Shown: positions 1 to 64,000 of the stretch, in pieces
Numbering within the stretch: the stretch's first letter is position 1
How the letters are laid out: every line of letters starts with the position of its first letter
NCBI GenBank assembly: GCA_002687175.1
Contig: NYZP01000001.1
Span: 839 to 64,838, forward strand
Length of the DNA: 64,000 bases
Reading direction: 5' to 3'
Source of the DNA: Parcubacteria group bacterium
Lineage (GTDB): Bacteria; Patescibacteriota; Patescibacteriia; Buchananbacterales; UBA6539
Translations under genes and position numbers: made by a program
The notes under the pieces: generated by a model
Database searches by the model: none
What the model was told of the DNA's origin: nothing
Seen by the model: only the letters and a program-made list of their open reading frames with translations

Positions 1-1
1 G

Positions 2-304
2 AAACTTGATTACCAGACAAATACTTTAATCGTTTCTAGTAATCGTGATGACCAAACCTTATTAACTAAAAAATTTGATCTTAAAGATATAAATTGGTTA
101 AAGGGGTCAAAACCAACTACCTCAGAAAAGTTTGGTGTTAAAATTCGTTACCAAGCTAAAACTATACCGTGCACCATGAAAAATAATGAAGTAACTTTAA
201 AAATCGCTGAGCGCGCTATAATGCCGGGTCAGTCAGCCGTTTTTTATAAAAATGAACAGTTGCTAGGTGGTGGAATAATTGCTAAAATTAAATCAACATC
301 ATAA
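2..304 (+). CDS. mnmA: tRNA 2-thiouridine synthase MnmA, C-terminal fragment (5' end outside window)
   Basis: Frame is open from the window start to TAA at 302-304. Translation ends ...AERAIMPGQSAVFYKNEQLLGGGIIAKIKSTS, matching the conserved MnmA C-terminal motif (TPGQSAVFY..CLGGGII). Confidence 0.75.
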   Translation, partial: KLDYQTNTLIVSSNRDDQTLLTKKFDLKDINWLKGSKPTTSEKFGVKIRYQAKTIPCTMKNNEVTLKIAERAIMPGQSAVFYKNEQLLGGGIIAKIKSTS

Positions 305-339
305 AATAACGCTGCACACTACAACTTGGAGGACATACC

Positions 340-825
340 ATGAGCAACCGAAAAATTGTTGGTTACATTAGCATGGTACCGTTAATATTACTGCTCCTGG
401 TAACCAACGGGTGTGTGACCGCCCAAAAACCAATTGAATCTGACGATTCGGCCAGAATTATAATTAACGATGTTGAGTGGGGTGTGACCATTGGCCGAAC
501 AAATGGTGTGATGAGAGTGTTAGTTATAAAAGATGACCAAGAGGAAGAGTTCAATTCTAACATGCACCACATATTGATAACGTCCTCTAAAAAAGATGGG
601 CTGACCGACATTGCCTTCCTTGATCAATTGGTTATTAGGACGCCTGATGGATCGATATTTTCCAGAATTGCCGAGTGCCGAGTAAATGATAAAATGTTGG
701 CCATACTAGCCAGAGGTTTTATTATAGTTCACGAAATCTATATAATTCCTCAACAACCACACCAAGAAGAAGACCGCCAACACCAAAACGACCGCTGGCT
801 AATGTGTTTACAGCAACTCAACTGA
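340..825 (+). CDS. hypothetical lipoprotein (signal peptide with lipobox LVTNGC)
   Basis: ORF-track entry of 161 aa. The N-terminal hydrophobic segment ends in a lipobox-like LVTNGC. No recognisable domain. Confidence 0.4.
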   Translation: MSNRKIVGYISMVPLILLLLVTNGCVTAQKPIESDDSARIIINDVEWGVTIGRTNGVMRVLVIKDDQEEEFNSNMHHILITSSKKDGLTDIAFLDQLVIRTPDGSIFSRIAECRVNDKMLAILARGFIIVHEIYIIPQQPHQEEDRQHQNDRWLMCLQQLN

Positions 826-872
826 GTTGCTTTTTTCTTGATAAAATTAGCTTTTTATAATAGAATCTCTAT

Positions 873-2633
873 ATGACTTCAGAAGAATTAAAAAAGAAAT
901 ATCTTGAATTTTTTAAGTCCAAGGGACATGCAATCATTCCCTCGGCTTCTTTGATTCCGGAAAATGATCCAACGGTTTTGTTTACTACCGCTGGAATGCA
1001 CCCTCTGGTGCCTTATTTAATGGGTGGCTCTCACCCAGAAGGTACGCGAATTACTGATGTCCAAAAATGTATTCGGACCAGTGATATTGATGAAGTTGGT
1101 GACAGTTGGCATTTAACCTTCTTTGAGATGCTTGGTAACTGGTCATTGGGGGACTACTTCAAAAAAGAAGCAATTGAATGGTCATGGGAATTTTTAACAT
1201 CCAACAACTGGCTAGGTTTAGATCCAAAGCGAATCTCCGTGTCCGTATTTTCTGGAGATGAAAATAATAATATACCATTTGATCAAGAAGCATATGATAT
1301 TTGGAAATCAATCGGTATGCCACCAGAGAGAATCTATCGTTATGACAAAAAAGAAAACTGGTGGGGACCAGCCGGTAAAACCGGACCGTGTGGACCAGAT
1401 ACTGAAATGTATTATGACTCGGGAAAGGCAGAATGTGCTAATTGCACCACCGAAGGTCCGGCTTGTGACTGTGGTAAATTTGCTGAAATATGGAATAACG
1501 TATTTATGCAATACAATAAAACAGCTGAAGGAAAATTTGAAGAGTTATCCCAAAAAAATGTTGATACCGGGATGGGAGTTGAAAGAACAGTTGCTATTTT
1601 AAATGGTCAAAAAAATACTTATGACACGGACCTATTTGAAGAAATTATTAAAAAAATAAAAGAACTGGCCACTAACAGTAATCAGACATCGGAAAGAATA
1701 ATTGCTGATCATCTTCGAGCAGCAACTTTTATACTTGGTGATGAGAAAGGTATTTCACCTTCAAATTTAGATCAAGGTTATGTGTTGCGTCGATTAATCC
1801 GTCGAGCAATCCGTCATGGCAAAATTATAGGTATTACTAAGCCATTTAGTTTTATTATTGCTGAAGTTATTATTCAAAAATATAAAGATGATTATAATGA
1901 ACTACAAAAAAATAAAGATTTTATAATAGAGCAGCTTGTGCAAGAAGAAGAAAAATTTTCTAAAACATTAGCCAGGGGATTGAAGGAATTTGAAAAAATT
2001 TCAGAACATGATGTTACAGGCCACGACGCTTTTATTCTATTCACCACTTATGGTCTACCAATTGAAATTGTTAAAGATTTGGCAAAAGAAAATGATATTT
2101 CGGTTGATGAGAAAAATTTTGAAATTGAATTAAAAAAACATCAAAATCTTTCACGAACGGCAACAGCCGGAAAATTTAAAGGAGGGTTAGCTGACCATTC
2201 TGAAGAAACAACTCGTTTACATACTACTAATCATCTAACCCTTCAAGCCTTGAGAACGGTTCTAGGTGACCACGTAAATCAAAAAGGTTCAAATATTACT
2301 AAAGATCGGCTAAGGTTTGATTTTTCTCATGATAAAAAAATGACGCCAGAAGAAATTCAAAAAGTTGAAGACATAGTAAATGAACAAATTAATAATAAAC
2401 TCGATGTTTCTTTTGAAGAAATGTCTGTCGAAGAAGCTAAGGAAAAAAATGCTATTGGGGTATTTGAACATAAATATGCTGATAAAGTGAAGGTTTATAA
2501 AATGGGAGATTTTTCACTGGAGATTTGTGGTGGACCTCATGTTAAAAATACCGGGGAATTGGGTCATTTTAAAATCACAAAAGAAGAGTCAAGTTCAGCC
2601 GGTGTCAGAAGAATTAAAGCAGTTTTACAATAG
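873..2633 (+). CDS. alaS: alanine--tRNA ligase, short form (catalytic + tRNA-recognition + editing-like region, lacks C-Ala domain)
   Basis: N-terminal FTTAGM and GGSHPEG motifs, the HTTNHL editing-site-like motif and the ICGGPHV zinc motif are present. Only 586 aa, against about 870 aa for canonical AlaRS. Confidence 0.85.
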   Translation: MTSEELKKKYLEFFKSKGHAIIPSASLIPENDPTVLFTTAGMHPLVPYLMGGSHPEGTRITDVQKCIRTSDIDEVGDSWHLTFFEMLGNWSLGDYFKKEAIEWSWEFLTSNNWLGLDPKRISVSVFSGDENNNIPFDQEAYDIWKSIGMPPERIYRYDKKENWWGPAGKTGPCGPDTEMYYDSGKAECANCTTEGPACDCGKFAEIWNNVFMQYNKTAEGKFEELSQKNVDTGMGVERTVAILNGQKNTYDTDLFEEIIKKIKELATNSNQTSERIIADHLRAATFILGDEKGISPSNLDQGYVLRRLIRRAIRHGKIIGITKPFSFIIAEVIIQKYKDDYNELQKNKDFIIEQLVQEEEKFSKTLARGLKEFEKISEHDVTGHDAFILFTTYGLPIEIVKDLAKENDISVDEKNFEIELKKHQNLSRTATAGKFKGGLADHSEETTRLHTTNHLTLQALRTVLGDHVNQKGSNITKDRLRFDFSHDKKMTPEEIQKVEDIVNEQINNKLDVSFEEMSVEEAKEKNAIGVFEHKYADKVKVYKMGDFSLEICGGPHVKNTGELGHFKITKEESSSAGVRRIKAVLQ

Positions 2634-2691
2634 TAATTAAAATCTACTTAATTTAGCTATTTTTTGAGTGATAACTAGCACCTTAATTTTA

Positions 2692-2759
2692 TTGACACAA
2701 TTGACTTTTTAGTATATTATAATTCTATTATTGACAAATTAACCAATTAAACGTATTGT
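2692..2759 (+). promoter_or_regulatory. candidate sigma70-like promoters upstream of the infA-r-protein operon
   Basis: TTGACA (2692-2697), a 17-nt spacer, then TATTAT. A second TTGACA (2731-2736), a 17-nt spacer, then TATTGT. The surrounding region is AT-rich and non-coding. Confidence 0.3.
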
Positions 2760-2872
2760 AAAATAGGTGAAAATATATAAAAAATATATAAAATTTGTCT
2801 TATTTTAAATAAAATTCTGGCCTTGAGCATATAATCATCAGAAGCTGCCAAGAATTTTATTTTTTCTAAAAT

Positions 2873-3109
2873 ATGGTCAAAAACAAAAAAACTATTCCTA
2901 GTAAAGAATTCATAGAAGTCGACGGAGAGATTCAAGAACTCCTGCCGGCTGCTACCTTTAAAGTTAAATTAGAGAATGGTGTTGATATTTTAGCTCACCT
3001 TTCTGGCAAAATGAGAATGTATAAAATCAGAATATTGCCTGGGGACAAAGTAAAAATTCAAATGACTCCATACGACTTAACAAAAGGTAGAATAACTTAT
3101 CGTTATTAA
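2873..3109 (+). CDS. infA: translation initiation factor IF-1
   Basis: 78 aa, S1-like fold. The sequence ...[40 protein letters not shown] is typical IF-1. Confidence 0.9.
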
Positions 3110-3114
3110 TTATT

Positions 3115-3228
3115 ATGAAAGTAAGATCTTCGGTAAAAAAAATGTGCAAAGACTGTAGAGTGATCCGTCGAAATAAACGTGTTCACATTATTTGTAAAAA
3201 TCCGAGGCATCGACAACGTCAAGGCTAA
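3115..3228 (+). CDS. rpmJ: 50S ribosomal protein L36
   Basis: 37-aa ORF, absent from the ORF track (under 60 aa): [37 protein letters not shown]. It has the C-x2-C...C...H zinc ribbon and the canonical position between infA and rpsM. Confidence 0.85.
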
Positions 3229-3231
3229 ATT

Positions 3232-3621
3232 ATGGCTAGAATCGCAGGAATTACATTACCTAAAGATAAACGAATAGCAGTAGGTTTAACCTACATTTTT
3301 GGTATAGGCCGTAACGTCTCTACAAATATTTTAAAAAAGGCTGATGTCAGTCCAGACATTAGAGTAAAAGATTTAACAGAAGATCAAACAAATAAACTAC
3401 GAGAAATTATTGAAAAAGATCATAAGGTTGAAGGGGAACTAAAAAGAGAAGTTTTATTGAATGTTAAAAGGCTAAAAGAAATTTCCAGTTACCGTGGTTC
3501 TAGACATTCGAAGAAACTACCAGTACGTGGTCAACGCACTAAAACTAACAATCGAACTGCCCGAGGTAACGTTCGTAAAACCATGGGTTCTGGCCGTAAA
3601 GGGGCTGCACAGAAAACTTAA
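3232..3621 (+). CDS. rpsM: 30S ribosomal protein S13
   Basis: [28 protein letters not shown]... is the S13 signature. Its position between rpmJ and rpsK fits. Confidence 0.9.
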
Positions 3622-3633
3622 AAATTTATACTT

Positions 3634-4107
3634 ATGGGACAAAAAAAAATTACAAACATGTCTGAAACTCCTGATCAGAAAAAAGAAGAAAAAAAGTCCG
3701 CCGAAGGCGGAGAAGTTAAATCTATACCAAAGGCAAAATCAAAGAAAAAAATTAAACGCCAGGTTTCTGCTGGTAGCGCTTATATTCAGGCGACTTATAA
3801 TAATACAATTATTACTTTTACTGATGCTCAGGGTAATGCCTTAGCTCAATGTTCAGCTGGACAAGTTGGTTTTAAGGGACCAAAAAAATCTACCCCTTAT
3901 GCTGCCGGAATTATTGTGGCCCAGGCAGTGGAGAAAGTAAAACCTTACGGACTTAAAGAAGTTAGTGTTTTCGTTAGGGGAGTTGGTGGTGGACGGGAAG
4001 CGGCTATACGGTCTTTAAATGCCAACGGTATTAATGTTTTAGGCATTAAAGATGTAACTCCTATTCCTCATAATGGTTGCCGTCCTAAAAAACCACGCCG
4101 AGTTTAA
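3634..4107 (+). CDS. rpsK: 30S ribosomal protein S11 (with Lys-rich N-terminal extension)
   Basis: The conserved S11 core is present ([34 protein letters not shown]...). The first ~40 aa are K/E-rich. Confidence 0.9.
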
Positions 4108-4122
4108 TTAAAAAAATAATCT

Positions 4123-4725
4123 ATGCAAGTAAAAACCCATAAAGCCTGTAGACGTTACGGAATAAAATTATGCCAATCTGACAAATGTCCGGTTATTCGT
4201 CGTAACTATAAACCAGGAATTCACGGTAATAAGCGAAGGGCCAGACTCACAGAATATGGTACTCAATTAAGAGAAAAACAGATCGCCAAAGCAATTTATG
4301 GGATTATGGAAAAACAATTTAGTAATTATTATAAAAAAGCAATTAACCAGCAAGGAGATACCGGGGAGTTAATACAGCAAATGCTAGAAACTAGATTAGA
4401 CAATGCTGTCTTCCGAGCCGGCTTTGCTAAAACTCGACCACTGGCCAGACAGCTAGTTAGTCATGGAATGTTCTTAGTAAACGGTAAAAAAACAAATATT
4501 CCTTCCTATCAAATCAAAGTAAAAGACGAAATATCAATTAAGCCGGAAAAAATAAAGGCTAAAGTATTTAACGATCTGGAAAAAAAACTGGAAAAATACA
4601 CCGTACCATCTTGGCTAGCCCTTGATCTAAAAAATAATAAGGTAAAAGTGGTTTCCCGACCTTCTGGTAATGAACTGGAGAATACTTTTAATCCACGTTT
4701 AATCGTAGAATTTTATTCAAAATAA
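4123..4725 (+). CDS. rpsD: 30S ribosomal protein S4
   Basis: N-terminal zinc-finger-like C-x..C region and S4 domain (LETRLDNAVFRAGFAKTRPLARQLVSHGMFLVNGKK). Confidence 0.9.
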   Translation: MQVKTHKACRRYGIKLCQSDKCPVIRRNYKPGIHGNKRRARLTEYGTQLREKQIAKAIYGIMEKQFSNYYKKAINQQGDTGELIQQMLETRLDNAVFRAGFAKTRPLARQLVSHGMFLVNGKKTNIPSYQIKVKDEISIKPEKIKAKVFNDLEKKLEKYTVPSWLALDLKNNKVKVVSRPSGNELENTFNPRLIVEFYSK

Positions 4726-4768
4726 TTAGACAAAAACTTTTTAATAATTACAAGTTAAAAACAATTAT

Positions 4769-5638
4769 ATGGAAAACATTTCCTTGCCATCAAAAATTGA
4801 AATTGAAGACACTAAAGAAAAAAATAAGTCTATTATAACAATACAGCCATGTCACCCCGGCTATGGCACTACTCTGGGTAATGCCTTACGTCGAGTATTA
4901 CTTTCTTCTTTACCTGGCGGAGCAGTAATTGCTTTTAAAATTGAAGGAGCCAGTCATGAATTTTCCGGTATTGATAACGTTAAAGAGGATCTGGTGGAAA
5001 TTTCGTTAAATTTAAAACAACTTGGGTTAAATATTTTCACCGATGAACCAGTAAAATTAGAATTAAAAGCAAAAGGTGAAAAAAAAGTTACAGCCAAAGA
5101 TATTAAAACTACCAGTGATGTAGAGGTTATTAATAGCGATCTAGTGATTGCTACTTTAACCAGTAAAACTGCTGAGCTAAACATGGAAATTTTAGTTACT
5201 AAGGGCCGGGGATATGTCCCCTCAGAATCTAGGGAAAAAGAAGATTTGGAAGTGGGGATGATCGTAATCGACTCAATTTTTACCCCAATTAAAAACGTTG
5301 GTTTTCAAATTGAAAATGTCCGAGTGGGAAAAATGACCAACTACGAAAATCTAATTATAACTATTGAGACTGATGGTACTATTACTCCCAAGGAAGCTTT
5401 GAATCAATCAGTAAAAATTTTATTAGATCATTTTAATCAAATTGCTGTTGAGACTAAAGATGGTGCTAAGCCAAAAAAAGTTAAAAAGGAAAATACCAAA
5501 AAAACTGAAGAAGAACCAGAAGAAAAAACTGAAGCCAAAGAAAAAGAAGTCAAAAAAGCTAAAAAGGCTGACAAGGCCCTAGAAGAAGATAAAGAAGACA
5601 CTGAAGAAACTAAAGAAGAAAAACCTAAAAAAGCTTAA
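4769..5638 (+). CDS. rpoA: DNA-directed RNA polymerase alpha subunit, NTD only with K/E-rich low-complexity tail (no alpha-CTD)
   Basis: The alpha NTD is conserved (GYGTTLGNALRRVLLSSLPGGAVIAFKIEGASHEF...). The last ~55 aa are KKVKKENTKKTEEEPEEKTEAKEKEVKK...EEKPKKA, with no helix-hairpin-helix CTD. Confidence 0.85.
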   Translation: MENISLPSKIEIEDTKEKNKSIITIQPCHPGYGTTLGNALRRVLLSSLPGGAVIAFKIEGASHEFSGIDNVKEDLVEISLNLKQLGLNIFTDEPVKLELKAKGEKKVTAKDIKTTSDVEVINSDLVIATLTSKTAELNMEILVTKGRGYVPSESREKEDLEVGMIVIDSIFTPIKNVGFQIENVRVGKMTNYENLIITIETDGTITPKEALNQSVKILLDHFNQIAVETKDGAKPKKVKKENTKKTEEEPEEKTEAKEKEVKKAKKADKALEEDKEDTEETKEEKPKKA

Positions 5639-5646
5639 ATCCAAAT

Positions 5647-5997
5647 ATGCGTCATCAGAAAAAAGGAACAATCTTAGGCCGTAAAAAAGCACCACGGAAA
5701 GCCCTGATGCGTAGTTTAGCTACATCAATTATAATCTACGAAAAAGTTAAAACTACTAAAGCTAAGGCCAAGGCGGTTAAACCAGTAGTCGAGAAATTAG
5801 TTACTACTGCTAAAAAGAATGACTTAACGGCGAGACGTAAATTATTAGAAGTTCTGTACCATAAAAAAGCGGTTAATAAAGCTTTAGAAGTATTAGGACC
5901 ACGTTATAAAAACCGCAAGGGTGGCTACACTAGAATTATTAATTTAGAAAACCGTCAAGGCGATAATGCTGAAATGGTTCAGATTGAATTTGTATAA
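5647..5997 (+). CDS. rplQ: 50S ribosomal protein L17
   Basis: MRHQKKGTILGRKKAPRKALMRSLATS...GGYTRIINLENRQGDNAEMVQIEFV is L17-like. Confidence 0.9.
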   Translation: MRHQKKGTILGRKKAPRKALMRSLATSIIIYEKVKTTKAKAKAVKPVVEKLVTTAKKNDLTARRKLLEVLYHKKAVNKALEVLGPRYKNRKGGYTRIINLENRQGDNAEMVQIEFV

Positions 5998-5999
5998 AT

Positions 6000-6449
6000 A
6001 TGGCCGAACATAAAAAATCTACAACCAAAAATATAGAAAAGGCTATTAAAGATAGTTCCCAGAAAGCGAAGAAAAAAAAGGTATCCAAAAAACCAGTTAT
6101 TGATCGGCAGACTCACAAGATAGATGCCAAGGGAAAAATTTTAGGCCGTTTATCAACCGAGGTGGCTCAAATTTTAAGAGGTAAAAATAAACCAAGTTTT
6201 TTACCACATGTTGATGGTGGTGATTTCGTAGTTATTTCTAATGCTTCACAAATTAAAACAACTGGGAAAAAGATGGAACAAAAAGTTTATTACCATTACT
6301 CTGGTTATCCAGGTGGACTTAAAGAAAAAAAGATGTCAAAAGTTTTCGAGAAGGATCCAGGTGAAATTATTAAACGAGCCGTTTGGAATATGTTACCAAA
6401 GAATAAACTTCGCACAAGTATGATAAAACGTTTAATTGTTAAAAACTAG
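6000..6449 (+). CDS. rplM: 50S ribosomal protein L13
   Basis: KIDAKGKILGRLSTEVAQILRGKNKPSFLPHVDGGDFVVISNASQIKTTGKK...YYHYSGYPGGL is the L13 signature. Confidence 0.9.
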   Translation: MAEHKKSTTKNIEKAIKDSSQKAKKKKVSKKPVIDRQTHKIDAKGKILGRLSTEVAQILRGKNKPSFLPHVDGGDFVVISNASQIKTTGKKMEQKVYYHYSGYPGGLKEKKMSKVFEKDPGEIIKRAVWNMLPKNKLRTSMIKRLIVKN

Positions 6450-6450
6450 C

Positions 6451-6990
6451 ATGCCAATTACTAAAAAAACAGCTACCGCTGAAAAAAAATCGGAACAAAA
6501 GACTATCAAAAAACCAACTGCTAAAAAAACGGTTAAGAAGTCTGAAAAAAAAGTTACCACTAAAGACACTGACGACGACGAACCAAAAAAACGTGTTCGA
6601 CACAGTTATTTGTTTGCTGTTGGACGAAGAAAAAAAGCTGTTGCCCGCGTTAGACTTTTTAAAAAAGGTAATGGTGAAATTTTAGTAAATGATAAGCAAA
6701 TTAAAGAATACTTTCCAACTTTTGAACTTAGAGAAATTGTTGTTGAGCCCCTGGAAAAAATCGGCGCCATCAAAGATTTTAATTTCTCAATTAAAGTCCG
6801 TGGTGGTGGTTCTCGCGGCCAAGCCGAAGCGGTGAGACATGGTATTGCCCGAAGTCTGGTAGTTTATGATAAAGATTTAAGAACAACTTTAAAACCATAC
6901 GGTTTTCTAAAACGTGATCCTCGTCGTAAAGAACGAAAAAAACCTGGTTTAAAACGTGCTCGTCGAGCACCTCAGTGGGCTAAACGATAG
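6451..6990 (+). CDS. rpsI: 30S ribosomal protein S9 with ~50-aa Lys-rich N-terminal extension
   Basis: The S9 core is present (GRRKKAVARVRLFKKGNGEILVN...GGGSRGQAEAVRHGIARSL...KRDPRRKERKK). The ATG at 6451 follows the rplM stop. The track ORF starts at 6436. Confidence 0.85.
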   Translation: MPITKKTATAEKKSEQKTIKKPTAKKTVKKSEKKVTTKDTDDDEPKKRVRHSYLFAVGRRKKAVARVRLFKKGNGEILVNDKQIKEYFPTFELREIVVEPLEKIGAIKDFNFSIKVRGGGSRGQAEAVRHGIARSLVVYDKDLRTTLKPYGFLKRDPRRKERKKPGLKRARRAPQWAKR

Positions 6991-7008
6991 AGTTACAAAA
7001 ATACTAAA

Positions 7009-7031
7009 GCGGGGCAAACGCCCCGTTTTTT
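7009..7031 (+). terminator. rho-independent terminator after rpsI
   Basis: GCGGGGC-AAAC-GCCCCG stem-loop followed by TTTTTT. Confidence 0.7.
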
Positions 7032-7046
7032 GATATAATAAAATAT

Positions 7047-7592
7047 ATGAAAGAAAACAATGAAATTGCAATTTTCGGTGGGGGATGCTTTTGGTGTACC
7101 GAAGCCACTTTTAGCCAACTAAAAGGTGTCAACAAAGTTACTCCTGGTTTTGCTGGTGGAACTGGTGATGTTAACTACGAAAAAATTCACAGCGATAACA
7201 CTGGGCACGCTGAAATGATTGAGGTAACTTTTGACCCAGAGATCATTTCATATGATGATTTACTGTCCGTCTTTTTCACAATTCATGACCCAACCACAAT
7301 TAATAAACAAGGGGCTGATGTTGGTACTGAATATCGGTCAATGATTTTATACACCTCTGATGATCAAAAAACTAAAGCTGAAGCAATGATAAAAAAATTA
7401 AATGATGACAACAAAACGTATGATATGCCAATTGTTACTGAAATAAAACCACTAGACAAGTTTATTAAAGCTGAAGACTACCACCATAATTACTACGAAA
7501 ATAATAAAGATCAACCTTATTGTCAGATTGTGATTAATCCAAAATTAGAAAAACTAAAAGAAAAACACGCTGAGCTTTTGAAAATTTCTTAA
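7047..7592 (+). CDS. msrA: peptide methionine sulfoxide reductase MsrA
   Basis: Catalytic GCFWC motif (IAIFGGGCFWCTEATF) and MsrA fold-length protein of 181 aa. Confidence 0.9.
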   Translation: MKENNEIAIFGGGCFWCTEATFSQLKGVNKVTPGFAGGTGDVNYEKIHSDNTGHAEMIEVTFDPEIISYDDLLSVFFTIHDPTTINKQGADVGTEYRSMILYTSDDQKTKAEAMIKKLNDDNKTYDMPIVTEIKPLDKFIKAEDYHHNYYENNKDQPYCQIVINPKLEKLKEKHAELLKIS

Positions 7593-7624
7593 TTACTTTA
7601 ATTTTGTAAACCTTCTACTAACCT

Positions 7625-8782
7625 ATGAAAAAATCAAATATTGCGATAATATTAATTATAGTAATCATAATTATTGGTTTTTGGCTATTCAATAGATTTG
7701 GTGATGATTTTAACTTGCCCAGTGGAAGGGAAACAACAACTGAAACTATTGTCATTTCAAATGGACAGGTGATTGGTACCGCTGATGAATTGGGTCAAAC
7801 AAGTGATGATAATTCAGACTATGAGCCAACTGGTACAATTCAAGACGATAATCCTGCCCAACCAAAAAATCCCATTGCCGTAAATGACGATTTAACAAAT
7901 ATTCAAACCAAAGAAATTATGATTACTGATGGTGTTAAGCACAGTATCCCTTTGGATAAAATAGTTGGTGGCGGTCCACCGAAAGATGGAATCCCCTCAA
8001 TAGACAATCCTAAATTCACGACTGTCTCTGAGGCCAGTGATGAGTTTGCTGACGAGGATCCAGGGATTGCCGTTAGTCTAAATGGTATAGATCGTTTTTA
8101 TCCCTTTCAAATATTAGTCTGGCATGAAATTGTAAATGATACCTTTGATGACCAAAGAGTATTGGTTACTTACTGCCCACTTTGCCTGTCAGGTATTGTC
8201 TTTGATCCAGTAGTTAATGGTCAAAGAGTAGAATTTGGTACTTCTGGAAAATTGTGGAATTCTAACTTAGTGATGTACGATCGAAAAACTGACAGCCTGT
8301 GGTCACAAATTTTAGGTGAGGCAGTAGTAGGGGAATTAACCGGAACTCAGCTAAAAATATTAGAATCGGATCAAATGCGCTTTGGCGAATGGAAAAGATT
8401 AAATCCTAATGGCCAAGTACTTTCCAAAGATACTGGCGCGACCAGATTTTACGGCCGTGACCCATATGGCGATTACTACACCTCACCAGGAGTATTTTTC
8501 AATGTTGATAACCGTGATGACCGGCTACCAGAAAAAGCTTTTGTCCTAGGGATTGTAATTGGTGAAGAGGCTAAAGCATATTTACCAGAAGCGGTTAAAA
8601 AAGTTGGAACCTTAGAAGATAAGTTTGCCGGTAAAACTATTATTGCTGAATATAAATCCGATATCGATACCGTTCAACTATTTGAAAAAAGATCGGATGG
8701 AACTCGAGAAAGGATTAATCCATTCCCGAACTTCTGGTTTTCCTGGGTAGCGGTTCACCCGGACACTGAATTATATAAATAA
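7625..8782 (+). CDS. membrane-anchored DUF3179-family protein
   Basis: N-terminal TM segment. The central region (FYPFQILVWHEIVNDTFDDQRVLVTYCPLCLSGIVFDP...) resembles the DUF3179 family. Confidence 0.5.
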   Translation: MKKSNIAIILIIVIIIIGFWLFNRFGDDFNLPSGRETTTETIVISNGQVIGTADELGQTSDDNSDYEPTGTIQDDNPAQPKNPIAVNDDLTNIQTKEIMITDGVKHSIPLDKIVGGGPPKDGIPSIDNPKFTTVSEASDEFADEDPGIAVSLNGIDRFYPFQILVWHEIVNDTFDDQRVLVTYCPLCLSGIVFDPVVNGQRVEFGTSGKLWNSNLVMYDRKTDSLWSQILGEAVVGELTGTQLKILESDQMRFGEWKRLNPNGQVLSKDTGATRFYGRDPYGDYYTSPGVFFNVDNRDDRLPEKAFVLGIVIGEEAKAYLPEAVKKVGTLEDKFAGKTIIAEYKSDIDTVQLFEKRSDGTRERINPFPNFWFSWVAVHPDTELYK

Positions 8783-8832
8783 GTTAAATTAGATTATAAA
8801 TTTTTACAATTAATAAGAAAGGATAACATAAT

Positions 8833-9429
8833 ATGGCACATCAACTGGACCCATTACCATATGCTTATGATAGTTTAGAACCATACATCGATAAGCAAAC
8901 CATGGAAATCCATCATGGCAAACATCATCAAGCTTATGTCAATAAACTTAATGCCGCTTTAGAGGGACATGATGACTTAGCCGCTAAATCAATTGAAGAT
9001 TTAATTAAAGATTTGAATTCCATTCCCGAAGAAATCAAAGGAGCAGTCCAAAACAATGGCGGCGGTCATGCTAATCACTCATTTTTTTGGTCAATTCTTA
9101 AAAAAGATATTACTTGTGACGGCGAAATCAAAGAAGCCATTGATAAAAAATTTGGTAGCTTTGATGCTTTTAAAGAAGAGTTTACTAAAGCTGCCGCCAC
9201 TCGCTTTGGTAGTGGCTGGGCTTGGCTAGTATCTAATAATGGTGAACTGGAAGTAATGTCCACCGCTAATCAAGATTCACCGCTGTCTGAAGGTAAAACT
9301 CCGTTAGTTTGTCTTGATGTTTGGGAACATGCTTATTATCTTAAATACCAAAATAAACGACCTGACTATATTGAAGCTTTTTTCAATATAATTAATTGGG
9401 AGGAAGTTAACAAAAATTTTCAAGGTTAA
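8833..9429 (+). CDS. sodA: Fe/Mn superoxide dismutase
   Basis: [29 protein letters not shown]... and [19 protein letters not shown] are metal-ligand motifs. Confidence 0.9.
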
Positions 9430-9451
9430 CTAAAAGTTAATTAGTTAAATT

Positions 9452-10015
9452 ATGAACAAAAACTATTTAATTATTGCCATTGTAATCGTTGTGGTTATTA
9501 TTGGTGGAGTTGTTCTCTACAATGGTGATTCCACTAATAACAACCAGAATACGAACAGTGGCGCAACAACTAATAATCAACCGGTAGTTAAAGAACCTAA
9601 ACAAGACAAAGCTCCGGCTTTTAGTTTACAAGACTACGAGGGCAATACCGTCAGTTCAACTGACTTTGCTGGCAAATCACTAATTGTTAACTCCTGGGCC
9701 AGCTGGTGTCCATTTTGCGTTGATGAACTTCCAGACTTTGCAACTATTCAAAGTGAATTCAAAGATGACATAGTCATTATTGCCATTAACCGAGTTGAAT
9801 CAATCAGTACCGCCAAAGGATTTTCTGATAAATTAGGTGTTAGTGGTAAATTAGTTTTACTATTAGACCCTGGTGATTCTTTCTACCAATCAATCGGCGG
9901 TTTTTCCATGCCGGAAACAATCTTTGTCGATACTGAAGGTAATATTGTTGAACATAAACGTGGCATAATGTCGCTAAGCCAAATTCGTTCAAAAGTTAAT
10001 CAATACTTTAAATAA
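9452..10015 (+). CDS. membrane-anchored thiol:disulfide oxidoreductase (TlpA/ResA-like thioredoxin)
   Basis: TM anchor followed by a thioredoxin fold with the WCPFC active site (LIVNSWASWCPFCVDELPDF). Confidence 0.7.
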   Translation: MNKNYLIIAIVIVVVIIGGVVLYNGDSTNNNQNTNSGATTNNQPVVKEPKQDKAPAFSLQDYEGNTVSSTDFAGKSLIVNSWASWCPFCVDELPDFATIQSEFKDDIVIIAINRVESISTAKGFSDKLGVSGKLVLLLDPGDSFYQSIGGFSMPETIFVDTEGNIVEHKRGIMSLSQIRSKVNQYFK

Positions 10016-10022
10016 CTGAACC

Positions 10023-10778
10023 ATGGATTTAACTCTAATCATCCCAGCTTTTCTTGCTGGACTGATAACTTTTTTAGCTCCTTGCACTTTACCGCTAGTC
10101 CCAGGTTATTTGGGGTTTATTAGTGGCACTTCAGTTGACGATTTGAATGATCCAGCTAAAAAAGAACAAGTTAAAAAGAAAATACTTAAAAATGGTATTT
10201 TCTTTGTTTTAGGATTTAGTGTAGTTTTTATTTTATTCGGAACTTTAGCTGGACTACTTGGACAAGCTTTAGTGCCATACAGAATTTGGCTGACTAGAAT
10301 AGGCGGGGTATTTATCATCATATTTGGACTTTTCATGGTTGGTGTCTTGAAATTACCATTTCTATCACATGAAAAGAGACTTAAGCTTCCTTCTTTTTTG
10401 ACTTTAGGAAAGCCAAGCAGTTCATTTATTGTTGGTAATGCTTTTGCCTTTGGTTGGACCCCTTGCGTTGGCCCTATTCTAGCCTCAATATTATTACTGG
10501 CTTCGTCATCCAGTACTGCCCTGCAAGGAGCTATACTCCTGGCAGTCTTCTCATTAGGTTTAGCCGTACCATTTTTACTGGTCGCCCTGGGGACTGGCCA
10601 CGCTGCTCAATATATAAATAAAATATCTAAATACTTAAATGTTGTTTCAATTATTGGAGGAGCATTTTTAATTTTACTTGGAATATTACTACTCGCCAAT
10701 AAATTTACTTTATTACTGTCGTGGGGTTTTAAACTATTTTCATTTTTTGGCTACGAGAGAATAGTCGACTACTTATAG
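10023..10778 (+). CDS. ccdA: cytochrome c-type biogenesis / disulfide reductant transporter CcdA (DsbD TM domain)
   Basis: Polytopic membrane protein with the two conserved Cys (LAPCTLPLVPGY ... GWTPCVGPIL). Confidence 0.8.
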   Translation: MDLTLIIPAFLAGLITFLAPCTLPLVPGYLGFISGTSVDDLNDPAKKEQVKKKILKNGIFFVLGFSVVFILFGTLAGLLGQALVPYRIWLTRIGGVFIIIFGLFMVGVLKLPFLSHEKRLKLPSFLTLGKPSSSFIVGNAFAFGWTPCVGPILASILLLASSSSTALQGAILLAVFSLGLAVPFLLVALGTGHAAQYINKISKYLNVVSIIGGAFLILLGILLLANKFTLLLSWGFKLFSFFGYERIVDYL

Positions 10779-10839
10779 CATAAAGATACTAATTTTTTAA
10801 GTTGTCTGATTAGTATTTTTTTGTTAGAATAAACTGACT

Positions 10840-11259
10840 ATGAGACTTATTTTAAAGGATAAAAACTTATACCTGATTAGATTTGATAGGGGAGATGAGG
10901 TAATCGGAAAATTAATTTCAGTTTGTAAAAAAAATAAACTATTTTCCGGATCAATATCTGGTCTAGGAGCAGCTAGTGAAATTGTAATATCATACTTTGA
11001 CATTAAAAAGAAAAAATATCTTGATAAAAAATTTAAAAGTAATTTAGAGATAGTTAGCTTAACCGGCAACCTAGCTAGCTTAGGTAAGGAACCAGTAGTT
11101 CATATTCATGGGATTTTCTCTGATAAAAATATGGAAACAGTCGGCGGTCATGTTCAAAAAATAGTTGTTTCGGTTACCTGCGAAATTACGATAATCACTT
11201 CCAACCAAAAAATTTATAGGCAATTAGATAAAAATACTCAACTAAATTTACTAAAATAA
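10840..11259 (+). CDS. PPC (DUF296) domain protein
   Basis: GSISGLGAASEIVISYFD...LEIVSLTGNLAS...PVVHIHGIFSD..GGHV...VVSVTCEITI matches the DUF296/PPC domain pattern. Confidence 0.5.
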   Translation: MRLILKDKNLYLIRFDRGDEVIGKLISVCKKNKLFSGSISGLGAASEIVISYFDIKKKKYLDKKFKSNLEIVSLTGNLASLGKEPVVHIHGIFSDKNMETVGGHVQKIVVSVTCEITIITSNQKIYRQLDKNTQLNLLK

Positions 11260-12902
11260 TGAGAGCTTCTGACCTATTAGTAAAATCTTTAGAAAACGAG
11301 GGCGTAAAATATATTTTCGGCGTTCCTGGTGAAGAAAACCTGGATTTTTTAGATTCATTAAAAAAATCTAAAATTAAATTAATAGTTACTCGCCATGAAC
11401 AAGCGGCTGGTTTTATGGCCGCGACGATTGGGCGTCTTACTGGTAAGCCAGGAGTATCATTATCAACGCTGGGCCCTGGTGCCACTAACCTGGTTACGGC
11501 CTCAGCCTATGCCCAGCTTGGTGGTATGCCAATGATGATGATCACTGGACAAAAACCGGTTAAGAAAAGTAAACAGGGTCAATTTCAAATAATTGATACT
11601 GTTCATATTATGGAGCCGGTAACTAAATATACAAAGCAGATTGTTTTTAGCGATAATATTCCTTCTTTAATTAGACAGGCTTTCCGATTAGCAGAAGAAG
11701 AACGCCCCGGAGCAGTCCACTTAGAACTACCAGAGGATGTAGCTAAAGAACAGGTTGATCAAAAACTGGTGCAAGTTGCCAAAGTAAGACGACCAATTGC
11801 TGAAGGTAAAGCAATTAAACAGGCAACAAAAATGATTGAGCAAGCTAAACGACCATTACTAATTATTGGAGCTGGAGCTAATCGTAAACAAACTTCCAAA
11901 ATGTTGAAACAGTTTATCAATAAAACTGGTATTCCATTTGCTGACACCCAAATGGGTAAAGGTGTCATTGACGAACGACATAAACTTTTTATAGGTACGG
12001 CGGCCTTATCAGAAAATGATTATGTTCATTGCGCCATTGATAGAGCTGACCTAATTATTAATGTTGGACACGACACTACTGAAAAACCGCCTTTCATAAT
12101 GGGTAAAAATAAAAATCAACAGGTTTTACATTTAAATTTTTTCGCAGCGGAGATTGATAAAATATATTTCCCACAATTAGAAATCGTTGGTGATATTGCT
12201 AATGCAATCTGGCAAATCAAGGAGAACATTAGGCCACAAAAAAAATGGGACTTTTCCTATTACTTAGAAATAAACAAAATAATTAATGCTGAAATAAAAG
12301 TTACTGAAGATTTAAAACGTTTTCCATTAACCCCTCAATATATTGTTGAAGAAACCAGAAAGGCCATGCCCGCTAATGGCATTTTGGCTTTGGATAATGG
12401 AATGTATAAAATTTGGTTTGCTCGTCATTATAAAGCTTATCAATCAAACACTATTTTATTAGATAATGCCTTGGCCAGCATGGGTGCCGGACTACCTTCG
12501 GCCATTGCCACCAAATTAATGTATCCTGAAAAAAAAGTTCTTACCGTGGCTGGAGACGGTGGCTTTATGATGAATTCTCAAGAGCTGGAAACGGCAGTGC
12601 GCTTAAAACTTAATTTAACTGTACTAATTTTAAATGACAATGCCTTTGGTATGATAAAGTGGAAACAACATTCGGAAGGTTTTAAAAATTTTGGCTTAGA
12701 ATATAAAAATCCAAATTTTGTAAAATATGCAGAAAGTTACGGTGCTAAAGGTTACCGAGTTTCTAACAAAGTGGATTTTCCCGACATACTCCAAAAGGCT
12801 TTAAAAGAAAACAAAGTTTCGGTTATAGAAATACCAATTGATTATACGGAAAATCATAAAATTTTAACACAAAAACTGAGTAATAAAAAATGTCCTAAGT
12901 AG
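11259..12902 (+). CDS. thiamine-diphosphate enzyme, acetolactate synthase-like (AlsS/IlvB family)
   Basis: N-terminal TPP-pyrimidine-binding region (VKYIFGVPGEENLDFLDSL), a central domain and the C-terminal TPP motif GDGGFMMNSQELETA...LNDNAFG. 547 aa. Confidence 0.75.
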   Translation: MRASDLLVKSLENEGVKYIFGVPGEENLDFLDSLKKSKIKLIVTRHEQAAGFMAATIGRLTGKPGVSLSTLGPGATNLVTASAYAQLGGMPMMMITGQKPVKKSKQGQFQIIDTVHIMEPVTKYTKQIVFSDNIPSLIRQAFRLAEEERPGAVHLELPEDVAKEQVDQKLVQVAKVRRPIAEGKAIKQATKMIEQAKRPLLIIGAGANRKQTSKMLKQFINKTGIPFADTQMGKGVIDERHKLFIGTAALSENDYVHCAIDRADLIINVGHDTTEKPPFIMGKNKNQQVLHLNFFAAEIDKIYFPQLEIVGDIANAIWQIKENIRPQKKWDFSYYLEINKIINAEIKVTEDLKRFPLTPQYIVEETRKAMPANGILALDNGMYKIWFARHYKAYQSNTILLDNALASMGAGLPSAIATKLMYPEKKVLTVAGDGGFMMNSQELETAVRLKLNLTVLILNDNAFGMIKWKQHSEGFKNFGLEYKNPNFVKYAESYGAKGYRVSNKVDFPDILQKALKENKVSVIEIPIDYTENHKILTQKLSNKKCPK

Positions 12903-12939
12903 AAAGTGACACAAAGAAATATAAATTCTAAATTAATTT

Positions 12940-13017
12940 GTCATTGCGAGCGTAGCGAAGCAATCTCTACAAACTGAGATTGCCGCGTCACTCACTTCGT
13001 TCGTTCCTCGCAATGAC
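12940..13017. repeat. 78-bp imperfect palindrome (11-bp perfect terminal inverted repeat GTCATTGCGAG/CTCGCAATGAC plus inner CAATCTC/GAGATTG hairpin)
   Basis: Read directly from the sequence. It lies between the ALS-like gene and the ALDH gene, just upstream of the GGAG SD of the ALDH start at 13031. Confidence 0.6.
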
Positions 13018-13030
13018 AATGGAGTACCCT

Positions 13031-14395
13031 ATGGCTTTGAAATCTATTAACCCAACCACCGAGGAGGTAATTGCTGAATACAAAGAGTTAACAAAAGAGC
13101 AAATTGATCAAAAAATTGTTACGGCCCAAAGCACCTTTGAATCATGGCGTAAAACGTCCTTTAGTCAAAGAGCGGAGCTATTGACTAAGCTGGCTAATAT
13201 TTTAAAAGATGAGGCTAGACCACTTGGTGAAATTATGACAAAAGAGATGGGTAAACCAATCACCCAGGCTATTGCTGAATCGGAAAAATGTGCCCTTGCC
13301 TGCGAATACTATGCTCAAAATGCTGAAAAATTTTTAGCTCCAGAGAAAATTGACACTGATGCCGGTGAAAGCTTTGTCCGATTTGATCCAATTGGCATTG
13401 TTTTAGCGGTAATGCCCTGGAATTTTCCCTTTTGGCAAGTACTGCGCTTTGCGGCACCAACTGTTATGGCTGGTAATGTTGGACTGCTTAAACATGCTTC
13501 TAATGTACAAGGGTCTGCTATAAAAATAGAAGAAATTTTTGAACTAGCTGGTTTTCCTAAGGGAGTATTTCAAAATTTAGCAATTGGCTCTTCGAAAGTT
13601 GAGCCAATCATTAGAGACGAAAGGATTAAAGCAATAACCTTAACTGGTAGTGAACCGGCTGGCATGGCCGTAGCTAAAGTAGCCGGTGAGGAGATTAAAA
13701 AAACAGTGATGGAACTTGGCGGTTCTGACCCATTTATAGTTTTAGAAGATGCTGATATTCCTAACGCTTGTGAAGTAGCTACCACTGCCAGAAATATAAA
13801 TAATGGTCAAAGTTGTATTGCTGCCAAAAGATTCATTATTGTTAAAAGTGTAGCTGATAAATTTACCCAGCTGTTTAAAGAAAGATTTGAGGCTATGATA
13901 ATTGGCGATCCTATGTTAGATGAAACAAATATCGGACCAATAGCAACAAAACAAGGTTTAGAAGAGTTACAAAGACAAATTCAACAATCAGTTGATGAAG
14001 GAGCCGAAATAGTTACTGGCGGAAAGCAGGTTGGTGACAAAGGATATTTTCTTCAACCTACAATATTAGATAAGGTTAAAAAGGGTGTCCCGGCCTACAG
14101 TGAAGAATTATTTGGTCCGGTAGCATCAGTGATTGTTGTCGAGAACGAGGCTGAAGCAATTGCCGTGGCCAATGATACAGACTTTGGTTTAGGAGCTTCA
14201 GTTTGGACAGCTGATATTGACCGGGCTAAAAAAATTATTCCCCAAATAAATTCCGGTGCGGTATTTGTCAATGGCTTAGTTAAATCAGACCCGCGAATGC
14301 CATTTGGTGGAGAGAAACGTTCAGGTTATGGACGTGAATTGTCACACTACGGCTTAAAAGAATTCGTCAATATTAAATCTGTATGGATCAAATGA
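13031..14395 (+). CDS. NAD(P)+-dependent aldehyde dehydrogenase (succinate-semialdehyde DH-like)
   Basis: ALDH family motifs: the FNFPFWQ region, the ELGGSDP-type glutamate region ([12 protein letters not shown]) and the catalytic Cys in [11 protein letters not shown]. Start chosen at the ATG preceded by GGAG. The track ORF starts at 12980, inside the palindrome. Confidence 0.85.
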
Positions 14396-14421
14396 TCTCA
14401 TTAACAATTAACCAATAGTAT

Positions 14422-14931
14422 ATGAAAAATAATATGCCCGCCAAAGGCGGGTCCGCCTCTGGCGGAAAACCAAAAATAGGACAAAAAGCACCAGCCATAA
14501 ATTTACCTGATCAAGATGGTAAAAATCACAAACTATCAGATTACAAAGGAAAAAATGTTTTAATATATTTTTATCCTAAGGATGACACTCCTGGCTGCAC
14601 TAAACAAGCTTGTGACATAAGAGATAACTTGCCAAAATTTAAAAAACTTAATGCCGTAGTATTTGGCATTAGTAAGGACAGTGTTGATAAACATAAAAAA
14701 TTTGCTGATAAATACAAATTACCATTCACCCTTCTTTCTGATGAAGATTTAAAGGTTTTAAAGTCTTATGGTGTCTGGGTCAAAAAAAATATGATGGGTC
14801 GAGAGTACATGGGGATAGTGCGAACATCTTTTCTTATTAACAAAGATTCCAAAATTGTTAAAATATATAATAATGTAAAGCCTCCTTTACATGCTGATCA
14901 AGTTCTATCAGATCTAAATATAGTTCTTTAA
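14422..14931 (+). CDS. bcp: thiol peroxidase Bcp / peroxiredoxin Q
   Basis: FYPKDDTPGCTKQAC active site. AhpC/TSA fold length. Confidence 0.85.
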   Translation: MKNNMPAKGGSASGGKPKIGQKAPAINLPDQDGKNHKLSDYKGKNVLIYFYPKDDTPGCTKQACDIRDNLPKFKKLNAVVFGISKDSVDKHKKFADKYKLPFTLLSDEDLKVLKSYGVWVKKNMMGREYMGIVRTSFLINKDSKIVKIYNNVKPPLHADQVLSDLNIVL

Positions 14932-14945
14932 AGGAGGGTCGAACC

Positions 14946-15113
14946 ATGATTATATGCAAATCTTGTGGTGGTTCCGAAAGATCAACTAAGAACAGAATGA
15001 ATCATGGGTCTGGATCTATCCAGGTAGTTTGTAAGAAATGTTGCGGCACAGGTGATGGCCTTAGTTGGTTTGACTACATATGTATACGCTTACTTGGCCC
15101 ATACTACAGCTAA
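14946..15113 (+). CDS. small Cys-rich zinc-ribbon-like protein (55 aa)
   Basis: Not in the ORF track (under 60 aa). A perfect SD AGGAGG (14932-14937) lies 8 nt before the ATG. MIICKSCGGSERSTKNRMNHGSGSIQVVCKKCCGTGDGLSWFDYICIRLLGPYYS has C-x2-C ... C-x2-CC. Confidence 0.5.
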   Translation: MIICKSCGGSERSTKNRMNHGSGSIQVVCKKCCGTGDGLSWFDYICIRLLGPYYS

Positions 15114-15193
15114 GGAATTAATCCTTAATGCAATGCCACTAGTAATTACTCTGGTGGCTTTTTTTATTACCTTAAATTTAGTATAATCTATAC

Positions 15194-16621
15194 ATGACTA
15201 AAGATAGTTTAGCCAAAAATACTACCTATTATACTGCTGCCTTAACGGTCCAGAAAATTCTGGCCTTTATTTATTTTTGGTTTATTTCTAACAGTTTATT
15301 TCCCGGACAACTGGGGCAATATATCTTTGCCCTGTCCTATACCACTTTGTTTTCCATCTTTGTCGACTTAGGTTTGTCACCGGTACTGACCAGAGAAGCA
15401 TCAAAATATAAAGATAAAGCCAATACTTATTTACGAAATGTCATTGGCTTGAAACTACCATTATCAATCATAACCTTATTGGTAGCTTGGATCACGATTA
15501 ATTTTACCGACAAGGAATCTGGGGTTAGGTTATTAGTTTATTTAGCCAGTATTATTATGATCCTAGATTCTTTTTCCTTAAGCTTCTGGGTAATCTTCCG
15601 CTCACGACAAAATCTAAAGTACGAAAGCATTGCCACTATCTTGGTCCAAATAATTATCTTTAGTTTAGGTGTTGTTGCTTTAAAAACTACTGGCGAGGTA
15701 AAACATTTAATTATGGCATTGTTGGCCGCTAGCGCTTTTAATTTTTTATTTTCTCTAATTTTAATTAAAGTAAAATTAAAGTTTTCCTTAAAACCACAAT
15801 TTGATCCAACAATCTACCGTTACTTTTTAAGAATCATCCCTGCCTTTGCTTTGGCTGGAATTTTTGTAAAAATTTACAACACTTCAGACACTGTCCTGCT
15901 GAGTTTTCTAAATTCTGATGAGTCGGTTGCTTATTTTGCTATTCCCGCAAAGGTAGTTTATGCCTTTCAACAAATAATCCCAGCCGCTTTTGCTGCCGTT
16001 ATATTCCCGGCCTTTAGCTATTATTACAAAACATCAAAGAAGCTTTTAACTCAAACTTTTGATAAGGCCTTTAATTACCTGACGATCATCAGTTTACCAA
16101 TCACTGCGGGCTTATTAATTCTAATACCAGAAATAATAAGATTAGTTTGGCCAAGTTATCACGTGGTTATCCCAGCATTTTTTGTCATGGCCTTAGCAAT
16201 ACCATTTATTTTTTTAGCCTTTCCAACAGGATATTTATTAAATGCTACTGACCGACAAAGAAATACCACCATTAATCGGGGAGTGGTGACTGTTTTAGCC
16301 ATTGTTTTAAATATCATCCTGATCCCTAAGTTGGATTTTTTTGGGGCCGGTATCACTTTTTTTGTAACTAATGTGGTTTTATTAATTCTTGATTTTATAT
16401 GGGTTAGAAAAGTAATTACTTTAAAAATTTGGAATATGACAATGTTGGTCTTTAAATCAGTGTCCGCAAGCGCTATAATGATACTGGGCATCTATTTAAC
16501 AAAACCATATTTCCACTTGATAATTTTAGTACCCTTCGGGGCGATTGTTTACTTTTTAACACTTTCGATGTTAAAAGGATTTAGTTTTTCAGAAATCAAA
16601 TCAATAACTAACAAAAAATAG
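15194..16621 (+). CDS. polysaccharide/oligosaccharide flippase (Wzx/MOP superfamily)
   Basis: 475 aa, about 12-14 predicted TM helices. It is the first gene of the glycosyltransferase cluster. Confidence 0.65.
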   Translation: MTKDSLAKNTTYYTAALTVQKILAFIYFWFISNSLFPGQLGQYIFALSYTTLFSIFVDLGLSPVLTREASKYKDKANTYLRNVIGLKLPLSIITLLVAWITINFTDKESGVRLLVYLASIIMILDSFSLSFWVIFRSRQNLKYESIATILVQIIIFSLGVVALKTTGEVKHLIMALLAASAFNFLFSLILIKVKLKFSLKPQFDPTIYRYFLRIIPAFALAGIFVKIYNTSDTVLLSFLNSDESVAYFAIPAKVVYAFQQIIPAAFAAVIFPAFSYYYKTSKKLLTQTFDKAFNYLTIISLPITAGLLILIPEIIRLVWPSYHVVIPAFFVMALAIPFIFLAFPTGYLLNATDRQRNTTINRGVVTVLAIVLNIILIPKLDFFGAGITFFVTNVVLLILDFIWVRKVITLKIWNMTMLVFKSVSASAIMILGIYLTKPYFHLIILVPFGAIVYFLTLSMLKGFSFSEIKSITNKK

Positions 16622-16624
16622 CAC

Positions 16625-17812
16625 ATGGCAAAAAATTTAAAAAAAAGTCTGTTAATTACTTTAGATTTTCCACCAAATGTTGGAGGAATTGCTACTTATT
16701 ATTATAACGTTTGTAAAAATTTACCAGCCGATAAAATTGTGGTGTTAGCTCCCGAACAAGAAGGAGCTGAAGCTTTTGATCGCCAACAAAATTTTACTAT
16801 CATTAGAAAAAAAATCTTAAGTCAACTGCCAGAAAACTCTAACAAGGGGTTAGGCAAGATTTTAAAAGTGGCAAATTCTTTTCGTTGGATGTCGACCATT
16901 AAACATTTGGCACCAATTATCAAAAATCATCAAATTGAGCTGATCCAGGCCGGACAAGTTTTACCTATCGGAACTATGGCCATGGTTTACAGTAAAAGCA
17001 AAAAGATTCCATTCGTTTTTTATGCTCATGGCTTAGATATCATGTTGCCCCAGAATTTCAAACGAAAAAAAATGTTAGTCAAAAATATAATTGATAGTTC
17101 TCAAAAAATCATCGCTAACAGTCATTATACTAAAGACGAGCTGATAACATTAGGGGCCACTGAAGATAAAGTCATTGTAGTCCATCCCTGCCCAAATTTA
17201 ACTACCGAACAAGTTACCGATTGGAAAATTGAAGAGATAAAAGAGGACTTTAATTTAAAAAATAAAAAAATACTACTGACCGTTGGCAGATTAGTTAAAA
17301 GAAAAGGGCATGACTATGTTATTCAAGCATTACCAACAATTATTAAACAAGTGCCAGGCTTAATTTATATAATCGCCGGTAGTGGCCCCTATCAAAAAAA
17401 TTTAGAAAAATTAGTGAACCAGAAAAATTTAGGAGGTTATGTAAAATTTGTTGGTAATGTTGATCAAAAAGATTTGGCGGCTTTTTATAGTATATGTAAT
17501 GTCTTTACCATGCCGTCAAGACAATTAGCCAATGGGGATGTCGAGGGCTTTGGTATTGCATACTTAGAAGCAAATTTATTTGGCAAACCAGTCATTGGTG
17601 GTAAAAGCGGGGGAGTACCAGAAGCGGTGATTGATAGACAGACCGGTTTTCTGGTTAATCCAACTGATGTTGAAGAAATTGCCAAAGTATCTGTCAAGCT
17701 ATTGACCGATGATGCTTTAGCTGCCAAACTAGGAACCCAAGGGTTAGAGCGGGTGACCAATGAATTTGAATGGGATAATCAAACCGAAAAAATTAAAGAT
17801 ATTTTAACTTAA
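16625..17812 (+). CDS. glycosyltransferase family 4 (GT-B, 'group 1')
   Basis: C-terminal E-x7-E region (GFGIAYLEANLFGKPVIGGKSGGVPE). Confidence 0.85.
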   Translation: MAKNLKKSLLITLDFPPNVGGIATYYYNVCKNLPADKIVVLAPEQEGAEAFDRQQNFTIIRKKILSQLPENSNKGLGKILKVANSFRWMSTIKHLAPIIKNHQIELIQAGQVLPIGTMAMVYSKSKKIPFVFYAHGLDIMLPQNFKRKKMLVKNIIDSSQKIIANSHYTKDELITLGATEDKVIVVHPCPNLTTEQVTDWKIEEIKEDFNLKNKKILLTVGRLVKRKGHDYVIQALPTIIKQVPGLIYIIAGSGPYQKNLEKLVNQKNLGGYVKFVGNVDQKDLAAFYSICNVFTMPSRQLANGDVEGFGIAYLEANLFGKPVIGGKSGGVPEAVIDRQTGFLVNPTDVEEIAKVSVKLLTDDALAAKLGTQGLERVTNEFEWDNQTEKIKDILT

Positions 17813-17818
17813 AAAATT

Positions 17819-18496
17819 GTGCCAGAAATCAGTATCGTTGTTCCAATTTATAATGCCCAAAAAACTCTGGAAAAATGTCTTTCCAGTATTTTTGACCAAA
17901 CTTTCAAAAAATTTGAGGTTATTGCAGTCAATGATGGATCAACTGATCGAAGCTTAAAAATTTTAAAAAATTATTTACAAAAAGTTACTATTATTAATCA
18001 AAAAAATAAAGGCGCCGCCATTGCCAGAAATGAAGGTGCTAAAATTGCCCGCTCACCATTTATTATCTTTTGCGATGCTGATATTACCATGAAGCCAGAA
18101 ATGCTAGCCACGATGATTAATGTTCTAAATAAAAAACCAAAGGCTTCGTATGCTTACAGCTCATTTAAATTTGGCTCTAAAACTTTTAAGCTGTGGCCAT
18201 TTTCCGCTCAGAAACTGAGGCAGATGCCATATATTCATACGGCTTCGCTGATCAGAAGAAAACATTTTCCCGGGTTTGATAAAAAACTAACCCGCTTTCA
18301 GGATTGGGACTTATATTTAACAATGCTTGACAGAGGATACCAGGGGGCATATATTAATAAAATTTTATTCACCATTAAACCAGGTGGAACGATGAGTAGT
18401 TGGTTACCAAAATCTTTTTATCATCTACCTTGGTTAAAAACCGTTAAAAAATATAAGCAAGCCGAACAGATTATTAAACAAAAACATAAAATATGA
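17819..18496 (+). CDS. glycosyltransferase family 2
   Basis: ISIVVPIYNAQKTLEKCLSSIFDQTF...VNDGSTD and the DAD motif (FCDADITM). Confidence 0.8.
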   Translation: MPEISIVVPIYNAQKTLEKCLSSIFDQTFKKFEVIAVNDGSTDRSLKILKNYLQKVTIINQKNKGAAIARNEGAKIARSPFIIFCDADITMKPEMLATMINVLNKKPKASYAYSSFKFGSKTFKLWPFSAQKLRQMPYIHTASLIRRKHFPGFDKKLTRFQDWDLYLTMLDRGYQGAYINKILFTIKPGGTMSSWLPKSFYHLPWLKTVKKYKQAEQIIKQKHKI

Positions 18497-19170
18497 TGCG
18501 ACTTCAAAAATTTTTAGCCGATGCCGGTATTGCCTCAAGACGACAAGCCGAAAAATTGATTGCCGACAGGAAAATCATGGTTAATAATAAAATTGTCACT
18601 AAACCTGGCACCACGGTTGATCCAAGTAACGACCAAATCATTTATAATAATAAAGTGATTACTTTAAGCTCTAATAAAATTTATATTGCCCTGCATAAAC
18701 CGGTTGGCTACGTTAGTAGTTCAAGTAGTGAACAAGGCAAATCCGTTCTAGACTTAGTTAAAGTTAAAGAAAGAGTTTACCCGGTTGGTCGACTTGATAA
18801 GGATTCCAGCGGCTTAATTATTTTAAGCAATGACGGTGAACTGACAAACAAAATAACCCATCCCAAGTTTGGTCATGATAAAGAATATTTTTTGGTATTA
18901 GATCAAGATTTAAAATCCGAGGATATTAAAAAATTAGAAAAAGGCATTACTATGCAAGGAAAAAAAATTAAAGGAATAAAAGTGGCCATGGCCAAAAATA
19001 AATCAGCCCGTTTTATTTTACAAGAGGGGGTTAATCGACAAATCAGAAGGATGCTTGGTAAGCTTGGCTACACCGCAATAAAATTAAAACGAGTCAGAAT
19101 TGGTAAACTGGAACTTCAAGATTTAAAACCAGGCCAATGGAAAAAAATAAATAAGTCTGATATTTTTTAA
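18493..19170 (+). CDS. rRNA pseudouridine synthase, RsuA/RluB family (S4 domain + catalytic domain)
   Basis: N-terminal S4 domain (MRLQKFLADAGIASRRQAEKLI) and the catalytic motif VYPVGRLDKDSSGLIILSNDGEL. Confidence 0.8.
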   Translation: MMRLQKFLADAGIASRRQAEKLIADRKIMVNNKIVTKPGTTVDPSNDQIIYNNKVITLSSNKIYIALHKPVGYVSSSSSEQGKSVLDLVKVKERVYPVGRLDKDSSGLIILSNDGELTNKITHPKFGHDKEYFLVLDQDLKSEDIKKLEKGITMQGKKIKGIKVAMAKNKSARFILQEGVNRQIRRMLGKLGYTAIKLKRVRIGKLELQDLKPGQWKKINKSDIF

Positions 19171-19962
19171 ATGGCATCAAAAAATAAAATTTCAATTGTA
19201 ATTGTTTCTTGGAAAGTTAAAGATTTGTTAAATAAATGTTTGACCTCTATCTTTACATATCAACAAAATCTAGATTTAGAAGTGATTGTGATCGATAACA
19301 ATTCAAATGATGGTACAGTCGACATGGTTAAAAATAATTTTCCCAAAGTATTGTTAATTAAAAACAAAAAAAATATTGGCTTTGCTAAAGCCAACAATCT
19401 AGGGATTGCCAAGGCCAATGGAAATTATATTTTAGTTTTAAATCCTGACACAGAAATTTTAAAAAATACCATTCAAGAAATGGTCAGCTTTATGGATAAA
19501 AATCCTCAGGCTGGTATTGTTGGTCCAAAACATTTAAACCCAGATAAAACAATCCAACCTTCAGTCAGACGATTCCCCAGTTTACTGGCTGTCTTTCTAA
19601 TACTTATTAAACTGCCTAAAGTCTTAAACTTAAAATCAGTGAATAAATTTTTGGCAACCGACGTCGACTATAATAATACTCAACCAGTTGATCAGGTCGC
19701 TGGCTCATTTATGTTTATTCGTCAAGAAGTATTAGCTAAAATTGGTAATTTTGATGAAAAATTTTTCATCTGGTTCGAAGATGTTGACCTGTGTAAAAGA
19801 GCTAAAAGTGCTGACTGGCAAATTTGGTATAACAATAAATCGCAAATTATTCATTATGGGGGACAAAGTTTTAAACAAAGATTAACTGTTAAAAAACAAC
19901 TACTTTTCTTTAAAAGTGCCTGGTACTATTTCAAAAAACACGGATTTATCTATAAAAATTGA
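19171..19962 (+). CDS. glycosyltransferase family 2
   Basis: ISIVIVSW...VIVIDNNSNDGT, DxD-like (NPDTE) and the FEDVDLCKR motif typical of GT2 rhamnosyl- and galactosyltransferases. Confidence 0.8.
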   Translation: MASKNKISIVIVSWKVKDLLNKCLTSIFTYQQNLDLEVIVIDNNSNDGTVDMVKNNFPKVLLIKNKKNIGFAKANNLGIAKANGNYILVLNPDTEILKNTIQEMVSFMDKNPQAGIVGPKHLNPDKTIQPSVRRFPSLLAVFLILIKLPKVLNLKSVNKFLATDVDYNNTQPVDQVAGSFMFIRQEVLAKIGNFDEKFFIWFEDVDLCKRAKSADWQIWYNNKSQIIHYGGQSFKQRLTVKKQLLFFKSAWYYFKKHGFIYKN

Positions 19963-20275
19963 TTTTTATAGCGATAAAGGTTACAATATAAATATCACTG
20001 TTAATCTGAACCAAAGCAAGGAGACCCTCCTATGAGAAATAGAATCTTCAACCTAAAGAAAGGACGGTGATTATCTCTTCTTACAGCTCTGCTGTGAGTC
20101 GTACCTTGTTGTTTAACTGATCTTTCCAACTTCAGTCACTATGACTGTTTGGCACAACAATAAGCATACTCACGAAGGGAGGGAGGGGAACAAGTGTCGA
20201 AAACATCGGAAGTTGAAACACCTCTAGTTGTAGTATAAATTGTGGAACAGACGACCAATGGAGGATACTCAAGCT

Positions 20276-20701
20276 ATGCGTAAGACATTGATGTTTATGT
20301 GTACCTGCGCCGTAGCGCTTGCATTCGTTGCCCTGACGGCTGAGGCAGAGATTATATCTGTCACGAACAAAACCGCTATCGGCGTAACCACAGCGCAGGA
20401 CGCATCGAACCCAGCCCTGACGGCAACCTCGTATTGCAAGACTACGGGAACGATGATTGCAGCTATGCAGACGCAGAGTCCAGCTTCGGACATAGATCTC
20501 TTGCAGCTCGACACGGTCGAGAATACCACGGCAGAACCTCGCGACGCGGTCCAAGAACAGGAGGTCAGTGGCTTCGCCGCGAACATGAGACCGGCGATGG
20601 CGGACAGCTTCTTGCATTCGGCGATGATGATGGCCGAGAACTTGACGGCGAATCCCGCGAACACGGTAAATGAGGTGAGTGGCTTCGCCGCGAACATATG
20701 A
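20276..20701 (+). CDS. small secreted Thr/Ala-rich protein in GC-rich island (141 aa, signal peptide)
   Basis: GGAGGA SD 10 nt upstream. MRKTLMFMCTCAVALAFVALTAEA|E is a signal peptide. About 57% GC against about 33% for the flanks. Contains an internal EVSGFAANM/I repeat. In frame within the track ORF at 20240. Confidence 0.45.
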   Translation: MRKTLMFMCTCAVALAFVALTAEAEIISVTNKTAIGVTTAQDASNPALTATSYCKTTGTMIAAMQTQSPASDIDLLQLDTVENTTAEPRDAVQEQEVSGFAANMRPAMADSFLHSAMMMAENLTANPANTVNEVSGFAANI

Positions 20702-20710
20702 GACCGGCGA
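20564..20710 (+). repeat. two copies of a ~34-bp direct repeat (gt[c/g]agtggcttcgccgcgaacat(at)gagaccggcga) 77 bp apart
   Basis: Read directly: copy 1 at 20564-20597, copy 2 at 20675-20710. The second copy spans the stop codon of the island ORF. Confidence 0.7.
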
Positions 20711-21093
20711 CTATCACTGCCGCCAATCACTTCGCGCTGAACTGGGTGTTCAGCCGTAATGGTAGCGCTTCTCGCGCACTTTCTTCGGCTCCAGTGGCTC
20801 TGTTTCCTGGTTGATGCGTGAATCGTATCACACGAGTCTCTGACTAGCCTAAGTAACATTACAATTTACCCCTTACGCAGACGTTGACCTCACGGTTCGA
20901 CCTGCGTCCTACATTCCCCCAGACTTCAATAACAGGACAGCTTAGCAGCAGCCCAAGTTAAAGATTTCTGAGGGGTCTTTTTTTTATGATTGACTTTTTG
21001 TAAAATAAATGATAGTTTCAAGCTTAGAAACTAAATGATCTTTAACTTTTCATCTTGATTGACATCTCACCGTCAGTGGAGGGAGAATTTTCA

Positions 21094-21348
21094 ATGATAA
21101 GCTTAATAAACATACAATGTCCTCATTGTAATGTGCAAAAAGCAATCCTGATACCGCCAATAGGTTCAATTCTCATTGGATTATGTAAAGATTGTAATGA
21201 CTCTATTGCTATCTTCGAGGGTCAAGCATTAGCACTAGACACACAAATCATACGAACTGCTGATATCGAAAATCGCAAAAAACATCTGTTAGAAATTTTG
21301 GACAGATTCCTCAAAGAAAGAATTTTCGCATTGATGCCAGATGAATAA
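21094..21348 (+). CDS. small zinc-ribbon protein (84 aa)
   Basis: SD GGAGGGAG lies 8 nt before the ATG. MISLINIQCPHCNVQKAILIPPIGSILIGLCKDCNDSIAIF... has CPHC...CKDC. The track ORF at 21055 is an upstream extension. Confidence 0.5.
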   Translation: MISLINIQCPHCNVQKAILIPPIGSILIGLCKDCNDSIAIFEGQALALDTQIIRTADIENRKKHLLEILDRFLKERIFALMPDE

Positions 21349-21349
21349 C

Positions 21350-21394
21350 TCCCTCAGTTTTTTTAAAAGTTGAGGGATTTTTATTTGTTTTTTT
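21350..21394 (+). terminator. rho-independent terminator
   Basis: CCCTCA-(14 nt)-TGAGGG hairpin followed by a T-rich tract. Confidence 0.55.
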
Positions 21395-21422
21395 AAGGTC
21401 CTTAAGCTAAAATATAGGTGTT

Positions 21423-22856
21423 ATGAACATCAATTTATTCGGCAAATTGTTTAAAGGGGTAATTGCAACTTTAATTTTAACAGAGCTTTTTTCATTAGTC
21501 AGCTACCAAATACCACCACTAAATCAGGTGGCTTTTTTTGTTGTTTTGATTGTAGTACTGTTTTTATCATTACGAAAGTTAGAATACGGGCTTTATATTT
21601 TATTGGCTGAAATTTTTGTCGGGGGACTAGGACATCTATTTTCTTTTGATATTTTTGGGGTCTCCTTGTCAATTCGTCTAGGATTATTTTTAGTAATCAT
21701 CGGCGCTTGGCTTATTAAAATAATTAAGAAAAAAGAAAAATTCCAAATTCAAAATTCCAAATTCAAAATTCCAAATTTATTTTTAGCTATAGCTATTTTA
21801 ATTGGGGCAATTAACGGTTTATATAATAATGAATTAATTAACGTCTTCCTAGATTTTAATGCTTGGATCTACTTTTTATTAATTCCAGTTTTTCTAACGG
21901 TAATCAAAGGTCAAAAAATTATTGAAAATATTTTACAAATTTTAATTGGCGCTACAACTTATTTATCACTTAAAACTTTAATTGTCTTGTTTTTATTTTC
22001 CCATAACATTGCCGGCATCGGCGGATTTTTTTATAAGTGGATTCGTGATACCGGAGTCGGGGAGATTACTTTTGTTTCAGGAACTATTTTTCGAGTATTC
22101 TTCCAATCACAGATCTACGCCTTGATGGGATTTTTTATTGTCTTAGTGATTGTGGCCTACAATTTTAGGCTTAAAGAATGGAAAAAGTATGTTGTTCCAG
22201 TTTTATATCTTTATCTAACGTCATTAACTATTATTATTAGTCAATCAAGAAGTTATTGGGTTGGGGGACTGTTTGGCCTAATTAGTTTAATCATTTTTGG
22301 CTGGTGGAAATTTAATTTTAAACTCAAAAAAATTGTTGTTTTACTTTTAATGTCATTAATGTTTTTGGCTGATCAAATACTATTGATTAATTTTATAACT
22401 AACAACTTTTCGGGAAACTTAGTTGCTGACAGATTCAAAGGTTTACAAACAGAAGCGGCCGGAGTTAGTCGGCTTAATCAACTTGGTCCACTAAGTCAAG
22501 CCATATCCAGACAACCACTCTTTGGTTATGGCTTTGGTAAAGAACTAACTTACAAAAGTCTTGACCCCAGAATTTTGAATAATAATCCAGATGGCACTTA
22601 TACCACCTATGCTTTTGAGTGGGGCTACTTAGATATTTGGCTAAAGATTGGCTTACTGGGTTTATCTGCGTATAGCTTATTAATTGGTCTATTATTTTAT
22701 TTAGGATTAAAAAAAACCAGTTCAATCACTGGACTTAAAATTGGTTTGCTAACCGCCTTAACTGCTTTACTGGTAACTAATATTTTTTCTCCCTATCTTA
22801 ATCATCCTCTGGGAATTAGCTACATAATGCTTTTACTGGCAACGTTACGAGATTAA
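21423..22856 (+). CDS. O-antigen ligase/polymerase-like polytopic membrane protein
   Basis: 477 aa, at least 10 TM helices, a periplasmic loop with FGYGFG...YAFEWGY. Sits within the glycan gene context. Confidence 0.5.
   Translation: MNINLFGKLFKGVIATLILTELFSLVSYQIPPLNQVAFFVVLIVVLFLSLRKLEYGLYILLAEIFVGGLGHLFSFDIFGVSLSIRLGLFLVIIGAWLIKIIKKKEKFQIQNSKFKIPNLFLAIAILIGAINGLYNNELINVFLDFNAWIYFLLIPVFLTVIKGQKIIENILQILIGATTYLSLKTLIVLFLFSHNIAGIGGFFYKWIRDTGVGEITFVSGTIFRVFFQSQIYALMGFFIVLVIVAYNFRLKEWKKYVVPVLYLYLTSLTIIISQSRSYWVGGLFGLISLIIFGWWKFNFKLKKIVVLLLMSLMFLADQILLINFITNNFSGNLVADRFKGLQTEAAGVSRLNQLGPLSQAISRQPLFGYGFGKELTYKSLDPRILNNNPDGTYTTYAFEWGYLDIWLKIGLLGLSAYSLLIGLLFYLGLKKTSSITGLKIGLLTALTALLVTNIFSPYLNHPLGISYIMLLLATLRD
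21741..21778 (+). repeat. 14-bp tandem repeat (ttccaaattcaaaa x ~2.7) inside the ligase-like CDS
   Basis: Read directly. It encodes KFQIQNSKFKIPNL. The unit length is not a multiple of 3. Confidence 0.7.
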
Positions 22857-23792
22857 TTTTTTACCAATTAAATCTGTCTGGCCCCTTAAAAAATCTTGAC
22901 CAGACATTTCCTTTTTACCCTCGAGCTGAACTGAAGTAAGCTGAATAGCACCTTGGCTGCACTTTATAGCAAGCCCCTTATTTGGACCTAAAAATAGCTC
23001 TCCGGGAACTAAATTAGGGCTAAAATCACCCTCTAAAAGGCCTAAATTGACGATTTTAAGGCGTTTATTATCAAGATAGCTAAAGATGCCAGGCCAAGGG
23101 TAAAAAGCCTTAAATTGGCTAATTATCTCAGTAGCCTTTTTTTGCCAATTAACCTTTCCGTCATCGCGATCAATCAGCTTTGTCATGCTAACTGCTGACT
23201 CATCTTGAATGGCTGGTTTAATCTCTCCACCTAAATACCGCCATAAAATCTTAACAATCATCTCGGCTCCTAAATTAAATAGCTTGTCACTAAGACTTTG
23301 GGCATTATCATCGTCTTCGATGTTAATTTTTTCTTGAAAGACGATTGGTCCAGCATCCATCAGAGAAGTTAATTTAATAATTGATACCCCTGTTAGCTTA
23401 TCGTTATTTAGTAGCGTTGTTTGAATCGGTGAGGGACCACGATACTTTGGTAATAATGACGGATGAAGATTTAAAATGCCATGTTTTGGTTTAGACAAAA
23501 TTGCCTCTGGGATAATCATGCCATAAGCAACCAGGACTCCCAAGTCAACCTCCAACTCGTTAAAAATGTCACTAAGTTCTTGTTTATTGGCTGGCTGTAA
23601 CACTTCAATACTGTTATCTAAAGCTAATTGTTTAACCGGTGAAGCGATTAATTCCGACGAGCGGTTAACCGGTTTGTCAGGCTGGGTAATAACTAAAACA
23701 GGCTTTAAGTTGTTATCAATCAAAGCCCGTAAAGTAGGAGTTGCTAATTGTGGTGTTCCAAAAAAAACAATTTTTGGATTAAGATTTGTCAT
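22845..23792 (-). CDS. fmt: methionyl-tRNA formyltransferase
   Basis: KIVFFGTPQLATPTLRALIDN... is formyltransferase N-terminal. The gene sits downstream of def and overlaps it. Confidence 0.85.
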   Translation of the reverse strand: MTNLNPKIVFFGTPQLATPTLRALIDNNLKPVLVITQPDKPVNRSSELIASPVKQLALDNSIEVLQPANKQELSDIFNELEVDLGVLVAYGMIIPEAILSKPKHGILNLHPSLLPKYRGPSPIQTTLLNNDKLTGVSIIKLTSLMDAGPIVFQEKINIEDDDNAQSLSDKLFNLGAEMIVKILWRYLGGEIKPAIQDESAVSMTKLIDRDDGKVNWQKKATEIISQFKAFYPWPGIFSYLDNKRLKIVNLGLLEGDFSPNLVPGELFLGPNKGLAIKCSQGAIQLTSVQLEGKKEMSGQDFLRGQTDLIGKKLIS

Positions 23793-24288
23793 TACTTTTT
23801 TTCATTTTAGCCAGTACCTCTTGACCCTTAGTGATTTCTTTTGATCGATCAATAAATAAAATACCATTAAGATGATCCACCTCGTGTAAGATTACTCGGG
23901 CGAACAGTCCGTTGGCAGTAAACTTTATTTTTTTACCATTTTGATCAAAAGCGGAAACTCTAATTTTGATTGCTCGGCGAACCGTACCAAAAACTTCGGG
24001 GATACTTAAACAGCCTTCCTCTTCTTTTTCTTTTTTTAATGACTTCATTAAAATTCTGGGATTAATCAATACTACTGAACCATCATCAGTTCTAATTACG
24101 GTTAAACGAAGACTTTTGCCAATCTGGGGAGCAGCTAAGCCAATACCTTCCTCGGTAATCATTGTTTCTTCCATATCCAAAATCAGCTGCTGAATTTCAT
24201 CACTTTGAATTTCGGCAACTGTTAATTTTTTTCCCTTGATTCGTAAAACCGGATCAGGATAAATTTTTAAGGGTAAAACTTTAGTCAT
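23779..24288 (-). CDS. def: peptide deformylase
   Basis: GIGLAAPQIG, EGCLSIP and HEVDHLNG motifs. Confidence 0.9.
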   Translation of the reverse strand: MTKVLPLKIYPDPVLRIKGKKLTVAEIQSDEIQQLILDMEETMITEEGIGLAAPQIGKSLRLTVIRTDDGSVVLINPRILMKSLKKEKEEEGCLSIPEVFGTVRRAIKIRVSAFDQNGKKIKFTANGLFARVILHEVDHLNGILFIDRSKEITKGQEVLAKMKKSNDKS

Positions 24289-24299
24289 AGATTATGGTC

Positions 24300-24327
24300 A
24301 TTATAGCTAAAATATGAAAAAAATCAA
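24300..24327 (-). promoter_or_regulatory. candidate promoter for def-fmt (TTGATT-16-TATAAT on - strand)
   Basis: The reverse complement gives TTGATT, 16 nt, then TATAAT, about 12 nt upstream of the def ATG. Confidence 0.4.
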
Positions 24328-24340
24328 GTAGCTTAATTGA

Positions 24341-24369
24341 TTGACTTTTGACTAATAATTAGCTAAATT
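24341..24369 (+). promoter_or_regulatory. candidate promoter for small-peptide operon (TTGACT-17-TAAATT)
   Basis: Read directly. Divergent from the def promoter. Confidence 0.3.
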
Positions 24370-24430
24370 AGAATTAAGTTGCTCCTTGACTTTTAAAATA
24401 CCCCCTTACAACAAAGAAGGAGACATAGTA

Positions 24431-24601
24431 ATGGATAGCGTATTGATTGACAGCGGGTGGGATCTATTTTTGTTGTTTGCTATTTCATGGGTTGCAACAT
24501 TTCTGCTGGCTTTTGTAGTTATGGCAACCACTCATTTTTTCTTTGGCCCTTGGTTGAGAAGGCTACTGTTCAGAACTACTATCCAAGTAGCACTAAGCTA
24601 A
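24431..24601 (+). CDS. small hydrophobic peptide 1 (56 aa, 1 TM)
   Basis: SD AAGGAG lies 8 nt before the ATG. MDSVLIDSGWDLFLLFAISWVATFLLAFVVMATTHFFFGPWLRRLLFRTTIQVALS. Its stop overlaps the next SD (TAAGGAG). Confidence 0.55.
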   Translation: MDSVLIDSGWDLFLLFAISWVATFLLAFVVMATTHFFFGPWLRRLLFRTTIQVALS

Positions 24602-24611
24602 GGAGAATACA

Positions 24612-24701
24612 ATGGATATGTATTGGTGGGTTGTCATCCTTGGAATGGCTGGATTTATATTCCTTGGTGGTCTTTGGGAAAAATTCAAAAACCGCAAGTA
24701 G
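24612..24701 (+). CDS. small hydrophobic peptide 2 (29 aa, 1 TM)
   Basis: SD AAGGAG lies 6 nt before the ATG. MDMYWWVVILGMAGFIFLGGLWEKFKNRK. Confidence 0.5.
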   Translation: MDMYWWVVILGMAGFIFLGGLWEKFKNRK

Positions 24702-24712
24702 AAAGGATAATC

Positions 24713-24811
24713 ATGAAGTCGCTAGGTGAGATAATCGCCGTAGTATTAGCGGTTGGGTTTGTTACGTTATACGAATTTTTTCTAGCAATTAGGAAAATGA
24801 CAAACACGTAA
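24713..24811 (+). CDS. small hydrophobic peptide 3 (32 aa, 1 TM)
   Basis: GAAAGGA lies 5 nt before the ATG. MKSLGEIIAVVLAVGFVTLYEFFLAIRKMTNT. Confidence 0.45.
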   Translation: MKSLGEIIAVVLAVGFVTLYEFFLAIRKMTNT

Positions 24812-24832
24812 GACCATAGAAGGAGGTGGGTG

Positions 24833-25003
24833 ATGACTTTGTTAGAGTGGGGAATACTGATATTGGCCGCAATGTTTATCTGCAATATTGTGGCTACTGG
24901 CATGTTCGGTCGAATAACTGGTGTAAAAAGTGCTGCTGTTCTACTTTCGGTGGGAGCAATTTATTGCTTAATCTGCCTAGCCAGGGGTGATGAAGAAATA
25001 TAG
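24833..25003 (+). CDS. small hydrophobic peptide 4 (56 aa, 2 TM)
   Basis: SD GAAGGAGGTG precedes the start. MTLLEWGILILAAMFICNIVATGMFGRITGVKSAAVLLSVGAIYCLICLARGDEEI. Confidence 0.55.
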   Translation: MTLLEWGILILAAMFICNIVATGMFGRITGVKSAAVLLSVGAIYCLICLARGDEEI

Positions 25004-25017
25004 AAAGGAGGTGAATA

Positions 25018-25197
25018 ATGCCTTGGTACGGATGGGTGGTAATTGTTTGGTTTTCCATAAACACATGGTTAGCCGTAGATCAAGTAAGGAGTGATAGATT
25101 TAGTCTAAAAGAAACACCAATGGTGTTTTTGTTTGGCATACTGACTGTGGTTTGGTTCGTCATTGATTATATGGTTGAGCAAAGTAGGCGGATGTAA
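25018..25197 (+). CDS. small hydrophobic Trp-rich peptide 5 (59 aa, 2 TM)
   Basis: SD AAAGGAGGTG lies 4-6 nt before the ATG. MPWYGWVVIVWFSINTWLAVDQVRSDRFSLKETPMVFLFGILTVVWFVIDYMVEQSRRM. Confidence 0.55.
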   Translation: MPWYGWVVIVWFSINTWLAVDQVRSDRFSLKETPMVFLFGILTVVWFVIDYMVEQSRRM

Positions 25198-25302
25198 CCT
25201 AACACCGGTTACTGACTAAATTGCTCGTTCATTTCTCTTAGCTCAACACATTTGTGGGGAGCTTTTTTTTATATATTAAGTCTGTTATAATTTTAAAGAA
25301 CT

Positions 25303-25545
25303 ATGGAAGATTTTAAAAAAATTTTGGCCAATAAAAAAAGTATAAAACCGCCAGCTTATCAATGGCAATATTTAGCTTTGCGCATAATTGATGAACTAAA
25401 TATCCCAGCCAAGAAAAGAAACTCAGTCTTTCAAGTCTGTAAAAAATATCCTAAGGATTTTATTGAGAAATGTTTAAACGATACTAAAGAGCTGGCTCAA
25501 GAAGGGGAGCCGTGGCGATATTTTTTTAAATTAGTAAATAAATAA
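25303..25545 (+). CDS. hypothetical protein (80 aa)
   Basis: ORF-track entry with no recognisable motif. Followed by a hairpin at 25549-25568. Confidence 0.3.
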   Translation: MEDFKKILANKKSIKPPAYQWQYLALRIIDELNIPAKKRNSVFQVCKKYPKDFIEKCLNDTKELAQEGEPWRYFFKLVNK

Positions 25546-25548
25546 AAA

Positions 25549-25568
25549 AATCGTACTAAAACGATTTA
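25549..25568. terminator. hairpin AAATCGT-actaaa-ACGATTT, probable terminator for the - strand gene (T-run on - strand)
   Basis: Perfect 7-bp stem. The - strand reading is followed by TTTTTTTA. Confidence 0.4.
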
Positions 25569-25586
25569 AAAAATTATATCAATTTA

Positions 25587-26384
25587 TTACTGGAGTTTAA
25601 AATTACAAACTGTATAACCAACACCAAATGGTCCTTCGTAAGATAGCACTTCTGGTTCAATATTAAGTGATTCAATAATCCCTAATAAAATAATGATTGA
25701 CCGCAAGCCGCACTCGCCGGCTTCTTTTATTAAATTAGGATCCAGTTTTAAAATTCCTTGAATATCTTTCTTTTCAATTAACTCAACAATTTTTTTATCA
25801 AACACTGCACCTTGCTCCGAAAAACCACCGGGAGCATCTTTGGTTAATTTATGAGACAAATCAGCCGAACCAATCACCGCAAACCGTTTATTAATATTTG
25901 ATAGCTGTTGATATAAAAACTGGCCAAACTTAAAATGTTCTTCATAGCCTAAACCAGAGTAGGTGATGGGAATAATTTTAATATCCTTTAAATGCTGGGT
26001 AAAAAAATAAAGAGGGACGGAAAAACCGTAATCAATTTCTGATTCACTGGTTAACACCAAAGGAACCTGCTCGTGCTTTTCGTCACCAGCCCGAATCTGC
26101 TGAATTGACATGTAATCACTTTTAAATTTTAGTTCCAAACCAAAATCACCAAAATCTTTAAAGTTAGCCGAGTAATCAGCATTTAAATTAATATTAAAAG
26201 AATCATCCAAAATTTTACCATGAGGAGAAATGATTACAATGCTTTCCGGTTTGGCAGCATAAAACTCTTGCTCTAATTTCTTCATCGCCTCGTCGGTCTT
26301 GGAAATTTTGGCTAGATTGTCTTTACCAATCTCGGGAATCAAGACTGGCGGATGAGGAGTAATAGCAGAAAAAACTACAGGCAT
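25587..26384 (-). CDS. class III extradiol dioxygenase-like protein (LigB/YgiD family)
   Basis: MPVVFSAITPHPPVLIPE ... ISPHG ... GSADLSHKL are metal-binding His motifs arranged as in LigB-family catalytic subunits. Confidence 0.5.
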   Translation of the reverse strand: MPVVFSAITPHPPVLIPEIGKDNLAKISKTDEAMKKLEQEFYAAKPESIVIISPHGKILDDSFNINLNADYSANFKDFGDFGLELKFKSDYMSIQQIRAGDEKHEQVPLVLTSESEIDYGFSVPLYFFTQHLKDIKIIPITYSGLGYEEHFKFGQFLYQQLSNINKRFAVIGSADLSHKLTKDAPGGFSEQGAVFDKKIVELIEKKDIQGILKLDPNLIKEAGECGLRSIIILLGIIESLNIEPEVLSYEGPFGVGYTVCNFKLQ

Positions 26385-26390
26385 AAAAAT

Positions 26391-27752
26391 TTATTCAATG
26401 TCTTCACCTAGGGGGTGAATGTTAACGGCCAATTGGCTAGTTTCAATTATATTATCCCACTTGTATGCAAAATTGGCAAATGCTGATTCTGATTTAATCC
26501 AACGACGGAAACCATCCGAAATAACGTACACCTTAGAACCATCTTTAATTTTTATTAATTCACCATCTTCGAACTTGATTGGTAGACCAGTCAGGTATTG
26601 ATCAAGCTCTTCCGGACTAACTTGAGTTAACACCTTGCCTTTAAACTTAGCATCCATGATTTCCCGAGAATATATTGGATGTTTAACACCATCCTGAACA
26701 TGAAACACTCCACCACTTTGATCATCTTGAATTAAAGCACCGGTTGGATAGATACTTTCAACCGTAATTTCTACTCCATAGCTATAACCAGCTAAGTCAG
26801 CTTCGGTGACTTCAATGATTTCTTCGGGATTAAAACCAATTGTTCGAAAAACTTCTGGCGAGGAAATGTAACGTAAATCATCATCGACTAAAAGATACGT
26901 TTTGCCATCCGATAAACCTAAAATAGAATAGTTGTAAAATTGTATTGGCGAGCCATCTTCATATTTTTCTAAATCAGTTTGGGAAGTAGTGATAATTTTA
27001 TTAGGGTCAAACCGGGAAATAAAAACTCCCCAAGAAGTTACTAACCGTTTGGCACCATACTGAATCCACCAAACCGCCGGACTGTTATAGGATTTCAATA
27101 AAGAACCATCGGGATAGTCTCGTCCCCAGTAATTCTGCCAAATCTGCCAAAACCGATTGTTACCGTGATAGTGCGGCGTATAATTATAGAGATTGGCTGT
27201 CGCTTGATTAACTGGTTTAATATACCAGTCATCAATTAAAAATGTTTTATCTTTTTGATAAGTCCATTGAAAAGGGTTTTCAAAATATTGCCGAAGTTGC
27301 CAAGTAGCCCCATCAACTTGTTTACCAAAATCTAAAGTATTGGGATGACATGAACCGCTGTCCGGACAACGATAACCCATGGCTCGATCTAGACGCTTTT
27401 GAGTCGGGGAAGGGTCATCAATTAAACTTTGCTCTTTTTGCAAAGTGGCAATAATTACTTTCGGACTGATAAAACTTTCTTGAGCTGCTTGCCAAATTAT
27501 TTCCGAAGCCTTTTTATTGACCCCATTATAATCAGTAGTAATTAAATTAGCCAAACCACTATTACGCTGAATTAAAAATCCCTGAATGTCTTCCAAAGAC
27601 ATTGAAAGTTGATCAGTCATTTCTTCATCGGTAATCACAAAATGAGGATTAAAAAAATAGTCCTGCTCAGCGGCAACGACTGGCAAAAATGTCATCATTA
27701 AAAAACAGACACAACTTAGACTGAAAATTATCAATTTAGTAGTAGATATCAT
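26391..27752 (-). CDS. hypothetical secreted protein (signal peptide, 453 aa)
   Basis: N-terminal signal peptide (FLPVVAAEQDYFF). No recognisable catalytic motif. Confidence 0.45.
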   Translation of the reverse strand: MISTTKLIIFSLSCVCFLMMTFLPVVAAEQDYFFNPHFVITDEEMTDQLSMSLEDIQGFLIQRNSGLANLITTDYNGVNKKASEIIWQAAQESFISPKVIIATLQKEQSLIDDPSPTQKRLDRAMGYRCPDSGSCHPNTLDFGKQVDGATWQLRQYFENPFQWTYQKDKTFLIDDWYIKPVNQATANLYNYTPHYHGNNRFWQIWQNYWGRDYPDGSLLKSYNSPAVWWIQYGAKRLVTSWGVFISRFDPNKIITTSQTDLEKYEDGSPIQFYNYSILGLSDGKTYLLVDDDLRYISSPEVFRTIGFNPEEIIEVTEADLAGYSYGVEITVESIYPTGALIQDDQSGGVFHVQDGVKHPIYSREIMDAKFKGKVLTQVSPEELDQYLTGLPIKFEDGELIKIKDGSKVYVISDGFRRWIKSESAFANFAYKWDNIIETSQLAVNIHPLGEDIE

Positions 27753-27807
27753 AAGTTGATTATAACATTTTAAACTATGGTAGTTAAGTAAAATTTAACA
27801 AAGAAAA

Positions 27808-27838
27808 AAGGCGGTCACACTTTAGGTGAACGCCCATG
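27808..27838 (-). terminator. terminator of GC-rich two-gene cassette
   Basis: The - strand has a GGCGTTCAC...GTGACCGCC hairpin followed by TTTTTT. Confidence 0.45.
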
Positions 27839-27875
27839 ATTATAGATTTTGCCCTTTGAAGAAAAAGGCCTGGAC

Positions 27876-28061
27876 TTATTTGGGGATCCGTACTGATTTT
27901 CCCTGAGCATTTCTGATTTGAGCAAGTGCTTTGTCAGCACACTTCGGGCAATAGCCGTGACTAACACCAGGCCCTAAATCTTCCTTAGCTGCCAGAGACC
28001 ACGTAGCACTACCTTCGGGTCCTCGACGGATTTTTTTACAAACGCAACACTGCACTATCAT
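27876..28061 (-). CDS. small zinc-ribbon protein (61 aa) in GC-rich cassette
   Basis: MIVQCCVCKKIRRGPEGSATWSLAAKEDLGPGVSHGYCPKCADKALAQ... has CCVC...CPKC. About 50% GC. Start overlaps the upstream gene by 4 nt (ATGA). Confidence 0.5.
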   Translation of the reverse strand: MIVQCCVCKKIRRGPEGSATWSLAAKEDLGPGVSHGYCPKCADKALAQIRNAQGKSVRIPK

Positions 28062-28642
28062 GTATTAGTCTCTCCCTCCGATTGGCCGATAATTGAACGG
28101 CAGACCGGACAACAGCTGTGCTCCAAAAGCAAGGTAACAGTCTTGCCATTTAGCTGCTGCCAGGTTCCGTCTTGGCAAACTTTCTGACAACGACCGCAAA
28201 CCGGAACCAACTCTGGCTCTTGACCATCAGCGATCTCAGACGTCAGCTCGTCAACGTGCATTATGAACCAAACCCATGATCCTTGATCTAAGGAAAGTAC
28301 TGGAGTACCTGCCTCAATCTTGTCGGGATCTTCGGCCAGTACAGCACTTGAAAAAACAGCAATCTTCGTCTTGGGATCAAGTGCTTTCATTTGTTGAATC
28401 AACTGACTGCTACTGGCCAAATCGATAACGGTCAGATTAATAACCATTCGAAGCAGTCGCCACTGTTCGAAACAGTCACTTTGATCAACGGCCATCAGCA
28501 CATTAAAATGTGCTTCCGTCAGCTTTGACTCAAGCTGCTTGCGCATCTCTTCATCTTCGTGCAAGACCAACACAGTCCTGGGTTGGTTCCCTTCAAACAT
28601 TGTCCCTAGATCGTCTATTTCTGTGCATTGTTTCATGAGCAA
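28058..28642 (-). CDS. receiver (REC/CheY-like) domain protein with C-terminal Cys-rich zinc-ribbon-like region
   Basis: SD AAAGGAGG lies 8 nt before the ATG. The N-terminal region (VLVLHEDEEM...VIDLASSS...KIAVFSS...K) has the REC acidic pocket pattern. C-terminal VPVCGRCQ...SCCPVC. About 50% GC. Confidence 0.45.
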   Translation of the reverse strand: MLMKQCTEIDDLGTMFEGNQPRTVLVLHEDEEMRKQLESKLTEAHFNVLMAVDQSDCFEQWRLLRMVINLTVIDLASSSQLIQQMKALDPKTKIAVFSSAVLAEDPDKIEAGTPVLSLDQGSWVWFIMHVDELTSEIADGQEPELVPVCGRCQKVCQDGTWQQLNGKTVTLLLEHSCCPVCRSIIGQSEGETNT

Positions 28643-28756
28643 TGCCTCCTTTTTGGTTGTGGGTTAAAGCCACAATTTGAAAGGATAACATTGTTACAAA
28701 ATCTTGATGAGTCTATACAATATTTGTACAGACACCAGATAAAAAGAGCTTAAAAT

Positions 28757-28795
28757 AACCCCTCACGGGGTAAACCCCTTTGAGGGTTACTGTTA
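28757..28795. repeat. GC-rich nested stem-loop (AACCCCTCAC-GGGG-taaa-CCCC-TTTGAGGGTT)
   Basis: Read directly. It lies in the intergenic region between the REC-gene upstream region and the tagA promoter. Confidence 0.45.
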
Positions 28796-28885
28796 AATAA
28801 ATTAACACTTTGATAACTTTGTCAAGTAAGCAGTTGCTAAAAACACTTAAAATAGTTAGAATAAAAGCATTGTAACTAAAATAAT

Positions 28886-29662
28886 ATGGCTAAAGTTGAT
28901 ATTCTGGGTGTTCAAATTGATAACCTGTCTTTACAGGAAGTTTTAGAAAATATCAAACAATTTTTGAATTCTCGAAATCAACACTTTATTGTGACCCCTA
29001 ATCCAGAATTTTTAGTGGCCGCCAATAAAGATCAAAACTTTAAACAGATCTTAAATTATGCCGATATTGCAGTGGCCGACGGTATTGGACTTATCAAAGC
29101 TGCCAAATTTTTAGGTAAGAGATTGCAACGAGTTACTGGGGTTGATCTGGTTTGGGCAATATCAGAACTGGCCGCTGAAAAAAAATATCCAATCTATTTT
29201 TTAGGGGCTGATGAAATGATTGCCGCCCAAACTGCTGAATTTTTAAAACAAGAGTTTAATAAACTAAAAATTGCCGGCGCGGAAAGTGGCGGCGAGATTA
29301 TTAACCCCCAAACCCCTGACCAAGACTTGATCAAACGTATTCAAGAAGCCAGACCCAAAATTTTGTTTGTTGCTTTTGGTCAGGTTAAGCAAGAAAAATG
29401 GATTTTTGCTAATTTAGATAAATTTCCATCAGTCAAACTGGCGGTGGGAGTTGGCGGTGCTTTTGACTATATCTCTGGTGAAGTTAGTCGAGCTCCAAAA
29501 TTTTTACGCCAAGCCGGACTAGAATGGCTCTGGCGGTTAATTCAACAGCCTGCTAGATGGCGACGAATAATTAATGCTGTAATTATTTTCCCTTTATTAA
29601 TCCTGTTTCGAAAATATTTTCCGGAAAAGATGCCGGAAAATACCAACGAAGACACTGAATAA
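28886..29662 (+). CDS. WecB/TagA/CpsF-family glycosyltransferase (GT26)
   Basis: FIVTPNPEFLV ... ADIAVADGIGL ... FLGA...ILFVAFGQVKQEKW is the TagA/WecG pattern. Confidence 0.75.
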   Translation: MAKVDILGVQIDNLSLQEVLENIKQFLNSRNQHFIVTPNPEFLVAANKDQNFKQILNYADIAVADGIGLIKAAKFLGKRLQRVTGVDLVWAISELAAEKKYPIYFLGADEMIAAQTAEFLKQEFNKLKIAGAESGGEIINPQTPDQDLIKRIQEARPKILFVAFGQVKQEKWIFANLDKFPSVKLAVGVGGAFDYISGEVSRAPKFLRQAGLEWLWRLIQQPARWRRIINAVIIFPLLILFRKYFPEKMPENTNEDTE

Positions 29663-29671
29663 TAAAAAATA

Positions 29672-31090
29672 ATGTCTAAAAAAATTGTAACTCGTTTTGC
29701 TCCCAGTCCAACTGGTTTTTTACACGTCGGTAGTTTACGAACTGCCATGTATAATTTCCTTTTTGCTAAAGCCAACAAAGGAGATTTTTTATTACGGATT
29801 GAAGACACCGACCAAACCAGAAAAGTTAAAGGCGCTCAAGAAAGTTTACTAAAATCTCTAGAACAATTTAATCTAGACTGGGATAATAAAAAAATTATGG
29901 TCCAGTCAGAACGGCTGAAAGATTATCAAGCCGCAGCTGAGAAACTGGTCAAAGAAAAAAAAGCTTACAACTGTTTTTGTTCTAAAGAACGTTTAGATAA
30001 TTTACGGAAAGTCCGACAGCAAAAAGGTTTGCCACCAATGTACGATGGACATTGCACCAATTTACCAGACAAAGAAATTGACTTAACCAAAGACCACGTT
30101 ATTAGATTTAAAATGCCCAACTCTGGCCAAACTAAGTTTAATGATTTAATAAGAAATAAAGTTATTTTTGATAACAAACTTTTAGATGATCCAGTTATCT
30201 TAAAGTCAGATGGTTTTCCTACTTACCATTTAGCCTCGGTGGTTGATGATCATGAAATGAAAGTCAGCCATGTTATCAGAGGAGAGGAATGGCTGCCATC
30301 AACTCCTAAACATATTTTATTACACGAAGCCCTTGATTTTAAGGCACCAGAATTTGCCCATTTACCACTGCTGCTAAACGCAGACCGATCAAAGTTGTCT
30401 AAACGACAGGGTGATGTGGCAGTTGAAGACTTTTTAAAACAAGGTTACCTTGAAGAAGCTTTACTTAACTTTGTCTTACTGCTTGGCTGGAATCCAGGGA
30501 CTGATCAAGAAATTTTTAGTTTAGAAGAAATGATAAAAAGCTTTGATCTAAAAAAAGTTCACAAAGGTGGAGCGCTGTTTAATACCCAAAAGCTTGATTG
30601 GCTTAATGGAGAGTATATTAAACAAAAATCGTTACCAGAACTGACCAAACTCTGCCAACCATTTTTTGCAGCAGCTGGTATCAAAACTGACTTAAAACAA
30701 TTAGAAAAAGTGGTGGCCACTGAACAGCAAAGAATTAAAAAATTAAGTGATATTGTCGAGGGCAGTGAATTTTTCTTTAAGATGCCTAGCTACGATTCTA
30801 AACTACTTATTTGGAAAAAGGGGACTGTCAAAGATGCTACTGAGAATTTAAAGGTGTTATTAGAATTTTTAGATAACTTACCCGAAAACCAGTGGAATCA
30901 GCAAGATCTTGAAACGGCAATTAAAAAATTAATTGAAGAAAAAAAAATTGGAGTAGGGGATATGCTTTGGCCCATGCGGGTAGCCCTGACTGGCCGAAAA
31001 AATTCTCCCGGTCCATTTGAAGTGGCTGAAGCTTTAGGAAAAGAAGAAAGTTTAGCTAGAATTAAAAAAGCAATTGATTTATTAAGCTAA
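29672..31090 (+). CDS. gltX: glutamate--tRNA ligase
   Basis: HIGH-like motif (RFAPSPTGFLHVGSLRTAMYN) and KMSKS-like motif (KLSKRQG). Class I GluRS length. Confidence 0.9.
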   Translation: MSKKIVTRFAPSPTGFLHVGSLRTAMYNFLFAKANKGDFLLRIEDTDQTRKVKGAQESLLKSLEQFNLDWDNKKIMVQSERLKDYQAAAEKLVKEKKAYNCFCSKERLDNLRKVRQQKGLPPMYDGHCTNLPDKEIDLTKDHVIRFKMPNSGQTKFNDLIRNKVIFDNKLLDDPVILKSDGFPTYHLASVVDDHEMKVSHVIRGEEWLPSTPKHILLHEALDFKAPEFAHLPLLLNADRSKLSKRQGDVAVEDFLKQGYLEEALLNFVLLLGWNPGTDQEIFSLEEMIKSFDLKKVHKGGALFNTQKLDWLNGEYIKQKSLPELTKLCQPFFAAAGIKTDLKQLEKVVATEQQRIKKLSDIVEGSEFFFKMPSYDSKLLIWKKGTVKDATENLKVLLEFLDNLPENQWNQQDLETAIKKLIEEKKIGVGDMLWPMRVALTGRKNSPGPFEVAEALGKEESLARIKKAIDLLS

Positions 31091-31101
31091 ATTCGAATAG
31101 G

Positions 31102-31131
31102 GCATAACCAGGTTATGCGTGATTAATTTTT
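31102..31131 (+). terminator. terminator after gltX
   Basis: GCATAACC-a-GGTTATGC hairpin followed by a T-rich run. Confidence 0.5.
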
Positions 31132-31330
31132 AAAAATAAACTTGGTATTTTAGCTAAAAATAGATGGGTTCGTATAACCACTGTTATACGGCTCCACTTC
31201 GTTCCGCATACACTCTGTTTTCGTTTATGTGATAGTCCCTCCTGACGTCGGGACAATTATATCACAACTCTCAAACAGAGCGTCGTATAGCAAGGTACGT
31301 TGTGAGTACATATAGCTTGCTATTTGAAAT

Positions 31331-31358
31331 AAAAAAAGGCCGACTAATTTAGCCGGCT
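31331..31358 (-). terminator. terminator of - strand cassette gene
   Basis: On the - strand, GCCGGCTAA-at-TTAGTCGGC (one G.U pair) followed by TTTTTTT. Confidence 0.55.
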
Positions 31359-31652
31359 ACAACAAAGATCAAGGATAGTTCGTCGTTGCCAAGAACGCAT
31401 TCCTAAAAACTGATCACAAACTCTACAGAATTCTCCACCCCCCGTCGAAGAATCATGCCGGGGATGACTACAGGCATCTTGAAGTATGGCTAGTTTCTCG
31501 GTAAGGGGTCCCTTCTCCTCACGAAGTGACGTCTTCTTTTCCTTAGGTATTCCCTCCTCACTCAAGACAGCTTCAATTTGAGCTAGTCTAGTGGTGATGT
31601 TGGGAATTTCGTGTTCTACCTCTGCCATTGTTATTCTTTCTTCTTTAACCAT
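31344..31652 (-). CDS. hypothetical Cys-rich protein (102 aa) in GC-rich cassette
   Basis: On the - strand, TTGACA-17-TAGTAT promoter and AGGGAG SD 9 nt before the ATG. The C-terminal region CSHPRH...CRVCDQ...CCSRL is a putative metal-binding site. About 50% GC. Confidence 0.45.
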   Translation of the reverse strand: MVKEERITMAEVEHEIPNITTRLAQIEAVLSEEGIPKEKKTSLREEKGPLTEKLAILQDACSHPRHDSSTGGGEFCRVCDQFLGMRSWQRRTILDLCCSRLN

Positions 31653-31858
31653 GGCAAAATACTCCCTAGCTGTTCACTTACATTTACATTGTTAAATACT
31701 AAACATTATTAATAAAATTGTCAACATTAAAAAAATGAAGGTCAAGTCATACGTCTCACAACACCAGTTATCTGGTTCGCTCTCCCTCTCGCTGACGCTC
31801 TAGGTCGACCCAAATCTCTACCTTAAAATATAGTTCTGACCGTGTTATAATACAATAG

Positions 31859-33274
31859 ATGTTAAAAACAAAAAATAAAAATGAGGATACCCTGAGATCC
31901 CGGATCAAGTCCGGGATGACATCCCAGGGTGACGAATGGAAAAGAGTATTAGTTAACTTACTAATAATTAGCTTTGTGATGGCTAATTTTTTTGTTGCTC
32001 CCTTGCAAGCTCAGGAAGGTTATGACATCACGGAAATTGAAGAAAATACCGAGTCGGAAAAGACTGCCGAAGAACTGGCCGAAGAACAAAGGTTAAAAGA
32101 TGAAGCTACCAAAAAAAAGAGAGAAGAAGAAATAAAATTGGCTGAATTAAACAAAAACATCAGTAATAAAAGAGATGCTATTAATACTTTACAAAAAGAG
32201 ATTGATGCCTACGCCGTACAAATAAAAGATAAGCAAGGTGAAGCTAGGGGACTGCGCAATCAAATTGCTATTTTGGATAACCAAATTGCCAAAGTAAATT
32301 TGGATATTGAATCAACTGAGCTTAAAATTGACCAAACCAATTTAGAAATCCAAACATTAAATATTGAAATTGAAAATGTTGAAGCCGAAGTAACCATCAA
32401 TAAAGTACGGCTAGCAGAATTTATTCGCTTGATTTATAAAAATGATCAAGTCAGTTATTTGGAAGTTATCTTAACTAATGAATCTTTTTCTGATTTTTTT
32501 GATCAAATAAAATACACCGAGGAAATTCACACCGACATTAAGTCAAGTTTAACCAAATTAAAAAATAGCAAACAAGACCTTGAAACTCAAAGAACTAACT
32601 GGGAAGAAAAAGCTCAGCTGGAAGAGGATTTAAAAAACGAACTCCAACAAAATATTGATGGTTTGGATGAAAAAAATACCGCCCAAGAAATTTTGCTGGT
32701 TCAGGCCAGACTAACTGAACGACAATATCAAAATTTTCAATACCAGCTACAGCTAGAACAACAACAAATTAATTCAGATATAATTAATTTGGAAAAAGAG
32801 GTTCGAGAAAAATTGGAAGCCAGGGAGTTTGCTGAACGATTTAGTGGTTTTGGTCCAGCTCGTTTGGCCTGGCCAGTTAACCCTAGCCGTGGTATTACTG
32901 CTTTTTTCCATGATCCTGATTATCCCTTCCGCTATATTTTTGAACATCCAGCCATAGATATTCGAGCTTATCAGGGTACCACCATTCAAGCACCGGAAAA
33001 TGGTTATGTCGCCAGAGTTAAATTTCGTGGTGACACCAGCTATGCTTACGTAATGTTGATTCATAATGACGGACTATCAACAGTGTTCGGGCATGTCTCA
33101 TCGGTGTTAGTTAATCAAGACGAATATGTTACTAAAGGCCAAACCGTAGCTTTAACTGGTGGTATGCCGGGAACCAACGGAGCTGGTAATTTAAGTACCG
33201 GACCACATCTTCATTTTGAAGTTAGATTCAACGGCATTCCAGTTAACCCGTTAGAATATTTACCACCATTTTAA
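31859..33274 (+). CDS. M23 family metallopeptidase with N-terminal anchor and long coiled-coil (EnvC/LytM-like murein hydrolase)
   Basis: The C-terminal domain has HxxxD and HLHFE motifs (FEHPAIDIRA...GPHLHFEVRFNG). The central ~250 aa are heptad-like with Q/E/K/L repeats. A likelier start is ATG 31917 (MTSQGDEWKRVLVNLLIISFV...), after a GC-rich 5' hairpin. Confidence 0.8.
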   Translation: MLKTKNKNEDTLRSRIKSGMTSQGDEWKRVLVNLLIISFVMANFFVAPLQAQEGYDITEIEENTESEKTAEELAEEQRLKDEATKKKREEEIKLAELNKNISNKRDAINTLQKEIDAYAVQIKDKQGEARGLRNQIAILDNQIAKVNLDIESTELKIDQTNLEIQTLNIEIENVEAEVTINKVRLAEFIRLIYKNDQVSYLEVILTNESFSDFFDQIKYTEEIHTDIKSSLTKLKNSKQDLETQRTNWEEKAQLEEDLKNELQQNIDGLDEKNTAQEILLVQARLTERQYQNFQYQLQLEQQQINSDIINLEKEVREKLEAREFAERFSGFGPARLAWPVNPSRGITAFFHDPDYPFRYIFEHPAIDIRAYQGTTIQAPENGYVARVKFRGDTSYAYVMLIHNDGLSTVFGHVSSVLVNQDEYVTKGQTVALTGGMPGTNGAGNLSTGPHLHFEVRFNGIPVNPLEYLPPF

Positions 33275-33276
33275 TT

Positions 33277-34059
33277 ATGCCAACTATTCAAGAAAGGATT
33301 ACGGCACTGGTTATTTGGTTAATTGTAGTCTTGGCTACCTTTCTTTATGCTCGCTATTACTACCACTTAAAAACAGTTGGCGAAATTATATTGGCTCTTT
33401 CACCAGCAATAATATTCTTTACTGGCGGAATTTTAATTTTTAGTCGAGATCGAAAAAAAATCAAACGAGCTAAACAAAAAAATGAGCTCAAACGTACTGT
33501 TGAGCTGGAATGGGGTCAAGTCATAAAACACGATGCTTTAACTTACTTAACTCCAGTTATTATTTTGTCCATTCCTTTCTTTTTTGGTCAGCTACCCAAT
33601 ATTACAAGTGTCACTCAGGCCAGCGCCACCTTTCTGGCTTTATCATACTTAAAATTTATTTACTGGGGGGGGAATTGTAAAAATTTAGTAATAATAAAAA
33701 GGGTTGAAGGAGAGGGGGAGCTCCTTCAACCCTGTGAGGCGAACTCCACTCGTAAGCGGAGTCCAGAGGGAAAAACTATAAAGATCTATGTTAACACTCT
33801 AAATGAGTGTTGTTTAAGTTGGCCGGTGGGACTGTGGGGTGTATCCCACCGGCCAGGGGAGGGAAGGAGTTGGAGCCATGTATGGACATGCTCCAATCCT
33901 GGGGTCATACAACACACTGGCTTCCAAACCAGGGTGCAAAAAACAAATACGGCGCGGAGGGCCTCAGACCATTTACCATGTATACCAGCAAACGATTTGG
34001 GCCCTCCGCTGGAAGGAGATTACGCACAATGCGCGATAGCTACTAAGCGCCTACGCTAG
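33277..34059 (+). CDS. membrane protein; 3' ~360 nt of ORF run through a GC-rich structured element (C-terminal end uncertain)
   Basis: The first ~130 aa have 3-4 TM helices. After the G9 tract at 33664-33672 the frame stays open only through a GC-rich palindromic region, giving a compositionally aberrant tail (RPGEGRSWSHVWTCS...). Confidence 0.4.
   Translation: MPTIQERITALVIWLIVVLATFLYARYYYHLKTVGEIILALSPAIIFFTGGILIFSRDRKKIKRAKQKNELKRTVELEWGQVIKHDALTYLTPVIILSIPFFFGQLPNITSVTQASATFLALSYLKFIYWGGNCKNLVIIKRVEGEGELLQPCEANSTRKRSPEGKTIKIYVNTLNECCLSWPVGLWGVSHRPGEGRSWSHVWTCSNPGVIQHTGFQTRVQKTNTARRASDHLPCIPANDLGPPLEGDYAQCAIATKRLR
33664..33672. repeat. G9 homopolymer tract
   Basis: Read directly (tactGGGGGGGGGaatt). 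Both alternative frames hit a stop within 8 codons. Confidence 0.9.
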
Positions 34060-34060
34060 A
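33701..34060 (+). other. GC-rich highly structured element (candidate structured ncRNA or mobile palindromic insert)
   Basis: Perfect stems: GGGTTGAAGGAG/CTCCTTCAACCC (12 bp), GGCCGGTGGGA/TCCCACCGGCC (11 bp) and GCGGAGGGCC/GGCCCTCCGC (10 bp). Additional hairpins AACACTC/GAGTGTT and TTGGAGC..GCTCCAA. Strong terminator 160 nt downstream. Confidence 0.35.
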
Positions 34061-34217
34061 GGAGCTCAACGCCTATAAGGGGACGGAGCTCACTCAAACA
34101 TTGTACGATATCAACCATTATGCTAACAAATTTTTAAAAAAATGTCAACCCCTTAAAAACCTTGAATTAAAAGAAGAAATCAAGGATTTAAAAACTAAAA
34201 TTCAGCTAGAAGGTAAA

Positions 34218-34247
34218 AGGCTTCAGGAAAATTCCTGAAGCCTTTTT
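34218..34247. terminator. bidirectional rho-independent terminator
   Basis: AGGCTTCAGGAA-aatt-CCTGAAGCCT followed by TTTTT on +. The - strand reading is also followed by TTTT. Confidence 0.7.
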
Positions 34248-34249
34248 GG

Positions 34250-34501
34250 TTAGTAGGGGAGATTAGTACCAGCTTGATCAACAGCGATGTTGAGAATTGC
34301 GAGGATCTTAATGATCAACTCAATCAAACTAGCAGCAATCTCGGGGAGAAATAACTTCAGCACGACGATGATCATCGCTAGAGTTAATCCCGCAGATAAT
34401 GCATGAAACATATCGTGACATGTTATGAATAAACGGGGGACTATCATAGCCAGATGACCACTCTGGTTATCGTGAAGTTTTCTCCACATTTGTCCCACCA
34501 T
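34250..34501 (-). CDS. small membrane protein (83 aa)
   Basis: - strand TTGACA-17-CATAAT promoter upstream. Two predicted TM segments. About 45% GC. Terminator immediately downstream. Confidence 0.4.
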   Translation of the reverse strand: MVGQMWRKLHDNQSGHLAMIVPRLFITCHDMFHALSAGLTLAMIIVVLKLFLPEIAASLIELIIKILAILNIAVDQAGTNLPY

Positions 34502-34618
34502 AATTGGCCATAAAAATTTACCGCCAAGTAAAGTAGGACAAAGTGATTGTAAAGTACCAGCATTTAATTATGCTATATATTTTAAAACTTGTCAACCTTA
34601 TTTGCTAAACCAAAAACC

Positions 34619-34650
34619 AGCTCACTATCTCTGAGCTGGTTTTTTATGAC
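34619..34650. terminator. bidirectional terminator
   Basis: CCAGCTCA-ctatctc-TGAGCTGG followed by TTTTTT on +. There is also a T-run on -, directly after the stop of the 34656..35036 gene. Confidence 0.6.
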
Positions 34651-34655
34651 TTATT

Positions 34656-35036
34656 TTAGAGTATAAATCCAGCGTAAAGCAGAACAGCACCAAGGACAAT
34701 ATTACCAAAGGCGCTAATATTAAATATATTTTCAGTATTAAAATGCTTAACTAGATCATTAGAGAAGTCCGGTAGCAGTAAGTAGAGTACACCTTTTCCA
34801 ATTGCCAACCAACCAAAAATGGTAATGATAATTTCCCAGCCAGTCCAAATATTATGACTTAAAACTACCAACAACCCCAGAACTAAGCTCATCACCCCAC
34901 CAAATGTCATCATAAGTGGGTTTTTCTTTAAATCTTTTACTAAATCTTGATAATGCTTTTTGTTAACCAGTAATGACAGACCCATGATAACCATATAAAT
35001 GCCCATCAGTTTGGCTAAAAAAATTGAAACCTCCAT
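34656..35036 (-). CDS. membrane protein (4 TM, 126 aa)
   Basis: ORF-track entry, strongly hydrophobic with 4 predicted helices. Confidence 0.5.
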   Translation of the reverse strand: MEVSIFLAKLMGIYMVIMGLSLLVNKKHYQDLVKDLKKNPLMMTFGGVMSLVLGLLVVLSHNIWTGWEIIITIFGWLAIGKGVLYLLLPDFSNDLVKHFNTENIFNISAFGNIVLGAVLLYAGFIL

Positions 35037-35680
35037 ATTTTTTTATTTTAAAAATTAATTGACTCTTATATTATAACATTTAAATGGAAAAATATAAACA
35101 ACTATTAAATCCTTATTGGCAAAATTTTATTTAGTGTCTAAAACAGTAGCATCAGATCCCGGAGTAGGGGAAGTAGTACTAGAATTTGTTAAATTATTAA
35201 CTTTACCGTTTATAATAATAAAAAACGTACTTATTAGAATAAAAAATATTATTATTACTAAACTTTTTTTTGTCATGGTTAATTTAATCTTTATTTTTAA
35301 GAGAGAGGAGTAGTGAAAAGTTTTGTTTTAACTATATTTTTAAAATACATAGCGTCGCACAATAAAGATTAAGCGACACAAGAGGGATAAATAGTTATCC
35401 ACATTAATACATTTATAGTAATAATGGTTAAATAAGCTTTATAACCTGCGGTATACTTTAAATAACTATCATTTAATTGAATGTCCGTTATTGTCCAGAA
35501 AAAATAATTTAAAAAAATTTAATTTTGCCAAATTCATTTATAACTATTAATTACAAACTAAATTGTAACGTTATAAAAAATAATTTGTGACCATTAGTAC
35601 TCAAAACTTACTGCTAAACGCCACTCTCTCTTCCCTCTTGACACTTCCCTACCCTTAATATTTTACGACGCATAATATTT

Positions 35681-36583
35681 TTATTTATGTTCCCCACAAA
35701 GGTTATTAGCTTCTTCAATAATTTTAGTTTTATTTTTTAGACCTAAACTGTTAAGTCTTTTATCCTTACTCACTAACTGCGAGCACATAATAACTTGTTT
35801 TTTTAATAGCTGCTTCTTTTGATATTCATTTAAGCTAAGTAATGCCGTAACCGGATATAAACCTTGATGATGAACCATCCCCTGCAAACTCTTTTGGTTA
35901 TCAGGATACGACCAAGCAATAACTTTAATTCCAACACATTTACAATAATGAATAGCATTGGAAGTCATTTCCGTGTTAGTTACCAGCCAACTCTCTAATT
36001 TGGCATTTTTGGGTTTAGCGCCTTTTTTTACCTTTCGTTGCCATTGATCTTGAATATCTAAAAACCGACCATAAGTATACAGGGCATCCTTACTGCCAGT
36101 CTTGCGACCAGGACGAGAATGAAACTTAGCTTCGATAATAGCATGGATCCCCTCCTTCGGCTTTTCAGCTATTAAATCAACCTCATGAGAAATACATTTA
36201 CCTTGAACAATAACATTAGTTTTAACTTTATAATCTAAATGTCGTAACAACTCTGCAAAATACTTCTCGAAGGGAAAGCCATCTGGTCCCAAACGCATTA
36301 TCGCCTTTTTTAAATTATACCGAGCAGCAAATGACTGATTAGCCGACTTTAACATACCAAAAGCTAACTGATGAATTTTAGCAGTACTAACACCTTGATC
36401 TATATGGGACTTAATTTTTCCAATAATATCATCAATCAATTTGGTAGAGGCCCCCGAATCAATCATTGACTTTCTGAGTTTAGAAACGGAAAATGGTTCT
36501 TTATTACCCTCAGCTTTAGTTACTAATACTTTTTTAAACATAAAATTATTTAAAGAATACCTTTTCACCAAAACGTAAATCAA
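35681..36583 (-). CDS. ATP-cone domain protein fused to restriction-endonuclease-like (Mrr-cat/PD-(D/E)xK-like) domain
   Basis: The N-terminus (KVLVTKAEGNKEPFSVSKLRKSMIDSGAS) is ATP-cone-like. The central EVDLIAEK...HAIIEAKF resembles a PD-(D/E)xK nuclease core. Confidence 0.5.
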   Translation of the reverse strand: MIYVLVKRYSLNNFMFKKVLVTKAEGNKEPFSVSKLRKSMIDSGASTKLIDDIIGKIKSHIDQGVSTAKIHQLAFGMLKSANQSFAARYNLKKAIMRLGPDGFPFEKYFAELLRHLDYKVKTNVIVQGKCISHEVDLIAEKPKEGIHAIIEAKFHSRPGRKTGSKDALYTYGRFLDIQDQWQRKVKKGAKPKNAKLESWLVTNTEMTSNAIHYCKCVGIKVIAWSYPDNQKSLQGMVHHQGLYPVTALLSLNEYQKKQLLKKQVIMCSQLVSKDKRLNSLGLKNKTKIIEEANNLCGEHK

Positions 36584-37424
36584 TATATTCTAACTCTGAA
36601 GGATTCTTAACTTTTTCTCGTAATATATTAAGTAGTAATGTAGTTTGTTCATTGGCTGATCTATCAAGACGAAAACGTGCCTCCCAACCAGTCTCAGTAA
36701 TTAAAATAATCTCTTGTGGATGATCATTAGTAATATAGTTAAGGATTTTAAAATTAGCACGATCTTTTATCTCGTTGGTCAGTTCTACGATAAACTCAAC
36801 TTGTTTTGCTGATAAAACGTTCTGTCCAATTACTACTTCTTTATTCAAATGATGATGAATAATAGGATACTTACCACTACTTGATTCTGGTCTAATTAAT
36901 GTTGTCTCCCCTTCACCAGGCTGAATAATTAAATCATTCTCGGTTGCTTCTTTAAGCACTACACCATCTAAACCGATAAAATACCGCTTATCACTACTGA
37001 CCCAGACTAGATTAGCTATTTTTTCAGCTATAACAATTTCCAAACTATCAGGATAATTCTTGTTTATGCTAACGTTATCAAATGAGAGTGAATCCTCTAG
37101 CAAATTTTTCAAAGTACTTTTTTTAAGGAAAAGTAAATTATTTTGGCTAAAAAATAAAAATCTTCTTTTAGCTGTTTGCATGTCAACAATTTGTAAAATA
37201 TCATGCTGACTGATACTACTATTCCCTTTAACAGTAATATTCTCCAGCTGAAGTAAGCTGCTGGAGTTTAACAAATAAGATCCAATAATTATTAAAATAA
37301 TTAAAAATAATCTACGATATTTAAATCTCTTGGTTTTTTCAACTTTTTCTTTTTTGGGAAAAAAGGGATTCCTAAAATTCTTTTTCTGATAGTCTCTTTT
37401 TTGTCTCATAATTAACGATACCAA
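36546..37424 (-). CDS. ftsQ: cell division protein FtsQ/DivIB (POTRA)
   Basis: N-terminal basic region, a single TM, then the POTRA-like LENITVKGNSSISQHDILQIV. Located immediately downstream of ddl. Confidence 0.7.
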   Translation of the reverse strand: MVSLIMRQKRDYQKKNFRNPFFPKKEKVEKTKRFKYRRLFLIILIIIGSYLLNSSSLLQLENITVKGNSSISQHDILQIVDMQTAKRRFLFFSQNNLLFLKKSTLKNLLEDSLSFDNVSINKNYPDSLEIVIAEKIANLVWVSSDKRYFIGLDGVVLKEATENDLIIQPGEGETTLIRPESSSGKYPIIHHHLNKEVVIGQNVLSAKQVEFIVELTNEIKDRANFKILNYITNDHPQEIILITETGWEARFRLDRSANEQTTLLLNILREKVKNPSELEYIDLRFGEKVFFK

Positions 37425-38503
37425 ACCTCTTTTGGTTGATACTCAGTACTTAATTTATTTTTTTCGTCATAGCGTTCAATCGCCAAATCAATCAATTTTT
37501 CTAACAGCTTAGAATAAGCTAGTCCTGAGGCTTGCCACAACTTTGGATACATAGAAATTGAAGTAAAACCGGGAATGGTGTTAGCCTCATTTAAATAAAC
37601 CTTATGTCCTTTCTTAGTGACCAAAAAATCAATTCGTGCCATTCCGGACAAATTTAAAACTTTAAAGGCCTCTACGGCATAAACCTGAATCTGCTTTATC
37701 ACTTTATTTGGTAATTTAGCAGGTATCACCTCTTCGGAACTTCCATCAACATATTTAGCATCATAATCATAAAATTCATTTGACGAAATTATTTCACCAG
37801 GTACTGAAGTCTTGGGATTATCATTACCTAAAACGGCAATCTCAATTTCATGAGCATTATCAATCCCCTGCTCGACAATAACTTTAGTATCATACTTAAC
37901 CGCGTCATTAACTCCTAAAATTAGTTCTTTGTGATTGTGACATTTAGAAATTCCGACACTGGAACCTAGATTAGCCGGTTTAGCAAACATCGGAAATTTG
38001 AGCCCCCTGCCCTTGATCTGTTTTAATATCTTACTTTTATTATTTTTCCAATCTTTTGCTAAAAACCAATCGTACTTTACGCTGGGTATCTTAACTTGAT
38101 CACAGAGTTGCTTTTGAACCACTTTGTCCATGGCGACTGCTGATCCCAAAACTCCAGCCCCAACATAAGCAATATCTGCCATTTCCAACATTCCTTGAAC
38201 TGTACCATCCTCGCCATATGAACCATGCAGTACAGGAAAAACAACATCAAAACGTTTAAGTAAACTATCAGGAATTAATTCAGCACCTTTTTCTTTGATT
38301 TTTCCCGACTTCAAAGAGATAACTGGATTTGTGGTAATCCACTTACCATCTTTAGTAATGCCAATAGGAATTACTTGATACTTTTTTCTATCCAAAGCTT
38401 TCATTACTGATTGAGCAGAAACTATTGAAACTTCGTGCTCTCCTGATTTTCCACCAAAAATAACACCTACTTTAATCTTACTATTTTTACTTATTTTAGC
38501 CAT
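37412..38503 (-). CDS. ddl: D-alanine--D-alanine ligase
   Basis: KVGVIFGGKSGEHEVSIVSAQSV... and the ATP-grasp motifs (PVLHGSYGEDGTVQGMLE, FAKPANLGSSVGISK). Confidence 0.9.
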   Translation of the reverse strand: MAKISKNSKIKVGVIFGGKSGEHEVSIVSAQSVMKALDRKKYQVIPIGITKDGKWITTNPVISLKSGKIKEKGAELIPDSLLKRFDVVFPVLHGSYGEDGTVQGMLEMADIAYVGAGVLGSAVAMDKVVQKQLCDQVKIPSVKYDWFLAKDWKNNKSKILKQIKGRGLKFPMFAKPANLGSSVGISKCHNHKELILGVNDAVKYDTKVIVEQGIDNAHEIEIAVLGNDNPKTSVPGEIISSNEFYDYDAKYVDGSSEEVIPAKLPNKVIKQIQVYAVEAFKVLNLSGMARIDFLVTKKGHKVYLNEANTIPGFTSISMYPKLWQASGLAYSKLLEKLIDLAIERYDEKNKLSTEYQPKEVWYR

Positions 38504-38520
38504 TTTTATGTAATTACTGT

Positions 38521-39044
38521 TGACAATTATTAAATAGTGTGGTTAACCTACGATCATGCAAATGTGGTTAGTGAATACCGCCGAACAGGTATATACTACC
38601 ACATCAACCGCTCTACGGAGCACAAGGAGGACACAGCGCGAAGAAGAAGAGCACGGCGTCCGGTGCGACGACGAACATGGCCTTCTCCGGCGGGTAACGA
38701 CCCAGCCGGCGGCGCGGGGAGACGTTGCGGAAGAGCAACACAAAAATGGCAGTAAAGAGCGCTGGTGCACCAGCGCCGAAGACGAACGGCACCGGTTTTT
38801 TTCTACCGGAGCCACACAGGTAACACCTAGCTCGCGACGCGTTTCGGTCAAGTTGCTCCCACCCTCCGACCGTCGATCCGCTCAACGATTCGAAATTCGA
38901 CAGGTCGCTGGTTCCAGGGAAGATTACGAGCGCTCCTCCTGATTTCACGTAGGATTCGATGGCCGAAATGGATTCTTCGGCGTAGGAGTCGATATCCAAA
39001 GCGAGGACTACTGGATACGGAATCAGTTGGTCGGTGGGGCGGAT
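38521..39044. other. GC-rich (~58% GC) non-core island between ddl and alr; probable degraded foreign insert
   Basis: TTGACAAT at its left end and GGTCGGTGGGGCGGATTTATTTTTT at its right end. No ATG-initiated ORF with an SD. The track ORFs here start at TTG and have skewed R/A/P/G-rich composition. Confidence 0.4.
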
Positions 39045-40160
39045 TTATTTTTTATACACCCTTTCAAGCTCTGAATTTATTCTGGTTACTACTTCGTAAT
39101 TAATTGTTCTAAGTTTATCTGCCATTTCATCGGCAGTATTTTTTTTACCTACTAACTCAACTTCATCCCCTGCTTTAATACTTTTTATTTTAGAAACATC
39201 AATCATGGTTAAGTTCATGCATACACGTCCAATCACCGGACATTTCTTATTTTTAACAATAACCTCACCATTATTAGATAAATGCCGATCATACCCTTCC
39301 CAGTAACCAACTGCTATAACTGCCATTTTTAACCTTCTGGGGGCAGTGTAAGAGCAACCATAACCTACTTTAGTGCCTTTACTTATTATTTTAACTTGTA
39401 AAACTTTAGTCTTCCAGGTTAGTGCTGGTTCTAAACTTAACCAAGGATAATGTTTTAAAGCAATCTTCTCGGCTTGTTCTGAAGGCCATAATCCGTAAAG
39501 TGATAAACCCAACCTAATTAAATTAAAATGTGCTTGCGGTTCAACTAAACTGGCAGCGCTACATCCAAAATGCACTATTGGTATTTTTATTTTGTCATTC
39601 TGAACTTGTTTCAGAATCTGATTAAAGACTTTTAGTTGATATTTAGTATACCCTACATTTTCCTCAGAAGCGGCAAAGTGACTATAAATTCCTTCAATTT
39701 TTATATTTGGTAACTTATCAACTTGTTTAATAAACTCTACGGCATCTTTTACCAGAATGCCCACGCGAGTTGTGCCAGTGTCAATCTTAATATGCACTTT
39801 GGCAGTTTTTTTTAACTTCTTAGCAGTGCCTGATATTAATTTAGCATAACTTAAACTGTAAATTGGTAAATCAATATTTTGCTTAATTCCCTCTTTTAAA
39901 TAGCGACTTTGGGCATAACTCAAAACAAATATTCTTTTTTTAACATTGTGTTTTCTAAGTTCTAATGCTTCTCCTAAACTAACCACTCCTAGCCACTTTA
40001 CCTTGGGTAAAATCAGCTTTGTTACCTCAATCATGCCGTGTCCATAGGCGTTACTTTTGACGATAGGCATGACTTCAACGCCTTTACCAACAATTTTTTG
40101 GTATTGTTTTAGATTATATAAAATAGCAGATTTTGATATTTCAACCCAAGAATTGTACAT
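39045..40160 (-). CDS. alr: alanine racemase
   Basis: PLP-lysine motif VKSNAYGHG. C-terminal beta-domain with a conserved Y (GYWEGYDR). Confidence 0.9.
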   Translation of the reverse strand: MYNSWVEISKSAILYNLKQYQKIVGKGVEVMPIVKSNAYGHGMIEVTKLILPKVKWLGVVSLGEALELRKHNVKKRIFVLSYAQSRYLKEGIKQNIDLPIYSLSYAKLISGTAKKLKKTAKVHIKIDTGTTRVGILVKDAVEFIKQVDKLPNIKIEGIYSHFAASEENVGYTKYQLKVFNQILKQVQNDKIKIPIVHFGCSAASLVEPQAHFNLIRLGLSLYGLWPSEQAEKIALKHYPWLSLEPALTWKTKVLQVKIISKGTKVGYGCSYTAPRRLKMAVIAVGYWEGYDRHLSNNGEVIVKNKKCPVIGRVCMNLTMIDVSKIKSIKAGDEVELVGKKNTADEMADKLRTINYEVVTRINSELERVYKK

Positions 40161-40200
40161 CTAATTATAGCTAATTTTAGCTGTTATTTAAACTTTACTA

Positions 40201-40229
40201 TTGACAAATCTGTAATTATATGATATATT
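40201..40229 (+). promoter_or_regulatory. sigma70-like promoter of small GC-rich cassette (TTGACA-17-TATATT)
   Basis: Read directly. Followed by a 5'UTR hairpin TCTCTTT-taatcacg-AAAGAGA and a strong SD. Confidence 0.45.
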
Positions 40230-40287
40230 ATTATATTCTCTTTTAATCACGAAAGAGAAAACCCGGTACGAGAAGGAGGTGCACATT

Positions 40288-40440
40288 ATGTCGCGTAAAG
40301 AACTGCAGGACGCAGCAACTAAGTTGCTGAGGGAAGACGGATCCCGGTGGGATGGCAGAAAAAAATCTGCCGTAAAATCCGGTCAGACCAGCTTCGAAAT
40401 GCGAATGCAAGTCGAAGCGGTTGGCGCTGGTAAACACTAG
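40288..40440 (+). CDS. small hydrophilic protein (50 aa) in GC-rich cassette
   Basis: SD AAGGAGGTG lies 6 nt before the ATG. MSRKELQDAATKLLREDGSRWDGRKKSAVKSGQTSFEMRMQVEAVGAGKH. About 53% GC. Not in the ORF track (under 60 aa). Confidence 0.45.
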   Translation: MSRKELQDAATKLLREDGSRWDGRKKSAVKSGQTSFEMRMQVEAVGAGKH

Positions 40441-40467
40441 CGACTAACCAACCGAACACCCGTTCTA

Positions 40468-40516
40468 CCGACCCACTACTTTATATTACTTGATATGGTG
40501 GGTCGGATTTATTTTT
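40468..40516 (+). terminator. terminator of the small cassette (CCGACCCAC-21nt-GTGGGTCGG + ATTTATTTTT)
   Basis: Read directly. The T-run overlaps the serS stop codon on the opposite strand. Confidence 0.5.
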
Positions 40517-41765
40517 GCCTATTTTTTTCTAATTTTTTAAAACCACAGTATTTTTGTAACACTTTTGGAATATCAACTGTACCATCCTTATTTTGATTTT
40601 GTTCTAAGATAGCTGGAATTAATCTGGAAGTGGCTAACCCCGAAGCATTTAAAGTGTGAACAAATTCATTTTTCCCAGTTGTAGTATTTTTAAAACGAAC
40701 ATTGCCGCGCCTGGCTTGATAGTCCAAAGCATTCGAGACACTGCTAACTTCTTTGAAAGTATTCATACTGGGTAACCAAACTTCTATGTCAATTGTTTTG
40801 GCCATGGCGGCCGAGGCATCTTGGGCTGCCAACAGAACCGATTGGAAATGTAACTTTAAATCATCAGTTAGCTTTTCGGCATTTTTCCTTAACTCTTCAA
40901 AATTGTCCCAAGAATTTTCCGGATGAGCAAAATGAAACATCTCTATTTTATTAAATTGATGTCCGCGAATCATTCCTCGTTCTTCTTTACGATAAGATCC
41001 GGCTTCGCGACGAAAGCAAGCTGAGTAGGCATAGTACTTTAAAGGTAAATCTTTCTCAACCAAAATTTCATCCCGGTGATAATTACCCAACATCATTTCC
41101 GACGTAGCATTTAAGCAAGTACCATCTTGAGTCCAAAAAAGATCATCTTTAAATTTTGGAAGATGTCCTGAAGTGTAGGCTGATTGTTCAGTTAACAAAA
41201 ATGGTGGAATTAAAAAGGTGTACTTGTTCTTCTGATGGAAATCAATAAAGTAATTTAACAAAGCCCATTCCAGTAAAGCGCCTTGACCTTTATAGACCCA
41301 GAAGCCAGTCCCCGACATTTTAGCGCCACGTTCGTAATCAATAATATCGAGCTCAGTGGCCAAATCATAATGATCTTTATTTTTAAAACTAAATTTAGAT
41401 TTTTTACCAAATGTTTTTAAAACTTTATTTTTTTCTTTACCACCAGCCACCACGTCATCAGCAGTAATGTTTGGTAGTTCCGAAATTAATTTATTAAGTT
41501 CTGTTTCAACTCGGTTCACTTTCTCATCAAATTTTTTAATATCAGCACCAACTTTTTTCATCTTTTTAATAATATCAACAGTTGGCTTGGTTTTAGAAAA
41601 CTTGTTACGCTCACCCCGTAACAGCTCAACTTTTTGCAATAACTCTTTTCGTTTATCGTCAAGCTTAATAATACTGTCCAAATCTAAATCTTTTTTGGCC
41701 ATTCGCTTTAACAAAGACTTTTGAATAGTCTTTTTATCTTGCCTGATTTTATTGATGTCTAGCAT
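40509..41765 (-). CDS. serS: serine--tRNA ligase
   Basis: N-terminal coiled-coil arm and class II motifs (FRREAGSYRKEERGMIRGHQFNKIEMF). Confidence 0.9.
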   Translation of the reverse strand: MLDINKIRQDKKTIQKSLLKRMAKKDLDLDSIIKLDDKRKELLQKVELLRGERNKFSKTKPTVDIIKKMKKVGADIKKFDEKVNRVETELNKLISELPNITADDVVAGGKEKNKVLKTFGKKSKFSFKNKDHYDLATELDIIDYERGAKMSGTGFWVYKGQGALLEWALLNYFIDFHQKNKYTFLIPPFLLTEQSAYTSGHLPKFKDDLFWTQDGTCLNATSEMMLGNYHRDEILVEKDLPLKYYAYSACFRREAGSYRKEERGMIRGHQFNKIEMFHFAHPENSWDNFEELRKNAEKLTDDLKLHFQSVLLAAQDASAAMAKTIDIEVWLPSMNTFKEVSSVSNALDYQARRGNVRFKNTTTGKNEFVHTLNASGLATSRLIPAILEQNQNKDGTVDIPKVLQKYCGFKKLEKNRQK

Positions 41766-41768
41766 AAT

Positions 41769-43118
41769 TTAAAATTTAATAAAATTTTCAAACTTGTTTT
41801 CACCAATTCTTAAAGGTATTGCAAATTCTTTACCAGTACTGGTATCATAGACCGCTGGTTCAATACTGGTTTTTAGACCAAATAAATCTCCGTTTACAAA
41901 TGAAATGTCTTTTGATCGAATAAGATTGGGGGATATAAAACTCCTAAACTCAAACAATTGATTAACTTCTTGCGAATTAACTTCAATTGAAAAAATGCCA
42001 TCCGGGGTAGTAAATAAAATAGTGTTGTCATCAAGCCAATACAGACTATGGACGACTCGAGTTTGTTTTAAACAAGAATTTTCTCCATCTAAATTCCGAT
42101 AAATTTCCGTCTTTTCTTTACTAGAAATATCACTCATGATTATTGCTTGGCCATAATCATTTTTGTATTTAGCAAAAGATCCATACTTAATGCAACCAGG
42201 TGTTGCCCTAGATTCATTATCAATATCATCAGGATCAATCCTAGTGGGAGTTGTAATATAAACAGTTTTTGTTATACCTGGATTTACCACTCCAAAAATT
42301 TCTCCTTCTACTTCATTATTACCATATGCATAACTACGACTACCTGAACCATATTCATCAAATGTTTGATTAATTAAATCAACAACAAAGCTTGTTTGCC
42401 AAGAAACTGGTCCGTCTCCACCTTGGGAAACTACATAAACTTTGTTATTTTTATTATCAACTGCCTTAATCGCAAAGCCAGCATACAAACCAATACCATC
42501 ACCAATGGCCAGACTTAGGTGTTCTTCGGTCAGCCGATCAATCATTTCTAATTTTCCACCTTGGGCTGACTCACTGGTAGGTGGATTATCTGCCGTTATA
42601 AAATATAGATTGTTCATATCAGCTGAAAATTTAATATCAAGTATCCGTCGATCTTGGTTAACGGTTGTAACGCTGATGAGATTTTGTGACAGCAAATCTA
42701 AAATAACTAACTCTGTTTGGTCCTTTATCATCGGAATCATTCCTTGTTGAGCTGATTGATCTAATACTCTATAAGGTCCAACAACTTCCGTTATCTTAAT
42801 ATCATCTTCATTTAATACTGGGTTTAAGTGATAAAATGTATACTTTCGATTATAGTAATTAAATCCAGTTCCGGTGTCATCGGTCATTTCTGATCTATAA
42901 TAATAGAACGGTGCAACACTTTTGACGATATTATCTAAATCATCAATGTTACTAAAATCATTTTCAATAACATCATCTGAGTCAATATTTGTTAAATCAG
43001 AAACTTCGGTTTGTCCTACTTCAGCCGGTTCGATATAATTAAATACCAAAACAGTTGCACCAGCACTAACAATAGCGACAATGATAGCTACTAAAATATA
43101 AGATACTATTTTATTCAT
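41769..43118 (-). CDS. hypothetical membrane-anchored extracellular protein (449 aa)
   Basis: N-terminal TM anchor. Beta-rich repetitive body. No catalytic motif recognised. Confidence 0.4.
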   Translation of the reverse strand: MNKIVSYILVAIIVAIVSAGATVLVFNYIEPAEVGQTEVSDLTNIDSDDVIENDFSNIDDLDNIVKSVAPFYYYRSEMTDDTGTGFNYYNRKYTFYHLNPVLNEDDIKITEVVGPYRVLDQSAQQGMIPMIKDQTELVILDLLSQNLISVTTVNQDRRILDIKFSADMNNLYFITADNPPTSESAQGGKLEMIDRLTEEHLSLAIGDGIGLYAGFAIKAVDNKNNKVYVVSQGGDGPVSWQTSFVVDLINQTFDEYGSGSRSYAYGNNEVEGEIFGVVNPGITKTVYITTPTRIDPDDIDNESRATPGCIKYGSFAKYKNDYGQAIIMSDISSKEKTEIYRNLDGENSCLKQTRVVHSLYWLDDNTILFTTPDGIFSIEVNSQEVNQLFEFRSFISPNLIRSKDISFVNGDLFGLKTSIEPAVYDTSTGKEFAIPLRIGENKFENFIKF

Positions 43119-43121
43119 AAT

Positions 43122-43514
43122 CTATAACTTTTTTAACTGTGAAGATTTATAAAAACGTGATTTATAAGCTTTAAGTCGTACCAGTTTAATTTGAGGAAAG
43201 TCTGATTCTAATAGATTTACGAAGGCTTTTTGATCATAACCTAAACAAACAACATTTGGTTTAAGTCTTCTAACTACTTTCATCTGATCCACTTTATCAC
43301 CTAAGACTGCTTGATTTACTATTTTTAATTCTGCCACTAACTGCTGCCGGTCTTTTTCCGAATTCATGGGCAATTTTTTTTTGATTTTTTTAGCTGTAGT
43401 ATCTCTAGCAACAACCACCGTTAACTTATCACCGTATTTCTTGGCTTGTTTAAAAAAATTCAAATGCCCGGGATGAATAAAATCAAATGTACCAAATACC
43501 ATTACCTGTTTCAT
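43122..43514 (-). CDS. cytidylyltransferase-like nucleotidyltransferase (HxGH motif; TagD/RibL-like)
   Basis: VMVFGTFDFIHPGHLNFFKQAKKYGDKLTVVVARD shows the HxGH class of alpha/beta phosphodiesterase-fold nucleotidyltransferases. Confidence 0.6.
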   Translation of the reverse strand: MKQVMVFGTFDFIHPGHLNFFKQAKKYGDKLTVVVARDTTAKKIKKKLPMNSEKDRQQLVAELKIVNQAVLGDKVDQMKVVRRLKPNVVCLGYDQKAFVNLLESDFPQIKLVRLKAYKSRFYKSSQLKKL

Positions 43515-43528
43515 GACAATGTCTAAGG

Positions 43529-43945
43529 CTAATTATCAAGCTTAGTAACTTTTCTGATCTTGGGGTTACCAATAACATACAAAAAGACAAGGCTAATTAC
43601 TGAGGCCGTAATAGCTGCCGTATAGTAACCAAGGCCGACCGCCATGCCAACCGCTGCTACCATCCAAATTGTGGCGGCCGTGGTAATGTTGTGAATTTCT
43701 TTACGATCATGAATAATAACACCGGCCCCTAGAAAGCCAATGCCAGTAACTATCCCAGCGGCAATTCTGGCTGGATCAAAATCAAAAGAAAGCGATACGA
43801 TCATGATCAGGGCTGAGCCTAGACCAACTAAAACATTAGTTCGTAGGCCAGCTTCCTTGTGTTTTTGTTCTCGCTCCAGACCGAACAAAGTGCATAAAAT
43901 TGTTGCCACCACCAGTCTAATTATAATTTCACTAACTGTTAACAT
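43529..43945 (-). CDS. MgtC/SapB family membrane protein
   Basis: GLEREQKHKEAGLRTNVLVGLGSALIMIVS...IAAGIVTGIGFLGAGVII...TTAATIWMVAAVGMAVG is the MgtC signature. Confidence 0.8.
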   Translation of the reverse strand: MLTVSEIIIRLVVATILCTLFGLEREQKHKEAGLRTNVLVGLGSALIMIVSLSFDFDPARIAAGIVTGIGFLGAGVIIHDRKEIHNITTAATIWMVAAVGMAVGLGYYTAAITASVISLVFLYVIGNPKIRKVTKLDN

Positions 43946-43948
43946 ATT

Positions 43949-45430
43949 TTATTTCTCCGGACGTAGTAAAGGAAACAGTACCACGTCACGTAAATTATCT
44001 TGCTTTGTTAATAAAGTAATTATTCGGTCAATTCCCATACCCCAGCCTGACATTGGTGGTGCCCCGTGTTCTAAAGCTTTAACGTACTCATCATCTTTGC
44101 CATGAGCTTCGGAATCACCTTTTCTCTTTGCTCTAACTTGATGAAAAAAACGCTGGGCTTGATCAACTGGATCAATCAACTCTGAATATGCATTAACAAT
44201 TTCCCAGCCATTAACCACCAACTGAAAACGATCAACAATATCTGGATTGTCATCATTACGTCTAGCTAAAGGTGAAACATCAATTGGGTGAGAAGTTAAA
44301 AAAGTTGGTTGGATAATTTTGTCTTGCGATACCGTTTTGTATAAAGCATCTATGAGATTGCCTCGTTCAAGTTTATTGATGTCATCAATCTTTATTTTTT
44401 TCTTAGTAATTTGCTTTCTTAGTTCATCAACCGATTTAATCTTATCGATATCGATACCGCAATCTTTTTTAATAACTTTAGCAAAACTAACCTTAGGCCA
44501 AGGTGGCTTGAAATCTACTTTATGTAATTTACCTTGACGATCCATAATTTCTACTTTGAGGGTACCCAGAAGTTTTTTTAATAAATACTCAAACATTTGT
44601 TCAGTAAACTTCATGTTGTCTTCAAAATTCCAATAGGCTGTATAATGTTCGGCAATGGTAAAATCTTGTAAGTGGGACGGGTCCATCCCCTCATTTCTAA
44701 ACGCCCGTCCAATCTCAAACACTCTTTCAAATCCGCCGACAATACTTTCTTTCAGATATGTCTCCGGAGCAATTCTTAAAAATACATCAATGTCTAAAGC
44801 ATTATGACGAGTGTTAAATGGTTTAGCCAGTGCCCCCGAAGCAGTATTTGTTAGTATTGGCGTTTCTACTTCAATAAAATTTTGAGCCCAATAGAACTCT
44901 CTTAAAGATTTAATAAATTGGCTGCGAAATAAAAAACGATCAAATGTTTCTTGATTAGATGTTAAATCTAAATACCTTTGACGATAGATAGATTCCTGAT
45001 CTTTTAAACCATGAAACTTTTCTGGCAACGGCCGTAGCGCTTTTGATAGTAAAGTATATTTTTTAACTAAAATTGAAAGTTCACCTTTTTTAGTTTTGAA
45101 CACTTCCCCTTCAATGCCAATAAAATCAGCCGGGTCAAAAATCTTTAAAAATTTCTTTAAATCTAGGTCATTTTTTTTTAAGACAATCTGCATTTTACTC
45201 GAACTGTCTTGGATATGGCAAAATGCGATTTTACCCATTTCCCGAATGGTTAATAATCTCCCAGCGGTTTTTACTTTTTTACCCACCTTTAATTTTAAAA
45301 CTTCAGCAACTGACTGAAGTTTTTCAAATTTTTCCGGGTAAGGGTTAATCTTCTGCTCTCTGATTTTCTTTAGTTTGTCTAACCGAGTATTATACTCGTC
45401 TTTCAAAGGTTTTGGCAAAATTTTTGACAT
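43949..45430 (-). CDS. lysS: lysine--tRNA ligase (class II)
   Basis: OB-fold N-terminus. Class II motifs (FIEVETPIL; GGFERVFEIGRAFRNEG; MSGWGMGIDRII). Confidence 0.9.
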   Translation of the reverse strand: MSKILPKPLKDEYNTRLDKLKKIREQKINPYPEKFEKLQSVAEVLKLKVGKKVKTAGRLLTIREMGKIAFCHIQDSSSKMQIVLKKNDLDLKKFLKIFDPADFIGIEGEVFKTKKGELSILVKKYTLLSKALRPLPEKFHGLKDQESIYRQRYLDLTSNQETFDRFLFRSQFIKSLREFYWAQNFIEVETPILTNTASGALAKPFNTRHNALDIDVFLRIAPETYLKESIVGGFERVFEIGRAFRNEGMDPSHLQDFTIAEHYTAYWNFEDNMKFTEQMFEYLLKKLLGTLKVEIMDRQGKLHKVDFKPPWPKVSFAKVIKKDCGIDIDKIKSVDELRKQITKKKIKIDDINKLERGNLIDALYKTVSQDKIIQPTFLTSHPIDVSPLARRNDDNPDIVDRFQLVVNGWEIVNAYSELIDPVDQAQRFFHQVRAKRKGDSEAHGKDDEYVKALEHGAPPMSGWGMGIDRIITLLTKQDNLRDVVLFPLLRPEK

Positions 45431-45472
45431 AAAGTTAATAGTAATATTTTACTAAAAAAATGGGTTTTAGTC

Positions 45473-45502
45473 AAAGAAAAAATACCGCTATTTACGGTAT
45501 AA
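45473..45502 (-). terminator. terminator after greA
   Basis: On the - strand, ATACCG-taaatag-CGGTAT followed by TTTTTTCTTT. Confidence 0.5.
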
Positions 45503-45520
45503 ATTTGTCAGTAAATTTTA

Positions 45521-45979
45521 CTAGGTTATCTCTAAAATCTCACAGTCCATGTCACCATTAGGAACCTGGACAACCACCTTCTCGCCCTTTTGATGTCCTA
45601 AAAAAGCTCGACCAATTGGTGATTCATTGGATATTAAGCCTTGGGTCGGGTCAGCCTCATTAGAGCCGACAATGGTGTATTTAAACTCTTTATCACCACA
45701 CAGTGCTCTGATAGTACAGCCAACTGTTACGAAATCCTTATTACCTTTATTATCAATAATTTCTGACCGACTGGTAAGGTTTTCCAACTCAGTAATCCGC
45801 CCAGCAATAAAACCCTGCTCGTCTTTGGCATCTTGGTACTCGGCGTTTTCTGAAAGATCACCCAATTCTTTGGCTCGAGCAATACGTTCAATAACTTCTG
45901 GCATCTTATTCTTTTTCAAATCTTCCATTTCTTCTTTCAATTTTTTTAGCCCATCCTTTGTAATATAATTTACACCCAT
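45521..45979 (-). CDS. greA: transcription elongation factor GreA
   Basis: N-terminal coiled coil (LKKLKEEMEDLKK...ENAEYQDAK) and a C-terminal FKBP-like domain. Confidence 0.9.
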   Translation of the reverse strand: MGVNYITKDGLKKLKEEMEDLKKNKMPEVIERIARAKELGDLSENAEYQDAKDEQGFIAGRITELENLTSRSEIIDNKGNKDFVTVGCTIRALCGDKEFKYTIVGSNEADPTQGLISNESPIGRAFLGHQKGEKVVVQVPNGDMDCEILEIT

Positions 45980-46130
45980 AAGTTTAATTTTGACTTATAA
46001 AAAAATAGCGGGAATGTTAAGTTTAAATCGCTAAAGTTTATTTATATATTAAATATTTTATTGGTAGTAGTTATCCACAATCTAAATTTATTTCAATCAT
46101 TATAGCCTAAGCAAAATATGTCGTCAATAG

Positions 46131-46172
46131 TAAAAAAACCCTTGTCTCTCACAGGTTGAAAAAACAAGGGCT
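46131..46172 (-). terminator. terminator after large surface-protein gene
   Basis: On the - strand, CCCTTGT...ACAAGGG hairpin followed by TTTTTTT. Confidence 0.6.
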
Positions 46173-46178
46173 GGCTTT

Positions 46179-49100
46179 TTAAAAGCCGGATAATTGCATC
46201 CAGGTAGCGTAAATTTCTTCGGCCGTTCGGCCCAGGTTAGAGATTCTAATCTCATCAAGGGCACCATCATAGAAGAAATAATCTACATTCTCCCAAACGC
46301 ATTTACCAAAGTACAATGGGCAAGAACTTTTGGTGATAACATTGACCGTTGGATCAGAGTTGTCCAACTGACCGTTAATGTAAATCTGACGGCCGACTGA
46401 ATTCTGAACTACAACCACGTAGTACCACTGACCAACCATCAGCTGACGATTACTAATTAAAGCAGTCATTGGCGTGCTTGGATTGCTGGTGGTTTCCCAG
46501 CGTATCCTACCAGCTGACTCACCGGTACCCAAGGCAACCACGTAAGAACGATTGTTCCTGTCAGCTTTACTAAATATGAACTGGGTATCAGTCGTATTGT
46601 TTGGCTTAAGCCAAAACTCAATTGTAATTTCTGATGGCATTAATTCATCATCAGTCGGCACCATTAAAAACTGGGTAACTCCATCCAGGTCAATGGCACC
46701 ATCAGCCAGCTGATTAAAGCCAGATATCGACATAGATGAACCAAAGGCCAGCAAATCAAGTTCGGGCTTGCCACCATAATTGACCAATTTTTGTTCAGTT
46801 CCGGTCTGACCATTGAGAGGCCAAAGACCAACAGTAGAGTAATCACTTTCCAGATTGAAGATTAACTCAGAAACGGGTTGGCTAATTTCTGTTGGCAAAC
46901 CAGCTACTAGCAAGTCGTGATAAATATTTACGTCGCTAGCAGACATTGAACCGGCGGAAATAACCAGTTCATCAATTTCTCCCTGAAACAGAAAATAATC
47001 AACACCATCAAAGATTTGCTTACCAACCAGCAATGGAGCCGTGCTGTTAGGCACAACATTACCGACAGCATCACTATTATCCAGCTGACCATCCAGGTAG
47101 ATAAAGCGACCTAAAGCACTTTGCACTACCACCAAGTGATACCAGCGTTTTGTCATGATAATGGTCTGTGACATCAAATAAGTTAGTGGGCTAGCCGGTT
47201 GGCTAGTCGTTCCCCACATTACCTTACCCTTATCACTGCCCACTCCACAGATGCTCAAATCATAGGAGCGATCACCATTTTCCAGCTTGGACAAAAGTGT
47301 CATAGTGCTGTTCAGTCTAGGAAACTGAAACCAAAGACTGATAGTCAATTCACTGGTGGTTAACTGATCATCGTCATTGATCAGTAAATAGCTTTCACCG
47401 TTAAACTGATAAGCTCCATCATCCTGGCCAGTAAAACCCGGGGCTGAGCCAACAGCACCGACTTCCATTAAATCGCCCAATGAGCTTTCTTGAACATTAC
47501 GACGTTTTTCAACTGAGCCAACTAAACCATCCATATACCAATCACCAAGCAAATTTTCCTGCCAGTTGAGCCAAAATAGCTCTTCGGCGGTGACAGCACT
47601 ATCAAGGATGGCAAAAACGGCTTCAGCGATGTTATTGTCCTCACTCGGTTCACTAATAATACTGTCGGCATCAGCCACCACGGTAATTACATAATCACCA
47701 GCTGGCAATGCCATCAGATAAAACTGCTCTTGCCAACTTCCGTTAGCGACCAATTCCGGCAACAAGACAGAAACAATTAGCTCTAGGCTGCCGGTTGACA
47801 ATTCTTCAAGCCAAACTTCCATCCGGCTAACCAGACTACTGCGGTTGGCTAGGTTGCTGATACTTGGTGCTAAGACCACTTCCTCTCCTGGAACAAAAAC
47901 GCCCAGGTTAAACGGAATGTCAGCCACCAAGTCAGTAAATGGCTTCAATTGAATCTGATGGATACCACTATCACTGACCTTGGAATAACTGCCGAAGCTG
48001 CCAGTATACTCAACGTACAGAGCAAAAGCCACTTCAACACTATTCTCATACCAATCTTCAGTAGTGAAAGGTATTGCCACCTCAACATAACCTTTAGCCG
48101 GTATGACAATTCCGCTCAGGTCGAACTGACCAGGCACCAGCCAAGAATTGCCGCTGACAAGCGTTTGGTAGGACGGGTTAGCCAAGCCTTGTTGAAAACC
48201 ATTTTCCAAGCGGAAAATGGCAGTGTGGCTTTCGCCAGGACCAGCATAAACTACACCAACTGGTACAATGGTAAAGTTCTCGCCAATAAAAATGGTTTTT
48301 GTTTGACTACGGCCGATTAACACGGCTTGATTATCAAACACCTCAACGTAAATATTGTAAGAACCATTGGCCAAATTACTGATCCAGTACCCTTCTCCAG
48401 GACTGGCCACGTATCGTTGTCCATTGACCACAATCTCAACAAAGCTGGCGTTGGGCAAATCAGGTAACAGAAATTCAATCTGATTGTTCCTGACCCAATG
48501 TGCGAAATCAACAACTTCTACTTCTGGCAATTCCTCCGCCGGAGTAGTGACTGAAACTTCTGCTGCTTCTGCCAAGACATTAGCGTTGCCATCAACGGCC
48601 ACCACTTTGAAAACATAAGTGGTGCTAGGAGACAGTCCATAGACAGTAAGCTCAAAATTAGCCATATCAGCGATATACTGTCCATCCTGGTAGACTTCAT
48701 AATGTTCTGCACTAATGTCATTATTGGTGACAAAAGCACTTTCTGGCGATAAGGCCCAAGCTTCGATCAACAGTTCGTCACTTTGTCCAGGTATCAATGC
48801 AATGGTGAAATCAGCACCTCCGCGACCATCAGGTATACCCAAAGCAACAACACCGTTCTCCGGCCGCCAAATCAAAAACTTATTGTCGACCATGAAATCT
48901 TGACGAAGATAAGTCACCTTGGCTTTATCCTCATTAAAACTACCATTCTCGTACGGATAGTGGGCCCAGGGATACTCATTGGAAATTGGTGCATTTAATT
49001 CCTTGGGTCCATCTACGTCAGACATGTAATACCATCTAAACCCATCTTTGATCAAAAAAGCTTGCCCTAAGACTGAGTTGTAGATAATCGCCGAGTAAAA

Positions 49101-49883
49101 TCCAGTTTCTGAATTATAGAAATCCTGAATTTCTACGTAGGTTGAACCATCTTGACTGTACCAACGGTGAACATAGAAACCTCCACCATTATCAAACGGA
49201 TCACCAATCAGACTCGAGAATTGATTTGCTACTTCAGTAATTTCCTGATGAAACGTTCCGTCTTCCCAGTAACCAGTAATGAGCGACGTCTGCCCATTAT
49301 TACCTGACTCATACACATGTCCACGTACTAAACCAGCGATGAATTCATTCGAATTAAATTCTCTAAATGAACCACCAGCTGTCACATCTCTAGCCCATAT
49401 TCTTTCAGCGATGACAGATACACTTTGACCTGCATCTTGTGAAGGATCGCCCTCGTGTAAACCATAGTGAATATGATCTCCACTACAATTACCAGTACAA
49501 CCTTCAATTCCGATGACCTGCCCTTGATCAACCCATTGACCATTCTGAATACTAAAACTTTTCAGATGTGATCCTGGGATGACAAAAAGCCCATTACCGA
49601 CATCAATATTCACATGATTACCAAAACCATCAGGACCATTGCTGTAGTGAATATAAGCTATACCACTGATAGACGCTACGACTACATGATCTTGATCATT
49701 TGGTGTGTCAAAATCTAAATCATAACGAGTCGTGACACCATTATGGCTATAAATTTCACCAGGTCCTTGAGTACATAAATATTGTACCCCCGCAGGGAAT
49801 GGCAACTGCAGTAAGGGCTGTTCAGTAAAGGCTGATCCACTAATTACTAAGAGAAATACTGCCACCACTTGTAACTTTCTCAT
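46179..49883 (-). CDS. large secreted multidomain protein: N-terminal M23-like peptidase domain, Ig/FN3-like middle, two C-terminal LamG/concanavalin-like domains
   Basis: Strong SD AGGAGG 6 nt upstream. Signal peptide. GNHVNIDVG...GDHIHYGLHEG is the M23 HxH pattern. The C-terminal repeats (LTISLWFQFPRLNSTMT...; ITIEFWLKPNNTTDTQF...) are LamG-like. Higher GC than neighbours. Confidence 0.65.
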   Translation of the reverse strand: MRKLQVVAVFLLVISGSAFTEQPLLQLPFPAGVQYLCTQGPGEIYSHNGVTTRYDLDFDTPNDQDHVVVASISGIAYIHYSNGPDGFGNHVNIDVGNGLFVIPGSHLKSFSIQNGQWVDQGQVIGIEGCTGNCSGDHIHYGLHEGDPSQDAGQSVSVIAERIWARDVTAGGSFREFNSNEFIAGLVRGHVYESGNNGQTSLITGYWEDGTFHQEITEVANQFSSLIGDPFDNGGGFYVHRWYSQDGSTYVEIQDFYNSETGFYSAIIYNSVLGQAFLIKDGFRWYYMSDVDGPKELNAPISNEYPWAHYPYENGSFNEDKAKVTYLRQDFMVDNKFLIWRPENGVVALGIPDGRGGADFTIALIPGQSDELLIEAWALSPESAFVTNNDISAEHYEVYQDGQYIADMANFELTVYGLSPSTTYVFKVVAVDGNANVLAEAAEVSVTTPAEELPEVEVVDFAHWVRNNQIEFLLPDLPNASFVEIVVNGQRYVASPGEGYWISNLANGSYNIYVEVFDNQAVLIGRSQTKTIFIGENFTIVPVGVVYAGPGESHTAIFRLENGFQQGLANPSYQTLVSGNSWLVPGQFDLSGIVIPAKGYVEVAIPFTTEDWYENSVEVAFALYVEYTGSFGSYSKVSDSGIHQIQLKPFTDLVADIPFNLGVFVPGEEVVLAPSISNLANRSSLVSRMEVWLEELSTGSLELIVSVLLPELVANGSWQEQFYLMALPAGDYVITVVADADSIISEPSEDNNIAEAVFAILDSAVTAEELFWLNWQENLLGDWYMDGLVGSVEKRRNVQESSLGDLMEVGAVGSAPGFTGQDDGAYQFNGESYLLINDDDQLTTSELTISLWFQFPRLNSTMTLLSKLENGDRSYDLSICGVGSDKGKVMWGTTSQPASPLTYLMSQTIIMTKRWYHLVVVQSALGRFIYLDGQLDNSDAVGNVVPNSTAPLLVGKQIFDGVDYFLFQGEIDELVISAGSMSASDVNIYHDLLVAGLPTEISQPVSELIFNLESDYSTVGLWPLNGQTGTEQKLVNYGGKPELDLLAFGSSMSISGFNQLADGAIDLDGVTQFLMVPTDDELMPSEITIEFWLKPNNTTDTQFIFSKADRNNRSYVVALGTGESAGRIRWETTSNPSTPMTALISNRQLMVGQWYYVVVVQNSVGRQIYINGQLDNSDPTVNVITKSSCPLYFGKCVWENVDYFFYDGALDEIRISNLGRTAEEIYATWMQLSGF

Positions 49884-50031
49884 GACTAACCTCCTATTTA
49901 GTTTAGATTGTCAATGAACACTTCACATCATAAAAAAACTCTCCGTACTTAGAGAGCTTTTCTAAAAACAACATAATGTCTTCTTAGAGAAGCTCTCTAA
50001 GTGCACTATGTTGATTGAGATAATTTATTAG

Positions 50032-50547
50032 CTAAAGAAGAAAATTAAAGTTAGATATAATTGATTCTAAAATTTTATGATCTGCTTCATTACTAATTAA
50101 TAATTCTAGTCTATTACAATTTTTTAAATCATCTTCACATATATCCCAATTTTTAATTTCTATTGTAAAATTATATAATATTAAAGTTTTTCCTTCTAAC
50201 AATGACCATTCTCTTAAATTAACTGGCTTGTTGTCAATTGATTCAACATTCTTGATTGGTACTGTAGATGGTAAACCATGATTAAAATTACCTTTAGGTA
50301 AGATTGATAAACTGGATTGTTCATTTGTAATAAAAAACCCCTTTGAGTAATTAAATCGCTCACTAAATGACCATCCATCTGGATATTTTATTTCAAATCC
50401 AAATTCCTCATTAGTGTAAGTCTGCCAATCTGCAGTATTAATCACATTTGTATTGTCTACTGATTTTTTGACACAACCAAAAAGCCCTAATCCAAAAATC
50501 ATGGTTAAAATTACAAAAGCAAATTGTTTTTTTCCAAACTTAATCAT
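50032..50547 (-). CDS. hypothetical lipoprotein
   Basis: Signal peptide with lipobox LFGC. No domain recognised. Terminator hairpins downstream at 49950-50017. Confidence 0.45.
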   Translation of the reverse strand: MIKFGKKQFAFVILTMIFGLGLFGCVKKSVDNTNVINTADWQTYTNEEFGFEIKYPDGWSFSERFNYSKGFFITNEQSSLSILPKGNFNHGLPSTVPIKNVESIDNKPVNLREWSLLEGKTLILYNFTIEIKNWDICEDDLKNCNRLELLISNEADHKILESIISNFNFLL

Positions 50548-50599
50548 AGCTCGACTAAATAAAAATAAACGCCATCGGCGCTACATTGATTTGTATATT

Positions 50600-51140
50600 C
50601 ATCTACTAACATTTTACCACTTATAAAAATAACGTCAATACACAAAAGTGGATAAATTGTGATCTAGTTAATTTTTTCTAAAGTTTTATTTAAAGTATTA
50701 TATTTATGATGTTTCTTTTGATTATCTATGTATTTTCTTACTATGGTAAAATCTTTTTCCGATAGGCTAAAAACACCATACCCTTTCTGCCAAAAAAAAT
50801 TTTGATTATTTTGTGAAATATTTATATAGCGTGACGAGCTTCCTTTAATTCTATTGACAAATTCAGAAATGCTAACCTTCGGAGGTATATGACGTAATAA
50901 ATGGACATGATCATCTATATTGTTAAATGTAAAACTCTTACCATGACACTCAATTATTTTTTTTTGGAATGTAATTTTTTATTAATTTTTCAATTGGATC
51001 AGTAATTAAAGGTTCTCTATTCTTAGTAGACCAAATAATATGATAATATAATTTATGAAAAACATTTGACATATCTTTATTATCGCCCGGGCATTCATGC
51101 CCGGGCTGAGATTTTACAAATGTCCCTAAAGGGACATAAT
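50600..51140 (-). mobile_element. IS200/IS605-family insertion sequence (tnpA only), with subterminal hairpins
   Basis: Carries a Y1 HUH transposase ORF. There are perfect palindromes GCCCGGGCAT-tc-ATGCCCGGGC (51085-51106) and ATGTCCC-taaa-GGGACAT (51118-51135) upstream of tnpA, as at IS200/IS605 left ends. The boundaries are approximate. Confidence 0.6.
50664..51072 (-). pseudogene. tnpA: IS200-type Y1 transposase TnpA, frameshifted at an A9 tract
   Basis: N-terminal part MSNVFHKLYYHIIWSTKNREPLITDPIEKLIKNYIPKK. After the A9 run at 50957-50965 the frame changes to ...DDHVHLLRHIPPKVSISEFVNRIKGSSSRYI...FWQKGYGVFS, with the HUH motif and catalytic Y. The total span is 409 nt, not a multiple of 3. 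Confidence 0.65.
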
Positions 51141-51222
51141 TTTTAAATTTAGCACTCCCTTATCTTACTACGCTCTAATTTTATCTTTAAACCAAGGAAG
51201 AGAATATTACAGCCCTGCCCTT

Positions 51223-51270
51223 CAGGGCTGGGCTAATTCAGGGCTGGGCTAATTCAGGGCTGGGCTAATT
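51223..51270. repeat. 16-bp tandem repeat (cagggctgggctaatt x3) preceded by inverted copy agccctgccc
   Basis: Read directly. It lies between the IS end and the mrdA terminator. Confidence 0.8.
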
Positions 51271-51307
51271 AAAATATATTGGCTAATTAAAATGCATCCT
51301 ACTGATT

Positions 51308-51335
51308 TAAAAATAAAAAAAGTGCCTAAGGCACT
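51308..51335 (-). terminator. terminator after mrdA
   Basis: On the - strand, AGTGCC-tta-GGCACT followed by TTTTTTTATTTTT. Confidence 0.6.
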
Positions 51336-51419
51336 ATGTTGATCCTGTCACTTGATATTTAGCTAAAGACTTTATTCATCTGTAAACATTTTACCATTTC
51401 TGAAAACCATGTCAATAAA

Positions 51420-53375
51420 TTACCTATTCTCCGCCCACCAATTTACGATGTCACGAACCACTGGTAAGGCAGTGGTAGTGCCACCTATTCCCTCTTCCAC
51501 TAAAACAGTCACCACGATCTGTGGATCGTCATAAGGGGCAAAGGCGGTTAACCAAGCATGAGGTTCTTTAGTACTGGACCATTGAGCCGTACCGGTTTTG
51601 GCGGCCACGGTAATTGGTAAACCAAAAAGTCCTTGAGCTGAGCCCGAGAGCACCGCCTGACGCAAACCACGGTTAACCGTAGAAATATTTTCTGGTCTGA
51701 TAAAATTCTGATCGATAATTTGAGGATCTATTTCAGTGACCACATTATTATCTTTGTCTAAAATTTCTTTAACCAGATATGGTTTATATAATATTCCATC
51801 GTTAGCAAAGGCCGAAGTCCATACTGCCATCTGTAACGGGGTGACTAAAATATCACCCTGACCAATAGCTAGATGATAGGTGTCCCCGATATACCAACTT
51901 TCTTGTTTAACACTTTCCTTCCAGGCAATGGTTGGCAAAAATCCAGACGCTTCTCCTGGCAAATCAATACCTAGTGGCTCATTTAAATTAAACTTTTCGG
52001 CATAGCGTTTAATATTAGCCACCCCTAGGCCATCAAACTCCTCTTCTAGCCCACCACCAATAATGTAAAAATAGGTGTTGACCGATTCGGCTAAAGCCTT
52101 AACCACATTAGTCCAACCATGTCCCCCCGCTTTCCAATCAGGAAAAAACCAACTTTTAATACCTAGGCCACCAGTACTTAAAAAACTTTTAGCTGGCGTC
52201 ACAATATTTTCTTCTAAAGCCGCTGCCGCCACAATCATTTTAAAAGTTGAACCTGAGGGATACTCGCCACTGATAGCACGACTAAACAACGGCTGATTAG
52301 GATCATTAATCAATTCGGAAAATTCATCACCAGATATTCCTCGGCTGAACAAGTTGTTGTCAAACGACGGCCAGTTAACCATTGCTAGAACTTCTCCGGA
52401 ATTTGGATTCATCACAATAGCCACACCACGTTTTTTGTCATAAGCGCCAATGCTTCGACGCAAGCTAAGCTCAGCCTGCTTTTGCAGTTCCGCATCAATA
52501 GTTAAAACAAGGTTTTTCCCAGCAATTGGCTTTTCTTGAGCGATAACTTCTTTAGCTTCACCGGTAGCATCAACTTCAACCTGTTCACGTCCATTTACCC
52601 CTTTTAAAACATTCTCGTAGGAAAACTCAATGCCCGCTTTGCCAATATTGTCATTAAATGAGTAGCCCTGACTAAGATAACTTTCTAACTTATCCTCATT
52701 CAGTTTGCCTAGATAACCTAGAATATGAGAAAAGCTGGGATTATCTCCACTGGGTAAATAAAATCGAGTGTTATCGGTTTTTAAAATAACACCAGAATAA
52801 TTTCCCGTCACTATTTCAGTTAAGATGGCTTGATCTTGGGTTAAGACATCACCAACAATAACTGGTTGATAAGAATAAGGCGATTGACTTTCCATTAATT
52901 CTGTTATTTCCTCAGTTGAGATCAAAGAAATCTTTGATAACTCTTCAGCAATTTCTAATCTTTTCTGGGCATCACTGGACAAATCAACTGGTACAAAAGC
53001 CAAGAAAAAACCAGGAACATTTTTTACCAATAAATTCTGATGACGATCATAGATAACCCCCCGAGCCGCTTTAATATCCCTGACTCTGACGCGATTACCC
53101 TCGGCAATGGCACTAAAATGGTCCCCCATAACAATTTGTAAAAAAGCTGTTCTTATCACCAAAACTAGAATACCGGCTAGTAAAACCGCCAACCAAATAT
53201 TAATCACCTTGTTATTTAATAATAACCCTAAAGAGTTGTCTCTAATATTTGATTTAGTGTCGGAAAAAGACTCAACCTCGTGCCACTTACCTTTTAATTT
53301 TGAACGGCCTGAATAATTACCAAATCGTTGGTTATCATTAATGGCAAATGGATTAGAGCCAGCTCTAGGCCTCAT
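51420..53375 (-). CDS. mrdA: penicillin-binding protein 2 (elongasome transpeptidase)
   Basis: N-terminal anchor, dimerisation domain, and the transpeptidase motifs SxxK (SGSTFK), SxN (FSRAIS.. region) and KTG (AAKTGTAQ). Sits downstream of mreBCD. Confidence 0.85.
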   Translation of the reverse strand: MRPRAGSNPFAINDNQRFGNYSGRSKLKGKWHEVESFSDTKSNIRDNSLGLLLNNKVINIWLAVLLAGILVLVIRTAFLQIVMGDHFSAIAEGNRVRVRDIKAARGVIYDRHQNLLVKNVPGFFLAFVPVDLSSDAQKRLEIAEELSKISLISTEEITELMESQSPYSYQPVIVGDVLTQDQAILTEIVTGNYSGVILKTDNTRFYLPSGDNPSFSHILGYLGKLNEDKLESYLSQGYSFNDNIGKAGIEFSYENVLKGVNGREQVEVDATGEAKEVIAQEKPIAGKNLVLTIDAELQKQAELSLRRSIGAYDKKRGVAIVMNPNSGEVLAMVNWPSFDNNLFSRGISGDEFSELINDPNQPLFSRAISGEYPSGSTFKMIVAAAALEENIVTPAKSFLSTGGLGIKSWFFPDWKAGGHGWTNVVKALAESVNTYFYIIGGGLEEEFDGLGVANIKRYAEKFNLNEPLGIDLPGEASGFLPTIAWKESVKQESWYIGDTYHLAIGQGDILVTPLQMAVWTSAFANDGILYKPYLVKEILDKDNNVVTEIDPQIIDQNFIRPENISTVNRGLRQAVLSGSAQGLFGLPITVAAKTGTAQWSSTKEPHAWLTAFAPYDDPQIVVTVLVEEGIGGTTTALPVVRDIVNWWAENR

Positions 53376-53898
53376 AAAAAGGGTGGGATAAAAATATATT
53401 TCTTAATCGTCCAGTTGAAATATGATAAGTAAAGAAGATAATTGTCAAAATAATTAAATTTAGAAATGGTTGCCAGAAAAAGTATGTCCAAAAATTAAAA
53501 TTAATAGATATAGCATCAAAGCCAATAATGATAGTCAACAAGTTAAGCAGTACAATCAAAAAATTATAACTAATGGTACCAATAAACCCAAGAATCAGCA
53601 GTGAATAGAATGATCGATTGGTAAAAAAATTATTGAACAGTAAATTTAATAAAATTACAGTTAACATTAAACTGACGGTGACAACCCCAAAAGCTAAATT
53701 ACTGTATAATTCTAAAAAAATTCCGCCACCTAAACCCCACCACAGACCACGCTGATAGCTTAAAATTACGGTTACAAAAATAACTAAACTTAAAATTAAA
53801 TTTAAACCATTAACTGGAAAAAGCCAGGTAGTTAAAAAACTGATCTGAATAATACCCAAAATAATTATTAATAAAATGTTGAGCAGAATGCTAATCAT
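53365..53898 (-). CDS. mreD: rod shape-determining protein MreD (polytopic membrane protein)
   Basis: 177 aa, about 5 TM helices. Position between mreC and mrdA. Confidence 0.5.
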   Translation of the reverse strand: MISILLNILLIIILGIIQISFLTTWLFPVNGLNLILSLVIFVTVILSYQRGLWWGLGGGIFLELYSNLAFGVVTVSLMLTVILLNLLFNNFFTNRSFYSLLILGFIGTISYNFLIVLLNLLTIIIGFDAISINFNFWTYFFWQPFLNLIILTIIFFTYHISTGRLRNIFLSHPFYEA

Positions 53899-54637
53899 CG
53901 ATTTGGCTGGTCAAAATTATAACCTGAGTTAAATTATCAATTTTAATAAGTGACTTAACCCGAGCCGTTTTGAATAAACTGTTTGGCTCAGTAATGACTT
54001 GGTTGACTTCACCAATGACTAGCCCCTGAGGAATAGTTTGTTCCAGACCAGAAGTTATAATAACGTCACCGGCTTTGACTTCATCTTCTTGAGGTAACAG
54101 TTCCATTTTCAAACTTAAACCATGTTCGCCGATAACAATCCCCTTAGAGTTTGTTTCATTTTGTACCAAAGCAGCGATCCGACTGTCCGAGTCATTAACC
54201 AAGATAGCTTCAGAACTGTTTCGTTTAACATTAGAAACTTTGCCAACCATGATACCGTTGGCAGTAATTAGCGGAGAATCAACAGTTACCCCACTACTAC
54301 TGCCACGATTTAAAATAATGGATTGATGAGAAGGCTCGGGATTTTTACCAATAATTTTTGCGGTTACTCCTTCAAGACCAGAACTGGCAAGATAATCTTG
54401 CAAAGCGGACAACTCCACACTATCAGAAATTTTTATTTTAAGCTGAGAATTTTCAACTTTTAAATCTGTTATTTGTTGCTCTAAATCTTGATAGGATTGG
54501 ACTAAATCTTTATTAACAAAGTAATTAGTATAAAAACTGTTAATCTTAATACCAACGCCATAAATTCGGTGTTGGATCGGCGAAAATATTCTGACCACAA
54601 TATTTTCTATTGGCCTTAAAATTCCCACGTAATGCAA
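53891..54637 (-). CDS. mreC: rod shape-determining protein MreC
   Basis: N-terminal anchor, coiled coil (LEQQITDLKVENSQLKIK) and the beta-barrel region GDVIITSGLEQTIPQGLVIGEV. Confidence 0.7.
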   Translation of the reverse strand: MHYVGILRPIENIVVRIFSPIQHRIYGVGIKINSFYTNYFVNKDLVQSYQDLEQQITDLKVENSQLKIKISDSVELSALQDYLASSGLEGVTAKIIGKNPEPSHQSIILNRGSSSGVTVDSPLITANGIMVGKVSNVKRNSSEAILVNDSDSRIAALVQNETNSKGIVIGEHGLSLKMELLPQEDEVKAGDVIITSGLEQTIPQGLVIGEVNQVITEPNSLFKTARVKSLIKIDNLTQVIILTSQIDD

Positions 54638-54734
54638 AAAATTAGCAGAATTACAACTGCTAACAAACCTACTGAAAGTCTACTTTTTCTAAAAAATTTT
54701 AACATAATAAATCAAATTATTTGATTTATTAAAA

Positions 54735-55793
54735 TTAACGAGATCCTTTTTCTTCTTTAGTTGATGAGGGTACGGCCACTTCTTGCAGTAAATTATCATC
54801 TTCTAAAATCAAGCCCATACCACGAACTGAACAAGTCAAAGAGTCTTCAATAACTTTAATCGGAATTTTAGTTGCCTTAGCAATAATTTTATCAAGACCA
54901 GTAAGCATAGCGCCACCACCAGCCAAAATCATGCCCCGTTGATAAATATCAGCCACTAATTCTGGTGGAGTAATCTCGAGTGTGCTTTTGATGCCTTCAA
55001 TAATCGTGGTGATTGATCGATTAAATGCTTGAGTTACCTGATCACTGTTAATTACTACTTCTTTAGGTAACCCTGTCATCAAATCACGTCCACGCATTTT
55101 AATTTCAATGGTTTCGTGGGAGTCTAAAATTCGACCAGATCTTATCTTGATATCTTCGGCTACTCGCTCACCTATTAATAAATTAAATTCACTGTGAGCA
55201 AATTGAATTATATCTTGATTAATTTTATTACCGGCCGTACGTAGTGACTTCCAGGCCACCACTCCAGACAGAGAAATGACGGCAATCTCGGTTACTCCGC
55301 CACCAAGGTCAACCACCATGTTACCTGAGGGATCTTGAATTGGTAATCTGGCACCAATCGCCGTAGCAATAACATTTTCGACTAAATAAACTTCCCTGGC
55401 TCCGGCCGACAATACCACATCTTCAACTGCCTTTTTTTCTACTTCGGTCACGTCCAAGGGAACACCAATTATTATTCGTGGACGAGGCGACAGACCAAAA
55501 CTTTCTTGTGAAATCCGATCAATAAAATACTTTAACATCTTTTCGGTCACTTCAAAATCATAAATGATAGCATCGACTAAGGGTCGAGAAATTGTAATGT
55601 GTGGTGGAGTCTTTCCCACCATTTTTTGAGCTTCTTCACCAACGGCTAAAATTTGATCATTACGATTGTTCAGAGCCACGATCGATGACTCATTAACAAC
55701 AATACCACGATCTTTAACGTAAATTAAAGTATTCGAGGTGCCTAAGTCAATCGCCACATCACGGGAGAATTTTTTGAATAAATTATTGAACAT
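54735..55793 (-). CDS. mreB: rod shape-determining protein MreB (actin homologue)
   Basis: VAIDLGTSNTLIYV...VVDLGGGVTEIAVISLSG...ILAGGGAMLTGLDKII are actin-fold phosphate, adenosine and connect motifs. Confidence 0.9.
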   Translation of the reverse strand: MFNNLFKKFSRDVAIDLGTSNTLIYVKDRGIVVNESSIVALNNRNDQILAVGEEAQKMVGKTPPHITISRPLVDAIIYDFEVTEKMLKYFIDRISQESFGLSPRPRIIIGVPLDVTEVEKKAVEDVVLSAGAREVYLVENVIATAIGARLPIQDPSGNMVVDLGGGVTEIAVISLSGVVAWKSLRTAGNKINQDIIQFAHSEFNLLIGERVAEDIKIRSGRILDSHETIEIKMRGRDLMTGLPKEVVINSDQVTQAFNRSITTIIEGIKSTLEITPPELVADIYQRGMILAGGGAMLTGLDKIIAKATKIPIKVIEDSLTCSVRGMGLILEDDNLLQEVAVPSSTKEEKGSR

Positions 55794-55800
55794 TTCTTCT

Positions 55801-57045
55801 TTAAAGTTTTTTCAAAACTTGCTCCAAGCTAAGGAGCTCTGCTTTTTTCTCCCCCCGAGGTTTAAATTCAATTTTATTTTGAGTTTTTTGAGAAACTACT
55901 AACCGGTAAGGAATGCCTATTAAATCGGCTTCAGCAAACTTAGCACCAGCCGAAATATCACGATCATCGTATAAAACTTCAACTCCCGCCTTGGTTAGTT
56001 GCTGATAAATTTTATCAGCTTTTAGGTTTTCTTTCAAGGATACTAGGTGAACCTGGAAAGGAGCAATGCTGGTTGGCCAAATAATACCAGTTTTATCATT
56101 TGAAGACTCAACAACTGTTGCCATTAAACGACCAACACCAATGCCATAGCAACCCATCATAATTGGTTTTGCTTTACCTTTTTGGTCAACAAAATTAGCT
56201 TTCATTTTATGACTATAGATATCATCTAATTTAAAAATATGACCAGCCTCGATACCCTTTTTTGTTTCAAGATTTGTTTTACATTCTGGACAGTCCTTTT
56301 GCTTATCAAATACTTCCACATTACCAGCCCAACCACATTCCCGACAAACTAATATATTATCTTCGCCGGAATCAGCGATCACCATAAATTCATGACACTC
56401 ATTGCCGCCAATCGATCCTGAGCTTGCTTCCACCATCACTGATTCTACACCACAACGTTGATAAATATTTTTATAGGCTTGAGTAACTTTTTTATAAAAA
56501 GCTGCTAAGTCTTTAGCGTCGGTATGAAAACTGTATAAATCTTTCATCACAAATTCACGAACTCTTAACAGTCCGCCGGTGGCGCGCATTTCATTACGAA
56601 ACTTATTTTGAATCTGGTATAAAGAAAAAGGTAAATCCTTGTAAGAATTAATCCGTCGCCTGATTAAATCAGTAATCACTTCTTCATGAGTCGGTCCTAG
56701 CCCTAACTCTTTACCATGACGATCTTTAACCACAAATAACGGCGGGTCAATTGTTTTCCAACGACCAGTTTCGGTCCATAAACTCTTTGGTATTAAGGTT
56801 GGCATGATGAACTCTTGAGCACCTAAAGAATTCATCTCTTCGCGAATAATATTTTCAATTTTTTTATGAACCCGAAAACCCAAAGGCAACAGTGTGTAAA
56901 CCCCAGCCGCTAACTGATCGATAAAATCAGCCCTTAGTAAAAGCTGATGGGATATGGTTACCGCATCTTTTGGTAAATTTTTTAAAGTTTTAGCAAAAAG
57001 TTTAGATTGCTTCATAATTTTTATTAACCACGGAGTCTTTCCCAA
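55801..57045 (-). CDS. proS: proline--tRNA ligase, compact form without INS editing domain
   Basis: The N-terminus (SKLFAKTLKNLPKDAVTISHQLLLRADFIDQLAAGVYTLLPLGFRV) is the ProRS signature. Class II motifs 2 and 3 are present. 414 aa. Confidence 0.75.
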   Translation of the reverse strand: MGKTPWLIKIMKQSKLFAKTLKNLPKDAVTISHQLLLRADFIDQLAAGVYTLLPLGFRVHKKIENIIREEMNSLGAQEFIMPTLIPKSLWTETGRWKTIDPPLFVVKDRHGKELGLGPTHEEVITDLIRRRINSYKDLPFSLYQIQNKFRNEMRATGGLLRVREFVMKDLYSFHTDAKDLAAFYKKVTQAYKNIYQRCGVESVMVEASSGSIGGNECHEFMVIADSGEDNILVCRECGWAGNVEVFDKQKDCPECKTNLETKKGIEAGHIFKLDDIYSHKMKANFVDQKGKAKPIMMGCYGIGVGRLMATVVESSNDKTGIIWPTSIAPFQVHLVSLKENLKADKIYQQLTKAGVEVLYDDRDISAGAKFAEADLIGIPYRLVVSQKTQNKIEFKPRGEKKAELLSLEQVLKKL

Positions 57046-57398
57046 AAACCTTTTTTATCAGATTGGTCTGGCGCGCCTTGAGCCTGATTATCCATTTGAT
57101 TTTTAACCAAGCCTTCTAGCTTCGCTCCTTCTTCTGCTACTTGCCCACCATCATACTCCGCATTATGGGCATGAGCCCCGGCATAGCTGGGCTTTTTTTG
57201 ATCTAAATGTAAATTAATTGAGGTTTTATTATCTTTATCTTGTTCAACATAAGCATGAAAACGAGGATAAAAGTCTCTTGATAATCTTTTGACATAACTG
57301 GTTTGGCCCGTGTTAGGATCATTAAATTCAGCATAACCGGCTCGACGCATAAAGGTTCGTAAATTCTCCTTAAACTCAAACGGTAGTGCTATTTTCAT
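57024..57398 (-). CDS. hypothetical protein (124 aa)
   Basis: ORF-track entry. Its stop overlaps the proS start by 22 nt. No recognisable motif. Confidence 0.3.
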   Translation of the reverse strand: MKIALPFEFKENLRTFMRRAGYAEFNDPNTGQTSYVKRLSRDFYPRFHAYVEQDKDNKTSINLHLDQKKPSYAGAHAHNAEYDGGQVAEEGAKLEGLVKNQMDNQAQGAPDQSDKKGFWERLRG

Positions 57399-57399
57399 A

Positions 57400-58569
57400 C
57401 TACAACAGACCTGATATCTTGTCCCAAAAACCTAAAAAGCCGTTGGTAATTCTGGATATATCTCTAAATGTCACAACTAACACCAGAAGCATCAGTAAGG
57501 CAAAACCAATATTATGAGCCGCTGTTTCGATTTTCGGTTTAATCGATTTTCCACGAACTTTCTCGATCAATAAAAACATCACCCGGCCACCATCCAAAGC
57601 AGGAATTGGCAAATAATTAATGACCGCAATAATTACCGAAAGCACTGCGGTAAACTGAATTAGATACAAAAATCCTAATTGTAAGGCATCACCAACTAAC
57701 GAAGCAATACCAACTGGTCCATAGACTTCACCAATTAATTCCTGAGAAATTAATAAACTTTTTATCACCAGATAAAAACCTAGGAATATATTACCAACTA
57801 ATTTTAAAGTTTCCCAAACTCCAAAAGCTGGAGCTAGATACCAAGGATAAGAAACAATACCTATTTCAATTAAGGCCACGCCCATGCCACCACGTTCAGT
57901 TTCCTCCAAAATTTCCGGTATCACTGTTGTCTCAATAATGGCCTCATCACGTTTAATTTGTAAACTAACCTCCTGACCAACTTTGGAATCAAAATAGTTC
58001 TGAAAGTCGGTAATTTTGGTCAGCACTTGACCATCAACTTGCACAATGGCATCAGCTACTTCAATACCGGCCGTTGCTGCTGGGGAGTCTGGTAGCACTT
58101 CCATGATTCTGATATTAACGTCACTAACTCTAGCCACGGCTGGAATATTATCCTCGTCAATTGCTTGAGGTGAACCAATGGTTAAACCAATAGTTAGCAG
58201 TACGGCGGCTAAAATAATATTCATGCTAACACCAGCCGAAAGAATCCAAATACGTTGCCAGATACTTTTATTACCAAAACTGTCAGGATCATTGGCATCA
58301 CCACCCTCTTCACCTTTAATTTTTACAAAACCACCTAAGGGAATCCAGTTAAGCGACCAAATAGTTTTTGGCGCTTCTTTGCTTTTTAAACCAACTGGTT
58401 TCCACTTACCATTGTCATCTTTGTAAAACCCCAGAGCTCGTGGCGGTAAACCAAGCCCAAACTCTTCAACTTTTACCCCCGCCCGTCTGGCAGTAACAAA
58501 ATGGCCTAGTTCATGAACTAGGACAATCAGACCTAAAATTAAAAAAAATACAATAATTGTTAGTAACAT
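57400..58569 (-). CDS. rseP: site-2 protease RseP (M50 family zinc metalloprotease with PDZ)
   Basis: HELGHF zinc motif in TM1 (LVHELGHFVTARRAG), a PDZ-like middle region and the C-terminal LDGG motif (PIPALDGGRVMF). Confidence 0.85.
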   Translation of the reverse strand: MLLTIIVFFLILGLIVLVHELGHFVTARRAGVKVEEFGLGLPPRALGFYKDDNGKWKPVGLKSKEAPKTIWSLNWIPLGGFVKIKGEEGGDANDPDSFGNKSIWQRIWILSAGVSMNIILAAVLLTIGLTIGSPQAIDEDNIPAVARVSDVNIRIMEVLPDSPAATAGIEVADAIVQVDGQVLTKITDFQNYFDSKVGQEVSLQIKRDEAIIETTVIPEILEETERGGMGVALIEIGIVSYPWYLAPAFGVWETLKLVGNIFLGFYLVIKSLLISQELIGEVYGPVGIASLVGDALQLGFLYLIQFTAVLSVIIAVINYLPIPALDGGRVMFLLIEKVRGKSIKPKIETAAHNIGFALLMLLVLVVTFRDISRITNGFLGFWDKISGLL

Positions 58570-58571
58570 AA

Positions 58572-59126
58572 TTAAATTGTCATTATTTCTTTTTCTTTAG
58601 CATCGCCTAACGCTTTAATTTTATCGTTATACTCTTTAATTAACTCATCTAATTGTTTGATTGAATCGTACTTATCATCCTCGGTAATTTCGTTAGCTTT
58701 TTCCTGCTTGACAACTTCGTCTTTTACTCTGTCACGAATTTGACGAATAACAATTCTGGATTTCTCCATTTTTTCACCAACTGACTTAGTCAGTTCTTTA
58801 CGACTCTCTTCGGTCAAGGCCGGAATAGTAAGGCGAATTACTGCTCCCTCATTAACCGGACTAATGCCAATATTAGCATTAATAATGGCCTTTTCAACCT
58901 CTTTAGACAGTGTTTTATCCCACGGTTGAATTAGTAATGTTCGGGCTTCGGGCACGGTTACCGAAGCTAACTGCTTCATTGGCGTTTTAGTACCGTAAGA
59001 ATCTACTAGAATATTTTCCACCATCATTGGGTTGGCTCGACCAACCCTTAAGGTGGTTAACTCTTCCTTTAAATGTTCCAAGCTCTTTTCAAAGTCTGGT
59101 TTACTGTTATCAATTAATGTACCCAT
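58572..59126 (-). CDS. frr: ribosome recycling factor
   Basis: 184 aa. MMVENILVDSYGTKTPMKQLASVTVPEARTLLIQPWD... is the RRF fold signature. Confidence 0.9.
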   Translation of the reverse strand: MGTLIDNSKPDFEKSLEHLKEELTTLRVGRANPMMVENILVDSYGTKTPMKQLASVTVPEARTLLIQPWDKTLSKEVEKAIINANIGISPVNEGAVIRLTIPALTEESRKELTKSVGEKMEKSRIVIRQIRDRVKDEVVKQEKANEITEDDKYDSIKQLDELIKEYNDKIKALGDAKEKEIMTI

Positions 59127-59132
59127 AATAAA

Positions 59133-60185
59133 TTATCTTCCTAAATTAGAAAATCCCATATACAAAATATTTGGATCGTTGGAGTCAACCTGCATGTAAG
59201 TAGCTACGGCATTGCTGGGTAATCTCTTGGTGATCCAATTTTGACCACCATCAGTGGTTTTATAAAATGTAGAAGCCGTGGCATAATAAATTTCTTTATT
59301 GTTTTGAGGATTAATTGCCACCGAAAAAATATCAGCAGTGGCTGGCGGGGTGATTAAATTAAGGGCATTCCAGGTGGCTCCACCGTTATTACTTTTAATC
59401 AAACCGTATTTGGCAACCAACATTAAACCATCTGACTGACTGGCATCAAAAATTAAATTTCGATATTCCATTGAACCGGAGTACTGTTTCAAACCATCAT
59501 TAATATCGATCCAACTAATACCAGAATTGGTTGATTTAAAAATTCCATTGTTATTGGTGGCTAAATAAAGTACTCGAGTATCATTTGGATTAATTAAAAT
59601 TTTAGTTATTGGATTGTTAAGTCGATGGATTACCTGCCAGGTGGTGCCACCATTGGTGCTTTTAAGGATGTCGCCGGCGGAATTACCAGCATAAACGATT
59701 AAGCTATTAAAAAAATCAACAGCCAAGGCGGTCACATTCTTGTCAGCCCTGGTATCAATATAAATTTCCGCCCAGGTCCGACTACAGTCAACTGATTTTA
59801 AAACGGTGTTAGTAAAGGTGGCATAGATAACACATTTATTTTTGGCATCAATGGCCACTGCTTCAATCCGACCATTGCCTACCTGTTTGGCTTTTTGCCA
59901 ACTGTCACCGCCATCATAAGTAAATAACAAACCGTCAGTCTCGGTAGCTAAATAAATAGCCCGATTATCCTGAGGGTCAAAAGTTAAGTTTATAACATTA
60001 ACACCAGAGATAGTTCCAGTGCCGCCAGAATGTAAAAATAAACTTTTGGTAATCCAGGTATTACCCCGATCAAATGATTTAAAAACTCCGGAGACCGAAG
60101 GCGTATTAGACCCACCAAAACTGATGGTACAGCCAGTTAAAAAAATGGAAGCTAAGATTAAAGTTTTAAATGATAATTTTTTCAT
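59133..60185 (-). CDS. lipoprotein with BNR/Asp-box (sialidase-like) beta-propeller repeats
   Basis: Lipobox LTGC. At least 6 S-x-D-x-G-x-(T/S)-W repeats (SFDRGNTW, TYDGGDSW, STNGGTTW, STNSGISW, SNNGGATW, TTDGGQNW). Confidence 0.6.
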   Translation of the reverse strand: MKKLSFKTLILASIFLTGCTISFGGSNTPSVSGVFKSFDRGNTWITKSLFLHSGGTGTISGVNVINLTFDPQDNRAIYLATETDGLLFTYDGGDSWQKAKQVGNGRIEAVAIDAKNKCVIYATFTNTVLKSVDCSRTWAEIYIDTRADKNVTALAVDFFNSLIVYAGNSAGDILKSTNGGTTWQVIHRLNNPITKILINPNDTRVLYLATNNNGIFKSTNSGISWIDINDGLKQYSGSMEYRNLIFDASQSDGLMLVAKYGLIKSNNGGATWNALNLITPPATADIFSVAINPQNNKEIYYATASTFYKTTDGGQNWITKRLPSNAVATYMQVDSNDPNILYMGFSNLGR

Positions 60186-60190
60186 AATTT

Positions 60191-61234
60191 TTAAAAATTT
60201 AAAACTAAATTTTCTAAGACTAATTTAGGATTAACGTTGGCGTCCAAATAACGCCTACTTGAATTAAGATTAATAATAGTGCTGGCTAAACTTTTAGGAC
60301 TAAATTTGCTGGCCAGCTCCTTCAAATCTGTTAAGAAGCGATGATTACTGATTAAATTTTCGTTGTTTAATTTAATCAGTACCAAATCTCTTAGCACTTT
60401 ACTCCAAATATTTAAACTGTCTTTAATTGAATTAATATCTTTTAAATCAACGACTTCACCTAACATTTTAAGTCGAGTATTGGCTTTACTACCTAATAAA
60501 GTGACAAACTGTTTGGCTTGATCCTGAAAATCTAGGTACAACTCATTGTCAGTAGCATAATTAATAGCCATGCCTGGTTGACCAAAAGATAAATTAGCTA
60601 GTACAGTGGCTTTTTTTCGGTCAACTTTCAAACTTCTCAAATGATCAAAAATATCTTCATACTTAACTGGCAAAAATTTTAAAACCTGGCAACGTGACGC
60701 TACGGTCTTGGGTATTTTGGCTAAATTGGCGGTTAATAAGATCAGAACTGTCTTAGCGGTGGGCTCTTCTAGGAGTTTCAGTAAAGCATTAGCCGCTTCT
60801 AAACTTAAAGTTTCGGCTTCATCAATTATGGCAATCTTGTATGAGTTTAAAAATGAATGCAGGCTCAGTTTACTTTGAATCTGACGAATCTGCTCAATAC
60901 TGATATTTTTCTTTAACTTATCAGTTTTGTCATTTACTTCCCGGCTAAGCCAATAAACGTCGGGATGAATACCATTTTTAATTTGTTTACATCCATTGCA
61001 GCTACCACAGGGAATTTTCTCATTATCCTCATTATCTTTAGCTAAATTCTGACAAATTAAACTGTCGGTGAAACTTTTGGCCACCGTCGCTTTGCCAAGA
61101 TGTGGCGTACCAACAAATAAATAAGCATGAGCTATGCTGTTATTAGTCAATGATCTCTGTAAATAATTAACAATATTTAAATGGCCGACAATCGGCCAAT
61201 TAAAACGGCTATTCTCCTCTGCATCTTTAGACAT
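60191..61234 (-). CDS. holB: DNA polymerase III delta' subunit (AAA+ clamp-loader)
   Basis: HAYLFVGTPHLGKAT P-loop-like region, zinc module CGSCNGCKQI and an SRC-like motif (TVASRCQV). 347 aa fits delta' better than tau. Confidence 0.7.
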   Translation of the reverse strand: MSKDAEENSRFNWPIVGHLNIVNYLQRSLTNNSIAHAYLFVGTPHLGKATVAKSFTDSLICQNLAKDNEDNEKIPCGSCNGCKQIKNGIHPDVYWLSREVNDKTDKLKKNISIEQIRQIQSKLSLHSFLNSYKIAIIDEAETLSLEAANALLKLLEEPTAKTVLILLTANLAKIPKTVASRCQVLKFLPVKYEDIFDHLRSLKVDRKKATVLANLSFGQPGMAINYATDNELYLDFQDQAKQFVTLLGSKANTRLKMLGEVVDLKDINSIKDSLNIWSKVLRDLVLIKLNNENLISNHRFLTDLKELASKFSPKSLASTIINLNSSRRYLDANVNPKLVLENLVLNF

Positions 61235-61703
61235 GTCCCGTAGTAGAAATTTGATTAATAAATAGTTATCTATAGATTATAATGCCTGAGCTCTCTGCAA
61301 AGTCGCCTAAAGGCGACTTTCAATCAAATTTTCACTACAGGACATGGTTACATTTTATCATAATATAAGCTTTTGGCAAGTACTTATTATGCCAAATTTT
61401 AATAATTTGGTCAAAAAAAACCGCCGATTTACATTCGACGGTATGCACTGGACTTATTGGCTAATGTTACTAATCTAAAAGCCCCTTAATAACCTCTTGG
61501 GTTATTTTATCGGCAATTGAATTTTCAGACTGACGAAGATTCCGCTAGCCTTGAACCAGTGTTTGATCTAATTATCTGTCCTCCTTTGGACTAAAACCTT
61601 GGTAGTTAATCAATGTGACCAGTCATACCAACCGACAAGTCCCAGTATACCTAATATAACAAGCACTAGACAGCCAAAACGTCGGATGCTAAATGATCTA
61701 CTA

Positions 61704-62111
61704 CTAGTTGTCAGTTCTGTATTCCTCCCTGTCTATGACAAAGTGACTTTTACGTTGATTGGTGACTTCTCTCGCCATTTTTCGAATCACTTCATTTTCG
61801 TCTTGAGTAGCAGCTGCCAGTACCTCTTGATGCCAGTATTCCATCAACTGAGTTGCTGCCGCAACAGCAGGGTCATCAGAATCTGAGCTGTTGTCAAGAC
61901 TGATGTCAATTCTTTTGGACATCACTCTAACGGCCATTTGCCGAAAGTAAGCAATCTCCTCCAAATTAAAAGCAACCTGAATAAACTCCAGTTCCTCGGC
62001 ACTGGTTGCGTGATCCTTGAGGATTATCTTCCTTGGTTGGTGGCTTTCCAAGAAAACAGCCACCAGAAGACAAACTATTACCAATACCCCATAGGCTTTG
62101 GAAAACTTCAT
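61704..62111 (-). CDS. hypothetical membrane-anchored protein (135 aa from SD-supported start)
   Basis: SD AAGGAG lies 7 nt before the ATG at 62111 (MKFSKAYGVLVIVCLLVAVFL...). The track ORF extends to 62147. About 45% GC. Confidence 0.4.
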   Translation of the reverse strand: MKFSKAYGVLVIVCLLVAVFLESHQPRKIILKDHATSAEELEFIQVAFNLEEIAYFRQMAVRVMSKRIDISLDNSSDSDDPAVAAATQLMEYWHQEVLAAATQDENEVIRKMAREVTNQRKSHFVIDREEYRTDN

Positions 62112-62192
62112 GGTGGATCTCCTTTGGCTGTTGTTTATAAATGTCAATGTTCTTTACCTCAACTTATCTTAACTAATATTTTTTGTCAAAGA

Positions 62193-62215
62193 AAAAAACC
62201 GCTTAGCTATGCTAT
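62193..62215 (-). terminator. terminator after HEAT-repeat gene
   Basis: On the - strand, CCGCATAGC-ata-GCTAAGCGG followed by TTTTTTTCTTTG. Confidence 0.5.
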
Positions 62216-62245
62216 GCGGCCTGTGAATTGGACTGACCAACTAAC

Positions 62246-63334
62246 TTATAAATCGACGGTCACCGAATCTTCTACTTCGGCATTAATAGCATCTTCTTCG
62301 GTATTATGACTCTCTTCTTCAGAAGATACTAAAGTGACTCGATTGGACAATGCTTCAACCACTCCCTCGCGAACAATTTCAGATTCGTCAGAGAGGGCGG
62401 TTACTAATGCTCGATCAACTTTGGGACTTGGGTCTGGTAAGGCTGCCAGTAATTCAACTGCCTCCTCACGAATCCCTGAATAGCCATGAGACAAGGCGCT
62501 AATTAAAGCAGCTTCAACTACCAGACCTGATCTACCCACTAATGCTTCTATAGCATTATGCTGATTTACCCAACCTGAGTTATCAGTAAAAACTCTGATC
62601 AAGTATGCTTCAACTTCCGGACCGGAAAGTTTGCTTAAAGCCTTGATGGCATCATAATGAATATTTCCATCGTTATCATAGGCTGACTTGATCAATACTG
62701 CATACAAATCATCGTCTGGCAACATACCAGCCAATGCCTGCCTGGCTGCTTCACGAACATATTGATCTTCATCAGTAGTGGCCACAATTAAGGCCACTGA
62801 AATCTCCTCACCTGATCGTTGGCATAAAACATTAATTGCCGCTAGGCGTAAACCCTTGCTGGTAGCTGTAGAGAACTCGATTAACTCCTCATCAGTCACC
62901 TCTGTCAGTCTTTCTTCCAATGCTAGAGCGGCTGTTGCGCTCACCGTGTAACTTTCAGAATTTGCCACTTCAGTCAGCATGACGAAGTCAAAAGTAGGCA
63001 TTAATTCCTTTAAAGACTCAGCGGCAGCCCACTTAACATCAAAATCATCATCATTACTGGCTTTGATAAGTGCCCTGATGATTTGATCATTTCTTTCTTC
63101 CTCGGTCATCTCGACAAATGATACAGTGTCAACTTCTTCGGTCGCAACCGCCTCGCTATTTTCGCTGTCGACTTCAGTAGCCCCGTCTCCTGATATTTCT
63201 TCGGCGATCGTTGGTTTAATCACCACTTCGCTTTTCCAATCGTCGATAATTGGAAGAGCAACAAAAATTAAGAATATCAGTGCTCCAACACAAGCAATAC
63301 ACAACTTACCAGGATGATCAAATATTTTCCTCAT
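62246..63334 (-). CDS. membrane-anchored HEAT/PBS-lyase-like repeat protein
   Basis: SD AAGGAG lies 7 nt before the ATG. N-terminal TM. Repeated (V/I)RE(A/G)A..AL helices (VREAARQALAGM, IREEAVELLAAL, VREGVVEALSN). About 45% GC. Confidence 0.55.
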   Translation of the reverse strand: MRKIFDHPGKLCIACVGALIFLIFVALPIIDDWKSEVVIKPTIAEEISGDGATEVDSENSEAVATEEVDTVSFVEMTEEERNDQIIRALIKASNDDDFDVKWAAAESLKELMPTFDFVMLTEVANSESYTVSATAALALEERLTEVTDEELIEFSTATSKGLRLAAINVLCQRSGEEISVALIVATTDEDQYVREAARQALAGMLPDDDLYAVLIKSAYDNDGNIHYDAIKALSKLSGPEVEAYLIRVFTDNSGWVNQHNAIEALVGRSGLVVEAALISALSHGYSGIREEAVELLAALPDPSPKVDRALVTALSDESEIVREGVVEALSNRVTLVSSEEESHNTEEDAINAEVEDSVTVDL

Positions 63335-63413
63335 GACATTACTCCTTCTGTGCCTCCTGGATTTCTGAACCTAAAAGGTTCGGTCAAAGATCAAACAAAG
63401 TCCAACATCCTAA

Positions 63414-64000
63414 TTACCACAGTTCTTTAGCCTCCTGCCAAATATTTGGATAACCCTGTTGGTCAAGCCAGTACCAATACTCTACTCCCCAAAGGTAAAC
63501 TTCGGCGAAACCAGCTTGTTCAACATAGTTTATATTATCTTTAAATCTTTGTAAAGTAAATGATCGTTCCTGTTCTTCCAGAGTTAATTCAATCATTGGT
63601 TTATCTAAAGTCCAGGGTTCCATTTGTAGTTCAATCACAATCACTTTGTCTAGATTCTTATGAAAAAATTTGGTCAAGTCGGCCTTGTAACGATAGGCCG
63701 CTGGTGGTAGAAAAAAATAGTCCCAAAACCCCAGATATTTATTCCAAACTACTCGGTATAAAGTGATACCTAAATTATCAGCCAAGCTGGCCGCTCCTTG
63801 CCAATGATTCAGCTCGCCACTGTCAGTCACCACAATTGGCCTAGTGTTATCGAGTGAGCGCACTAATTCTATTTCCTGAGCTAAAAACTTTTTGTCGGGT
63901 AAGGGGCATTCACCAAATAAAGCAAACAGAGGTTCATTCTCTACTTGCCAAGACTTTATAACATCGTTACTTTGGTATCGTTCAATAACTGCCCGAATAT
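63414..64000 (-). CDS. glycoside hydrolase clan GH-A-like protein, C-terminal part (N-terminus beyond window end)
   Basis: The - strand frame is open to the window edge. SWQVENEP (the GH-A acid/base NEP motif) is encoded at 63920-63943. The track ORF starts at the internal GTG at 63863. Confidence 0.45.
   Translation of the reverse strand, partial: IRAVIERYQSNDVIKSWQVENEPLFALFGECPLPDKKFLAQEIELVRSLDNTRPIVVTDSGELNHWQGAASLADNLGITLYRVVWNKYLGFWDYFFLPPAAYRYKADLTKFFHKNLDKVIVIELQMEPWTLDKPMIELTLEEQERSFTLQRFKDNINYVEQAGFAEVYLWGVEYWYWLDQQGYPNIWQEAKELW

What the first reader, a model, noticed from the sequence alone, without database searches (positions are those of the whole stretch)
27800..28800. GC-rich two-gene cassette: REC-domain protein with C-terminal zinc ribbon plus overlapping 61-aa zinc-ribbon protein, with its own SD and terminator
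The - strand genes at 28642-28058 and 28061-27876 are about 50% GC in a ~33% GC context. They are preceded by AAAGGAGG and followed by a hairpin plus T6. Gene 1 has a CheY-like receiver pattern (acidic pocket HEDEE, VIDLASSS, KIAVFSS) but no DNA-binding output. Instead it ends in CGRCQ...SCCPVC. Gene 2 (CCVC...CPKC) overlaps it by ATGA. An orphan receiver coupled to zinc ribbons, with no kinase in the window, may be a horizontally acquired signalling or anti-sigma-like module. A conspicuous nested GC hairpin sits just upstream at 28757-28795 and may be a regulatory RNA element or attachment site.
Basis: partly seen in the sequence, partly recalled or inferred. Interest (0 to 1): 0.5.

Follow-up and report, generated by a model that had tools for sequence, protein, structure and literature searches.

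The report
Degenerate receiver protein with zinc-finger partner
A marine Parcubacteria genome carries a small two-gene unit: a worn-down response-regulator-like protein ending in a four-cysteine metal-binding module, and a free-standing copy of that module. Both belong to widespread families that no database describes; the finding is real but only moderately surprising.

Summary
Two minus-strand genes overlap by ATGA (192 aa at 28058-28636, 61 aa at 27876-28061). They have their own ribosome-binding sites and a hairpin-T6 terminator, and their GC is 47% against 36.6% for the window.

Gene 1 is a sequence orphan: an exhaustive search of 1.84 billion proteins found no orthologue. It does align end to end (hhalign 94.5%) with an unnamed family of ~190-205 aa response regulators, receiver plus a C-terminal Cys4 module (LP[VI]CxxCKKIRDD…W…H..CPxC). 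Those genes lie directly downstream of histidine kinases in 9 of 9 loci tested.

The receiver of gene 1 is degenerate. It falls below the Pfam threshold, lacks the conserved Lys, has shortened loops, and no kinase lies in the 64 kb. It probably does not depend on phosphorylation.

Gene 2 is a typical member of a >600-member family of 50-90 aa stand-alone proteins (MxVQCCVCKK…W…SHGYCPxC), found mostly in Hydrogenedentota, Nitrospirales-labelled MAGs and Buchananbacteria. No Pfam, NCBIfam or PDB relative exists for it.

AlphaFold gives the module a treble-clef-like fold, not a classical zinc ribbon. I saw the pairing of fused and free modules only here.

Horizontal origin is plausible but unproven. 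The anti-sigma and att-site ideas have no support. Mechanism is inferred: a protein-protein signalling adaptor pair.

The parts
28058..28636 (-). Gene 1, 192 aa (P0001; NCBI CMI53_00190): receiver-like domain plus C-terminal Cys4 module. An alternative TTG start lies at 28642.
   Evidence: ORF list. Identical protein in public records. hhalign 94.5%, E 8e-8, collinear over residues 17-183 with the REC-Cys4 family profile.
28232..28588 (-). Receiver-like (CheY-like) region, residues ~17-135. It is degenerate: Asp73 sits at the phospho-acceptor position and Ser96 at the Thr position. H-E-D replaces the acidic pair, no Lys follows beta5, and the b3-a3 and b4-a4 loops are shortened.
   Evidence: Pfam Response_reg E 0.029, 15 bits, below cut-off. 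Several NCBIfam RR models at E 0.003-0.1. Exhaustive phmmer hit to the REC of a hybrid kinase at E 8e-4. Alignments. AF2 residues 20-62 at pLDDT ~90, superposing on PrrA, RssB and CheY at ~1.2 A over ~45 residues.
28088..28213 (-). Cys4 metal-binding module of gene 1, residues 142-183 (ELVPVCGRCQKV..DGTW..EHSCCPVC).
   Evidence: Aligns with gene 2 and its relatives with all eight key residues invariant. hhalign against the small family: 86.7%, E 4e-6. AF2 pLDDT 87-93, with the same strand-strand-strand-strand-helix order as gene 2.
27876..28061 (-). Gene 2, 61 aa (P0002; CMI53_00185): stand-alone Cys4 module of the MxVQCCVCKK...W...SHGYCPxC family.
   Evidence: Homologues P0003 and P0004 (E 9e-7 and 7e-5 against 5.8e9 proteins). 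Profile search gave 625 hits. 12 columns invariant over 120 sequences. AF2 pLDDT 81.7.
28645..28652 (-). Shine-Dalgarno AAAGGAGG of gene 1, 8 nt upstream of the ATG.
   Evidence: Read directly from the sequence.
28072..28079 (-). Shine-Dalgarno-like GGAGGGAG of gene 2, inside the 3' end of gene 1. Together with the ATGA overlap at 28058-28061 it suggests translational coupling (inferred).
   Evidence: Read directly from the sequence.
27804..27835 (-). Intrinsic-terminator-like hairpin (GGGCG..CCGCC) followed by T6. A weaker hairpin at 27851-27869 precedes it.
   Evidence: RNA fold and sequence. The simple scanner did not list it.
28760..28786 (-). Nested G+C hairpin in the divergent intergenic region, ~125 nt upstream of gene 1, followed by a broken U-run. 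Its role is not established. It may be a 5'-leader structure, given a perfect TTGACA at 28820-28825.
   Evidence: Fold z = -3.5. Listed as terminator-like on the minus strand. No Rfam match. Unique in the window.

Best explanation
What it is. The cassette is one transcription unit encoding two proteins built around the same small Cys4 metal-binding module.

Gene 1. It is a highly diverged member of an unnamed but widespread family of ~190-205 aa response regulators. These have a CheY-like receiver, a ~20-residue linker and a C-terminal module LP[VI]CxxCKKIRDD...W...H..CPxC. In other bacteria they are the cognate regulators of PAS-type histidine kinases. In the window copy the receiver has decayed: no conserved Lys, H-E-D instead of the Asp pair, shortened active-site loops, and no kinase nearby. 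I infer that it is a pseudo-receiver working without phosphorylation, either constitutively or through another input.

Gene 2. It is an ordinary member of a separate, larger family of 50-90 aa proteins that consist of the module alone.

Inferred mechanism (not shown). The module binds one metal ion, most likely Zn, through its four invariant Cys. It then acts as a protein-protein interaction surface rather than a DNA-binding domain. The acidic receiver protein (pI 4.5, net -15) and the basic free module (pI 9.55, net +7) are made in fixed ratio by translational coupling. They would work together, either through module-module pairing or by competing for one target.

Origin. At least gene 1 was probably acquired horizontally by this AT-rich Parcubacteria lineage.
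For: Identity of gene 1:
- hhalign against a 13-sequence REC-Cys4 profile gives 94.5%, E 8e-8, 163 collinear columns.
- BLASTP against the L026 protein gives E 1e-8 across both domains.
- Exhaustive phmmer gives only self plus the REC of a hybrid kinase (E 8e-4).
- Sub-threshold hits are consistently to response regulators.
- The confident part of the AF2 model superposes on receiver structures.

The family is a genuine two-component output:
- Pfam Response_reg at ~1e-27 in canonical members, with nothing on the C-terminus.
- A HisKA+HATPase_c kinase lies immediately upstream in 9 of 9 loci tested.

Degeneracy of the window copy: alignments; no kinase-like ORF in 64 kb.

Gene 2 family; fold.

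The two modules are homologous.

Protein-protein rather than DNA binding:
- Fused modules have pI 4.6-8.7, so they are not consistently basic.
- In L036, L040 and L041 the REC-Cys4 gene shares an operon with a DNA-binding REC-GerE regulator and a PilZ protein.

Coupling and independent unit: sequence, terminator, downstream promoter-like site.

Foreign origin: cassette GC 0.472 against 0.366, top 1.3% of windows. Gene 1 GC3 is 0.479 against a mean of 0.302.
Against: - The receiver assignment fails Pfam's threshold. On its own it reaches only 42% hhalign probability, covering beta1-beta4.
- The last third of the domain could not be modelled (pLDDT < 50), and Foldseek gave no hit at E <= 1e-3.
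- Nothing shows metal binding, an interaction between the two products, or any target.
- The free module gene sits divergently next to an ABC-transporter operon in many genomes. That is the classic position of a transcription regulator. P0002 is also strongly basic.
- Gene 2's GC excess lies mostly at codon positions 1 and 2 (GC3 0.361, z 0.8), and its family occurs in other Parcubacteria. Horizontal transfer is therefore not demonstrated.
- All population contigs are 100% identical, so purifying selection could not be tested.
Confidence: 0.55

Rival explanations
1. The Cys4 module is a nucleic-acid-binding output. Both proteins would be small transcription or RNA regulators, with the free form acting as a repressor or activator of neighbouring genes.
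For: - In most Hydrogenedentota and Nitrospirales-labelled loci, and in L002, L119 and L120, the free module gene lies divergently upstream of a gldA/F/G-like ABC operon.
- P0002 has pI 9.55 and net charge +7. The small family has a median pI of 8.4.
- The modelled knuckle-hairpin-helix topology with a conserved Trp is what DNA-binding treble-clef fingers such as GATA have. That comparison rests on my own knowledge and was not tested.
Against: - Fused modules are neutral to acidic (pI 4.6-8.7), and 43% of free members have pI below 8.
- In one sub-clade a DNA-binding REC-GerE regulator already sits in the same operon.
- There is no ABC operon next to the window's cassette.
- There is no similarity to any DNA-binding family in Pfam, NCBIfam or PDB.
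Confidence: 0.2
2. The module is a rubredoxin-like Fe(Cys)4 or redox-sensitive centre. The proteins would sense oxygen, redox state or metal status rather than merely carrying a structural zinc.
For: - The CxxC ... CPxC knuckle pair is the rubredoxin-type arrangement (my own knowledge).
- The free family has two further invariant potential ligands, Cys6 and His35.
- Hosts are largely anaerobic or microaerophilic lineages.
Against: - No rubredoxin or other Fe-S family hit, even at E <= 1.
- Cys6 and His35 are not conserved in the fused family, which shows CCVC, CSVC, CMYC or CGRC, and His replaced by Thr in L024 and L026.
- The modelled C-terminal helix is not a rubredoxin feature.
Confidence: 0.1
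3. The cassette is a decaying leftover of a transferred two-component fragment, and gene 1 no longer has a function.
For: - Gene 1 has no orthologue among 1.84 billion representatives.
- It has lost the conserved Lys and loop residues.
- No kinase is nearby.
- GC is foreign.
Against: - Both reading frames are intact, with strong ribosome-binding sites, a coupled overlap and a terminator.
- All four Cys, the Trp and the linker Pro-Val-Cys are kept.
- The same sequence recurs in several Tara and other marine samples.
Confidence: 0.1
4. The N-terminal domain of gene 1 is not receiver-derived. It would be another flavodoxin-like alpha/beta fold that only mimics the pattern.
For: - Pfam score is half the threshold.
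- hhalign on the domain alone gives 42%.
- Foldseek gave no significant hit.
Against: - Every weak hit in four independent libraries is a response regulator.
- Length, domain order, linker and the Asp and Ser positions match the REC-Cys4 family.
Confidence: 0.05

Closest known systems
Unnamed REC-Cys4 response regulators (e.g. the proteins of L024 Desulfobacteraceae, L025 Nitrospinota and L026-L056 metagenomes)
   Same: Same length (~190-205 aa) and same order: receiver, linker, then ..LP[VI]CxxC.K[IV]..D(G).W...H..CPxC. Collinear profile match at 94.5%.
   Different: Canonical members pass Pfam Response_reg at ~1e-27, keep DD/D/T/K and follow a histidine kinase gene. The window protein scores 15 bits, lacks the Lys, has shortened loops, reads QKVCQD instead of KKIRDD, has no kinase nearby, and is followed by a free module gene instead.
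Stand-alone MxVQCCVCKK...SHGYCPxC small proteins (Hydrogenedentota, Nitrospirales-labelled MAGs, Cand. Buchananbacteria; all annotated 'hypothetical')
   Same: Gene 2 has all 12 invariant residues, the same length and the start exactly four residues before the first Cys.
   Different: Elsewhere the gene stands alone. It usually lies between a divergent gldA/F/G-like ABC operon and a convergent groESL. Here it is translationally coupled to a receiver-like gene.
Atypical or pseudo-receiver proteins (e.g. CikA pseudo-receiver, NblR, HP1043-type regulators; from established knowledge)
   Same: A receiver-like fold with incomplete phosphorylation-site residues and no cognate kinase. NblR was the best NCBIfam hit and the CikA pseudo-receiver appeared among the PDB hits.
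   Different: There is no sequence relationship beyond the general receiver fold, and the output module is different.
Treble-clef zinc fingers (ZAD, PHD, eL34, CsfB/Gin anti-sigma-G)
Pfam DUF2197 (YlaI-like small Cys proteins)
   Same: It is the most recurrent weak Pfam match of the small family, and one member is labelled YlaI by JGI.
   Different: Only 7 of 120 members match, with a best E of 0.0015. Gene 2 itself does not match. The function of DUF2197 is also unknown.

Membership tests
CheY-like receiver domain (Pfam PF00072 Response_reg) | Score at or above the Pfam gathering threshold | tested here: not met
   15.0 bits, E 0.029, against a cut-off of 30.2; residues 24-100 only.
CheY-like receiver domain (Pfam PF00072 Response_reg) | (beta-alpha)5 fold | tested here: inconclusive
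   AF2 gives b1-a1-b2-a2 at pLDDT ~90 and a3-b4 at lower confidence; residues 96-136 are below 50. Foldseek finds no hit at E <= 1e-3, only ~45-residue matches to receivers at ~1.2 A.
CheY-like receiver domain (Pfam PF00072 Response_reg) | Phospho-acceptor Asp at the end of beta3 | tested here: met
   Asp73 (VIDL) aligns with the Asp of canonical members in both MAFFT and hhalign.
CheY-like receiver domain (Pfam PF00072 Response_reg) | Acidic pair after beta1 (Asp12/Asp13 of CheY) | tested here: inconclusive
   His26-Glu27-Asp28 aligns with Asp-Asp-Asp. The first Asp is replaced by His and the second by Glu.
CheY-like receiver domain (Pfam PF00072 Response_reg) | Thr/Ser at the end of beta4 | tested here: met
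   Ser96 aligns with the conserved Thr.
CheY-like receiver domain (Pfam PF00072 Response_reg) | Conserved Lys after beta5 (Lys109 of CheY), usually Lys-Pro | tested here: not met
   The aligned residues are Ser/Leu. There is no Lys between residues 107 and 151 (sequence).
Two-component system (kinase plus regulator pair) | Cognate histidine kinase gene adjacent or nearby | tested here: not met
   A local HMM of seven kinase cores searched against all window ORFs gave a best E of 0.39. The rest of the genome could not be searched.
Unnamed REC-Cys4 response regulators | Collinear full-length match: receiver, linker, ..P[VI]CxxC..W..CPxC | tested here: met
   hhalign 94.5%, E 8e-8, residues 17-183 against profile columns 8-191. 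BLASTP E 1e-8 to the L026 protein.
Unnamed REC-Cys4 response regulators | KKIRDD signature after the first CxxC | tested here: not met
   The window has C-Q-K-V-C-Q-D. Only the second Lys, the aliphatic residue and one Asp are kept.
Stand-alone Cys4 small-protein family (gene 2) | The 12 invariant residues M1 Q4 C5 C6 C8 W21 S34 H35 Y37 C38 P39 C41, and a length of 50-90 aa | tested here: met
   Alignment of 120 members including P0002. Independent phmmer hits P0003 at E 9e-7 and P0004 at E 7e-5.
Classical zinc ribbon (two knuckles on a three-stranded sheet, no helix) | Fold | tested here: inconclusive
Metal-binding Cys4 site | Bound Zn (or Fe) coordinated by the four Cys | not testable with these tools
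   Inferred only. C..C and CP.C are invariant across both families, apart from the Nitrospinota sub-clade (L025, L027-L031), where the second pair reads C[DE]xH.
ZAS-type anti-sigma factors | HxxxCxxC motif and an adjacent sigma-factor gene | tested here: not met
   The spacing is HxxCxxC. The His is replaced by Thr in fused members L024 and L026. The neighbours are LigB/Memo-like, an unknown 453-aa protein, WecG and GluRS.
Pfam DUF2197 (YlaI) | Significant match to PF09963 | tested here: not met
   P0002 has no match at E <= 1. Only 7 of 120 relatives match, with a best E of 0.0015.

The most novel reading that the evidence does not exclude
The Cys4 module would be a previously undescribed, widespread signalling domain. 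It would serve as an output of PAS-kinase two-component systems when fused to a receiver, and as a free small protein elsewhere. The two forms would work through homotypic module-module contact. The window's coupled pair would then be the first natural case showing the fused and free forms as direct partners. That would be a new response-regulator output logic in which the regulator sequesters or releases a small zinc protein.
Probability: 0.15. Interest if true: 0.65.

Novelty: new variant of a known kind. Interest (0 to 1): 0.4.

Why it matters
Most response-regulator outputs are catalogued. This ~40-residue Cys4 module has no Pfam or NCBIfam model and no solved structure, and I found no paper on it. 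Yet it is attached to receivers downstream of histidine kinases in several phyla, and it also exists as more than 600 free-standing small proteins. The window's cassette is the only place seen here where both forms sit together. That makes it a natural starting point for testing what the module binds.

For Parcubacteria biology the finding is a minor point. It shows a probably imported signalling fragment, without its kinase, kept in a very reduced genome.

Tried and rejected
- **Word-indexed homologue search with gene 1:** returned only itself.
- **Exhaustive phmmer:** the second hit, P0005, is a chance match of 'GKTVTLLLEHSC' to a repeat protein and not a zinc module.
- **AF2 for gene 1 with the real REC-Cys4 relatives:** The substitute alignment was too shallow for the receiver's last third.
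- **Fold search against afdb50:** not available.
- **PDB profile searches:** only ribosomal eL42 knuckles at E ~0.1.
- **PADLOC and PHROGs:** no hits, so no sign of a defence or phage function. Only 3 viral contigs carry small homologues.
- **tblastn against plasmids:** one irrelevant hit between IS elements.
- **Rfam, tRNA and repeat searches around the cassette and hairpin:** nothing. There are no flanking direct or inverted repeats that would mark a mobile element.
- **Selection test:** impossible, because all 7 population contigs are 100% identical.
- **Presence/absence polymorphism:** every contig with the neighbouring WecG gene carries the cassette.
- **Literature searches:** the motif, 'zinc ribbon' plus response regulator, DUF2197/YlaI and related terms gave nothing relevant.
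- **An untested recollection:** I remember the same module at the C-terminus of PAS-only proteins.
Full report
**1. Observation**

The minus strand carries two ORFs, at 28058..28642 and 27876..28061. NCBI annotates the same proteins as hypothetical proteins CMI53_00190 (192 aa, from the ATG at 28636) and CMI53_00185 (61 aa) of a marine 'Parcubacteria group bacterium' MAG.

- The stop of gene 1 and the start of gene 2 share ATGA at 28058-28061.
- AAAGGAGG lies 8 nt before the gene 1 ATG, and GGAGGGAG lies ahead of gene 2.
- A hairpin plus T6 at 27804-27835 follows gene 2.
- The next gene has its own promoter-like site, so the pair is a self-contained unit.

The cassette GC is 0.472 against 0.366 for the window, and only 1.3% of equal-sized windows reach it. 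The rise and fall coincide with the coding region at about 27800 and 28650. The upstream hairpin (core 28760-28786) folds far better than shuffles (z = -3.5).

**2. Gene 2 and the metal module**

Gene 2 has clear relatives.

- P0003 (49% identity) and P0004 (Cand. Buchananbacteria, 43%) came from the first search.
- A genome scan found 19 more small genes, in Hydrogenedentota, in MAGs labelled Nitrospirales and in Buchananbacteria, plus three loci that encode the module fused to a receiver.
- A profile search gave 625 proteins at E <= 0.01. The best 120 are all 49-92 aa, have no Pfam domain and are called 'hypothetical'.

Twelve positions are invariant over these 120: M1 Q4 C5 C6 C8 W21 S34 H35 Y37 C38 P39 C41.

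With this alignment AlphaFold2 gives a confident model (pLDDT 81.7). It has four short strands and a 15-residue helix that begins at the CPxC pair. That is a treble-clef-like arrangement, not a classical zinc ribbon.

The module has no recognised relative:

- PDB profile searches find nothing.
- Pfam shows only a weak, recurrent match to DUF2197/YlaI, in 7 of 120 members.

The C-terminus of gene 1 aligns with gene 2 and its relatives. C, C, K, W, H, C, P and C are all invariant, and hhalign gives 86.7%, E 4e-6. The two genes therefore carry paralogous modules.

**3. Gene 1**

The word-indexed search and an exhaustive phmmer against 1.84 billion representatives found no orthologue. The only meaningful hit was the C-terminal receiver of a hybrid histidine kinase (residues 8-108, 34% identity, E 8e-4). 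A second hit was a chance repeat match. Pfam Response_reg scores 15 bits against a cut-off of 30.2. Several NCBIfam regulator models and PDB regulators appear at E 0.003-0.7.

The decisive lead came from the genome scan. Three loci (L024 Desulfobacteraceae, L025 Nitrospinota, L026) encode 192-216 aa proteins with a canonical receiver followed by ..LIPVCCVCKKIRDD...W...(S/T)(H/T)xYC... A metagenome scan added about 20 more.

- Their receivers pass Pfam at ~1e-27, while nothing in Pfam or NCBIfam covers the C-terminus.
- Gene 1 aligns with a 13-member profile of this family over 163 collinear columns (residues 17-183): probability 94.5%, E 8e-8.
- BLASTP against the L026 protein spans both domains at E 1e-8.
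- The receiver part alone reaches only 42%, E 2.7e-4, over beta1-beta4.

AlphaFold2 with a necessarily shallow alignment modelled residues 20-62 at pLDDT ~90 and the Cys4 module at 87-93. Residues 96-136 stayed below 50. Foldseek gave no significant hit. It did give many ~45-residue superpositions at ~1.2 A on PrrA, RssB, PhoP, CheY and the CikA pseudo-receiver.

I conclude, at about 85-90%, that gene 1 is a diverged member of this REC-Cys4 family.

**4. State of the receiver**

In both MAFFT and hhalign alignments:

- Asp73 sits at the phospho-acceptor position and Ser96 at the Thr position.
- The acidic pair is His-Glu(-Asp).
- The beta3-alpha3 loop is 4 residues shorter and the beta4-alpha4 loop 3 residues shorter.
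- The conserved Lys-Pro after beta5 is Ser/Leu, with no Lys nearby.

A local HMM of kinase cores found no kinase-like ORF in the 64-kb window (best E 0.39). From established knowledge of receiver chemistry, loss of that Lys usually abolishes normal phosphorylation-driven switching. I therefore infer a pseudo-receiver.

**5. What the family does elsewhere**

In 9 of 9 loci tested, a HisKA+HATPase_c kinase, mostly with PAS or CHASE sensors, lies immediately upstream of the REC-Cys4 gene. One locus (L032) has two REC-Cys4 genes in tandem.

A sub-clade has the module ending SHGCCPEC, the closest to the HSCCPVC of gene 1. It sits in operons ordered PAS-kinase, REC-GerE, REC-Cys4, PilZ (L036, L040, L041). 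The module is therefore a genuine two-component output. In that sub-clade it forms a branch parallel to a DNA-binding regulator.

Fused modules have pI 4.6-8.7, so they are not consistently basic. Together these points favour protein-protein interaction over DNA binding.

The free-standing genes usually lie between a divergent gldA/F/G-like ABC operon and a convergent groESL. That position keeps a regulator-of-neighbour reading alive as the main rival.

None of about 26 free-gene loci has a receiver gene or a second module gene beside it. None of about 20 fused-gene loci has a free module gene. Among the loci examined, the window's pairing is unique.

**6. Mechanism (inferred)**

Four invariant Cys bind one metal, most likely Zn; rubredoxin-like Fe is not excluded. 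The receiver-like domain, now probably uncoupled from phosphorylation, presents or masks its module. The coupled free module would either pair with it or compete for the same partner. It is basic (pI 9.55, net +7), against the acidic gene 1 product (pI 4.5, net -15). No step of this has been shown.

**7. Origin**

Gene 1 has foreign-looking synonymous sites (GC3 0.479 against 0.302 +/- 0.073). Gene 2 does not (GC3 0.361); its GC excess is at codon positions 1 and 2. The gene 2 family also exists in other Parcubacteria (L001, L014, L022).

No repeats, tRNA or integrase flank the unit. Every contig of the population carries it, and these contigs are 100% identical. Horizontal acquisition is plausible, above all for gene 1, but it is not demonstrated.

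The window holds other G+C islands at 19.9-21.2 kb, 38.3-39.4 kb and 47.4-48.2 kb, so the cassette is not unique in this respect.

**8. The hairpin**

It lies in the divergent intergenic region, outside the G+C island. It has no Rfam match and no second copy. On the minus strand it is followed by a broken U-run, and a perfect TTGACA lies about 35 nt upstream of it. A 5'-leader or attenuator role is possible. An attachment-site role has no support.

**9. Verdict**

- It is a degenerate member of an undescribed REC-Cys4 response-regulator family, plus a stand-alone paralogue.
- It is not demonstrably anti-sigma-like.
- It is not demonstrably a recent transfer.

Novelty: a new variant of a known kind, a response regulator with an uncatalogued output. 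Interest 0.4.

Noticed in passing
window 19911-21238 (core 20130-20960): This is the strongest G+C island of the window; the ORF frame 20272-20859 has GC 0.55. The plus-strand ORF 20240/20277-20701 has a signal-peptide-like start and a repeated EVSGFAANM/I motif. Long antisense ORFs overlap it. There is no Rfam match even at E <= 1.
   Followed up: partly
window 38510-39040: A G+C-rich ~530-bp stretch lies between a D-Ala-D-Ala-ligase-like gene (37412-38503) and an alanine-racemase-like gene (39045-40160); both names are by eye from the translations. Only overlapping ORFs in several frames cover it, which looks like a structured RNA or a foreign insert. No Rfam family matches (best E 0.76).
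   Followed up: partly
window 31344-31652 (-): A 102-aa ORF with GC 0.45, a coiled-coil-like N-terminus and a CSHPRH...CRVC motif. It is called as a gene on all population contigs. It has no significant Pfam, NCBIfam, PADLOC or PHROGs family.
   Followed up: partly
window 21055-21348 (+): A small AT-rich ORF with a CPHC...CKDC pair, another possible zinc-binding mini-protein unrelated to the cassette.
   Followed up: no
window 24386-25200 (+): A run of short hydrophobic ORFs with an unusually strong GC skew (+0.38) and GC ~0.41.
   Followed up: no
L036 3575-4099, L040 2756-3148, L041 3591-3980: In one sub-clade of REC-Cys4 regulators a PilZ-domain gene follows immediately. A PAS-kinase (Pfam-tested in L041) and a REC-GerE regulator (L036, L040, L041) precede it. 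This is a branched two-component operon with a possible c-di-GMP link.
   Followed up: partly
L026 343-921 and L046 1775-2347: These otherwise canonical REC-Cys4 proteins have Glu instead of the phospho-acceptor Asp (ITEVLM), a natural phosphomimetic-like substitution. An NtrC-type regulator lies divergently upstream in L046.
   Followed up: no
L005-L023, L002, L119-L121: The free Cys4 gene keeps a conserved position between a divergent ABC_tran/ABC2_membrane/ABC_transp_aux (gldA/F/G-like) operon and a convergent groESL, across Hydrogenedentota and MAGs labelled Nitrospirales.
   Followed up: partly
L114 2938-3162, L115, L116 2992-3165: Three IMG/VR viral contigs encode small homologues of the free module. 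In L114 a 165-aa ORF two genes downstream looks, by eye only, like a sigma-70 region-2 protein.
   Followed up: no
L107-L113, L117, L118 against window 25000-31700: Contigs from different marine samples (Tara and others) are 100% identical to the window over up to 5960 bp, so the population looks clonal at this locus.
   Followed up: yes

Follow-up and report, generated by a model that had tools for sequence, protein, structure and literature searches.

An accessory insertion with a candidate zinc-protein gene and a hairpin-rich tail at the gltX/M23 junction of a marine Parcubacteria genome

We interrogated the junction between gltX and the M23-peptidase gene in a 64-kb stretch of a marine Parcubacteria genome (64,000 nt, hereafter the window). 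A synteny comparison shows that over 25 loci of Patescibacteria keep the gene order WecG-GltX-M23. Of the nearest relatives compared (GltX identity 61-70%), L100 has a gltX-to-M23 gap of 31 nt, L101 of 95 nt and L006 of about 80 nt, whereas the gap is 768 nt long here. Since the nearest relatives have a gap of only 31-95 nt, about 31095-31820 is a lineage-specific insertion, that is, about 0.7 kb of accessory DNA at a tight and conserved junction. Synteny scans of species-representative genomes and JGI metagenomes, in which the best GltX identity was 70%, found this insertion in no relative, and in other lineages the gltX/M23 junction is occupied by unrelated genes. The locus is 100% identical in five of five independent contigs from different samples.

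The insertion carries a gene for a 102-aa protein on the minus strand, which converges with the plus-strand gltX across a spacer of 253 nt. This spacer contains three hairpins, H1, H2 and H3, spanning 31171-31323. The sequence-only reading of this DNA had placed a terminator behind gltX. A palindrome is indeed present 3' of the gltX stop codon (GCATAACC-a-GGTTATGC, 31102-31118, plus strand), but it is weak (-7.2 kcal/mol, z -1.4) and a poor terminator at best, and it was missed by the terminator scan because its U-run is displaced. The right end of the insertion (31725-31822, unstranded) is filler of 47% GC that is unstructured (z +1.6/+0.6) and has no ORF and no detectable similarity. Six-frame translations of the non-coding parts, compared with all homologue loci, revealed no pseudogene remnant, and ARAGORN returned no match.

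The 102-aa gene (31344-31652, minus strand) is a self-contained monocistronic unit with its own signals. Its sigma-70-type promoter, TTGACA-17-TAGTAT (31696-31724, read from 31724 to 31696), has 10 of 12 matches. The Shine-Dalgarno sequence AGGGAG, read from the sequence at 31662-31667, is followed 9 nt downstream by the ATG, and the homologues have AAGGAGG in its place. An intrinsic terminator (31329-31357, minus strand) consists of an 8-pair stem with one G.U pair, followed by U7, and the stop codon of the gene falls within it. The promoter, the Shine-Dalgarno sequence and the G.U-bearing terminator are all located where the sequence-only reading had put them, and its ORF is a real gene, with start signals of its own and 10 homologues that share conserved residues. 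The GC content, estimated there at about 50%, measures 45% (GC3 36%), against 36-38% GC and a GC3 of 28-31% in the flanking core genes. Taking an intrinsic terminator to be a GC-rich stem with a U-run directly after it, we found this arrangement only on the minus strand from 31357 to 31339, and not in H1-H3 or the gltX palindrome. Without a proper U-run, H1-H3 are therefore not canonical backup terminators.

Using phmmer against 1.84 billion representatives, we obtained 12 matches at E <= 1e-3, comprising the query, a spurious repeat protein (P0006) that was set aside, and 10 homologues, with E-values down to 1e-16. The family is rare and unannotated, with about 11 clusters. The alignment has 11 invariant columns, among them C61, H63, D67, S69, G71-73, F75, C76 and C79, and they include a putative ligand pattern, C61-x-H63-x12-C76-x2-C79, that is invariant across the family. 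A small zinc protein is expected to bind the metal through two knuckles that together supply four conserved Cys or His ligands; judged by its residues, the 102-aa protein may bind zinc via C61, H63, C76 and C79. The C-x-H...C-x2-C pattern, invariant in about 10 homologues, supports the proposal of a putative small metalloprotein, but not its choice of CCSRL as a third ligand group, which is unconserved: these cysteines sit in a 17-aa C-terminal extension that all homologues lack.

The AF2 model of the protein is a confident helical hairpin (residues 9-31 and 37-60), with low confidence for the C61-C79 knuckle part. The helical hairpin probably mediates protein–protein contact. Pfam profiles gave only sub-threshold coiled-coil noise for the 102-aa protein, while PHROGs, PDB sequences and NCBI-style families gave no match to it, and Foldseek with the AF2 model recovered only generic helical hairpins at E > 1. 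In architecture alone, the predicted protein resembles the plan of DksA/TraR-type and similar small proteins with a coiled coil and a zinc finger, a helical hairpin or coiled coil with a C-terminal metal knuckle in about 65-100 aa. DksA/TraR proteins have CxxC-x17-CxxC, whereas this family has C-x-H-x12-C-x2-C with an invariant D-x-S-T-G-G-G-x-F loop. We rejected identity with the DksA/TraR C4 zinc finger, for which there was no above-threshold profile match in Pfam, PHROGs or PDB.

Members of the family are scattered over unrelated genomic contexts, also in phages, and the neighbours of the homologues include no consistent partner gene. The phage link rests on the two metagenomic contigs of the short homologues P0007 and P0012, which encode a holin, an endolysin, an HNH endonuclease, a phage sigma factor, a helicase and a Sak4-like protein; GenBank phages and IMG/VR contain no family member. 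IMG/VR was scanned with two alignments of the family and two patterns for the hairpins, which yielded nothing beyond chance pattern matches in dissimilar flanks. Comparison of the region with phage and plasmid DNA and proteins gave no similarity except a chance 53-nt AT-rich match. The unrelated contexts, together with the phage-borne members, suggest that the 102-aa gene arrived horizontally, perhaps in the fashion of a phage 'moron'. Like a moron, or another accessory insertion of one gene with its own promoter and terminator between conserved genes, it is a single small gene with a near-consensus promoter and an intrinsic terminator, oriented against its neighbours; its GC content lies above that of the flanking genes, it is absent at this junction in the nearest relatives, and members of its family are found in phage genomes. 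Unlike a moron, it lies in a core region of a bacterial chromosome with no prophage or phage genes nearby.

H1 (31171-31190) can form on either strand, with perfect 8-bp arms around a 4-nt loop (CGTATAAC-cact-GTTATACG), and its stem can grow by 4 further pairs on plus or minus. H2 (31213-31280, minus strand, 68 nt in total) stacks stems of 8, 7 and 5 bp, formed by outer arms CTCTGTTT/AAACAGAG (31213-31220 and 31273-31280), middle arms TGTGATA/TATCACA (31228-31234 and 31260-31266) and inner arms GTCCC/GGGAC (31235-31239 and 31250-31254). On the minus strand, the outer stem of H2 reaches 11 bp through G.U pairs. Internal loops, both asymmetric (7/6 nt and 0/5 nt), interrupt this stack, so H2 is not a 'perfect nested palindrome'. 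H3 (ATAGCAAG/CTTGCTAT, 31287-31294 and 31316-31323) has 8-bp outer arms with a GTAC/GTAC stem within and can form on either strand. Hence the nested palindrome cluster seen in the sequence-only reading holds for H1, for the outer and inner arms of H2 and for H3, but in H2 the middle stem has 7 bp rather than 9, and the stems of H2 are interrupted and not perfect.

Folding energies differ between the hairpins and, for two of them, between the strands. H1 folds at about -13 kcal/mol on both strands (z -3.4), H2 at -32.9 kcal/mol on minus (z -6.1) and -23.3 kcal/mol on plus (z -3.8), and H3 at about -11.4 kcal/mol (z -4.0 on minus, -1.7 on plus). The whole hairpin region has z-scores of -3.55 (plus) and -4.17 (minus) relative to shuffles, and none of 200 shuffles equals its folding on either strand. 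Within this Parcubacteria genome the region does not stand out: a folding scan of the whole window puts it at about rank 11 on the minus strand, and it is mid-rank among the 18 intergenic gaps of the window that were folded, eight of which fold better (z <= -4). A separate structured element lies on the minus strand at 33690-34095.

On the other side of the filler, the M23 gene has the promoter TTAAAA-17-TATAAT with TG (31823-31851, plus strand). Relatives share its extended -10 and the 6-7 nt spacing to the ATG, which implies a leaderless M23 mRNA. A GC-rich hairpin had been noted early in the M23 gene and is present there (31889-31930; -26 kcal/mol, z -2.9). It lies inside an in-frame insertion of 16 codons (31884-31939, about 48 nt, plus strand; 58% GC) in the cytoplasmic N-terminal tail of the peptidase. 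Its assignment to the same island as a 5' leader was wrong, since the hairpin is in the ORF, 3' of the conserved promoter and start codon, and this palindrome insertion is an event separate from the 0.7-kb island. Palindromic insertions of the RPE (Rickettsia palindromic element), REP and MITE type have been described in genes (PMC1779305, PMC3733652, PMC10969869), and the M23 hairpin is like them in being a GC-rich palindrome, in frame, that leaves the gene intact. It is unlike them in being only about 48 nt long, single-copy in 64 kb and without a GTAG/CGTC tag, in a window without RAYT or transposase.

We also compared the island with known mobile elements. That it is the remnant of an integrated element is favored by the lineage-specific insertion and the two phage-encoded family members, but integrase, terminal inverted repeats (TIR), target-site duplication (TSD) and repeat copies are all lacking: there is no TIR or TSD around 31091-31858, no second copy of the island, the hairpins or the M23 palindrome elsewhere in the window, no integrase among the called genes within +/-10 kb, and no transposase in the 64 kb. 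A transposon or MITE, recognized by TIR, TSD and multiple copies, was rejected, as all three are absent over these ranges. IS200/IS605-derived elements (PATE) and REPs have similar end hairpins on both sides, a Y1/RAYT in the genome and many copies, and REPs carry GTAG/CGTC; we rejected both, as the hairpins here are one-sided, the right flank is unstructured and the region is single-copy within 64 kb. A prophage or phage remnant, expected to show phage genes nearby, an integrase and att repeats, was rejected as well: the neighbours are core genes, GenBank phages and IMG/VR hold no DNA or protein match, and just two members of the family, both of them distant, come from phage contigs.

The last mobile element that we considered is the integron cassette, a promoterless ORF with an attC site (R''-L''...L'-R', RYYYAAC...GTTRRRY) in an array beside intI. 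Like a cassette, the word used for it in the sequence-only reading, the island has a short ORF with a 3' imperfect palindrome of attC-like length, the 68-nt H2. Unlike a cassette, the island gene owns a promoter and a terminator, and there is no integrase within +/-10 kb and no array. The motif in H2 is reversed, its 5' arm containing GTT and its 3' arm AAC, opposite to R''/R', and H1, which ends in AAC/GTT, is too short, with a loop of merely 4 nt. The integron cassette was therefore rejected.

The explanation that we prefer, and to which we give an even chance as a whole, is an accessory insertion with a mini zinc-protein gene and a structured 3' tail. About 0.7 kb of accessory DNA (31095-31820) would have entered the conserved gltX/M23 junction, with a functional core formed by the monocistronic minus-strand gene, predicted to encode a helical hairpin and a C-terminal zinc knuckle, which may have been acquired horizontally, as phage morons are. 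H1-H3 would be the non-coding tail of the insertion, between two convergent transcription ends. Because they fold better on the minus strand, the sense of the 102-aa gene, we infer that transcription of this gene extends, or reads through, at its 3' end into H1-H3. They may then serve as a stable, structured buffer that guards the 3' end of the gene and prevents collisions between the small gene and transcription running past the weak gltX terminator. However, little read-through may occur, as the 102-aa gene seems to end in an efficient terminator, and recent palindromes in the DNA that have no function could also explain the perfect stems. Known 3'-UTR-derived sRNAs and convergent spacers are similar in having stable stem-loops 3' of a gene and strand-biased folding; H1-H3 differ from them in having neither U-tracts nor conservation. 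The island is an ordinary accessory insertion with no recognisable regulatory RNA.

Among the alternatives, the one that survives best, although we consider it unlikely, is that the hairpins are non-functional or are DNA-level relics of the event that delivered the gene, such as a recombination or single-stranded DNA hairpin site of a phage or IS200/IS605-like vehicle, or template-switch quasipalindromes, so that transcription would be irrelevant. The stems are perfect and mutually unrelated, as expected for young DNA palindromes and not for old RNA helices; the 44% GC of the hairpin region looks foreign for a spacer; and a second palindromic insertion lies 0.6 kb off, within M23. In one relative, the gene for a Y1 transposase of the IS200 type, flanked by GC-rich hairpins, lies at a distance of one gene. 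IS200/IS605 elements leave neither TIR nor TSD, and the absence of both here agrees with this behaviour. However, transposase, integrase and a second copy are all absent in 64 kb, no matching pair of left and right hairpins flanks the island, whose right side is unstructured, and the cluster does not resemble the IS200-like element of L101. The G.U-dependent minus-strand preference of H2 is also unexpected for pure DNA palindromes.

An independent small RNA of about 100 nt, encoded on the minus strand in the hairpin tail, seems to us more doubtful still. The extended -10 that had been read on the minus strand within the cluster, TGATATAAT (in the context TTGTGATATAAT; 31256-31264, read from 31264 to 31256), was found inside H2 and is a possible internal promoter. 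From it, the RNA would start near 31249, about 7 nt past the motif, and end near 31150, past H1' and the AUCUAUUUUU tract, and it could work either in trans or as an antisense RNA against the 3' end of gltX. Five of the seven other TGATATAAT matches in the window directly precede genes in the right orientation, so TGNTATAAT predicts promoters well here; the TTGTGnTATAAT form drives M23 in relatives, and a short U-run follows H1'. However, with 8 matches in the window versus 4.7 expected, some must be chance, probably including the match at 25581-25573, which runs straight into a terminator, and the motif in H2 has no usable -35 and no ORF downstream. In addition, the predicted transcript would split H2 down the middle, its structure is unremarkable (z -0.7), and it shows neither an Rfam match nor conservation.

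We regard as quite improbable a more ambitious reading, in which the CHCC zinc-knuckle family is a phage-derived RNA-binding or transcription-modulating factor and the minus-strand hairpin array is its cognate RNA, either as the 3'-extended transcript or as an sRNA from the TTGTGATATAAT promoter. The two would form a new protein–RNA module of two parts acquired by a reduced-genome Parcubacteria bacterium, and the M23 palindrome would stem from the same palindrome-generating or -inserting activity.

It is very unlikely that the hairpins are a cis-regulatory RNA, as had been suggested, whether a riboswitch or leader for the 102-aa gene or a neighbour, or one half of an RNA–protein pair with the zinc protein. 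They do adjoin the gene, their structure is moderately significant, and the H2 loop, CCCUCCU on plus and AGGAGG on minus (direct repeat D2), could pair with a Shine-Dalgarno or anti-Shine-Dalgarno sequence. However, a 5' leader or riboswitch lies in the 5' UTR of the regulated gene, on the sense strand; H1-H3 are 3' of both convergent genes and so are the 5' leader of neither. On neither strand does the cluster have a downstream ORF with a start signal, and no small ORF in the hairpin region has a start codon and a Shine-Dalgarno sequence together. The idea that the cluster belongs to an RNA family finds no match at gathering or permissive thresholds: Rfam 15 is empty for the whole window at gathering thresholds, a search of 30900-32100 at E <= 10 gave only chance matches (eukaryotic or viral families, and the enterobacterial sRNA families STnc370 and GadY) far under gathering scores, and nothing falls in the hairpin region at E <= 0.5. 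The regions downstream of the homologue genes have only their own ordinary terminators (z about -2) and no structure like H1-H3, the nearest relatives (L100, L101 and L006) do not have the hairpin region, and the protein family is present in many contexts without the cluster.

A meaningless chance grouping of inverted repeats in the spacer is just as hard to credit: the count of three 8-bp repeats is not significant alone, because in 25 of 30 Markov-1 random 64-kb sequences three or more perfect 8-bp inverted repeats fall together somewhere within 160 nt, and the region is outside the top structured windows, but the nested extra stems put H2 far beyond its shuffles, no shuffle of the region matches its folding on either strand, and the window is richer in inverted repeats than random sequence (139 observed versus 92 +/- 7).

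As it stands, the finding is of little importance. It documents a variable junction within a conserved Patescibacteria gene block and adds an unannotated family of small, putative zinc-knuckle proteins common to CPR-like bacteria and phages. If the hairpin tail were truly an expressed RNA, the finding would gain importance. The extended -10 promoters of this lineage, 6-7 nt 5' of the ATG and implying leaderless mRNAs, help to annotate such genomes. If the family is indeed a phage-type modulator of host machinery, it would bear on the little-known phage–host biology of CPR bacteria.

The window comes from a Tara Oceans marine Parcubacteria MAG (Patescibacteria/CPR) and has a GC content of 36.6%. 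Genes for a WecG-type glycosyltransferase (28886-29662, +), GltX (29672-31090, +) and an M23/PcsB-like peptidase (31859-33274, +) follow one another, with an ORF of 102 aa (31344-31652, -) in the 768-nt gap between gltX and M23. GltX scans of one genome per species and of JGI metagenomes yielded 160 loci, more than 25 of which keep the WecG-GltX-M23 order. The three nearest relatives have the M23 promoter and start codon almost directly behind gltX, with gaps of 31 nt in L100 (68% GltX identity), ~80 nt in L006 (63%) and 95 nt in L101 (61%), while at the same position three remoter lineages carry unrelated ORFs, one lipoprotein-like, one for a LysE-like membrane protein and one of 230 aa. Hence ~31095-31820 is a lineage-specific insertion, at a junction that has been struck repeatedly. 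The island is 100% identical in five contigs from separate samples. The suggestion of integrated-element remnants thus holds for acquired DNA, but not for the hallmarks of an element, as no TIR, TSD, integrase or second copy was found in the 64-kb window; the island DNA also has no similarity to phage or plasmid DNA. An integron cassette is contradicted by the island's own promoter, the absent intI and array and the reversed attC motif, and tests for a transposon or MITE (no TIR, TSD or second copy), an IS200/IS605-derived element or REP, and a prophage remnant all failed.

Other variable sites were seen around this block. In L101 (5371-6320), the gene directly 3' of M23 encodes an IS200-like Y1 transposase (Pfam Y1_Tnp, E 9e-34) and is bordered by CCCCGCAGCAGAGCTrCGGGG hairpins that match each other, together with additional GC-rich ones, showing that the WecG-GltX-M23 block is a target of hairpin-bearing mobile DNA. 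The p453-WecG junction is another variable junction of the conserved block: in the window it holds a 47%-GC island (27876-28642, -) with two overlapping genes of 61 and 194 aa, both encoding proteins of the C-terminal CxxC...W...SHGxCPxC type and the larger with a weak receiver-domain match, and in L006 a different gene (185 aa). A self-contained mini-gene (40161-40508, +), opposite in strand to the flanking alr and serS (-), has an architecture like the 102-aa island, with a TTGACA-type promoter, the SD GAAGGAGGTG, a 50-aa ORF (~40288-40440, MSRKELQDAATKLL...), an 11-bp terminator and a folding z of -7.6.

The 102-aa gene is real. It has a TTGACA-17-TAGTAT promoter (31724-31696, -), an AGGGAG SD (31667-31662, -) and a terminator with one G.U pair followed by U7 (31357-31339, -), and its GC content is 45%, rather than the ~50% first estimated. 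NCBI lists the identical protein as 'hypothetical protein CMI53_00205 [Parcubacteria group bacterium]', encoded on a 242-kb scaffold. A word-indexed protein search returned only the protein itself, whereas an exhaustive phmmer search against 1.84 billion representatives (E <= 1e-3) gave 12 matches: the query, ten homologues (65-162 aa, E 1e-16 to 9e-4) and P0006, a repeat protein of 1869 aa set aside as spurious. Residues C61, H63, D67, S69, G71-G73, F75, C76 and C79 are invariant in the alignment, within a family motif C-x-H-P-x2-D-x-S-T-G-G-G-x-F-C-S-I-C-D. The proposed small metalloprotein is supported by the invariant C61, H63, C76 and C79; it is probably a zinc-knuckle protein, from a family that is rare and unnamed. 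The CCSRL cysteines do not belong to the conserved site, because homologues terminate 2-5 residues past the motif; these cysteines lie in a 17-residue extension that reaches the gene's own terminator, placing the stop codon inside the hairpin. AF2 with this small alignment predicts a confident helical hairpin (residues 9-31 and 37-60, pLDDT 82-93) and a low-confidence C-terminus; Foldseek with the model recovered only generic helical hairpins, and comparison with Pfam, PHROGs and PDB gave nothing exceeding noise. DksA/TraR-like proteins are similar in general architecture only, a likeness backed by no profile match.

The 3' tail of the island contains three hairpins, located between the convergent gltX and 102-aa genes. 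All the elements described from sequence were found: H1 (31171-31190, 8-bp arms, 4-nt loop), H2 with outer (31213-31220/31273-31280), middle (31228-31234/31260-31266) and inner arms (31235-31239/31250-31254), H3 (31287-31294/31316-31323, enclosing GTAC/GTAC), the extended -10 TGATATAAT within H2 (31264-31256, -), the promoter, SD and terminator of the 102-aa gene, and the M23 hairpin (31889-31930). The description was nonetheless inflated in several places: the three levels of H2 exist, but the middle arms are 7 bp instead of 9 and asymmetric internal loops separate the levels, and the palindrome taken as the gltX terminator is present but weak (-7.2 kcal/mol, z -1.4), being missed by a terminator scan. 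By count, the cluster is not beyond chance, as 25 of 30 Markov-1 random 64-kb sequences contain a 160-nt stretch with at least three perfect 8-bp inverted repeats (loops 3-60 nt); by energy it moderately is, with z -3.55 (+) and -4.17 (-) for the 206-nt region and none of 200 shuffles folding equally well. The signal is concentrated in H2: on the - strand, G.U pairing extends its outer stem to 11 pairs and the fold reaches -32.9 kcal/mol (z -6.1), compared to -23.3 kcal/mol (z -3.8) on the + strand. H3 also prefers the - strand (z -4.0 vs -1.7), and H1 is symmetric. Within this genome the spacer is not exceptional: it ranks ~11th on the - strand in a GC-corrected sliding scan, and is mid-rank (-3.3/-3.7) among 18 folded intergenic gaps, 8 of which reach z <= -4 on some strand. 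Other gaps that beat their shuffles by a wide margin (z -4 to -8) include 61235-61703 (z -5.5 on + in a separate fold), 49884-50031, 34060-34249, 34502-34655, 28643-28885 and 20860-21054. The densest perfect inverted-repeat cluster of the window, four in 160 nt near 51090, lies in the 872-nt gap 50548-51419, which was outside the 18-gap fold and gives z -2.6 to -3.7 in sliding windows at 50971-51240.

For predicted RNA, we prefer to view the hairpin tail as a structured 3' buffer that would separate gltX, with its weak terminator, from the inserted gene; - strand RNA over H2 and H3 would then come from the 102-aa gene, whose transcript would read through or be extended at its 3' end. A main rival is an independent sRNA on the - strand starting from the extended -10 inside H2. 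This motif merits some weight: TGNTATAAT occurs 8 times in the window (4.7 expected), five of the seven other copies stand directly 5' of correctly oriented genes (7031, 25283, 27759, 31843, 35070), four of these just 6-11 nt before ATG, and the M23 promoters of relatives have the same TTGTGnTATAAT form. However, a start here would split H2, the 103-nt RNA predicted from it shows no unusual structure (z -0.7) and no ORF lies downstream. The strand asymmetry of the intact H2 and H3 fits RNA entering from upstream on the - strand better. The other main rival is a DNA-level relic, for which the G.U-dependent - strand preference of H2 would not be expected. Six-frame translations show no pseudogene remnants. 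A cis-regulatory RNA, as first proposed, is not supported, since the hairpins are 3' of both genes and cannot be the 5' leader of either, Rfam gives no family match even at E <= 10, and homologues are followed only by ordinary terminators (z ~-2) with no shared architecture.

The M23 hairpin had been assigned to the same island, but protein and DNA alignments with L100, L101 and L006 show a separate in-frame palindromic insertion: the window gene has 16 additional codons, which match the extent of the GC-rich palindrome exactly (58% GC, -26 kcal/mol, z -2.9). Conserved ahead of them are the extended -10 promoter, its spacing of 6-7 nt from the ATG, which implies a leaderless M23 mRNA, and the first codons M-x-K-x-K-N-K. 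The insertion falls in the cytoplasmic tail, ahead of the membrane helix. It recalls the palindromic elements of Rickettsia (PMC1779305), but is far shorter and has no second copy in the window. We speculate that the palindrome, ~30 nt past a leaderless start codon, could slow early elongation. The extended -10 TGnTATAAT stands only 6-11 nt before core-gene starts with no SD in the window (7031-7047, 25283-25304, 27752-27767, 31843-31859) and in relatives (L006 6487-6506, L100 5323-5343, L101 4093-4113), a spacing which implies that mRNAs of this lineage are commonly leaderless; unlike these core genes, the small inserted genes have strong SDs.

Across the entire 64 kb, neither a known RNA family nor a tRNA was found. 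More striking than the hairpin island is a ~400-nt stretch 2 kb from it (33690-34095, -; 52% GC) with ~10 side-by-side hairpins, folding at -174.5 kcal/mol (z -11.2, vs -5.2 on +) into an MFE structure nearly equal to the centroid (-174.3 kcal/mol) and ending in a 13-bp hairpin and UUUUUAUUAUU, a strong terminator. All six frames are open, and only the first ~130 residues of the called 260-aa ORF (33277-34059) are homologous to a 133-aa L006 protein. The stretch has weak similarity (66% over 99 nt) to the flank of the L101 IS200-like element. With its z-score, terminator and lack of an Rfam match, it merits separate study as a strong candidate for either a structured ncRNA of no established class or a palindrome-rich element. 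Elsewhere, 24800-25200 (+) has two or three tiny hydrophobic ORFs, each preceded by a strong SD (GAAGGAGGTG, AAAGGAGGTG), in a gap otherwise without larger ORFs, and two GC-rich stretches (20051-21000 and 38451-39150, GC at least 45%), where long ORFs overlap on the two strands, may have been mis-called or may not be coding at all.

Thus, the original observation is partly confirmed and its interpretation partly supported, for the metalloprotein and the acquired DNA. The contexts of the 102-aa gene homologues are unrelated, and every homologue has a strong SD and a terminator of its own. No family member was found in IMG/VR or GenBank phages. Both 65-aa members are located in clear phage contigs, one (L180) with endolysin, holin, HNH endonuclease, phage sigma factor and nucleotide kinase genes and the other (L181) with genes for a helicase, a radical-SAM protein, an exonuclease and a Sak4-like protein. 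The family thus appears to move between phages and CPR-like genomes, and the island has the character of an accessory single-gene insertion of the moron type.

Follow-up and report, generated by a model that had tools for sequence, protein, structure and literature searches.

The two GC-rich islands that flank the alanine racemase gene (alr) of a Parcubacteria group bacterium are probably the contents of two paralogous expression slots of old origin, in which cargo turns over fast, partly through the capture of foreign DNA, and not members of a mobile cassette family; we assign this reading a probability of about 0.6. According to this reading, the serS-alr and alr-ddl spacers would be two old paralogous slots in a Buchananbacteria-like Patescibacteria lineage, each holding a small + strand transcription unit, divergent relative to its left neighbour and convergent with its right one. 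Each slot would have a resident frame, with a conserved TTTTAGC-N18/19-TTGACAA plus a −10 element on the 5′ side and, on the 3′ side, an intrinsic terminator adjoining the convergent gene's stop codon, and the GC-rich filling would turn over fast between species.

Two GC-rich islands flank alr

The window analysed comprises 64,000 nt, positions 839–64,838 of the forward strand of contig NYZP01000001.1 (assembly GCA_002687175.1). Its mean GC content is 36.6%, and 51 of its 2550 250-nt segments reach at least 50% GC, in five places that include island A. The − strand carries ddl (D-Ala-D-Ala ligase; 37412–38503; Pfam Dala_Dala_lig_N/C, E = 4e-71), alr (39045–40160; Pfam Ala_racemase_N/C, E = 8e-59), and serS (seryl-tRNA synthetase; 40509–41765; Pfam tRNA-synt_2b and Seryl_tRNA_N). 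Island A lies in the alr-ddl spacer (slot A) and island B in the serS-alr spacer (slot B). The positions confirm the initial annotation in placing GC-rich islands, both on the + strand, on either side of − strand alr, and several of its measurements need correction. Specifically, the GC content of island A (38521–39044) is 55.0% rather than about 58%, and the value of about 52% given for island B is nearly reached by its core (40260–40505, 50.8%) but not by the island as delimited (40201–40516, 43.7%). Likewise, the TTGACA of island B does start at 40201, but that of island A starts at 38520, not 38521. The promoter scan and the sequence also identify a promoter-like site for alr (TTTAAA-17-TATAAT, 40164–40192, − strand), the −10 element of which ends 3 nt ahead of the alr ATG, and the alr transcript looks leaderless.

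The islands share their ends but not their interiors

The 5′ ends of the two islands are alike beyond chance. The combination TTTTAGC-N19-TTGACA occurs at exactly two sites in the 64 kb, at 38494 and 40175, where 0.03 are expected. In slot A, this 5′ module spans 38494–38525 (+ strand, by motif counts), with the −35 element at 38520–38525, and the first codons of ddl (ATGGCTAAAATAAG) form its outer part. In slot B, the 5′ module and promoter span 40170–40229 (+ strand, by promoter scan and motif counts), with a palindrome, GCTAATTTTAGC, at 40170–40181, followed by N19 and the −35 TTGACA at 40201–40206. When 70 nt of each island are anchored on TTGACA, 40 positions are identical (null 23.6 ± 3.7), the highest similarity among the 903 pairs of TTGACA sites in the window.

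The 3′ ends match at 19 of 20 positions (GGTGGGKCGGATTTATTTTT), with the form GGTGGG[G/T]CGGATTTATTTTT. This 20-mer is the top non-self blastn match within the window for each island, the exact 13-mer CGGATTTATTTTT is found in the window at the two island 3′ ends only, and the alr and serS stop codons, read as TTA on the + strand, fall at identical positions within the motif. The shared terminal motifs noted in the initial annotation are thus real, and larger than first described. Each island also has an AAGGAGG (38624 in A, 40273 in B), but the CACA said to follow it is too short to carry meaning.

The pairwise alignment that had been proposed as a check on the two islands returned similarity at their ends only; the interiors are unrelated. 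That A and B are a same-orientation GC-rich pair with matching ends therefore stands, but their interpretation as members of one GC-rich cassette family, mobile or repeatedly inserted, with promoter and terminator ends, in intergenic sites of the cell-wall cluster, is very improbable. The significant match of the ends is what such a family would offer in its favour, but only two copies exist in the 64 kb: no further unit with both end motifs was found in the window, and neither island has a further copy there, in 30 related loci, or in viral contigs. Among the related loci, one (L011), whose sequence is the same as that of the window, has the 3′ motif; the others lack it, as do 2.9 million viral contigs. 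In every relative the 5′ module is confined to the starts of ddl and alr, and in slot A it includes the first codons of ddl itself, indicating that it is anchored to the host genes; the idea that the cargo brings its own 5′ module is thereby contradicted.

Nor do the islands have the ends of a transposable unit. There are no terminal inverted repeats, the promoter module and the terminator half not being inverted copies of each other, and no target-site duplications or flanking direct repeats are seen in the sequence around the islands. No integrase, transposase, or reverse transcriptase is encoded within ~6 kb, and Pfam searches of the ORFs between 31.8 and 46 kb returned only housekeeping genes or family-less proteins, with no recombinase. 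A MITE-like repeat family was rejected on the same grounds: no shared internal sequence, no terminal inverted repeats, and no target duplications.

Island B has the anatomy of a complete small gene

Island B contains a promoter, a correctly spaced ribosome-binding site (RBS), an ORF, and a terminator, the anatomy of a small-protein gene, and the initial description of an intact mini-gene holds in every part. The promoter, TTGACA-17-TATATT with a TG-extended −10 element at 40224–40229, matches the consensus at 11 of 12 positions and is the top match in 7 kb; the centre of the palindrome GCTAATTTTAGC lies near −60 relative to it. The transcript is predicted to begin with a hairpin (TTCTCTTTT..AAAGAGAA, 40236–40259, + strand), and a similar hairpin is present in the unit of one relative (L018). 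The ORF list and a scan for Shine-Dalgarno (SD) sequences place the coding part at 40273–40440 (+ strand), with a perfect SD, AAGGAGGTG, at 40273–40281, 6 nt ahead of the ATG of a 50-codon ORF (40288–40440; product MSRKELQDAATKLLREDGSRWDGRKKSAVKSGQTSFEMRMQVEAVGAGKH). The terminator (40468–40516, + strand, by fold and sequence) consists of CCGACCCAC, a 20-nt loop, and GGTGGGTCGG, together forming a hairpin at 40468–40506, followed by ATTTATTTTT, and its T-run contains the serS stop codon (40509–40511), in agreement with the overlap first noted. The promoter scan found no − strand promoter scoring at least 10/12 inside the island.

The full set of elements matches stand-alone small-protein genes, which encode sORFs of at most 50 aa with their own promoter, a strong SD, and a terminator. 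The RBS is the same as that of the small membrane-protein operon of the window itself (24.3–25.3 kb), and six of the seven AGGAGG-N4-9-ATG sites in the window open ORFs of at least 30 aa. The ORF differs from such genes in being an orphan, in its GC3 of 0.53, about twice the 0.2–0.3 of host genes, and in its unusually structured mRNA. Conservation of the 50-aa ORF had been named as a test of the initial annotation, but protein searches across billions of proteins and family searches returned no homologue. Judged from its sequence, island B is most likely a working unit that makes an abundant small protein: a strong sigma-70-type promoter would produce a transcript with a stabilising 5′ hairpin, a consensus RBS, and a 50-codon orphan ORF, which would fold very stably and end at the hairpin/T-run terminator.

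Island B could instead be a non-coding RNA, given the four neat hairpins within its ORF, the unremarkable length of that ORF by itself (p ~0.08), and the lack of a homologue. In the broader form of this alternative, which we consider unlikely, both islands are functional structured RNAs whose GC content serves stable helices in an AT-rich genome; they might be stable sRNAs or might regulate, in antisense, the convergent transcripts of alr and serS, and the ORF of island B would be incidental. Consistent with it, the RNA of island B folds far more stably than its shuffles (z = −7.4), and the ORF segment alone gives z = −4.7. The perfect AAGGAGGTG 6 nt before an ATG, arranged as in the small-protein genes of this genome, argues against it, as does the absence of Rfam matches: Rfam 15 gave none at the gathering score in the window and seven related loci, and chance-level matches only (E = 2.6–3.3) at a relaxed threshold. 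No tRNA or tmRNA was found.

A type I toxin-antitoxin system would likewise have its small ORF in an intergenic region, on an mRNA with extensive folding and an SD that can pair with a downstream segment, as it can in the fold of island B. The 50-aa product, however, is K/R/E/D-rich, charged, and hydrophilic, with no hydrophobic stretch; it is not a membrane peptide, which argues against a type I toxin, and no antisense RNA gene was identified.

Island A is a broken unit that carries a foreign gene fragment

Island A would be the same type of unit as island B, in damaged form. Downstream of its −35 element, the candidate −10 element is weak (TAACCT, 38544–38549, 18-nt spacer) and failed the promoter scan. 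A 5′ hairpin (GTGGTTAGTGAATACC...GGTATATACTACCAC) is predicted at 38564–38602 (+ strand) by MFE folding, and the adjoining left part of the island (38600–38827, + strand, by sequence inspection) has 60–80% GC. It contains an AAGGAGG (38624–38630) without a start codon, a perfect 18-nt palindrome (38759–38776), and a T7 run (38796–38802), and it folds with z = −2.7; searches, which were insensitive, found no homologue in any frame.

The right part of the island is a 205-bp internal fragment of a BatA/VWA-type gene (38828–39033, − strand, ~69 codons), identified by phmmer and tblastn. The codons in the alr frame that had looked protein-like are this fragment (phmmer E = 2.9e-20). It corresponds to residues 378–446 of a 679-aa protein (P0002) with BatA_N and VWA_2 domains, the gene of which lies in a moxR-DUF58-batA operon on a contig of 57% GC. 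The amino-acid identity is 67–69% (46 of 69 by tblastn) and the nucleotide identity 71.5%, with 51, 60, and 37 matches of 69 at the first, second, and third codon positions. The mismatches are mostly at third codon positions, and the reading frame, with a GC3 of 0.61, remains open, indicating that the two lineages diverged while coding and that there has been little decay since arrival. The edges of the fragment are sharp at the DNA level; the right edge, with a possible overlap of 1–4 nt at the junction, lies at most 1 nt from the start of the shared 20-mer, so that the fragment adjoins the conserved terminator half of slot A. On this evidence at least 205 bp of island A is foreign DNA, evidently from a bacterium of ~57% GC.

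The fragment is antisense to the promoter of island A and holds ~10% of the gene. Compared with BatA/VWA proteins of aerotolerance operons (PF07584 and PF13519), it has no start or stop of its own, and Pfam and NCBIfam searches found no domain in it, BatA_N and VWA included; a functional BatA/VWA protein was rejected on these grounds. Under the non-coding RNA alternative the fragment would have been co-opted, but it has no excess structure (z = +1.2), and the fold of the entire island is marginal (z = −2.0 to −2.3).

The 3′ module of slot A, GGTGGGGCGGATTTATTTTT (39033–39052, + strand, by blastn and sequence), contains the alr stop codon (39045–39047) and consists of a terminator stem's 3′ half and the T-run; the stem lacks its 5′ half. 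Island A is therefore a broken unit, with a weak −10, an SD without a start, and no 5′ terminator half. No SD-linked start codon was found, in line with the initial annotation, which saw no ATG ORF; its view of island A as a larger, degraded relative of island B survives as to degradation, but in its right part lies a piece of an unrelated foreign gene in antisense orientation. In the two-slot reading, the original cargo would have been replaced by foreign DNA, with the loss of whatever start codon there was and of the terminator stem's 5′ half; the island is thus probably a decaying remnant. At most, it yields an RNA with poor termination that extends in antisense into the alr 3′ end.

A likely route, inferred from these features, would be uptake of short DNA by competence, followed by illegitimate recombination at an insertion-tolerant site. 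Naturally transformable bacteria acquire short foreign DNA by illegitimate or homology-facilitated illegitimate recombination. Island A resembles such acquisitions in being a sharp-edged internal gene piece of 205 bp, from a compositionally different donor, at a tolerated intergenic site, and differs in that the insertion would lie inside a pre-existing small transcription unit and not in plain spacer. Conserved com genes occur across the CPR phyla, and Saccharibacteria have been shown to undergo natural transformation (PMC10633639).

An assembly artefact, in which chimeric joins brought in the GC-rich pieces from other metagenome organisms, is scarcely credible. The source genome is indeed metagenome-derived and the BatA piece clearly comes from a different, GC-rich organism, but a JGI contig of 2052 bp, deposited separately, matches 37409–39460 with 100% identity, across both junctions of island A. 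Host synteny continues on either side, and many independent MAGs and contigs have analogous islands with native-looking promoters and terminators in these two spacers.

The same two spacers in relatives

We compared the locus in about 20 relatives with 45–72% Alr identity. In the presence/absence comparison that had been suggested, the two spacers are empty or hold different units. Slot A is filled in ~10 distinct loci and empty in four; slot B is filled in ~11 and empty in three or four. The fillings are GC-rich promoter-terminator units of differing sizes and mostly unrelated sequences, preceded by the same 5′ module. Together with the foreign DNA in island A, these unrelated or missing units fit the earlier suggestion of repeated acquisition. 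Empty spacers lack promoter and terminator as well as cargo, and two relatives (L021 and L023) have UTRs and a terminator in common but different ORFs; both observations would fit mobile cassettes.

Nearly all B-slot units in relatives contain an SD and an ORF of 34–99 aa, a further point against the non-coding RNA alternative. Sequences are not conserved between relatives. These ORFs differ in sequence between nearly all relatives, a departure from ordinary small-protein genes, and several encode single-pass membrane peptides, a likeness to type I toxins. Their GC3 is 0.38–0.77 (≥0.5 in all but one), compared with 0.2–0.3 in host genes. In favour of structured RNAs, all 18 related units folded gave negative z-scores, many between −3 and −7, and conserved segments are shared by the A-slot units of L003 and L013 and by the L007 and L010 units, which lie downstream of a PBP2-like gene. 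The segment common to L003 and L013 is a conserved 3′ domain, and such conservation suggests that some A-slot units of relatives are functional rather than junk.

A further alternative holds that the slots are dedicated capture-and-express sites, at which short foreign, perhaps host-derived, DNA is put between a regulated promoter and a terminator; the output would be antisense RNAs or new small proteins. The discrete 205-bp foreign fragment exactly between frame elements and antisense to the promoter, the foreign-like GC3 of the cargo in nearly all units, the conserved frame around variable cargo, and the palindrome near −60 of the B promoter agree with this proposal, which we nevertheless regard as decidedly improbable. 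Only one fragment has been identified, and its orientation has a 50% chance; translating the other islands in six frames yielded no second one, in searches that were insensitive, one having missed P0002 and another its positive control. Moreover, the terminator hairpin was lost through the insertion and no start codon remains, which points to damage rather than design, and no dedicated enzyme gene was found nearby.

Relation to known systems and wider meaning

Integron cassettes resemble the slot units in their small, compositionally odd, mostly orphan ORFs, array-like position, and hairpin-forming 3′ end. However, the slot units each have their own promoter, and their ends are tied to the starts and stops of host genes; integron cassettes were rejected, as inspection found no RYYYAAC/GTTRRRY cores at the unit ends and Pfam searches found no intI nearby (31.8–46 kb). 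GC-rich ncRNA genes of AT-rich genomes share with the islands long GC-rich intergenic regions and strong folding, but the islands have no Rfam family, island B has coding signals, and part of island A is foreign protein-coding DNA. Screens based on GC content and intergenic length serve ncRNA discovery (e.g. PMC6429828, PMC8632094).

Patescibacteria have tiny, tightly packed genomes with many orphan genes and depend on host cells. The alr locus provides a concrete case of short foreign DNA that landed within a small transcription unit, beside a slot whose orphan mini-gene has foreign-like codon usage, and the cargo of both slots differs in nearly every relative. If general, GC-rich islands in these AT-rich genomes would mark gene birth from captured DNA, and the captured fragments could indicate donors, possibly hosts; the hosts of uncultured epibionts are otherwise very hard to identify. 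A bolder version, to which we give a low probability, is that the clade keeps fixed expression slots, anchored to core genes and made of a terminator and a promoter module that is conserved and possibly regulated, and that short foreign DNA, perhaps from the host cell, is repeatedly put into them and expressed. Such slots would yield, de novo, small orphan proteins and antisense RNAs, and would preserve a legible record of what the epibiont has fed on.

For annotation, the 128-aa ‘hypothetical protein’ that a public metagenome places on island A arises artefactually from GC-rich DNA and a gene fragment, and the 50-aa ORF of island B merits an entry.

GC-rich islands flank alr and share their ends

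The window has a GC content of 36.6%, and its host genes have a third-position GC (GC3) of 0.2–0.3. Pfam searches identify ftsQ (36546–37424), ddl (37412–38503), alr (39045–40160) and serS (40509–41765), all on the − strand. The nearest public Alr relatives, from genomes and metagenomes, are Patescibacteria, several of them labelled Candidatus Buchananbacteria, with 45–72% identity (72% for the relative nearest to the window), and the gene order serS-alr-ddl-ftsQ is kept in them. The two GC-rich islands that the initial annotation had described on either side of alr are present at those places: island A (38521–39044, 55.0% GC) in the alr|ddl spacer, hereafter slot A, and island B (40201–40516, 43.7% GC; core 50.8%) in the serS|alr spacer, slot B. 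Both are indeed GC-rich, but the GC values first assigned to them were somewhat too high, most of all for island B.

The common terminal motifs proposed for the two islands are real and longer than originally described. At the 5′ end, the composite TTTTAGC-N19-TTGACA, which we call the 5′ module, occurs at exactly two sites in the window (38494 and 40175), compared with 0.03 expected. Over 70 nt anchored on TTGACA, islands A and B are alike at 40 positions, compared with 23.6 ± 3.7 under the null, which is the top score among 903 pairs. At the 3′ end, marked by GGTGGGKCGGATTTATTTTT, the sequence GGTGGG[G/T]CGGATTTATTTTT matches at 19/20 positions and is the best non-self match of each island within the window; the 13-mer CGGATTTATTTTT occurs exactly at these two 3′ ends only. 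The stop codons of alr and serS occupy the same position within the 3′ motif. Between the ends, the interiors of the two islands give no alignment.

Island B is read as an orphan small-protein gene

All components of the intact mini-gene previously suggested for island B were found. Specifically, the promoter (TTGACA-17-TATATT with TG upstream, 11/12) is the top match of a promoter scan within 7 kb, a hairpin (40236–40259) sits at the predicted 5′ end of the transcript, AAGGAGGTG is positioned 6 nt upstream of the ATG of a 50-codon ORF (40288–40440), and the terminator consists of a 9-bp GC-rich stem and a 20-nt loop followed by ATTTATTTTT. The arrangement AGGAGG-N4-9-ATG occurs at seven sites in the window, six of which open ORFs of 30 aa or more, and the ribosome-binding site of island B is that of the small membrane-protein operon of the window. 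We read island B as an orphan small-protein gene with an unusually stable mRNA. The main alternative is a non-coding RNA: the length of the ORF alone is not significant (p about 0.08), the predicted fold of the transcript has an energy of −109 kcal/mol compared with −71 ± 5 for shuffles (z = −7.4), and the ORF segment folded alone still gives z = −4.7. The 50-aa product has no homologue in a word-indexed search of 5.8 billion proteins, Pfam, PHROGs, NCBIfam or viral contigs, and exact database look-ups found neither Alr nor the 50-aa ORF on record.

Island A carries a fragment of a BatA/VWA gene

Island A has the −35 hexamer and only a weak −10 element (TAACCT, 18-nt spacer), the latter not passed by the promoter scan. 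Its AAGGAGG at 38624 has no downstream start codon, and nothing nearby pairs with its 3′ stem half GGTGGGGCGG. The only candidate for a terminator hairpin, a weak long-range pairing (38860–38873/39029–39042, 11/14) within the foreign fragment described below, was judged coincidental. Long ORFs are open in four frames, as expected of GC-rich DNA.

The stretch of island A that had been noted as protein-like is a real protein fragment. A phmmer search of 1.84 billion representative proteins matches it to P0002, a 679-aa protein with BatA_N and VWA_2 domains (E = 2.9e-20), encoded in a moxR-DUF58-batA operon on a contig of 57% GC; in tblastn, 69 codons of island A align with P0002 residues 378–446 at 67% identity. 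A word-indexed protein search with the same frame returned only the identical ORF of a JGI contig and missed P0002; negatives from that tool, including the one for the 50-aa product of island B, are weak. A cluster look-up of P0002 returned neither names nor taxa. At the DNA level, the fragment is 71.5% identical to the P0002 gene, with 51, 60 and 37 matches out of 69 at the three codon positions; its frame is still open and its GC3 is 0.61, indicating that the two lineages diverged as working genes and that the fragment has decayed little since arrival. The identity begins and ends abruptly, at about 38828 and 39033, and the right edge lies at most 1 nt from the start of the 20-mer common to island B. 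The BatA homology at first seemed to reach about 38790, a reading that was dropped because the DNA alignment shows a sharp loss of identity at about 38828. The fragment shares its reading frame with alr, which chance alone would give in one case out of three.

The left part of island A (38600–38827, 228 nt) reaches 80% GC and has a fold z of −2.7, unlike the BatA fragment, which has no excess structure (z = +1.2). It has no detectable relative in a six-frame protein search, for which the word-indexed tool is insensitive, or in Pfam, and island A has no blastn match among plasmids and phages. The separately deposited JGI contig (L011) is identical across 37409–39460, which argues against a chimeric join. 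The JGI annotation of this contig calls a 128-aa 'hypothetical protein' at 462–848 (window 38613–38999, − strand), which is the BatA fragment running on into GC-rich junk and no gene. Inside alr, about 70 nt past island A, a terminator-like hairpin with T8 lies on the antisense strand (39119–39146, +); this hairpin could terminate transcripts running on from island A, but its T-run is simply alr Lys/Asn codons read backwards.

Units of varied content occupy both spacers in relatives

In loci from relatives, either spacer can be short or filled. The alr|ddl spacer measures 9–52 nt in L002, L007, L009 and L012 and holds a unit of 230–900 nt in L001/L014, L003, L004, L005, L010, L013, L018, L021 and L024; these units are mostly GC-rich (about 40% in L018 and L021). 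The serS|alr spacer measures 8–92 nt in L005, L007, L010 and L013 and holds units of 300–1200 nt in L001, L003, L004, L006, L009, L012, L018, L021, L023 and L024. All units are oriented as in the window. A strong TTGACA promoter, in many cases combined with TGGTATnAT, is found in every unit, as is a hairpin/T-run terminator adjoining the stop of the convergent gene. All-against-all blastn nearly confines their similarity to the first 60–126 nt and a few 3′ ends. The 'empty' serS|alr spacer of L013 (1117–1208), a 92-nt AT-rich near-perfect long hairpin and likely a bidirectional terminator, illustrates a slot without a unit.

Nearly all B-slot units carry a Shine-Dalgarno sequence and an ORF of 34–99 aa with a GC3 of 0.38–0.77, at least 0.5 in all except L009; the ORFs are mostly unrelated, and some encode membrane peptides. 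L021 and L023 have a 5′ UTR and terminator in common, with compensatory changes, but differ in their peptides. L003 and L013 have a 3′ domain in common in the A slot. Folding gives negative z for 18/18 related units, many at −3 to −7, and a purely RNA-based function is possible for island B and some of these units. No known RNA was found in the window and relatives by Rfam, at gathering and E-value thresholds, or by ARAGORN. Six-frame segments of 10 islands have no Pfam match, and the small ORFs have none in PHROGs or NCBIfam; for the islands other than island A, such negatives come from tools of low sensitivity. A tblastn search of six-frame segments against plasmids matched none, the BatA positive control included, and is uninformative; an amino-acid-composition score for 'protein-like' frames gave no discrimination. 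Literature searches turned up no account of Patescibacteria islands of this kind.

The 5′ module is anchored to host genes

In relatives, the 5′ module reads [G/T]CTAATTTTAGC, 18–19 nt, TTGACAA, and is present at both slots, to which it is essentially confined in these loci. At slot A, the start of ddl (ATGGCTAAAATAAG) makes up the outer part of the module; at slot B, those letters are non-coding and constitute the palindrome GCTAATTTTAGC (40170–40181) within the alr promoter region. Its position at both slots and its overlap with the ddl start tie the module to host genes; it is no end travelling with cargo, and slots A and B look like ancient paralogues.

The initial annotation had proposed a family of GC-rich cassettes, mobile or repeatedly acquired. 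The mobile-cassette model fails on four counts: no further copies occur in the 64 kb of the window, related loci or viral contigs (which also lack the 3′ motif and the 50-aa and 141-aa ORFs), the interiors are unalike, neither island has terminal inverted repeats, and the 5′ module is fixed to host genes. None of the ORFs between 31.8 and 46 kb of the window is identified by Pfam as a recombinase, transposase or reverse transcriptase.

In the best reading, slots A and B are resident sites of expression whose cargo turns over fast. Slot B would hold an intact unit; in slot A, foreign DNA would have replaced the earlier content, an event that removed the start codon and one half of the terminator. 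Entry by uptake is plausible: the CPR phyla have conserved com genes, Saccharibacteria have been shown to be naturally transformable (PMC10633639), and horizontal gene transfer into Patescibacteria is documented (PMC12455944). We infer a subsequent integration step. The data would also allow a dedicated capture-and-express system, a proposal based on a single fragment.

The palindrome lies in the spacer of an alr promoter-like site (TTTAAA-17-TATAAT, 40164–40192, −), about 60 nt upstream of the predicted start of island B; only 3 nt separate the end of this site from the alr ATG, and alr looks leaderless. The letters of the palindrome equal ddl codons 1–5 in the other slot, and their presence at both slots could reflect a shared operator or a duplication relic. 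Several relatives (L003 about 9930–10000, L012 about 2090–2139, L024 about 3430–3452) have short TACGAAT-type repeats in the stretch that separates the alr start from the 5′ module; the window lacks them.

Other compositional features

A third GC-rich unit (19959–20985, +, about 55% GC) comprises a TTGATT-17-TACAAT promoter, a Shine-Dalgarno sequence, a 141-aa ORF (20276–20701, GC3 0.68) with a signal-peptide-like N-terminus, and a T-run terminator. Near 20563 and 20674, the unit carries the copies of an imperfect direct repeat (about 35 nt); the ORF has no Pfam, PHROG, NCBIfam or viral-contig relative. Adjacent ORFs of 61 and 194 aa at 27876–28642 (−) have 47–50% GC and a GC3 of 0.48, well over host values, with faint Pfam hints only (Cys-rich/zinc ribbon, response-regulator receiver); they are possibly another acquired segment. 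In L007 (5140–5500) and L010 (4800–5030), GC-rich units bounded by a promoter and a terminator lie downstream of a PBP2-like gene and have segments in common, such as AACGGCAAAGCTCC; they look like a conserved non-coding RNA absent from Rfam. A perfect tandem repeat (51221–51270) of the 16-nt unit TTCAGGGCTGGGCTAA, in 3.1 copies, lies in an 870-nt AT-rich spacer near a GC hairpin (about 51085–51108). Finally, an operon at 24340–25260 (+) contains five tandem small membrane-protein ORFs (about 29–60 aa), all of which have an AAGGAG(G) ribosome-binding site. The operon accounts for the strong positive GC skew of this region and shows small-protein genes to be common in the genome.
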